A stretch of DNA of 16,534 nt, from the NCBI GenBank assembly GCA_964621445.1, contig CAZUNO010000042.1, positions 1 to 16,534 of the forward strand, in the 5' to 3' direction. Each line of letters begins with the position of its first letter. The stretch's first letter is position 1. Below the pieces are notes generated by a model. The model ran no database searches. It saw only the letters and a list, made by a program, of their open reading frames with translations, and was not told where the DNA came from. This DNA is from Candidatus Hadarchaeota archaeon (lineage in GTDB: Archaea; CAYQAE01; CAYVLA01). Below are positions 1 through 16,534 of the stretch, piece after piece. The position numbers were made by a program, and so were the translations under genes.

Positions 1-526
1 AACCGCTTATCTCTTCAGCCGCTCTGTTCCAGATGACGACCCTGCCGTCGGTATCCAGCACGTCCAGCCAGACGTTAGCGTTCTCGATAACCGTCTGGTG
101 GAACTCCGTCAACAGGGCGAGCTCTTCCCTATCCCTCTTGCCCTCAGTTATATCCCGCATGACCGCGAAGACGCCCTGAACCAATCCTCGCTCACCCCAC
201 CTCAGGGGGTGGTAAGATACGTCGAGCCAACGCTCACCTCTGTCCCCGTGGTTATACCGCATCTCCCACCGCACATCCTGGCCGTCGAGACAGCGGTCAA
301 CCCGAGACTTCAATACATCTCTGAAAACCTGGTCCCCCACGACATCTGAGACATGGCTCCCGACCACGTCACCTCTCTCCAACCCAAGATACTCAAGAAA
401 GCCCTCGTTTGCAAACCTGTAAACATAATTCCTATCAACGGCAGCCATTAAATCGTTAGAGCTCTCCATGGCCTTTCTGAACAGCTCGATATCACTGCCC
501 CAACCATCCAAAAATAATGCACCCAC
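1..526 (-). CDS. PAS-domain sensor protein, N-terminal part (runs off the left edge)
   Basis: Not in the ORF track because it has no stop in the window. Manual translation from GTG 526 (or TTG 511): ...ELFRKAMESSNDLMAAVDRNYVYRFANEGFLEYLGLERGDVVGSHVSDVVG...ERWLDVSYHPLRWGERGLVQGVFAVMRDITEGKR...VIENANVWLDVLDTDGRVVIWNRAAEEISG. This is one full PAS/PAC (RDITE) plus the start of a second PAS. TATA-like TTTAAG lies on - at 557-562. Start is uncertain. Confidence 0.88.
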   Translation of the reverse strand, partial: MGALFLDGWGSDIELFRKAMESSNDLMAAVDRNYVYRFANEGFLEYLGLERGDVVGSHVSDVVGDQVFRDVLKSRVDRCLDGQDVRWEMRYNHGDRGERWLDVSYHPLRWGERGLVQGVFAVMRDITEGKRDREELALLTEFHQTVIENANVWLDVLDTDGRVVIWNRAAEEISG

Positions 527-691
527 TACCCGAAATAAAGAACCACGTGACAAACCCTTAAAGACTACCCCATAAAAAACGGAAAAAACTACAAAAACCG
601 CAAAAAAATACCCGTGGACCTCCCATCCCTATGCATACCACAGGTTCGCAACGCCAAGGTTGTTTTGGAGAGGTTGAAGTTTGGGATGAAA

Positions 692-3334
692 CTACATGTC
701 GTTGATTTCCCTTGGCTTCCGAATTCCCGATGGCACCGTTTTTAAGTGGCGAGATATGTAGAAAAGTAATGCTATTGTTAGTGTCACTGTGGTGAGCGGG
801 GTCTCGTTGATCTCTGCTCTGGCATCGGCAATCATTTCCAGCACCTGTTGGCTCAGTCGCTTGCACTCGCTGTAGTGTCCTTTCTTTAGTTGGCGGTCCC
901 CGGCTTCCAGGTAGATTCTGGCTCTGCCAATATCTATACCTTCTTCCAGAGCTTTCTCGTACTGCGTCGCTGCCTTGTCCAGGAGAACGGTGCTTTCCTT
1001 CTCCCGGATTTTCCTGGTGGCGTTCCCAATTGTCCTGTTCAATCCGACGTAGTCTCCTTCCAGCAGGCATTGCTCTGCTGACTGGGCGAGATCCTTGAAG
1101 AGCGAGACATCGATGCCGATCATTTCGGCATCTTCTATGGCTAGGAGAAATTCGTTGAGCCTGTTCTCGGCCCATGGGTATCCCGGTATCTGCCAGCTGG
1201 TCCCGGCGTTATCATCCAGCGTCTGGGGAAAAAGAGCATGGTCCGAGAACTTGATGTCCATCCACCCGACCTCTGGGCTTGAATTTAGCGGAGCAAACCA
1301 AAGGTCCTCGTTCACTCTCTTCATCTCGTCAACGAAGAACCGGCTCAGCGCCAGGGTTCCGGGGCCTGCCAGGTCCTTGGGTGGTTTTTGCCAGCCATTT
1401 ATCCCCCAGACAAGGAAGCAATGGTTGGATTCAATTCCAATGGTACCCTCTGACGCATTGTAGTAGATAACGGTGGACCCACGATCCGGCAGCCCCCTGG
1501 GGATGTATACCGGGCCTACTTTGGCTAATTCCCTGCAGTGGATGGTTTCTTCCCGTTCGTTGTTCTCCTCGCGGAGTTCGTCCACCTCGTTAGCAGAATC
1601 AGCGGCAAGCTTCAACCGCCAGTCACCTCTTTGGGCCGTCCAGTTCATCTGAACTTCTTTAACCTCTCCTGGCTCCAAGCCCTGCACAACGGCAGTGTGT
1701 TCCAGACCAGCTCCTTTCAGCGCAAGGTCGACCTTGAAGGGCCCCGATGGGTCGTTGCCATGGTTGGTTAGGGCCGCCCGTAGCGTGGTTCTTTCCCCGG
1801 GTTGAACTGGCATTCCCTCACACCCGAGTTGGGTCACGGCGAGATCCGGCCTGGGTCTCGACACTATTGTCTGGATGGAGATCCGGTTGTTATTTTCTTT
1901 GAGACCTTCATCAACCTGGTTCGGGTCATCTACAATGACCTCTATATCCACCGCCCCCTCCCGAGCGGGAGTCCACTCCAATCCTATCGATGTTTCTTGC
2001 CCCGGTTCCAGGCCTTTGAGAGGTACCTCGGACCGGGGTGTTCCGTCTAGAAGGAACATCACGGTGAAATTCTTAGACTTTAACTGGCCGTTGTTCCTGA
2101 CTTGGGTGGATATCGTGCACTTCCCGCCTGGACGAGGATAGGAAGGGTCTGTCGAGAGAGATACGGCCTCCAGGTCCGGAAAAGGTTTCTTATTTAACTC
2201 AAACTCGTCGAATACCGTTCCGCTAGGGAGCTGGGCCTGGCAGTGCAGCATGCCTCCCTTAACGTCGAGCAGGGCGTAGTGGTGCTCGCTCAATGCGACC
2301 TGGGACCAGGACGGCCTTGGTGAGGTAACTGAGTGAAGGCCGGCTCCCCCTCCCGCCGTTGTAAGATGAATTGTGCCCAGATCGGCATCAACTACCTTGC
2401 CATCCCGAACCGGAAGTGTCCTCTCGTACATATGGTTGTGGCCGCAGAACACAACATCCACGTGGTGCCTGTTCAGCACGTTCTCCCAGGCACGCCTTAC
2501 CCCGAGATCCGATCCATGGTAACCCGAGCTGTACATTGGTCTATGGAAATAGACGAACTTCCAGGTGGCATTGGTCGAGGCCAGATCCTCCTTCAACCAA
2601 TCCAGCTGTGAACCGGTAAGCTGATACTCGGTTGTCAAAGCAACGAAATGCGCATTTCCATAGTCAAAAGAATACCACTGTTCATTCCCTGGTAAAGCAA
2701 ACTGCTCGAAGTACTCCGGGGCATTCTCATCATGATTCCCAATAGCAGGCATCAATACTTTGTGAGAAAGGAGCTCCCTGTGATCCTCGAACCAGCTGTC
2801 CCATTGGCTCTGTTCACGCCCCGTACTAACCAGGTCCCCGGTGTGAAGAACGAAACTAGCCTGGCTTTCCAGAATTGCCAGGCTTATTGACCTCCTCACC
2901 TGGTAACCCGACCTGTCATCACCCACCACCGCAAAACTGAACCGGTCTGCCGAACCAGAAGGAGCGGTGGTGAAATTAAGATCCTCACTCCAAGAACGAG
3001 GATGACCGCACCTGTAATGATAGAGTGTTGAGGGGCTAAGACCAAGAAGCTCGACCTCATGAACCTCCCCGGGGCTCCCTGAAGCAGTGAGCCCGTAAGA
3101 TCGGTCAACACCATACTCAACCACAGACGGCTCCACCGAATCGGTGCGCCATGCCACGGTGACCGACTGGGTAGGATCCGATTCCCAGCTCAAATGAACA
3201 TGCCTAGGCCGGGCCCAAGCGTTGGACGAAAGAAGAACCAGAAGCAACACCAGTAAGTTGCCCACCACCATCCACTGCTTGCCAGAGAACCTTGAGCCCC
3301 GTGGTATATTTGTCACGGAAAACCATGATCCCAA
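692..3334 (-). CDS. Secreted, C-terminally anchored purple-acid-phosphatase-like metallophosphoesterase with FN3-like, two CARDB and CBM-like domains
   Basis: Signal peptide (LLVLLLVLLSSNAWA), PAP N-terminal FN3-like domain (PRHVHLSW..VTVAWRT..VEYG..LSPSTLYHYRCG), MPP motifs GD, GDLV, GNHD, VYFH and GHNH, two CARDB repeats (PDL...VRNNG...VDE..ENNN), hydrophobic C-terminal segment followed by basic residues. A TATA-like TTTATTAA on - at 3338-3345 suggests the true start is GTG 3316 or ATG 3271. Confidence 0.9.
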   Translation of the reverse strand: MGSWFSVTNIPRGSRFSGKQWMVVGNLLVLLLVLLSSNAWARPRHVHLSWESDPTQSVTVAWRTDSVEPSVVEYGVDRSYGLTASGSPGEVHEVELLGLSPSTLYHYRCGHPRSWSEDLNFTTAPSGSADRFSFAVVGDDRSGYQVRRSISLAILESQASFVLHTGDLVSTGREQSQWDSWFEDHRELLSHKVLMPAIGNHDENAPEYFEQFALPGNEQWYSFDYGNAHFVALTTEYQLTGSQLDWLKEDLASTNATWKFVYFHRPMYSSGYHGSDLGVRRAWENVLNRHHVDVVFCGHNHMYERTLPVRDGKVVDADLGTIHLTTAGGGAGLHSVTSPRPSWSQVALSEHHYALLDVKGGMLHCQAQLPSGTVFDEFELNKKPFPDLEAVSLSTDPSYPRPGGKCTISTQVRNNGQLKSKNFTVMFLLDGTPRSEVPLKGLEPGQETSIGLEWTPAREGAVDIEVIVDDPNQVDEGLKENNNRISIQTIVSRPRPDLAVTQLGCEGMPVQPGERTTLRAALTNHGNDPSGPFKVDLALKGAGLEHTAVVQGLEPGEVKEVQMNWTAQRGDWRLKLAADSANEVDELREENNEREETIHCRELAKVGPVYIPRGLPDRGSTVIYYNASEGTIGIESNHCFLVWGINGWQKPPKDLAGPGTLALSRFFVDEMKRVNEDLWFAPLNSSPEVGWMDIKFSDHALFPQTLDDNAGTSWQIPGYPWAENRLNEFLLAIEDAEMIGIDVSLFKDLAQSAEQCLLEGDYVGLNRTIGNATRKIREKESTVLLDKAATQYEKALEEGIDIGRARIYLEAGDRQLKKGHYSECKRLSQQVLEMIADARAEINETPLTTVTLTIALLFYISRHLKTVPSGIRKPREINDM

Positions 3335-3793
3335 TCCTTAATAAATTCTCAATTATTCTCCGCGATTTTCAGGCCAGAATATGGGGTTATCTCTCAAGGG
3401 AGGAAGCAAACGGAAAATCACATGACAGCGCTGAGGGTGGGAAAGGATTCAGAGTAAAAGCGGCATATAGCCCCTTTAATTTGCAGTTAACATTTTTGGA
3501 TTAACCACGCTTATTCAGTGAAAAAGTTCGCCTCAACTGAGGGCTGATTCAGGAAGAGGAATTTTCAAAAAGTACTTCCCTCTTTGGATCCCTCTATTTC
3601 TTTACCAACCGAACAGGTAACAATCTTGGCTAATAATGTTAGCAATTGAATGTTCGCCGGTTGAAACTTGTGATAGCTGTGGGTCATAGAGAGGTTGAAA
3701 CTAGTATGGTTGTACTGGAACCCTGGATGGCATGCCGCAGATGAGATGTGAAGAGATTTATCATGTCACATGCTGTTTTTCGTGGACGCCGCC

Positions 3794-3957
3794 CCGGCGG
3801 GGTCTTCCTCATGGAGTCCCTCCCGACCAGGGAGAAGAGGGCTAGGGACCGGAAAACCTTTAAGGCCAGAGGCACCACCAGAAACGGTGACCCCACCGGC
3901 AGCATTTCATATGGCTTGTCAACAAAATTTTCTGGTATGTTCGCTGCCGGTGTCGTC
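3794..3957. other. GC-rich structured intergenic element (candidate ncRNA, leader or mobile-element remnant)
   Basis: Nested complementary segments 3794-3804/3889-3899, 3807-3814/3866-3872 and 3816-3821/3844-3849, plus a competing perfect 10-bp pair 3894-3903/3943-3952. No recognised RNA family. Confidence 0.45.
3849..3864 (+). promoter_or_regulatory. BRE/TATA-like promoter upstream of the flavoprotein gene
   Basis: CCGGAAAACCTTTAAG is a purine-rich BRE followed by a TTTAA box, about 160 nt upstream of ATG 4021. Confidence 0.45.
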
Positions 3958-4020
3958 GATCATGTCGGACGGAGTAAAGGAAGGGAGGATGAAACAGCTT
4001 AAGGAGAGGTAAAAAAGGCT

Positions 4021-4557
4021 ATGGATTGTCTCTATATCTCGGGAAGTCCTAGAAAAGGTAGTAATACGGACTATTTGTTGAATATCGTCAAAGATCAAAC
4101 CGATGGAGATTTCATCAAGCTTTCGGACTTCTCGTTTCAACCATGCCAGTCATGCTGGAGCTGCAGGGGTAAAGATAGATGCGTTATTGCCGACGATATG
4201 ACGGAAAAGGTACTTCCACGAGTTTTGGACAGCAAGGCGGTTGTCATTGGTAGCCCCGTCTATTTTAACAACGTCACCGCCCACCTGAAGGCCTTTATGG
4301 ATAGAACTTGGTCGATAAAGGGCCAGTTGAGAAACAAGATCGGTGGAGCCGTCGTGGTGGGGCGCAAGTACGGGGCGGAAGGTGCTATAACTGCCATCAA
4401 TGCATTCTTTCTAAAACATGAAATGGTTCCGGCCAACAGAGGCGTCCACGGAATCGCGTTCGAGGAAAATGAAATCGCTCAGGACGAGGAAGCCATTGAA
4501 GCCTCAAAGAGGCTGGGGAAAAGGATCAAGAAACTTGCTGAACTACTGGAGGAATAA
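4021..4557 (+). CDS. Iron-sulfur flavoprotein / flavodoxin-like NADPH-dependent FMN reductase family protein
   Basis: ISGSPRKGSNT FMN loop, compact Cys motif CQSCWSC-x5-C, GSPVYF and LKAFMDR motifs; upstream RBS AGGAGAGG. Confidence 0.92.
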   Translation: MDCLYISGSPRKGSNTDYLLNIVKDQTDGDFIKLSDFSFQPCQSCWSCRGKDRCVIADDMTEKVLPRVLDSKAVVIGSPVYFNNVTAHLKAFMDRTWSIKGQLRNKIGGAVVVGRKYGAEGAITAINAFFLKHEMVPANRGVHGIAFEENEIAQDEEAIEASKRLGKRIKKLAELLEE

Positions 4558-4929
4558 CACAGGGGTTAGCTTGGTATCCACAGCTACACTGGAAAAACAC
4601 ACCTCCAGTGGTATGTCTTCAGAGAGTAAATAGAGTGTCTAACTTCCTCCATGGAAATGAAAGTGCTTTCTGCCCCTTTAGGGTTGGTAACACTCATTTT
4701 CAGGACCGTGATAACCTTCACCACTAAAGGTAGGTTATGTGATAGCTGTGGTGACTATTTTCATCTCCTGTTCTACCAAGATTTGTGGCAAAATATGCTA
4801 TAAGGTTTTCTCTCTTTAGCCGTTAGGGTGATCATGTCGTTTTTCTGATGATTGCTTTGTTATTGATTTGGTCTATTTATTGCCTTCATTGGTTGAGGTT
4901 GGGCGTATTTTTGGCGGTTGGTTTGGATT

Positions 4930-5405
4930 CTGGGTTTGTCGTAGGAGGGGTTTTGGTATTGTTGGTTGGTGATGTTTTTTAGCGCTGTTTCAGCTTCTCT
5001 TTTTTTCTCTTCTCTGTCTCGTGGTGGTGGGTGCCTGTCTACGAATTGGACCAGCTCTCTGTACATGTTGTGTAGGACTTGTGCTAGGGGTGCTCCTTCT
5101 TCTGTGTCGGCAAGCTCATCTACCTCTCTTAGCAGGTGGCTCCGGCATCTTTGGAGGTCGGAGCCAGGGGGGTCATGGCGGTGTAGGCGGGGGTGCGATC
5201 TCCACCCGTCGCTGACGATGACTCCGTTGAACTTTTTGCCCAGCACTGTGGCGGGGACTTTCTTCCCGCGGGTGTGGCGGACTGTGTATAGCACGGCGTT
5301 ACGGGTTTCGAAGGTCCACACCTAGCCCTGCTCGGTTAAGGCTGACCCCTGTCTCGTCAGCGTACACCACGTCGGTTTCCCTTACCTGGCGATGGATATC
5401 CTTTG
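4930..5405 (-). pseudogene. IS66-family transposase internal fragment (frameshift plus nonsense codon)
   Basis: IHRQVRETDVVYADETG in one frame, then WTFETRNAVLYTVRHTRGKKVP..LGKKFNGVIVSDGW..LQRCRSHLLRE in another. The frameshift and an in-frame TAG lie near 5322-5335. Both termini are missing and boundaries are approximate. Confidence 0.88.
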
Positions 5406-5500
5406 ATATGATGTGCTTCACCATCTTTAACCTAACCAGGGCCCTGGCTTTTTTTGTAGCAGTCTTTGGGCCGGTTGTAATAATTCCAAATTTTAGGGTT

Positions 5501-5589
5501 AAAAGCCGCAAGTATTTTTAAGTAAAGCTGTAAATTCTTTGGGTAACGAACAAAGAGTTCGTTATTTGTATACAATGTTTAGGAGGTGA
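5501..5589 (+). promoter_or_regulatory. gvpA promoter region with TATA-like box, inverted repeats and RBS
   Basis: TTTTTAAG at 5515-5522; TAACGAAC-N5-GTTCGTTA at 5544-5564; palindrome TTGTATACAA at 5566-5575; RBS GGAGGTGA at 5582-5589. Confidence 0.55.
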
Positions 5590-5597
5590 AAAGACGC

Positions 5598-5816
5598 ATG
5601 GTAAGTCAGCAACCGGATGTTTCTAGTTTGGCGGAAGTCCTGGACAGGGTTCTGGACAAGGGCGTTGTTATCGATGCTTGGGTCAGGGTCAACCTGGTGG
5701 GCATTGAGATCCTGAGTGTGGAAGCCAGAGTGGTGGTAGCTTCAGTCGATACCTATCTCCACTACGCGGAAGAAATGGCTAAGATAGAACAGGCAACCAT
5801 AAGTGCCCCCGCATAG
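5598..5816 (+). CDS. gvpA: Major gas vesicle shell protein GvpA
   Basis: [59 protein letters not shown] is canonical archaeal-type GvpA. ATG 5598 is correctly spaced from the RBS; the track's GTG 5586 lies inside the RBS. Confidence 0.98.
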
Positions 5817-5837
5817 AGTAAAATGGATAGCGTTGGC

Positions 5838-5867
5838 GAGGAACTGTATGATGGTTCCTCTTTTTTT
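5838..5867 (+). terminator. Hairpin plus T7 tract downstream of gvpA
   Basis: GAGGAAC(tgt atg atg)GTTCCTC immediately followed by TTTTTTT. Confidence 0.75.
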
Positions 5868-6038
5868 GTGAAATTGATTCTGGTTGAGGCCATTGCGTCT
5901 TTGAGAGGAGGTTGTCTATGCATATATCGAAATTCGTTACGTACGGCGTATCCGGGTTCGAATTACACGCAACTAAAGGTCAGGTAATGTTGGGGAGAAC
6001 GAAAATGCAGGAATTTCGTAAGAAGGAGATGAATTGAT

Positions 6039-6995
6039 TTGGCAAGCAGTCAAACAAAACAGCCCGTACAGAGAGTTGTCGAGGAAGAAGACCATAAACC
6101 TGAAGATATGGATAATGTCCAACCCAAACATCTTATCCCTAGACGCCCACTGTTCGTGGAGACGGATGAAGTAAAGAATCTGAAGGATAGGGCCATACAC
6201 TGGATCTCGGTTGGCAGTCCAATACATATCATCGGGCCCACCGGATGCGGCAAGACCACGATGGCCATGGAAATCGCATACGAACTGGAGGCGCCGGTAA
6301 CTTGGATAAACGGCGATGACCAGATAACCACCGAGGACCTGGTCGGCGGGTATAAGGAGTTCGAACAACAGACCTACAGAGATAGATTTGTGCATAATGT
6401 TTTTCGTGGAAAGGACAAACTTCAGGCAACCTGGGTCGATAATCCGCTAACCATAGCATGCAAAAACGGCTACACCTTCGTATACAATGAGTTTTCACGT
6501 ACAAAGCCGGAGGCCAACAATGTCCTCCTTTCCGTCTTGGAGGAAGGAATTCTGGAACTTCCGAACATGTCTGGGAATGAGAGGTACATCGAGGTCCACC
6601 CTGAATTCAATGCAATCCTCACCAGCAACTCAGTTGAGTATGCGGGGATTCATCGGGCGCAAGACGCCCTTCTAGATCGCATTGTCGGGTTGTATATGGA
6701 TTATTATGGGCCTGAAACGGAGCTGAAGATAGTCACAGCACACACGGATCTGCCTATGGAGAATGTAAAGGAATTGGTGAGGATTATCAGGGGCTTGAGA
6801 AGCCAGCTTGATCCAGCCGAAAGACCTGGCACCAGGGCCTGTGTTATGGTAGCAAAATCCGTTGAGGAATTCGAAGAGGTAGATGACCAGCTTCTGAAGC
6901 AACTCATACTTGACGTGCTGACCTCAAAGACAAAGGGTATAGAAGATATGAGGAAGAAGGAGAAGATTCTCTCCAATCTTGTCAATAAAGACTAA
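6039..6995 (+). CDS. gvpN: Gas vesicle AAA+ ATPase GvpN
   Basis: Walker A GPTGCGKT, DLVGGY, WVDNPLTIAC, YNEFSRTKPEANNVLLSVLEEG and TSNSVEYAGIHRAQDALLDR motifs. TTG start; ATG 6108 is an alternative. Confidence 0.96.
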   Translation: MASSQTKQPVQRVVEEEDHKPEDMDNVQPKHLIPRRPLFVETDEVKNLKDRAIHWISVGSPIHIIGPTGCGKTTMAMEIAYELEAPVTWINGDDQITTEDLVGGYKEFEQQTYRDRFVHNVFRGKDKLQATWVDNPLTIACKNGYTFVYNEFSRTKPEANNVLLSVLEEGILELPNMSGNERYIEVHPEFNAILTSNSVEYAGIHRAQDALLDRIVGLYMDYYGPETELKIVTAHTDLPMENVKELVRIIRGLRSQLDPAERPGTRACVMVAKSVEEFEEVDDQLLKQLILDVLTSKTKGIEDMRKKEKILSNLVNKD

Positions 6996-7013
6996 ATGAG
7001 GTGAGTAAAGGAC

Positions 7014-7370
7014 ATGGCAGGAAACGACAATGTTGTGGAAAGGAAGTATGGATCCTCTGGGGTGGATACGCACCTGGCTGATGAAGATACCGCAGCCCTC
7101 CCCCTGGAAGAGATCGGAGCGAAGGCATTAGCCATATTGGATAGCCTCCTCGGCGGTAAGAAAGAGGCAGACGATGTCATCGCTGTGCGAAGGGAAGATG
7201 ATGAATGGGTGGCCACCGTGGAGAGCATAGAGAGGAGAGCGGTTCCCGATACCCAGGACATCATGGGTGAATACGAGGTCCGGATGGATTTGCAAGGACA
7301 ACTTCTGGACTACAAGCGGATTGGTCTTCGTAGAAGGTGTGAGCTGCAATACCAAGGGGATTTTGAATAA
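7014..7370 (+). CDS. gvpO: Gas vesicle protein GvpO
   Basis: WVATVESIERRAVPDTQDIMGEYEVRMDLQGQLLDYKR GvpO signature; follows gvpN. Confidence 0.92.
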   Translation: MAGNDNVVERKYGSSGVDTHLADEDTAALPLEEIGAKALAILDSLLGGKKEADDVIAVRREDDEWVATVESIERRAVPDTQDIMGEYEVRMDLQGQLLDYKRIGLRRRCELQYQGDFE

Positions 7371-7381
7371 ATAACTAGCAG

Positions 7382-7909
7382 GTGACCAAGGAGAAGGTCG
7401 TTGAATTGAATAGCTATAGCAACTGCCAGCAGGAAGAAGGTAAGGCCATGCAGGCCAGGGCAAAGGCGCGCCAAAGAGAAGTTAGGAAAAGGCACCAACA
7501 AAAGGCGAAAACCATAAACCGGAGATTGAGGAATACCAACCGTAAGCTTACCCATAATAAAGAATTCCATGAGAATGTTCGGGCAGCAAGAAAAAAACAG
7601 AGAGAAGCAAGAGAAAGGCATCTGATGAAAACGAGGGCCATAAAGCAGAAACTGGACGTTATACACCGGCGACAAAAGCTTCGGAAGCTTGGACAGATTA
7701 CCAATAAATCCAAAAGCAGTAATTCTACCGAGCAAAACTTTCCTGAGGAGAGAGTTAAGCGGAGAACCTTTGCAGGGTTCAGGAATAGGGATCTATCCTG
7801 GCTTAGCTTGCGTGGGAAAGGTCGGAAGGCACATCCTATATCGCATAGAAGGTCACAGTCTGTTGTGAACAAGACGAAAAATACCGGAGGAAAATCAGAT
7901 GACGAATAA
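7382..7909 (+). CDS. Highly basic R/K/Q-rich helical protein, possibly GvpI-like
   Basis: Fills the operon gap; KAMQARAKARQREVRKRHQQKAK recalls the basic N-terminus of haloarchaeal GvpI. Low complexity makes homology uncertain, and the start is uncertain (7382, 7406 or 7448). Confidence 0.65.
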   Translation: MTKEKVVELNSYSNCQQEEGKAMQARAKARQREVRKRHQQKAKTINRRLRNTNRKLTHNKEFHENVRAARKKQREARERHLMKTRAIKQKLDVIHRRQKLRKLGQITNKSKSSNSTEQNFPEERVKRRTFAGFRNRDLSWLSLRGKGRKAHPISHRRSQSVVNKTKNTGGKSDDE

Positions 7910-8015
7910 TATGAAGCTGAAAATACTTAGTGCCAAATGGTGGCTCCCAGCTTCAATAGGATTCAGGAGTCCATCTATACGGCGGGAAAACCCTGGAGGT
8001 TCTGGGGATGACTGA
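7899..8015 (+). CDS. Small 38-aa ORF bridging the basic protein gene and cdc48
   Basis: RBS GGAGGA at 7886-7891, ATG 7899, [38 protein letters not shown], overlapping both neighbours. Confidence 0.4.
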   Translation: MTNNMKLKILSAKWWLPASIGFRSPSIRRENPGGSGDD

Positions 8016-10257
8016 GGAGGGGGACGTCGAGCTACGGGTCGCTGAGGCGAGGCATAGAGATGTGGGTAGGGGAATAGCCCGTATAGAGACCGGTGTCATG
8101 TCGCGGCTGGGGGTGGTGAGCGGAGATGTCATTGAGCTTCAGGGGAAGAGAACCGTTCCCGCACTTGTTTGGCCTGGCTATCCAGATGATACGGGAAGTG
8201 AAATAGTCAGAGTGGATGGCAATATCAGGGGTAATCTGAAAGTAGCTCTCGATGACAGGATAAAGATCAGGAAGGCCAAGGTGAGCGAGGCCAAAGAGAT
8301 CACCGTTATTTCTAGCCAACGAGTTAGAATTGCTGGCGGTCCAGCGCATGTACGAAGGGTGTTACAGGGAAGACCAGTGGTCAAAGGACAAAACGTTAGA
8401 ATCCAAGTGTTGGGCAGCCCACGTACCTTTACCATTCAGGATACCAATCCGGAAGATGTAGTCCTAATGCGGCCCGATACGAGGGTCAATATTAAGACCG
8501 CAGAAACCGGCAAACCTCCTGAAACAAAGGGCACCCGAGTGACCTACGAGGACATTGGAGGCCTGAGGAGAGAAATTGAGCTTGTCCGTGAAATGGTTGA
8601 ACTCCCTCTCCGCCACCCGGAGCTATTCCAGCGCATGGGGATAGAACCGCCCAAAGGGATCCTTCTTTACGGGCCTCCAGGAACTGGGAAGACACTGATA
8701 GCCAAGGCTGTGGCGAATGAGACATTCGCCAACTTCCTATTCATCAGCGGGCCCGAGGTCATGGCTCGTTATTATGGTGAGAGCGAGCAGAGAATCCGAG
8801 AAATCTTTCAAAAGGCGGAATCCAACTCTCCGGCCATCATTTTTATTGACGAGTTTGACTCCATCGCCCCTAAGAGAGAAGAGGTTGGAGGCGAGAAACA
8901 AGTTGAAAAGAGGGTGGTGGCCCAGCTACTCTCTCTCATGGACGGTCTAGAGACTCGTGGAGAGGTGGTTGTAATAGCCGCCACTAACAGGCCTGGGTTG
9001 ATAGATGAAGCTTTACGTCGAGGCGGCCGGTTTGACCGAGAGATAGAGATAGGTGTACCTGATAGAAATGGTAGAAAGGAAATACTTCAGGTTCATACCC
9101 GGGGAATGCCGCTTGCGGATGATGTGAACCTCAAAAATCTGGCGGATTTAACTCATGGATTTGTTGGCGCTGACCTCTCTTCGCTGTGTAAGGAGGCAGC
9201 TATGCATGCGCTGCGAGAGGTAGCCCGGAAGATAGAGTTTGAAAAGGAAATACCGCCCGAAGTTTTGAAGGAACTTCAGGTGACAAATCAGGACTTCAAC
9301 CAGGCACTAAGAAATGTGGAACCCAGCGCAATGCGCGAGGTATTCGTTGAGGTTCCCCAAGTGAACTGGGATGATGTTGGCGGGCTTGAGGAATCGAAGA
9401 GACATCTCATTGAGGCCGTTGAGTGGCCTCTGAGATTTCCGGAGGCGTTTGAAACACTAGGGACGGCACCGGCAAAAGGGGTTCTCCTCTTTGGTCCTCC
9501 TGGCACCGGCAAGACCATGCTGGCAAAGGCAGTGGCCACCGAGAGCAACGCCAACTTCATAGCCATAAAGGGTCCGGAGATCTTCAATAAATTCGTGGGA
9601 GAGTCAGAGAGGGCTGTCCGAGAGATATTCCGCAAGGCAAGACAGGTCGCCCCGGCAGTGATATTTTTCGACGAGATCGAGTCCATCGCGTCAGACCGGG
9701 GCTTTGCTACCGACTCTCAGGTAGGAGAACGAGTAGTGAGCCAGCTCCTAACTGAGCTGGACGGAATAGAGGATACCAAGCAGGTCGTAGTCTTGGCGGC
9801 CACCAACCGGCCGGACCTTGTTGACTCTGCACTCCTTCGTCCAGGTCGCCTAGAACGCCTGATATATGTGTGTCCACCCAACCAAAAAGAAAGAGAGGAA
9901 ATTTTCAACATACATCTTTCCGGTCTTTCCCTGGATCCAAGTGTAGATGTTGAGGAGCTTTCCAGAATGACGGAGAGCTACGTTGGCGCCGACATCGAAT
10001 CCCTTTGCCGACAGGCGGCAGTCCTGGCAATGAGGAATTTCATCAAGCCCAGTATGGATCGAGACTCGGTGGTGAAGGGTATCAAGAATGTACAGATAGG
10101 AAAAAACGATCTTCATCATGCCGTCGCCTCTCTGAAGCCGGTAGCATTGCATGAAAAGCTTACGGAATATGTGGAAATAGCGGAGGGCTTCGCCAGACCC
10201 ATGGAAGCTGAGATATCTCAGATGCCGAAGGGAGGGACCAGTGACGATGAGGGATGA
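8008..10257 (+). CDS. cdc48: CDC48/VCP/VAT family double-ring AAA+ ATPase
   Basis: N domain ([18 protein letters not shown]), VTYEDIGGL, two GPPGTGKT Walker A motifs, Walker B IFIDE and IFFDE, SRH motifs [11 protein letters not shown] and [19 protein letters not shown] linker. Confidence 0.97.
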
Positions 10258-11140
10258 AAATTGGTTTTCCTCTTCCCTTGGCCAGGACAAGATTGACCTG
10301 GATCAGCTCTTAACCAGCATCCATCAGCCGGGTCATGCTCTCCACTTGTATGGACCTTCAGCCGACAGGTATGCCATCCATGAGGCCTTTCTAAACTCGG
10401 CTCACGGAGAATCTGATGCTCTCTATATCGCAGATATAGGTTCAAACACGGCTAGTGCACTTCAAAAGACGCATCCGGAATTGGAGATCGTGCCCGCCAA
10501 AGAAGTTAAAGCCTGCTTGACACGATCAATCAACGGGCTTTCAATCCTTATGGACGGGTCATCAATGTTATCAGCTAACGCAGAGCTCTTCGACCAAGGT
10601 GAGGGCGATATGCCCTTTATCGAGGGTAGACTCGAAAAGCTTAGTAGGACTAACCGTATCCTGTGTACATATGATGTGACCAGTACACCCTCTGATCTAC
10701 TTAAGCAGGTAGTGGAATGCCACGACAAGCTGATTCTTACCAATGAAGATGTCACCATGCTTTCATCGCCTGCGTTATCCGACCTTCAAGCCGCCGACGA
10801 TGGTATCTTGGAGAGGTTTGTCAAGAACTACCTCGACATGTTAGTGTTGACATTGGTGATGAAGAAACCCATGTGCGGGACTGAAATAATGAAAACAATT
10901 CACAGAAATTTCAATGTGCTGGTGAGTCCAGGCACAATCTACCCCCTACTTCACCAGTTGGAGGATGAAGGTCTACTGAGATGTGAATACGGAATGAAGA
11001 AAAAGGTGTACCGACACGTCTCGTCGCGACGGGACCAAATTCTGGATATGATTTCTGACCATCTTCAAATAAACTCAGTGCTGGGGACAATGCTGTCCCA
11101 AACAAAGGAACGGACCGCGGAGCAGGAGGTGTATGATTGA
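10241..11140 (+). CDS. Transcriptional regulator: N-terminal MEDS-like domain fused to a PadR-family (GvpE-like) winged HTH
   Basis: N-terminal GHALHLY...ALYI...ILMDG...E..L......ILCTYD...VVECHDKLI is a MEDS/DcmR pattern. C-terminal VKNYLDMLVL..PMCGTEIM..FNVLVSPGTIYPLLHQLEDEGLL..KKVY is PadR-like. Start is GTG 10241 or ATG 10247. Confidence 0.85.
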   Translation: MTMRDENWFSSSLGQDKIDLDQLLTSIHQPGHALHLYGPSADRYAIHEAFLNSAHGESDALYIADIGSNTASALQKTHPELEIVPAKEVKACLTRSINGLSILMDGSSMLSANAELFDQGEGDMPFIEGRLEKLSRTNRILCTYDVTSTPSDLLKQVVECHDKLILTNEDVTMLSSPALSDLQAADDGILERFVKNYLDMLVLTLVMKKPMCGTEIMKTIHRNFNVLVSPGTIYPLLHQLEDEGLLRCEYGMKKKVYRHVSSRRDQILDMISDHLQINSVLGTMLSQTKERTAEQEVYD

Positions 11141-11796
11141 GAAAGGCGAAAAGAGGAAAATACGTTTATTGTGTAGCCCCATCAAATGGTGAAAAAAGGA
11201 GTTACGGTAATCTGGGCATGGATGGTGAGGAAGTTTATACCATCAGCTATAAGCAGGTGGCAGCGGTAGTCAGCGATGCCAAGGTGAAGGAATACGAACC
11301 GAACCCGGAAAACGCAAGGAAACATGACCAAGTGATAAGGAAGGTGATGGAGGATTGCACTGTGTTACCCATGGCCTTGGGGATGGTGTTCAAAGATAAG
11401 AGGACGATGCTATTAGTGATCAGGGCCTCATACCGGGCGATTAAGAAAAGCCTAGATGCTTTTCAAAATAAGGTGGAGCTAGGGGTTAAGATCATTGTTC
11501 CTCAAGACCAGACTGACCATGCCGATGACCATTCATTTCAGAAAGCCAAGTCTGACATTCTTAGTTCCCTTTCCGAATTGGCCTGCAAAACTAAGGAAGG
11601 CAGGCTTTTCAGTGATAGATTGTTGCTAAATGCTTCTTTCCTAGTACAAAGAGATGAAACTGAGGCTTTCTCGAAGACGCTTGGTGATCTGGATGATAAA
11701 TATCGATCTCTAGAAGCCAAGTACAGCGGCCCATGGGCTCCCTATAACTTCGTTAATATAAAGATAGCTGGCCAGGGCCCAGGAGGAAGGCACTGA
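11137..11796 (+). CDS. gvpF: Gas vesicle protein GvpF (GvpL/F family)
   Basis: YVYCV, VAAVVSD, HDQVI, TVLPMALG, KVELGVK, LLNASFLV and YSGPWAPYNFV motifs; precedes gvpG. Confidence 0.92.
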   Translation: MRKAKRGKYVYCVAPSNGEKRSYGNLGMDGEEVYTISYKQVAAVVSDAKVKEYEPNPENARKHDQVIRKVMEDCTVLPMALGMVFKDKRTMLLVIRASYRAIKKSLDAFQNKVELGVKIIVPQDQTDHADDHSFQKAKSDILSSLSELACKTKEGRLFSDRLLLNASFLVQRDETEAFSKTLGDLDDKYRSLEAKYSGPWAPYNFVNIKIAGQGPGGRH

Positions 11797-11807
11797 GGAG
11801 GAGAAGC

Positions 11808-12143
11808 ATGGCACTCATAATTGATGACTTGGCCGACCTCAGCGGGTTCTTTTTAGTCGGCATGCCGTGGTCAATGTTCCTATCTCGGCTGCAAGATATA
11901 GCGTACTCGCAGATGTATGATGCACAGGCTCTAAAGGATAAGATCAGGGAGAATCAGATGCTATACGAACTCGGAGAGATCTCAGAGGGCGAATATGAGG
12001 AGAACAACGAGGAGTTACTGCGAAAATTGGAGCTGGCCGAGCGTTACAGCCAATTCGATCTTGAAACCAGAGCTGACAGGCTCAGCGATAAGACGCAGGA
12101 TGACCAGGAAGATGAAAAGCTTATTCTAGGAGGAGGAAACTAG
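11808..12143 (+). CDS. gvpG: Gas vesicle protein GvpG
   Basis: IIDDL...MYDAQALKDKIRENQMLYELGEISEGEYEE..EELL; RBS GAGGAGG. Confidence 0.92.
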   Translation: MALIIDDLADLSGFFLVGMPWSMFLSRLQDIAYSQMYDAQALKDKIRENQMLYELGEISEGEYEENNEELLRKLELAERYSQFDLETRADRLSDKTQDDQEDEKLILGGGN

Positions 12144-12500
12144 ATGTCAGGACTAAGTCCCAGCCGAGAAGGTGGACAAGGTTTAGCTGATGCCATAGAC
12201 AAGATACTGGACAAGGGACTGGTGATAAACGCCGATATCACCGTCTCACTGGCTGGAGTGGAACTACTCGGCATAAAGATAAGGGCCGCGGTAGCCTCGC
12301 TAGAAACCGCTGCCAAGTATGGACTTGAATTTCCTTCCGGCACCAATCTAAATACACCGGGATGGAAGAATGCGGGTATTGGCATCATGACCTGCCCTGC
12401 CTGCGGAAATGAAACCGGGAGGAGCACCTTCCTTGAAAAAGGGTGCCCGATATGTGGATGGAATGGGTCTCCCCCATCCAGAGAGGTTGCTACGACATGA
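12144..12500 (+). CDS. gvpJ: Gas vesicle protein GvpJ with C-terminal CxxC..CxxC zinc ribbon
   Basis: GvpA-like core LADAIDKILDKGLVINADITVSLAGVELLGIKIRAAVASLETAAKYGLEFPSGT; tail CPACG-x11-CPICGW. Confidence 0.92.
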   Translation: MSGLSPSREGGQGLADAIDKILDKGLVINADITVSLAGVELLGIKIRAAVASLETAAKYGLEFPSGTNLNTPGWKNAGIGIMTCPACGNETGRSTFLEKGCPICGWNGSPPSREVATT

Positions 12501-12817
12501 CCGTGGAAATAGACGAAGACAACCTCAGCAAGGGGCTACTTGGGTTGGTTATGGCACTAGTTGAGATCATAAGAGACGTGCTCGAGGAACAAGCCCTGAG
12601 AAGAATGGAGGGAGAAGAACTAACCGATGATGAGGTGGAGAGGCTAGGTACATCCCTCATGGAGCTGGACAAGGCAATCCAATCGATCAAGGACCAGCAC
12701 GAACTGGAGGACACCGTTGACCAGGTTAAGAGTAGCCTAGATGATGTGGCTGACGAGGCACTGCGCACGCTTATTGACCCTGAAAAATGGAGGGAACAAC
12801 AGATTGCCAGCCATTAG
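12497..12817 (+). CDS. gvpK: Gas vesicle protein GvpK
   Basis: GLLGLVMALVEIIRDVLEEQALRRMEGEELTDDEVERLG signature; ATGA overlap with the gvpJ stop gives start 12497. Confidence 0.94.
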   Translation: MTVEIDEDNLSKGLLGLVMALVEIIRDVLEEQALRRMEGEELTDDEVERLGTSLMELDKAIQSIKDQHELEDTVDQVKSSLDDVADEALRTLIDPEKWREQQIASH

Positions 12818-12857
12818 AACAAGAGCAGGGCACGGGGAAATAGAGGACACAGAGACC

Positions 12858-13634
12858 ATGGAATGCGAGGGCAGATATATCTACTGCATGTGTAAGGCCG
12901 AAGAACCGGTAACCCTGGGCAAAATCGGAATCGGGAACAGTGAGGTTTACTCCATTTGCCATCAGGGCGTCGCAGCCATGGTCCATATCTGTAAAGCAAA
13001 GCCCTACGAATCATCCGATGAGGAGAGAGTCAAGGAATGGGTCCTGTCTCATCAATACACGATAGACAAGGCGACGGAAAAATTTGGAACGGTAATCCCT
13101 TTCACCTTTGACACCATATTCAAGGGCGGCGATGAGAAAGTCAAGGAATGGATTGGCCAGCACCTATATAGGCTGAGGCAAAAGCTTGATTCCCTTCAAA
13201 ACCTGGACGAATACGGGGTTCAGATTTACTGGGATGCTAGAGCCTCCAAGCATGGGATGGGGACCAATGGTGAACAGGAAGGCCAACAAGAAAAATCTAG
13301 AAAGAAGGGAGGTATGGGCATGGCCTACCTGATGAAGCGAAAGGCAGAAAAGGAAGCCGAAAGATCTAGCCAGGAGAAAGCGGATGAGTTGCGCAATGAC
13401 CTGTTTACACGCATCAAGGCCTATACACAAGAAGCCAAAACTTCCAAGTCCACCCCCAAGTTCGCTAATAGAGAGAGAACTGATAAGAAGCTCTTAGTGG
13501 ATCTTTCCTGTCTGGTTTCCAGGGATTCACTGTCTGGTCTGAGTAAGGAGCTGGAGGAAATAGACGGCCGGAGCGACTTTGAAGTCCGGTTTACAGGGCC
13601 TTGGCCACCGTACTCCTTCGTGCAAGGTTTCTAG
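12858..13634 (+). CDS. gvpL: Gas vesicle protein GvpL (GvpL/F family)
   Basis: EGRYIYC, PYESSDEERVKEWVLSHQ, FGTVIPFTFDTIF, GMAYLMK and RFTGPWPPYSF motifs; lies between gvpK and gvpM. Alternative TTG start at 12804. Confidence 0.92.
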   Translation: MECEGRYIYCMCKAEEPVTLGKIGIGNSEVYSICHQGVAAMVHICKAKPYESSDEERVKEWVLSHQYTIDKATEKFGTVIPFTFDTIFKGGDEKVKEWIGQHLYRLRQKLDSLQNLDEYGVQIYWDARASKHGMGTNGEQEGQQEKSRKKGGMGMAYLMKRKAEKEAERSSQEKADELRNDLFTRIKAYTQEAKTSKSTPKFANRERTDKKLLVDLSCLVSRDSLSGLSKELEEIDGRSDFEVRFTGPWPPYSFVQGF

Positions 13635-13657
13635 TGCAAAATAGGGAGCTTTTTAAC

Positions 13658-14248
13658 ATGCAACCCACGAGAGACCGCGAATGCACCATCACCGACCTAC
13701 TGAACAGGGTCCTTGACAAGGGGGCCATTATCATTGCAGATGTTGTGATAACTCTGGGTGGGGTGCCCCTAATAGGTGTGAATTTGAAGGCGGTAATAGC
13801 GGGAATGCAAACCATGCTTGACCAGGGTCTAATGGAGGAATGGGACAAGGAGATCCGATCCAATCATGGGGAAGAGGCATTGGAAGGTGAAAGTGAGGAG
13901 AAAGTTATGGCAGGCTTCGTTGGCTCCTACTGTAAGAAGAGAGGGCCAATTAGGGCCTGGAAGTCCGGAAGGATATGCGTGACTGACAAGAACCTTGCTT
14001 TGTTGCAGATCGGGGAAAAGCAGCCTGATGTAATAATTGCCCTCTCTGAGATTCGACAGGTTTCTCTGGTCAATATCTCATCGTTCATCGGGGTCCCACT
14101 TCAGGGTCTAGTGGTTTCAACTAATTCAGCTGGGTCCTGGTTAATGAAAACGGCAGATGTCTCTGCACTGGGGCGGCTTATCAACCGGGAAGCGCAACTG
14201 CCCGGTGATTTTTCTAACCAACAAGGTGGATTAATTGCAAATGCTTGA
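13658..14248 (+). CDS. gvpM: Gas vesicle protein GvpM with C-terminal PH/GRAM-like extension
   Basis: MQPTRD..ITDLLNRVLDKGAIIIADVVITLGGVPLIGVNLKAVIAGMQTMLDQGLMEEWD is GvpM-type, followed by about 120 extra residues. RBS GGGAG precedes ATG 13658. Confidence 0.88.
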   Translation: MQPTRDRECTITDLLNRVLDKGAIIIADVVITLGGVPLIGVNLKAVIAGMQTMLDQGLMEEWDKEIRSNHGEEALEGESEEKVMAGFVGSYCKKRGPIRAWKSGRICVTDKNLALLQIGEKQPDVIIALSEIRQVSLVNISSFIGVPLQGLVVSTNSAGSWLMKTADVSALGRLINREAQLPGDFSNQQGGLIANA

Positions 14249-14278
14249 TAGATAACTGGGATACGGTTGATCCTAATT

Positions 14279-14863
14279 CTAGCGTATATTCTTTATCCTG
14301 ATGTCATTTTGAAGATTCATCTTCAATCGATGTTTGGCTCCCAGGAACAGTAGCCCCGTCTCTCCTTCCTTCAATGTTGAATTGATTCTTTTTGCAATGT
14401 ATTTGTCCCTTTTTCGCAACAAATCATGTTTTCGCGATGCATATTGGCGTTTTGCTTGGTTTGCTGGTGGGGTGGGTTCCATAGATGATTTGATACCATC
14501 ATATTCGATCTTCAACAAATCCGGGTCCTCAGTTCCCTCCACGGTTGCCCCCATTTCCATCAGCTTTTTCAGAAGCTTGAAGTTTCTACTACCGCGTTCT
14601 GCAGCCTCACGTACGATTCTGGCCTCCTCACCGCACTGAGGAAGGCCGTCTTGGTAGATTCTCACATTCACCCAGTCGACATCTAGTTTGGTTATTTTTC
14701 TTTCCAGATTATCCCAGAACGCCTTAATTTTTCTGGACTTCCTTCGCCACCCACCTGGACCAAATTTGGAGAGTGTTTTCTTCCTGATTCCGTCTCTTAG
14801 GCTTCCCATGTCGGAAGGGGCGTGAATTATGCGTGCTATGAATAGGTTTCTCACGGAAACCAC
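14279..14863 (-). CDS. Uncharacterised protein with TraB/PrgY/GumN (TIKI)-like motifs
   Basis: RIIH, IYQDGLP, EGTED and C-terminal RDKYIAKRI..L...GLLFLGAKH, resembling the R[ND]xxMA...GAxH ending of TraB/TIKI-type proteins. Start may be GTG 14854. Confidence 0.7.
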   Translation of the reverse strand: MVSVRNLFIARIIHAPSDMGSLRDGIRKKTLSKFGPGGWRRKSRKIKAFWDNLERKITKLDVDWVNVRIYQDGLPQCGEEARIVREAAERGSRNFKLLKKLMEMGATVEGTEDPDLLKIEYDGIKSSMEPTPPANQAKRQYASRKHDLLRKRDKYIAKRINSTLKEGETGLLFLGAKHRLKMNLQNDIRIKNIR

Positions 14864-15008
14864 GGCTTTAATCGGCGTTTATTTTATCTTGGCTCTATCT
14901 AATGAGTCCTACATAATCGTTCCTGCCCGTTTCCGAAGAAGTGGACTCCTATAGGGGAGTTATTACGGAATAGGTTCCATTGATTAAGATCTTTGAGGAA
15001 TTCAGGAA

Positions 15009-15503
15009 TCAAGCTTTTTTTAACTTGATCTCCAGTACTCCATTTTTGCAGGTAAGATGGCTATCTTCTTTTACCTCTGCCGGGAGTTCAATCTTCTTAT
15101 CGTAGGTGCGGTTTTTACCTTCGGCTGAAATTCTTAATTCGGTTCCTTGGACCTCTATAGTGACATCTTTCTCTTCTATGCCAGGGACCTCGGCGATAAC
15201 AACAACTTCTGACTCCCTTTCAAACACATCGACGAGGGGTTCTCTGACCTCCTCATGTCCTTGTCCCTTTTCAAGGGTACCGAAGCGGTCGACGGTGAGA
15301 GGTCTTCCCACTCCACCGACCTTAACTGAGAAACCATAGACGCCTTTAGTTTGCTTCTGGGTTTGCACTTCGCCTTCCGAAATTTTGGAAGCTAGGTCTA
15401 TTAGGTCCCCTACCCCCTTGAATATTCCTCCCAGATTGACACCAACATCAACGGATGCCGGTTCTTCTTCATTTCTCTTATCCTTTTTTTCTTTTTCATC
15501 CAT
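15009..15503 (-). CDS. gvpH: GvpH / Hsp20 alpha-crystallin family small heat-shock protein
   Basis: GVYGFSVKVGG...EVREPLVDVFE..EVVVIAEVPGIE...YDKKIELPAEV...KNGVLEIKLKK. Hsp20 family is secure; the gvpH label rests on context. Confidence 0.85.
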   Translation of the reverse strand: MDEKEKKDKRNEEEPASVDVGVNLGGIFKGVGDLIDLASKISEGEVQTQKQTKGVYGFSVKVGGVGRPLTVDRFGTLEKGQGHEEVREPLVDVFERESEVVVIAEVPGIEEKDVTIEVQGTELRISAEGKNRTYDKKIELPAEVKEDSHLTCKNGVLEIKLKKA

Positions 15504-15587
15504 TATACCTGCCTCCTATCTATTTCCCATCTATTACCTAGGGCCATAATTCCTGTCATGCAGATAAGTGGAGGGATTCAGTTAAGG

Positions 15588-15893
15588 TCAGCCCTCCTTG
15601 CTCCACTGCTTGTCAAGCAGTTCCTTTTGGTGTTCCCACTGCGCTTTCCTCATCGACCATCTTGTGTTACTGTTAGCCCGAGTAATTTCTATATTCTTTT
15701 TTATATTACCGTCACTTGGCGTTTGGGCATTTTTCCTTCCTCGCTCTCGTTGGTGTTGTTCCTTTATCCTCTTCTTTTCCCTGGCCAATCTTTCAGTCCG
15801 GCGTTCAAGTCTTTCCCGTATGATCCAGCCTCTATCCGCCTGTGAAAGACCCGGTATCCTTATCTCCCGTTGACCTATCTTAGCTTCTGTCAA
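15588..15893 (-). CDS. Basic R/K/E-rich protein, possibly GvpI-like
   Basis: RBS AGGAGG before the TTG; RERLERRTERLAREKKRI...KKNIEITRANSNT; adjacent to gvpH, as gvpI is in haloarchaea. Confidence 0.6.
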   Translation of the reverse strand: MTEAKIGQREIRIPGLSQADRGWIIRERLERRTERLAREKKRIKEQHQRERGRKNAQTPSDGNIKKNIEITRANSNTRWSMRKAQWEHQKELLDKQWSKEG

Positions 15894-15911
15894 ACGGCTT
15901 TCGCCCTCCTT

Positions 15912-16106
15912 CTATTTTCCTTGCATTATCTTCTTTGCTTCTTTTCGAAGTCTGTTGATCTCCTTTTGCATTTCTTTTGACTTTTTATCGGCTTCTTTGG
16001 AAAAATCATCTGACCGTTTTCGCAGTTGCTTGGCACCCTCGAGAATAGTCTCAGGGTTTTCCTTTTCTTTTGTTTTTTTCTTTTTGCTAGTTTTTTTTGA
16101 ACCCAT
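15912..16106 (-). CDS. Small Lys-rich coiled-coil protein, first gene of the convergent unit
   Basis: RBS GGAGGT (16115-16120) lies 8 nt from ATG 16106. MGSKKTSKKKKTKEKENPETILEGAKQLRKRSDDFSKEADKKSKEMQKEINRLRKEAKKIMQGK; its stop abuts the next gene's RBS. Confidence 0.65.
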   Translation of the reverse strand: MGSKKTSKKKKTKEKENPETILEGAKQLRKRSDDFSKEADKKSKEMQKEINRLRKEAKKIMQGK

Positions 16107-16167
16107 TGCCATGGACCTCCTATATTCGAGATCAAGTGTCTAGATATCTGCAGTAATTATTAATAAG

Positions 16168-16193
16168 TCAGCAATATTTAAAGACTTTGCTGA
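16168..16193 (-). promoter_or_regulatory. TATA box flanked by a 7-bp inverted repeat
   Basis: TCAGCAA-TATTTAAAGACT-TTGCTGA; the - strand reads TTTAAATA about 70 nt upstream of ATG 16106. Confidence 0.55.
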
Positions 16194-16449
16194 GTTTCGA
16201 TCCTTCGTTGATTTTTTCTCAGAACCCTGTCAGTTAGCAAACGGAGATGATATGCGTCAATTTTAAATTGCAATAGTTGATGATGTAATTGAGCGATAGT
16301 CGTACCAGTTTTCCATGAACGGTTACCCACCAGCACACCATGCATTCATCCCTCCGGGTGAATGACACATGGAAGGGCGGACTCCATATTTTATGGCTAA
16401 GCCCAGTTTCCTTGATTTTATATTTTATACATTATTAATTAAGGAGTTG

Positions 16450-16534
16450 GTAACTGTTTAGCTGGGTGTGGTTTGGGTCATTTGTTTGTAGGGGTGTAGT
16501 CCTTTCTGTTTCCAGGTTTGTATTATGGTCATTA
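16450..16534 (-). mobile_element. IS66-family element right end and transposase C-terminus (continues beyond the window)
   Basis: The - strand translates MTIIQTWKQKGLHPYKQMTQTTPS* (stop 16458-16460), like IS66 transposase C-termini. The stop sits inside a GTAA-initiated terminal sequence GTAACTGTTTAG. Confidence 0.75.

Follow-up and report, generated by a model that had tools for sequence, protein, structure and literature searches.

The window considered here, a contig of 16,534 nt, comes from a microbial mat and belongs to the genome of an uncultured archaeon. Judged by its genes alone, the region from position 5598 to 16106 is a complete and intact gas vesicle gene cluster of the methanogen type, in which every gene of the haloarchaeal minimal set was found, together with gvpN and a gvpH of the small heat-shock protein (sHsp) type. 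The cluster consists of two convergent units, one on the plus strand (5598–14248) and one on the minus strand (16106–14279), with stop codons 30 nt apart. All 16 genes have an open frame and a ribosome site; gvpA starts at the ATG of position 5598 and the last small ORF at that of 16106, each with a GGAGG-type site. Coupling is tight: cdc48 overlaps the MEDS-PadR gene by 11–17 nt, the latter overlaps gvpF by 4 nt, gvpJ overlaps gvpK by 4 nt, and gvpG abuts gvpJ. The first-pass annotation had called gvpA, O, F, G, J, K, L and M, as well as gvpN and gvpH, in two convergent, tightly coupled units, and searches with Pfam and NCBIfam models recovered all of these genes intact.

Pfam matches among the 24 ORFs scanned were judged against the curated cut-offs (25 bits for Gas_vesicle). 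On the plus strand, the single-copy gvpA (5598..5816), coding for the major shell protein, scored 60 bits with Gas_vesicle and 127.9 bits with NF006874 (cut-off 100), and its ATG has the ribosome site GGAGGTGA. It is followed by gvpN (6039..6995), coding for a MoxR-like AAA+ ATPase (TIGR02640, 336.9 bits; cut-off 266.8), and by gvpO (7014..7370; Pfam GvpO, 70.7 bits). Farther downstream on the same strand are gvpF (11137..11796; GvpL_GvpF, 176 bits), gvpG (11808..12143; GvpG, 49.9 bits) and gvpJ (12144..12500; Gas_vesicle, 59 bits), the translation of which has a C-terminal CxxC...CxxC tail and the best NCBIfam match of which, halo_gas_GvpJ, reached 94.3 bits, below its cut-off. The start of gvpK (12497..12817; GvpK, 75.4 bits) was moved to the ATG overlapping the stop codon of gvpJ. 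That of gvpL (12858..13634; NF045778, 216.4 bits, cut-off 200; GvpL_GvpF, 199 bits) was also refined, as a ribosome site precedes 12858 and the Pfam domain starts at residue 44 of the long ORF. The last gene of the unit, gvpM (13658..14248; Gas_vesicle, 46.5 bits), again with a refined start, had halo_gas_GvpM as its best match (80.7 bits, below cut-off) and codes for a C-terminal extension of about 120 residues with weak leads only, to PH/GRAM-like domains. Matches to the NCBIfam models of haloarchaeal GvpJ, GvpM, GvpG and GvpF were also obtained, in every case below the cut-off.

The absence of gvpC and gvpD from the initial annotation held in the 24 ORFs, none of which matched the Gas_vesicle_C or GvpD families of Pfam. 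PF01304 was not found in the genome, a weak absence, since the model was also silent in controls; matches to GvpD_P-loop were on other contigs of the genome and none on that of the window. Upstream of gvpA, between a TATA-like box and the start codon, lies a perfect palindrome, TAACGAAC-N5-GTTCGTTA (5544..5564), which is unique in the window and could be an operator or a 5′ hairpin; 5 of 200 shuffled sequences also yielded a match. The sister genome G003, which belongs to the same family as the host, does not share the palindrome in front of its gvpA, and we therefore regard the element as a candidate only.

Between gvpO and gvpF, besides the orphan orf175, the plus strand carries two accessory genes. 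The first (8008..10257) codes for a predicted double-ring AAA+ unfoldase of the CDC48/VAT type, with CDC48_N, CDC48_2 and two AAA domains; the initial call was borne out by a TIGR01243 score of 1006 bits (cut-off 802.65). The protein ends in ...TSDDEG and has no HbYX motif. A penultimate, proteasome-docking tyrosine was found in none of 19 distinct gvp-linked CDC48 proteins, as compared with 5 of 10 other paralogues. The gvp-linked proteins form two clades, each beside ordinary paralogues, and therefore at least two recruitments took place; the window protein belongs to clade B, one member of which (G106:C35) is not adjacent to gvp genes. This member and the lack of monophyly would fit a stress ATPase of general function that frequently accompanies gvp clusters.

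The second gene (10241..11140, starting at 10241 or 10247 and overlapping the cdc48 stop codon) was annotated as a MEDS-PadR fusion. Its PadR part is secure (35.5 bits; cut-off 27). The MEDS match in the window protein itself, at 15.7 bits, is below the cut-off of 29.8, but MEDS matched 25 of 26 family members at E ≤ 1, the best at 8.8e-9. In an AlphaFold2 model (pLDDT 77.9), the MEDS domain is similar in fold to FlaH and Elp4/5/6 and the tail to PadR (Foldseek: FlaH 4yds, TMt 0.51; PadR 4esf, TMt 0.82). As modelled, the protein thus resembles a degenerate RecA/KaiC-like sensor domain joined to a PadR winged helix.

GvpD is a P-loop protein of the RecA/KaiC type. It is conceivable that CDC48 and MEDS-PadR form a switch like that of GvpD and GvpE, in which the ATPase would control transcription and not the vesicle proteins, either by unfolding or removing the regulator or through its recruitment by the MEDS domain. 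In the window, in G003 and in G005, the two genes overlap and immediately precede gvpF, which is the gvpD-gvpE position; the MEDS domain has a RecA/KaiC-like fold; and GvpD lowers the activator GvpE (PMC9501494). However, a comparison of MEDS-PadR and GvpD profiles revealed no significant likeness (probability 0.44%, E 0.13), so that a GvpD-like logic is an analogy only. Moreover, in the clusters of Methanoperedens and Bathyarchaeia, cdc48 is distant from the MEDS-PadR gene and adjoins TraB-like or sHsp genes, and CDC48 and sHsp form a stress pair elsewhere in the host genome, on contig C9, where hsp20, a gene for a Phr/SurR-like regulator and cdc48 are side by side. We consider such a switch unlikely.

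The minus strand unit ends with a gene (14279..14863) for a candidate hydrolase of 194 residues. Its annotation as TraB-like was not secured by Pfam (TraB_PrgY_gumN, 22.2 bits; cut-off 26.8) but is backed by the predicted fold, of the EreA/ChaN/Tiki/TraB type. The AlphaFold2 model (pLDDT 95.5) aligned in VIA-align with ChaN (Z 9.7) and HopBA1 (Z 8.3), and EreC and RRSP were also resembled; Foldseek returned no match at E ≤ 0.001. A family search gave 863 cluster representatives at E ≤ 0.001, and residues H14, E112, R152 and H178 are invariant. This set is similar to the motif pattern of the TraB/Tiki/ChaN/EreA superfamily. On the strength of the model, we assign the protein to the ChaN/Tiki-type fold. 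It is like the TraB/PrgY/GumN, Tiki, ChaN and erythromycin esterase proteins in fold and in its conserved His, Glu, Arg and His, and differs from them in its small size and sub-threshold Pfam score. The TraB-like gene is 0–15 nt downstream of cdc48 in all seven loci that have it in this setting; in the window, the two are not adjacent.

Next on the minus strand is gvpH (15009..15503), the product of which is 62% identical to that of G003 and matches Pfam HSP20 (31.4 bits) and, below the cut-off of 140, NF041800 (127.5 bits). In Halobacterium, the basic GvpI is the partner of GvpH, which keeps GvpM from aggregating (PMC9501494, Table 2). Three basic orphans had been annotated and have pI values of 10.1–11.6. 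The product of orf101 (15588..15893, minus strand, pI 10.9), which adjoins gvpH and has a strong ribosome site, matched no Pfam or NCBIfam family and has a conserved counterpart in G003 (z 10, a score reached by 0 of 500 shuffles); it is GvpI-like by position and charge only. The plus-strand orf175 (7382..7909, pI 11.6; possible starts at 7382, 7406 or 7448) likewise had no match in Pfam or NCBIfam, and a basic ORF at the equivalent place in G003 aligned locally with it (z 4.9; 0 of 500 shuffles as high). The small, coiled-coil-like orf66 (15912..16106, minus strand, ribosome site TAGGAGG) bears a weak likeness to a 152-residue protein of G003 (z 4.7; 1 of 500 shuffles as high). Related clusters encode a repeat protein next to gvpA, and orf66 may be a short relative of it, although without the FYG tail typical of that family. 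Hidden Markov models of small basic and repeat proteins from other clusters did not find the window orphans, and pairwise tests were weak.

We then compared the cluster with those of other genomes. G003 has the same order, A-N-O-basic ORF-CDC48-MEDS-PadR-F-G-J-K-L-M, and the convergent unit of TraB-like gene, gvpH and orf101; every gvp gene of the window has its closest relatives there (GvpA, 92% identity). Of 80 loci fetched with a profile of the MEDS-PadR family, gvp genes adjoined the match in 45, mostly as O-[MEDS-PadR]-F; these 45 are the loci in which the match extends past the PadR domain or sits between gvpO and gvpF, and in the other 35, where the PadR domain alone was matched, there were no gvp genes. 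Twenty-three of the 45 also contain a CDC48 match at ≥ 49% identity. In a set of 41 related genomes, three have gvpA, and the same three have a full-length MEDS-PadR and a strong TraB-like match (both at E ≤ 1e-60), that is, 3 of 3 genomes with gvpA and 0 of 38 others, related genomes not being independent samples. In Methanosarcina, a full MEDS-PadR gene lies between gvpO and gvpF in 2 of 59 genomes, and a 130-residue, PadR-only gene occurs in five further genomes; gvpA was within about 1.5 kb in all four PadR-only loci examined, and a TraB-like gene in two of the four. In 18 related loci, a second gvpF has a DnaK-like gene next to it. Neither Hsp70 nor an additional gvpF of this type occurs in the window, the chaperone side of which consists of CDC48 and sHsp.

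The accessory genes could still be passengers, a heat-shock-type module and a PadR gene on a shared mobile island with no role in vesicles. A fragment of an IS66-family transposase gene (4860..5321, minus strand; DDE_Tnp_IS66, 49.5 bits), which is context and not part of the machinery, borders the island; the counterpart in G003 lies among PIN, AbiEii and plasmid-type genes; the recruitment of CDC48 is polyphyletic; and a weaker, paralogous TraB-like family occurs in G001, G002 and G034, which are without gvpA. Against this are the fixed operon position with overlapping stops and starts, the fact that gvp-linked CDC48 proteins have consistently lost the HbYX motif, and a linkage that holds in 45 of 45 loci and is retained across phyla in which GvpN is only about 50–57% identical. 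Because of the conserved linkage and co-occurrence, we regard the accessory genes as true members of the cluster, and the passenger explanation as improbable. Clusters of this kind in several archaeal phyla share MEDS-PadR, HbYX-less CDC48 and the TraB/Tiki-fold protein as conserved members. The cluster thus has regulatory and remodelling-type genes of its own, as first proposed. However, the set is not atypical, as had been thought, but the usual one in the gvp clusters of Methanoperedens, Bathyarchaeia, Methanosarcinales and other uncultured archaea. We found no paper on these genes (MEDS-PadR, CDC48, TraB-like, sHsp) as an accessory module of gvp clusters; they recur in many uncultured archaea and, as a module, are apparently undescribed.

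In GTDB, the host falls in a group of phylum rank that comprises five species; mcrA was not found in the host genome. In agreement with the view that this lineage was possibly not known for vesicles, a literature search under the label Hadarchaeota found no paper tying it to gas vesicles. The host is a non-halophile: the median (D+E)/(K+R) was 1.26 over 1649 long ORFs of its genome, versus 2.17 for the ORFs of 12 haloarchaeal loci. The GC content of the cluster is moderate (0.485; genome mean 0.517). All three Gas_vesicle-family genes of the genome are on the window contig. We also considered that the cluster might be foreign, on a mis-binned contig, or a silent, recently acquired island from which this host makes no vesicles. 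The contig is short (16.5 kb) and ranks at the 7.6th genome percentile for GC content, and bin contamination is 4.2%; gvpN exceeds its cut-off in only two of the five genomes of the phylum-level group, and not in G001, of the same genus as G003; and the sequence is present in three DNA runs of a single study, with no RNA run among the listed holders. Conversely, a further contig of the bin (C71) carries a copy of the IS66 fragment with 90.6% identity at the protein level, every gvp gene has its closest relative in G003, intact frames and ribosome sites were found for all 16 genes, and in the GvpN tree the window and G003 form a deep branch of their own, not nested inside a donor clade. A silent or foreign cluster appears improbable.

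The explanation we favour, and hold to be somewhat probable, is an intact, methanogen-type gvp cluster on an accessory island with its own regulator and chaperone module. We give its parts in order of falling confidence. MEDS-PadR would be a local transcription factor, the degenerate RecA/KaiC-like domain of which may sense a small ligand or the redox state at the would-be ATP site and set the activity of the PadR winged helix at gvp promoters. CDC48 and sHsp may be a captured copy of the archaeal heat-shock pair. GvpA, GvpJ and GvpM are hydrophobic and prone to aggregation, and the pair would hold, extract or unfold them as the shell is assembled or once it misassembles or collapses, with CDC48 as a free unfoldase and not a feeder of the 20S proteasome. 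The TraB-like protein could act as a metal-dependent hydrolase, trimming or degrading either a Gvp protein or material released by CDC48. Lastly, the small basic proteins might stand in for GvpI and perhaps also for a GvpC-like outer protein.

Several known systems bear on this explanation. The Phr and HSR1 heat-shock regulons of Euryarchaeota combine sHSP and an AAA+ ATPase under the control of a winged-helix regulator (PMC10653856). The window is similar in that a CDC48-type ATPase, Hsp20 and a winged-helix regulator are encoded together. It differs in that these three genes lie within a gvp operon, in the type of regulator, a PadR protein with a MEDS sensor domain, and in that CDC48 is without the penultimate tyrosine. 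In Halobacterium salinarum, the p-vac and c-vac clusters are gvpACNO and gvpDEFGHIJKLM, and eight genes, A, O, F, G, J, K, L and M, are sufficient for vesicles. The window shares these eight as well as N and H, and in both systems an ATPase gene and a regulator gene are directly upstream of gvpF. In contrast, the window has no GvpC, GvpD or GvpE, with CDC48 in place of GvpD and MEDS-PadR in place of the activator GvpE; its proteins are not acidic and its GvpN is set apart from haloarchaeal GvpN by a long, fully supported branch. The closest published arrangement is that of Methanosarcina barkeri, gvpAAA-NOFG-JHKLM (PMC9501494, Table 1), with the same core order A, N, O, F, G, J, K, L, M. Neither cluster has gvpC, gvpD, gvpE or a named gvpI, and both are non-halophilic archaeal clusters flanked by insertion elements. 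The passages of that review on methanogen clusters name no regulator, CDC48 or TraB-like gene. The window differs from M. barkeri in its single gvpA, in having gvpH in a separate convergent unit and not between J and K, and in the insertion of cdc48 and the MEDS-PadR gene between O and F. That the core order is already published from a methanogen counts in part against the distinct system proposed in the first-pass annotation.

The window carries a complete gas vesicle cluster with the core gene order of the methanogen type. As read from the ORF listing and the family scans, gvpA, gvpN and gvpO are followed on the + strand by a basic ORF of 175 residues (orf175), a CDC48-type AAA+ ATPase, a fusion of a putative MEDS domain with a PadR domain (MEDS-PadR), gvpF, gvpG, gvpJ, gvpK, gvpL and a long gvpM; a convergent series on the − strand consists of orf66, orf101, an Hsp20-type gvpH and a gene for a TraB-like protein. 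Along most of the long operon, neighbouring genes overlap or abut. Three ORFs scored above the Pfam cut-off for Gas_vesicle, with GvpA, GvpJ and GvpM, respectively, as their top NCBIfam models, and the Pfam cut-offs were also exceeded for GvpL_GvpF (twice), GvpG, GvpK, GvpO, HSP20, PadR and the CDC48 domains. The NCBIfam cut-offs were exceeded by GvpN (336.9 against 266.8), GvpA, GvpL and CDC48. Homologues of every member of the haloarchaeal minimal set (A, O, F, G, J, K, L and M) are present. GGAGG-like sites allowed the start codons of gvpA (5598), gvpK (12497), gvpL (12858), gvpM (13658) and orf66 (16106) to be refined; because of this refinement, the limits of the island in the first-pass annotation, 5598 and 16106, could be recognized as exactly the first and the last of its start codons.

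GvpJ (12144-12500) ends in a CPACG...CPICG pair with the look of a zinc ribbon (residues ~84-105), and also gave a weak match to DUF7560 (E 3e-4, below the cut-off). GvpM (13658-14248) is longer at its C-terminus by ~120 residues, an extension shared by the sister genome of the same family (G003) and by loci from Bathyarchaeia; the leads to its nature are weak, namely CheF-arch (E 0.012) and Atlas clusters of GvpA-family proteins with GRAM/PH-like tails (scores ≤0.85). Upstream of the cluster lie an IS66 transposase fragment, an FMN reductase, a CARDB/purple-acid-phosphatase surface protein and a PAS protein. The surface protein (692-3334, − strand) is a secreted or anchored protein of 880 residues with a purple-acid-phosphatase N domain, a metallophosphoesterase domain and two CARDB domains, and is unrelated to the vesicle genes. 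No Rfam family was found in the window. A palindrome in front of gvpA was considered as a shared operator and rejected, as it occurs only once in the window and is missing upstream of gvpA in G003.

We then asked how widely the accessory genes occur. A word-index search returned at least 150 relatives of MEDS-PadR, the named ones belonging to Bathyarchaeia, Thermoplasmatota and 'Methanobacteriota'. A profile built from 26 MEDS-PadR sequences found 314 relatives in the species-genome collection; the best 80 loci were kept, and the proteins of the window were run against them by tblastn. Gas vesicle genes adjoin the match at 45 of these best 80 of 314 loci (L015-L059, 45/45), usually in the order A-N-O-[MEDS-PadR]-F-G-J-(H)-K-L-M. 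The match includes the N-terminal domain at 43 of the 45; of the remaining two, one is broken by a contig end and the other is a PadR-only gene between gvpO and gvpF. The other 35 of the best 80 match the PadR domain alone, and tblastn detected no gvp match there. By their record titles, 19 of the 45 loci come from Bathyarchaeia or Bathyarchaeota and 12 from Methanoperedens; other titles name Methanocellales, Methanosarcinales, Methanosarcina sp., Thermoplasmatales, a 'Hadarchaeota' MAG, Aenigmatarchaeota and Micrarchaeota. Two records (L024 and L059) bear the names of bacteria, one of Nitrospirae and one of Pseudomonadota, but their gvp clusters are of the archaeal type. Since L024 falls inside Methanoperedens in both the GvpN and the CDC48 trees, mis-binning is likely, and it probably accounts for both bacterial titles.

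At 23 of these 45 gvp loci (from the best 80 of 314), a CDC48 of at least 49% identity is encoded within the fetched DNA. The TraB-like gene is found at seven of the 45, in every case 0-15 nt downstream of cdc48. Among 41 sampled related genomes, gvpA, the full-length MEDS-PadR and a strong TraB-like match all occur in the same three, that is, in the genome of the window (G000), in G003 and in one genome of another phylum (G005); a weaker, shorter, paralogous TraB-like family is also present in genomes of this sample that have no gvpA. Within Methanosarcina, the full fusion lies between gvpO and gvpF in 2 of 59 genomes, and a PadR protein of 130 residues is found in five more; gvpA is less than ~1.5 kb away in all four of the PadR-only loci examined, two of which have an adjacent TraB-like gene. 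A second type of Methanosarcina cluster (L111-L114, from genomes G068, G060, G081 and G061) has the 130-residue PadR-only gene divergent from gvpA. The first-pass annotation had called the accessory set atypical, a description that does not survive the finding of gvp genes beside MEDS-PadR at 45 of the best 80 of 314 loci. We conclude that MEDS-PadR, the TraB-like protein and a CDC48 without the C-terminal HbYX motif, together with the small heat-shock protein (sHsp), are conserved members of such clusters. That the accessory genes are mere hitch-hikers, with no part in vesicle biology, we regard as quite improbable. Related clusters have further genes of their own: several families of small basic proteins that the window lacks, and, directly after the second gvpF-like gene of 18 Bathyarchaeia-type clusters (among them L021, L027, L028, L033, L039-L044, L048, L051-L054 and L057), a DnaK-like gene of 640-670 residues, of which the window has none.

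The MEDS-PadR protein of the window scored 35.5 bits against PF03551 (PadR; cut-off 27), and the family profile matched 14 PadR sequences in the PDB. MEDS (PF14417) reached 15.7 bits in this protein against a cut-off of 29.8; the same model matched 25 of the 26 aligned family members at E ≤ 1, the best at 8.8e-9. In an AlphaFold2 model (mean pLDDT 77.9) searched with Foldseek, the predicted C-terminal domain resembled the PadR protein 4esf (TMt 0.82), and the predicted N-terminal α/β domain was closest to proteins of the RecA/KaiC type, namely FlaH (4yds, TMt 0.51), Elp4/5/6 and F1 subunits. The position of the P-loop reads G-P-S-A-D-R, with no GK[ST]. Six residues are invariant in the family (H32, H35, D105, C142, D145 and H161); placed by means of a secondary-structure map, they would lie on the strands bordering the nucleotide site of RecA/KaiC-type folds, or after them. 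MEDS-PadR may well be a local sensor-regulator of the cluster. Homology of the MEDS domain to GvpD was examined and rejected, as hhalign of the 26 MEDS-PadR sequences against nine haloarchaeal GvpD sequences gave a probability of 0.44% (E 0.13). The family scan of the ORFs of the window gave no match to GvpD, nor to the GvpC family (Gas_vesicle_C), and the GvpD_P-loop matches in the genome are confined to other contigs. In one such region, on contig C2 (G000:C2:163362-168634) and distant from the gvp genes, a pair of DUF835-like ORFs encloses a KaiC-like ORF of 228 residues from the GvpD_P-loop family (94 bits).

The CDC48 of the window matched TIGR01243 with 1006 bits and has CDC48_N, CDC48_2, two AAA and two AAA_lid_3 domains. 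The host genome has three CDC48 paralogues. In a tree of 34 rows, the gvp-linked copies form two clades: clade A, with Methanoperedens and Bathyarchaeia (19 rows, support 97), and clade B, with the window, G003, the 'Hadarchaeota' MAG and one Methanoperedens paralogue that lies away from gvp genes. Both clades sit beside ordinary paralogues, and CDC48 was therefore recruited to gvp clusters at least twice. In a Thermoplasmatales gvp locus (L017:9200-12724), the CDC48 ORF is 1174 residues long and its similarity falls into two blocks ~1.3 kb apart, which may reflect the insertion of an intein. The HbYX motif, with its penultimate Tyr, docks Cdc48 on the 20S proteasome. The CDC48 of the window ends in ...TSDDEG and lacks the motif; a penultimate Tyr was found in none of 19 distinct gvp-linked CDC48s versus five of 10 other paralogues.

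Elsewhere in the host genome, on contig C9 (G000:C9:20716-24259, fetched as L143:217-3760), an operon of hsp20, a SurR/Phr-like regulator and cdc48 in a row makes up an ordinary heat-shock module. This row matches the Phr/HSR1 regulon as described in PMC10653856, and the CDC48 and sHsp of the gvp cluster parallel it. The two may well be a captured heat-shock pair that serves the hydrophobic shell proteins. A regulatory role of CDC48 of the GvpD/GvpE kind is another way to read its place in the cluster, and a rather unlikely one in our judgement.

The TraB-like protein scored 22.2 bits against PF01963 (TraB/PrgY/GumN), below the cut-off of 26.8; 22 of 40 family members matched this model at E ≤ 0.1, the best at 2e-5. 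At E ≤ 0.001 the family counts 863 cluster representatives, most of which are proteins of ~200 residues that stand alone, and H14, E112, R152 and H178 are invariant across the 40 sequences. With the predicted model (pLDDT 95.5), VIA-align ranked ChaN first among 48,161 chains (Z 9.7 over 145 residues, 3.5 Å), then HopBA1 (Z 8.3) and, at Z ~6, EreC, a succinoglycan protein, the Pasteurella toxin domain (PMT) and RRSP. These proteins belong to a single Tiki/TraB/ChaN/EreA superfamily. Foldseek found nothing at E ≤ 0.001 with the same model, and a search of PDB sequences with the family profile found nothing meaningful. The protein may be a hydrolase that acts on the hydrophobic shell proteins. 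A prediction of a complex of CDC48 with the TraB-like protein gave no answer (scores 0.00 and 0.00) and is evidence neither way.

The gvpH product has an α-crystallin domain, with 31.4 bits against PF00011 (HSP20; cut-off 20.8); the archaeal Hsp20 equivalog scored 127.5, below its cut-off of 140. In G003, gvpH and the TraB-like gene are separated by an additional gene, for an ArsR-type HTH protein (L014:5406-5981), that is missing from the window. No known family was found for orf175, orf101 or orf66. Conservation in G003 is clear for orf101 (z 10) and weak for orf175 and orf66. The product of orf101, which adjoins gvpH, has a pI of 10.9. According to Table 2 of PMC9501494, a basic GvpI pairs with GvpH in Halobacterium, and by its position beside gvpH and its charge orf101 recalls GvpI. 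The idea that the orphans correspond to small proteins of other clusters was rejected: at E ≤ 1, HMMs built from six ORF clusters had no match in the window and a single, biased one in the whole genome (contig C11, E 0.0047), and pairwise tests of the orphans against such proteins gave top z values of 4-6 with medians of 0.7-2.3. In 29 related loci (for example L024:528-1295, L054:7274-7750 and L014:3616-4074, with 26 others), a repeat protein of 150-255 residues that ends in (N/E/D)FY(F/Y)G and belongs to no Pfam family is encoded between gvpA and gvpN; in G003, a version of 152 residues heads the convergent unit. The repeat protein is a candidate for the role of an outer protein like GvpC; the window has no copy, unless orf66 is what is left of one.

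The window makes up all of contig C42 (16,534 bases); the bin to which it belongs measures 3.2 Mb in 89 contigs and is 96% complete, with 4.2% contamination. The phylum-level group of this genome in GTDB holds only five species genomes, two of which, G000 and G003, have a gvpN that scores above the cut-off. The aEF-2 of the host is 76-80% identical within the family and 50% to the sole other member of the class. About ten relatives show 75-87% identity, after which the values fall to 63% (Methanobacteriales and Theionarchaea), and no named protein exceeds 63%; a Methanocellales MAG and G005 stand at 57-58%, and genomes that carry the label Hadarchaeota or Hadarchaeum at 51-52%. We therefore call the host a deep lineage, although one marker cannot place it; a 'Hadarchaeota-like' label finds no support in this marker. 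No McrA domain was found in the host genome. That the host is not a halophile, as first supposed from the proteins of the window, was borne out: the median (D+E)/(K+R) ratio is 1.26 for 1649 long host ORFs against 2.17 for the ORFs of haloarchaeal loci.

The GC content of the cluster (0.485) lies at the 7.6th percentile of the 10-kb windows of the genome, and contig C71 of the same genome carries a second copy of the IS66 fragment, 90.6% identical to it. For every gvp gene of the window the closest relative is in G003, which shares the gene order, including the convergent unit, with identities of 92% for GvpA, 70% for GvpN and 69% for CDC48. The flanks are unlike, the G003 cluster being set amid PIN, AbiEii and plasmid-type genes, and neither gvpA nor gvpN was found in G001, from the same genus as G003. 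In a GvpN tree of archaeal sequences, the window pairs with G003 at full support; every other cluster of this type falls into the sister group of the pair (85), and a long branch, again fully supported, sets the pair apart from haloarchaeal GvpN. Three haloarchaeal rows (L144, L145 and L153) are on very long branches and probably represent wrong ORFs, and row L147 was dropped. The cluster thus behaves like an accessory island of long standing in the family. The sequence of the window is present in three DNA runs, all from a single microbial-mat study, and no RNA run is listed with it. We consider it quite improbable that the island is silent or mis-binned.

Gas vesicles have been studied in a few haloarchaea, cyanobacteria and other bacteria, and serve as acoustic reporter genes; to our knowledge, little has been learned of how they are regulated and protected from aggregation in other organisms. 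In the window, a type of cluster that is widespread in archaea is found in compact form, with three conserved accessory families for which we found no published description: a putative MEDS-PadR sensor-regulator, a CDC48 that looks proteasome-independent and a protein with a predicted TraB/Tiki fold. As a possible, if doubtful, reading, we propose that non-halophilic archaea build and dismantle gas vesicles by a dedicated, ATP-driven machine. The HbYX-less CDC48 would pull subunits of the GvpA family out of shells that had misassembled or collapsed, the sHsp would hold them and a small Tiki/TraB-fold hydrolase would cut them, while MEDS-PadR would switch the cluster in response to a small metabolite or a redox cue. 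If true, this would be the first active pathway for the disassembly or recycling of gas vesicles, and such a machine could explain why archaeal clusters are difficult to express in foreign hosts. Should the roles hold, these proteins would be candidates for the missing regulator and for a chaperone or recycling system, and their genes practical helpers for the expression of archaeal vesicles in other hosts. The finding also adds a barely sampled archaeal lineage, living in a microbial mat, to those that have the genes for vesicles.

In the accessible parts of the open literature on archaeal gas vesicles (Hadarchaeota, Methanoperedens, Bathyarchaeota, Methanosarcina, MAGs and regulators), we found no description of the accessory module, and the parts covered of PMC9501494, PMC10470525, PMC4335971, PMC9258230, PMC8906906 and PMC10653856 do not describe it. 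Among the papers listed, none joins gas vesicle, PadR and CDC48, and no paper was found for Hadarchaeota with 'gas vesicle'. The accessible part of a 2022 review presents methanogen gvp clusters as lacking gvpDE and names no regulator for them (PMC9501494). The haloarchaeal vac region has the outer protein GvpC and the regulators GvpD and GvpE; neither the GvpC nor the GvpD family was matched in the window. With Methanosarcina barkeri, in which the order is A-N-O-F-G-J-H-K-L-M with several copies of gvpA, the window shares the core order; it differs from M. barkeri in having one gvpA, a gvpH at another place and two additional genes between gvpO and gvpF.

Follow-up and report, generated by a model that had tools for sequence, protein, structure and literature searches.

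The gas-vesicle cluster of the window, the whole 16,534-nucleotide stretch of archaeal DNA analysed here, probably has its own dedicated transcription regulator, a protein made of a MEDS domain and a PadR domain and belonging to a PadR subfamily that also holds GvpE, the transcription activator of haloarchaeal gas vesicles. A gene of this MEDS-PadR type stands at the same spot in the gvp clusters of many archaea that are not salt-loving and were thought to have no such regulator. The gvp cluster of M. barkeri is said to have been reported by Maeder and colleagues in 2006. In a 2022 review of gas vesicles (PMC9501494), methanogen gvp clusters are described as free of gvpDE, and GvpD and GvpE as specific to haloarchaea. 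Literature searches turned up no work that connects gas vesicles with PadR or MEDS, and no description of a MEDS-PadR family.

The regulator gene lies within the open reading frame 10241–11140 (+ strand), which the original prediction had taken as a gene. The frame is not a chance one, because it has 150 homologues at E<=1e-3, the best at 5e-67. GTG at 10241 is the alternative start, giving a 299-aa reading; ATG at 10247 is likelier, judging by a GGAGGG 10 nt before it, and its 297-aa product was retrieved as P0002 in the homologue search. The cluster is arranged as gvpA / gvpN-O-orf-CDC48-X-gvpF-G-J-K-L-M, where X is the regulator gene:

5598–5816, + strand: gvpA
5838–5868, + strand: terminator-like hairpin plus T-run, 3' of gvpA
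6039–6995, + strand: gvpN
7014–7370, + strand: gvpO
8008–10257, + strand: gene for a CDC48-type double AAA+ ATPase, directly 5' of the regulator gene
10247–11140, + strand: gene of the MEDS-PadR regulator (ATG start at 10247, 297 aa)
11137–14248, + strand: gvpF, gvpG, gvpJ, gvpK, gvpL and gvpM-like genes, 3' of the regulator gene

The start of the regulator gene overlaps the CDC48 stop (10255–10257), the two genes being translationally coupled, and at the other end the regulator stop and the gvpF start overlap in TTGA at 11137–11140. The gene thus occupies the place directly before gvpF that is held by gvpE in pNRC100 (gvpD-gvpE-gvpF-gvpG), as had been proposed. Among the proteins of the window Pfam gave no GvpD family match, no small PadR-only gene was found in the window, and an ESM Atlas search with the neighbouring orf (7382–7909) returned nothing usable.

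The association with gas vesicles is strict. Among relatives located in genome contigs, all 43 full-length proteins are encoded in gvp clusters, with a gvpF start at most 1500 nt downstream in 42 and gvpO upstream in 36. They come from at least seven archaeal lineages, including Methanoperedens, Bathyarchaeia, Hadarchaeota, Thermoplasmatales and Methanocellales. Source annotations name these relatives simply as 'PadR family transcriptional regulator', which would suit a generic PadR regulator of stress or detoxification that came to lie beside gvp genes by chance. Such a reading is very improbable, being contradicted by the 43/43 count and by the fixed position across those lineages. Furthermore, the 34 PadR-only loci retrieved through the peptide PGT[IV]YPLL[HQ] (L046–L080; L075 gave no PadR match by tblastn) are free of gvp genes.

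The regulator protein is composed of two halves and a terminal helix:

10292–10768, + strand: MEDS domain, about residues 16–174, predicted to fold as a RecA/KaiC-like alpha/beta domain, Walker A absent
10844–11011, + strand: PadR winged helix-turn-helix, residues 200–255 of the 297-aa form, with PMCGTEI and SPGTIYPLLHQLE motifs
11021–11134, + strand: long C-terminal helix, residues 259–296, from secondary structure

The N-terminal half appears to be a divergent MEDS domain, modelled with a RecA/KaiC-like fold and lacking a nucleotide site. Taken by itself, the window protein matches the Pfam MEDS model (PF14417) only over residues 139–161 and below threshold (E 0.0056; 17 bits, cutoff 29.8), which counts against the regulator reading. 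The model is matched at E<=1e-3 by 61 of 79 aligned homologues and at E<=10 by 37 of 37 isolated N-domains (best 1.3e-9), which lends support to the proposed MEDS-like N-terminus. The absence of a Walker A, likewise predicted, extends to the family, since the pattern [AG]x4GK[ST] occurs in none of 44 locus-derived and none of 79 database members. The structure model of the N-domain (pLDDT 84, pTM 0.81) was placed by Foldseek among RecA/KaiC-like proteins (Elp4, CobU, FlaH, Rho, F1, KaiC-C1 and RAD51 paralogues, TMq 0.5–0.64 among the top matches), the fold that had been anticipated, and its sequence profile found only chance-level matches among PDB sequences (E 0.24 and 0.5). Residues H30, Y35, Y60, T62, D103, S106, C140, Y142, D143 and H159 are conserved and lie at strand ends. 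Makarova and colleagues are reported to have treated MEDS as an inactivated KaiC in 2017. The notion, also put forward in the original prediction, is found in Galperin et al. 2018 (PMC5847659), where MEDS is listed as 'iKaiC'. N-domains of the family match the same model as the MEDS proteins DcmR, the RsbA-type anti-sigma factors and archaeal histidine kinases, and the window protein has a weak RsbA match; as in those proteins the domain is P-loop-less and KaiC-like, but it represents a divergent subfamily, with the window protein on its own below the Pfam cutoff, and its output is a PadR DNA-binding domain.

The C-terminal half is a PadR winged helix-turn-helix, as had been stated. In the 299-aa reading, Pfam PadR (PF03551) covers residues 202–257 (E 9.9e-9; 35.5 bits, where the cutoff is 27), and it matches 79 of 79 aligned homologues; the translation contains VSPGTIYPLLHQLEDEG in this part, and the recognition helix is SPGTIYPLLHQLE. 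The full-length model (pLDDT 81.5) retrieved the PadR structures 5h20, 1xma and 4esf in Foldseek (TMt 0.70–0.80), with which the protein has both the winged-helix fold and sequence motifs in common. Classical PadR proteins are about 100–180 aa long and have no N-terminal sensor domain, unlike the window protein. In other PadR proteins the C-terminal helix serves dimerisation, and by analogy the long helix at residues 259–296 may do so here. A predicted complex of two full-length copies scored 0.01 against a mark of 0.42, which is evidence neither way.

Profile comparison indicates that this half is homologous to haloarchaeal GvpE and that the GvpE link is real. The claim that GvpE has a PadR-like C-terminal region agrees with the Pfam PadR matches of two GvpE proteins, at 30 and 34 bits; the literature describes GvpE as bZIP-like, going by titles that two papers (PMC9501494, PMC2872624) cite. 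With hhalign, columns 179–269 of the regulator family aligned with GvpE residues 78–171 (probability 97.5 %, E 6e-12), and the GvpE N-terminus (1–77) had no match in the family. An HMM of the family C-domain gave GvpE 54–55 bits and the loci retrieved through that same peptide that lie outside gvp clusters and outside Hadarchaeum 28–45 bits, with the haloarchaeal L053 (58.5) as the exception. Moreover, a cysteine at residue C210 of the window protein is present in 46/46 MEDS-PadR proteins and 3/3 GvpE proteins and in 0/30 other PadR proteins. A quick tree (105 columns) places GvpE inside a clade holding the MEDS-PadR proteins; the long GvpE branch and the support of this grouping (SH-aLRT 85, not starred) speak against the regulator reading. 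No GvpE orthologue occurred in the best 150 of 979 representatives found with the window PadR domain, and the best identity of GvpE to any of those 150 was 43 % over 69 residues; many PadR proteins are therefore closer than GvpE to the window protein. The two regulators are alike in their PadR-type winged helix, their LSPGT(I/V)YP recognition helix (continuing as YPHLNDL in GvpE and YPLLHQL in the window protein), their Cys-Gly signature, a gene directly 5' of gvpF and their specificity for the cluster. They differ in that GvpE, at about 191 aa, has an unrelated N-terminus of some 77 residues, no MEDS domain and a separate GvpD partner.

The regulator had been regarded as a possible single-chain counterpart of the GvpD/GvpE pair, and the GvpE half of that idea held. 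GvpD, the antagonist of GvpE, is itself KaiC-like as claimed, matching Pfam GvpD_P-loop plus KaiC (E 9e-15); its Walker A is intact, and it also carries a bR2 domain. MEDS might be a degenerate descendant, or an ancestor, of the KaiC-like ATPase domain of GvpD, fused to or split from GvpE, and a fusion would carry antagonist and activator in one polypeptide. The common RecA/KaiC-like fold class, the 'iKaiC' naming of MEDS, the parallel between gvpD-gvpE-gvpF and MEDS-PadR-gvpF and a weak hhalign match setting beta1 and the following loop of the family on beta1 and Walker A of GvpD are consistent with such descent, which is nevertheless quite unlikely. The hhalign probability is 0.2 % for the regulator family profile against a single GvpD and 3 % (E 0.015) for the N-domain profile against a GvpD N-domain profile of 120 sequences; GvpD_P-loop is matched by 0/37 N-domains, KaiC weakly by 2/37 and MEDS by 37/37. 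A specific MEDS-GvpD kinship was rejected on these values as not significant. Additionally, the C-terminal bR2 domain of GvpD has no counterpart in the window protein, GvpE residues 1–77 are unmatched, and MEDS-PadR paralogues are encoded away from gvp clusters too (Hadarchaeum, 321 aa). Besides MEDS, members of the same PadR clade have a REC domain as partner (L009) or no partner at all (L044), which points to modular shuffling of input domains. The likeness to GvpD is thus one of fold superfamily and of an analogous place before the PadR module, and the single-chain idea, only half supported, is a superfamily-level analogy that does not imply descent.

A candidate operator emerged from the gvp loci as a group. 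The palindrome TATCGA-N3-TCG(A/T)TA was counted 35 times across the 646,631 nt that the 46 gvp loci comprise, compared with a Markov-1 mean of 1.3 and a maximum of 4 in 30 simulations, and 29 of the 32 loci with a gvpA or gvpN 5' region carry it. It lies 5' of gvpN in 17 loci (the window included), of gvpA in 9 and of the regulator gene in 3. In Thermococcus and related archaea the same palindrome stands 14–36 nt 5' of PadR-only genes in 9/35 non-gvp loci, these Thermococcus PadR genes having their recognition helix in common with the window regulator; such a site just 5' of a regulator's own gene is a trait of the PadR family. Two sites deserve attention in the window:

5925–5939, no strand assigned: candidate operator TATCGAAATTCGTTA, 3' of the terminator-like hairpin of gvpA and 5' of gvpN
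5544–5564, no strand assigned: perfect palindrome TAACGAAC-N5-GTTCGTTA, 34 nt 5' of the gvpA ATG

The former is the best-supported candidate operator and falls outside the stretches that had been suggested for binding assays (5450–5597 and 16120–16260). The latter lies inside 5450–5597, with the same TTCGTTA half-site and an N9 hexamer spacing, and may act as a further operator or form a hairpin in the 5' UTR; RNA folding of this leader palindrome was not distinctive (z-score -1.1). Within the window alone, a search at <=2 mismatches gave 2 strand-hits, both from one site, where 1.57 were expected, a count not above chance; it gave no second canonical operator. The position of the palindrome varies between loci, which tells against the regulator reading, and the 25 small PadR-only genes near gvp clusters in related loci may be what actually binds the motif.

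On the regulator reading, the C-terminal winged helix, probably as a dimer, would bind the palindrome through SPGTIYPLLHQLE, at 5925–5939 upstream of the operon running from gvpN through the regulator gene and gvpF to gvpM, and perhaps also at 5544–5564. Since the regulator gene is itself part of the operon under its presumed control, regulation would be autoregulatory. Activation is favoured by the analogy with GvpE and by the site just 5' of a TATA-like box in 12 loci. In Methanoperedens-type loci only about 6 nt separate the end of the palindrome from the Shine-Dalgarno sequence of gvpN, a repressor-like placement, and the window has no clear TATA box after 5925–5939. The MEDS domain, with its P-loop lost but conserved polar residues still present at the place of the nucleotide crevice, would serve as the input module, so that how actively the PadR half binds DNA, or how stable it is, would depend on a ligand or a partner protein.

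The face carrying the conserved residues is the one by which RecA-like folds usually oligomerise. MEDS might accordingly be a protein-docking module instead of a ligand sensor, linking the regulator to an ATPase, such as the CDC48 unfoldase of the cluster or a KaiC/GvpD-like protein, that would govern its stability in the way that GvpD governs that of GvpE; the Pfeifer 2022 review (PMC9501494) attributes the breakdown of GvpE to GvpD. This proposal is unlikely, even with the translational coupling of the two genes in the window, a CDC48 gene directly upstream of the regulator gene in L001 and CDC48 homologues in 24/45 related gvp loci, as CDC48 lies on the opposite strand at the cluster edge in most loci and may serve gas-vesicle assembly instead.

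A broader and rather doubtful proposition is that MEDS-PadR is a widespread, possibly ancestral, one-component switch, whose MEDS pocket reads a metabolic or redox signal and drives a TATCGA-N3-TCGWTA regulon. The haloarchaeal GvpD/GvpE pair would then be derived, an active KaiC-like ATPase having replaced the inactivated one. The invariant C140 and C210, H30 and H159 would be candidates for reading the metabolic or redox signal. If the regulator reading proposed here is true, the MEDS-PadR proteins would offer the first handle on buoyancy control in methanogens, Methanoperedens and Bathyarchaeia, GvpE would be re-classed as a PadR-type protein, and a compact sensor-plus-operator pair would become available for engineered gas-vesicle reporters.

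By Pfam and NCBIfam matches, the window (16.5 kb) is an archaeal gas-vesicle (gvp) cluster with the following features:

4860-5321: IS66 transposase fragment, just 5' of the gvpA promoter region
5544-5564: perfect 8+8 palindrome TAACGAAC-N5-GTTCGTTA, 34 nt upstream of gvpA (expected 0.03)
5598-5816: gvpA
5838-5868: terminator-like hairpin with a T-run
5925-5939: candidate operator TATCGAAATTCGTTA, 5' of gvpN
6039-6995: gvpN
7014-7370: gvpO
7382-7909: orphan ORF of 175 aa, between gvpO and the CDC48 gene
8008-10257: gene for a CDC48-type double AAA+ ATPase
10247-11140 (+): regulator gene (MEDS N-terminal half, PadR C-terminal half), between the CDC48 gene and gvpF
11137-11796: gvpF
after gvpF, up to 14248: gvpG, gvpJ, gvpK, gvpL and a gvpM-like gene
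14279-14863 (-): conserved 194-aa ORF, weak TraB/PrgY/GumN match only
strand opposite to the gvp genes: Hsp20/GvpH-like gene and two small ORFs

The regulator ORF was first read from a GTG at 10241; the ATG at 10247, 10 nt past GGAGGG, is the likelier start and yields a 297-aa protein (P0002). Its 5' end overlaps with the stop of the CDC48 gene and its stop with the TTG start of gvpF, so the regulator is embedded and translationally coupled in a gvpN-to-gvpM operon. The CDC48-type ATPase, likewise encoded inside this operon, may serve in gas-vesicle assembly or in turnover of the regulator. Its homologues occur in 24 of 45 related gvp loci, mostly adjoining a homologue of the 194-aa ORF, which is conserved at 44-46 % identity beside CDC48 in Methanoperedens-type gvp loci with visible alignments and is an unnamed gvp-associated gene. 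The ORF at 7382-7909 matched no family, nothing in the related loci by tblastn and nothing in the Atlas.

The C-terminal half of the regulator carries VSPGTIYPLLHQLEDEG and bears out the predicted PadR winged helix, as it matches Pfam PadR at 35.5 bits (curated cutoff 27) and its model aligns with PadR structures at TMt 0.70-0.80 (Foldseek, PDB). The predicted MEDS-like N-terminus is weak in the window protein alone (E 0.0056, 23 residues), with a weak NCBIfam match to RsbA in the same direction, but it is evident in the family. A database search gave 150 homologues, mostly of 260-300 aa; among the 79 aligned, PadR was matched by all and MEDS at E<=1e-3 by 61. Moreover, MEDS was matched at E<=10 by all 37 N-domains taken from the window and the genome loci (best 1.3e-9). 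These family-wide matches, rather than the window protein alone, favour a divergent MEDS domain in the N-terminal half. A Walker A motif, already noted as absent, was sought in family members and found in 0/44 and 0/79. AlphaFold2 modelled the whole protein at pLDDT 81.5 and the N-domain alone at pLDDT 84.1 and pTM 0.81. Foldseek matched the N-domain model to Elp4, CobU, FlaH (KaiC-like, from the archaellum), Rho, F1 subunits, T3SS ATPases, KaiC-C1 and RAD51/RadA-type proteins. Every one of these matches had a probability of 1.0, with E between 4e-6 and 1e-4 (TMq 0.5-0.64 among top matches), and the predicted fold is thus RecA/KaiC-like. The model places the conserved residues H30, Y35, Y60, T62, D103, S106, C140, Y142, D143 and H159 at, or just past, strand ends, which by fold class is probably where RecA-like proteins hold nucleotide.

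One scan of genome contigs with the recognition-helix peptide PGT[IV]YPLL[HQ] returned 80 loci, whose gene content was determined by tblastn searches using the proteins of the window. Of these loci, 43 gave full-length matches, every one of them in a gvp cluster. In agreement with the position noted directly 5' of gvpFG, gvpF starts within 1500 nt downstream in 42 of the 43, the exception (L035) ending before gvpF; gvpO is upstream in 36. Hosts, per record titles, include Methanoperedens, Bathyarchaeia, Hadarchaeota, Thermoplasmatales, Methanocellales, Methanosarcina sp. UBA7, Aenigmatarchaeota and Micrarchaeota. Partial matches number 36: two lie within gvp clusters (L041, truncated at a contig end, and L044), and the other 34 are PadR-only without gvp genes; L075, with no PadR match in tblastn, was left out of the counts. 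The L044 gene (4689-5096, Methanoperedens MAG) encodes a natural 135-aa PadR-only protein without MEDS in the slot between gvpO and gvpF. In the same PadR clade, Hadarchaeum and L021 have proteins of 321-333 aa with a weak MEDS domain, and a receiver domain is joined to PadR in L009 (567-1334), a gene at the edge of its gvp cluster. Thus, the DNA-binding module has been combined with different input modules, or with none. Additionally, 25 small PadR-only genes (~100-146 aa) lie at gvp cluster edges in related loci (L005-L043), e.g. L038:17883-18254 and L006:3811-4218.

The fusion had been read as a possible single-chain counterpart of the haloarchaeal activator GvpE and its antagonist GvpD. 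In the gvp regions of pNRC100, a Haloplanus plasmid and pHBOR01, GvpE exceeds the Pfam PadR cutoff (30 and 34 bits), confirming its PadR-like C-terminal region, and it aligns with the family C-half at an hhalign probability of 97.5 % (E 6e-12). With the family C-domain HMM, GvpE scores 54-55 bits; loci outside gvp clusters and Hadarchaeum, retrieved with that recognition-helix peptide, reach 28-45, except a haloarchaeal 166-aa protein (L053) at 58.5. In a quick IQ-TREE tree (105 columns; 92/114 rows, with the MEDS-PadR rows thinned by half), GvpE and the L053 protein fall inside the clade holding MEDS-PadR (SH-aLRT 85; long branch flagged by the tool). Furthermore, the Cys of PMCGTEI is present in MEDS-PadR (46/46) and GvpE (3/3), in no other PadR (0/30), and in 6/25 small PadR genes near gvp clusters. 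When 1.84 billion representatives were searched exhaustively with the PadR domain of the window protein, 979 matched at E<=0.001. The best 150 of these include 53 with a family-type MEDS N-domain and no GvpE orthologue, the best identity to GvpE being 43 % over 69 residues, which counts against a close relationship. The GvpE part of the reading stands as homology of the C-half.

GvpD itself, comprising GvpD_P-loop, KaiC (E 9e-15) and bR2, is KaiC-like as stated. However, its counterpart in the N-domain was not recovered: hhalign against the family gave 0.2 % for a single GvpD sequence and 3 % (E 0.015) for a 120-sequence GvpD profile, neither significant. The short alignment of GvpD with the family that does appear keeps beta1 and the Walker A position in register. 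Galperin et al. 2018 (PMC5847659) list 'MEDS (iKaiC)', citing Makarova et al. 2017. Separately, 456-aa proteins with GvpD_P-loop and KaiC domains (P0190-P0241), ~30 % identical to GvpD, occur in Methanothrix and Syntrophoarchaeum, so haloarchaea are not the only carriers of GvpD-like proteins.

Inspection of the region 5' of gvpA led to a 15-bp palindrome, TATCGA-N3-TCG(A/T)TA, whose support is comparative, as its count within the window alone is not statistically remarkable. At <=1 mismatch there are 53 sites in 1.2 Mb (loci and window); the 46 gvp loci (646,631 nt) hold 35 against 1.3 expected (maximum 4 in 30 Markov-1 simulations). It occurs in 31/46 gvp loci, and in 29/32 of those including the gvpA or gvpN 5' region. 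The palindrome lies 5' of gvpN in 17 loci (the window among them), ~100 nt 5' of gvpA in nine Bathyarchaeia loci (22 nt ahead of a TGAATATTNCTTAAATA element), and upstream of the regulator's own gene in L002, L003 and L011, where CGAAA and a TATA-like box follow; in gvp loci generally, CGAAA usually follows it. It also stands 14-36 nt upstream of PadR-only genes in 9/35 non-gvp loci (Thermococcus and related archaea: L052, L056, L057, L061, L062, L064, L069, L076, L080). As these Thermococcus-type proteins were fetched via the common PGT[IV]YPLL[HQ], the palindrome is tied to the recognition helix. Alternatively, the small PadR proteins encoded near gvp clusters of related loci could bind it; none of these cluster-edge genes was found in the window.

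In relatives (L004-L044), GvpN is extended N-terminally, with a conserved THPRKVRG motif, beginning right after the palindrome; this extension is absent from the window GvpN, whose start (TTG 6039) is ~100 nt more downstream. The palindrome at 5544-5564 has the TTCGTTA half-site in common with the candidate operator at a different spacing, and as RNA forms a hairpin that is not unusually stable (z -1.1); judging from sequence, it may be either an operator or a 5'-UTR stem-loop. Methanoperedens gvpA leaders carry hairpin-like palindromes at about -42, whose arms vary between loci yet remain complementary. A degenerate site, TTTCGA-N4-TCGTTG at 16195-16211, without statistical support, lies in the intergenic region between divergent genes, 5' of the small ORFs and Hsp20 genes of the minus strand and ~20 nt away from a TATA-like, AT-rich stretch.

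In 12 loci the candidate operator adjoins TATA-like boxes, an arrangement like that of the GvpE UAS, which a 2022 review (PMC9501494) places next to BRE/TATA; in Methanoperedens-type loci the candidate operator abuts the gvpN ribosome-binding site. Activation or repression cannot be read from the sequence. That review gives methanogen clusters without gvpDE, M. barkeri being listed as gvpAAA-NOFG-JHKLM. In the open-access literature searched, neither a MEDS-PadR regulator of gvp genes nor a PadR assignment of GvpE was found described. The protein is classed here as a GvpE/PadR regulator with a MEDS input domain. In the best-supported reading, it would be a transcription factor of the PadR/GvpE type, specific to the cluster and autoregulated, with its input supplied by the MEDS domain.
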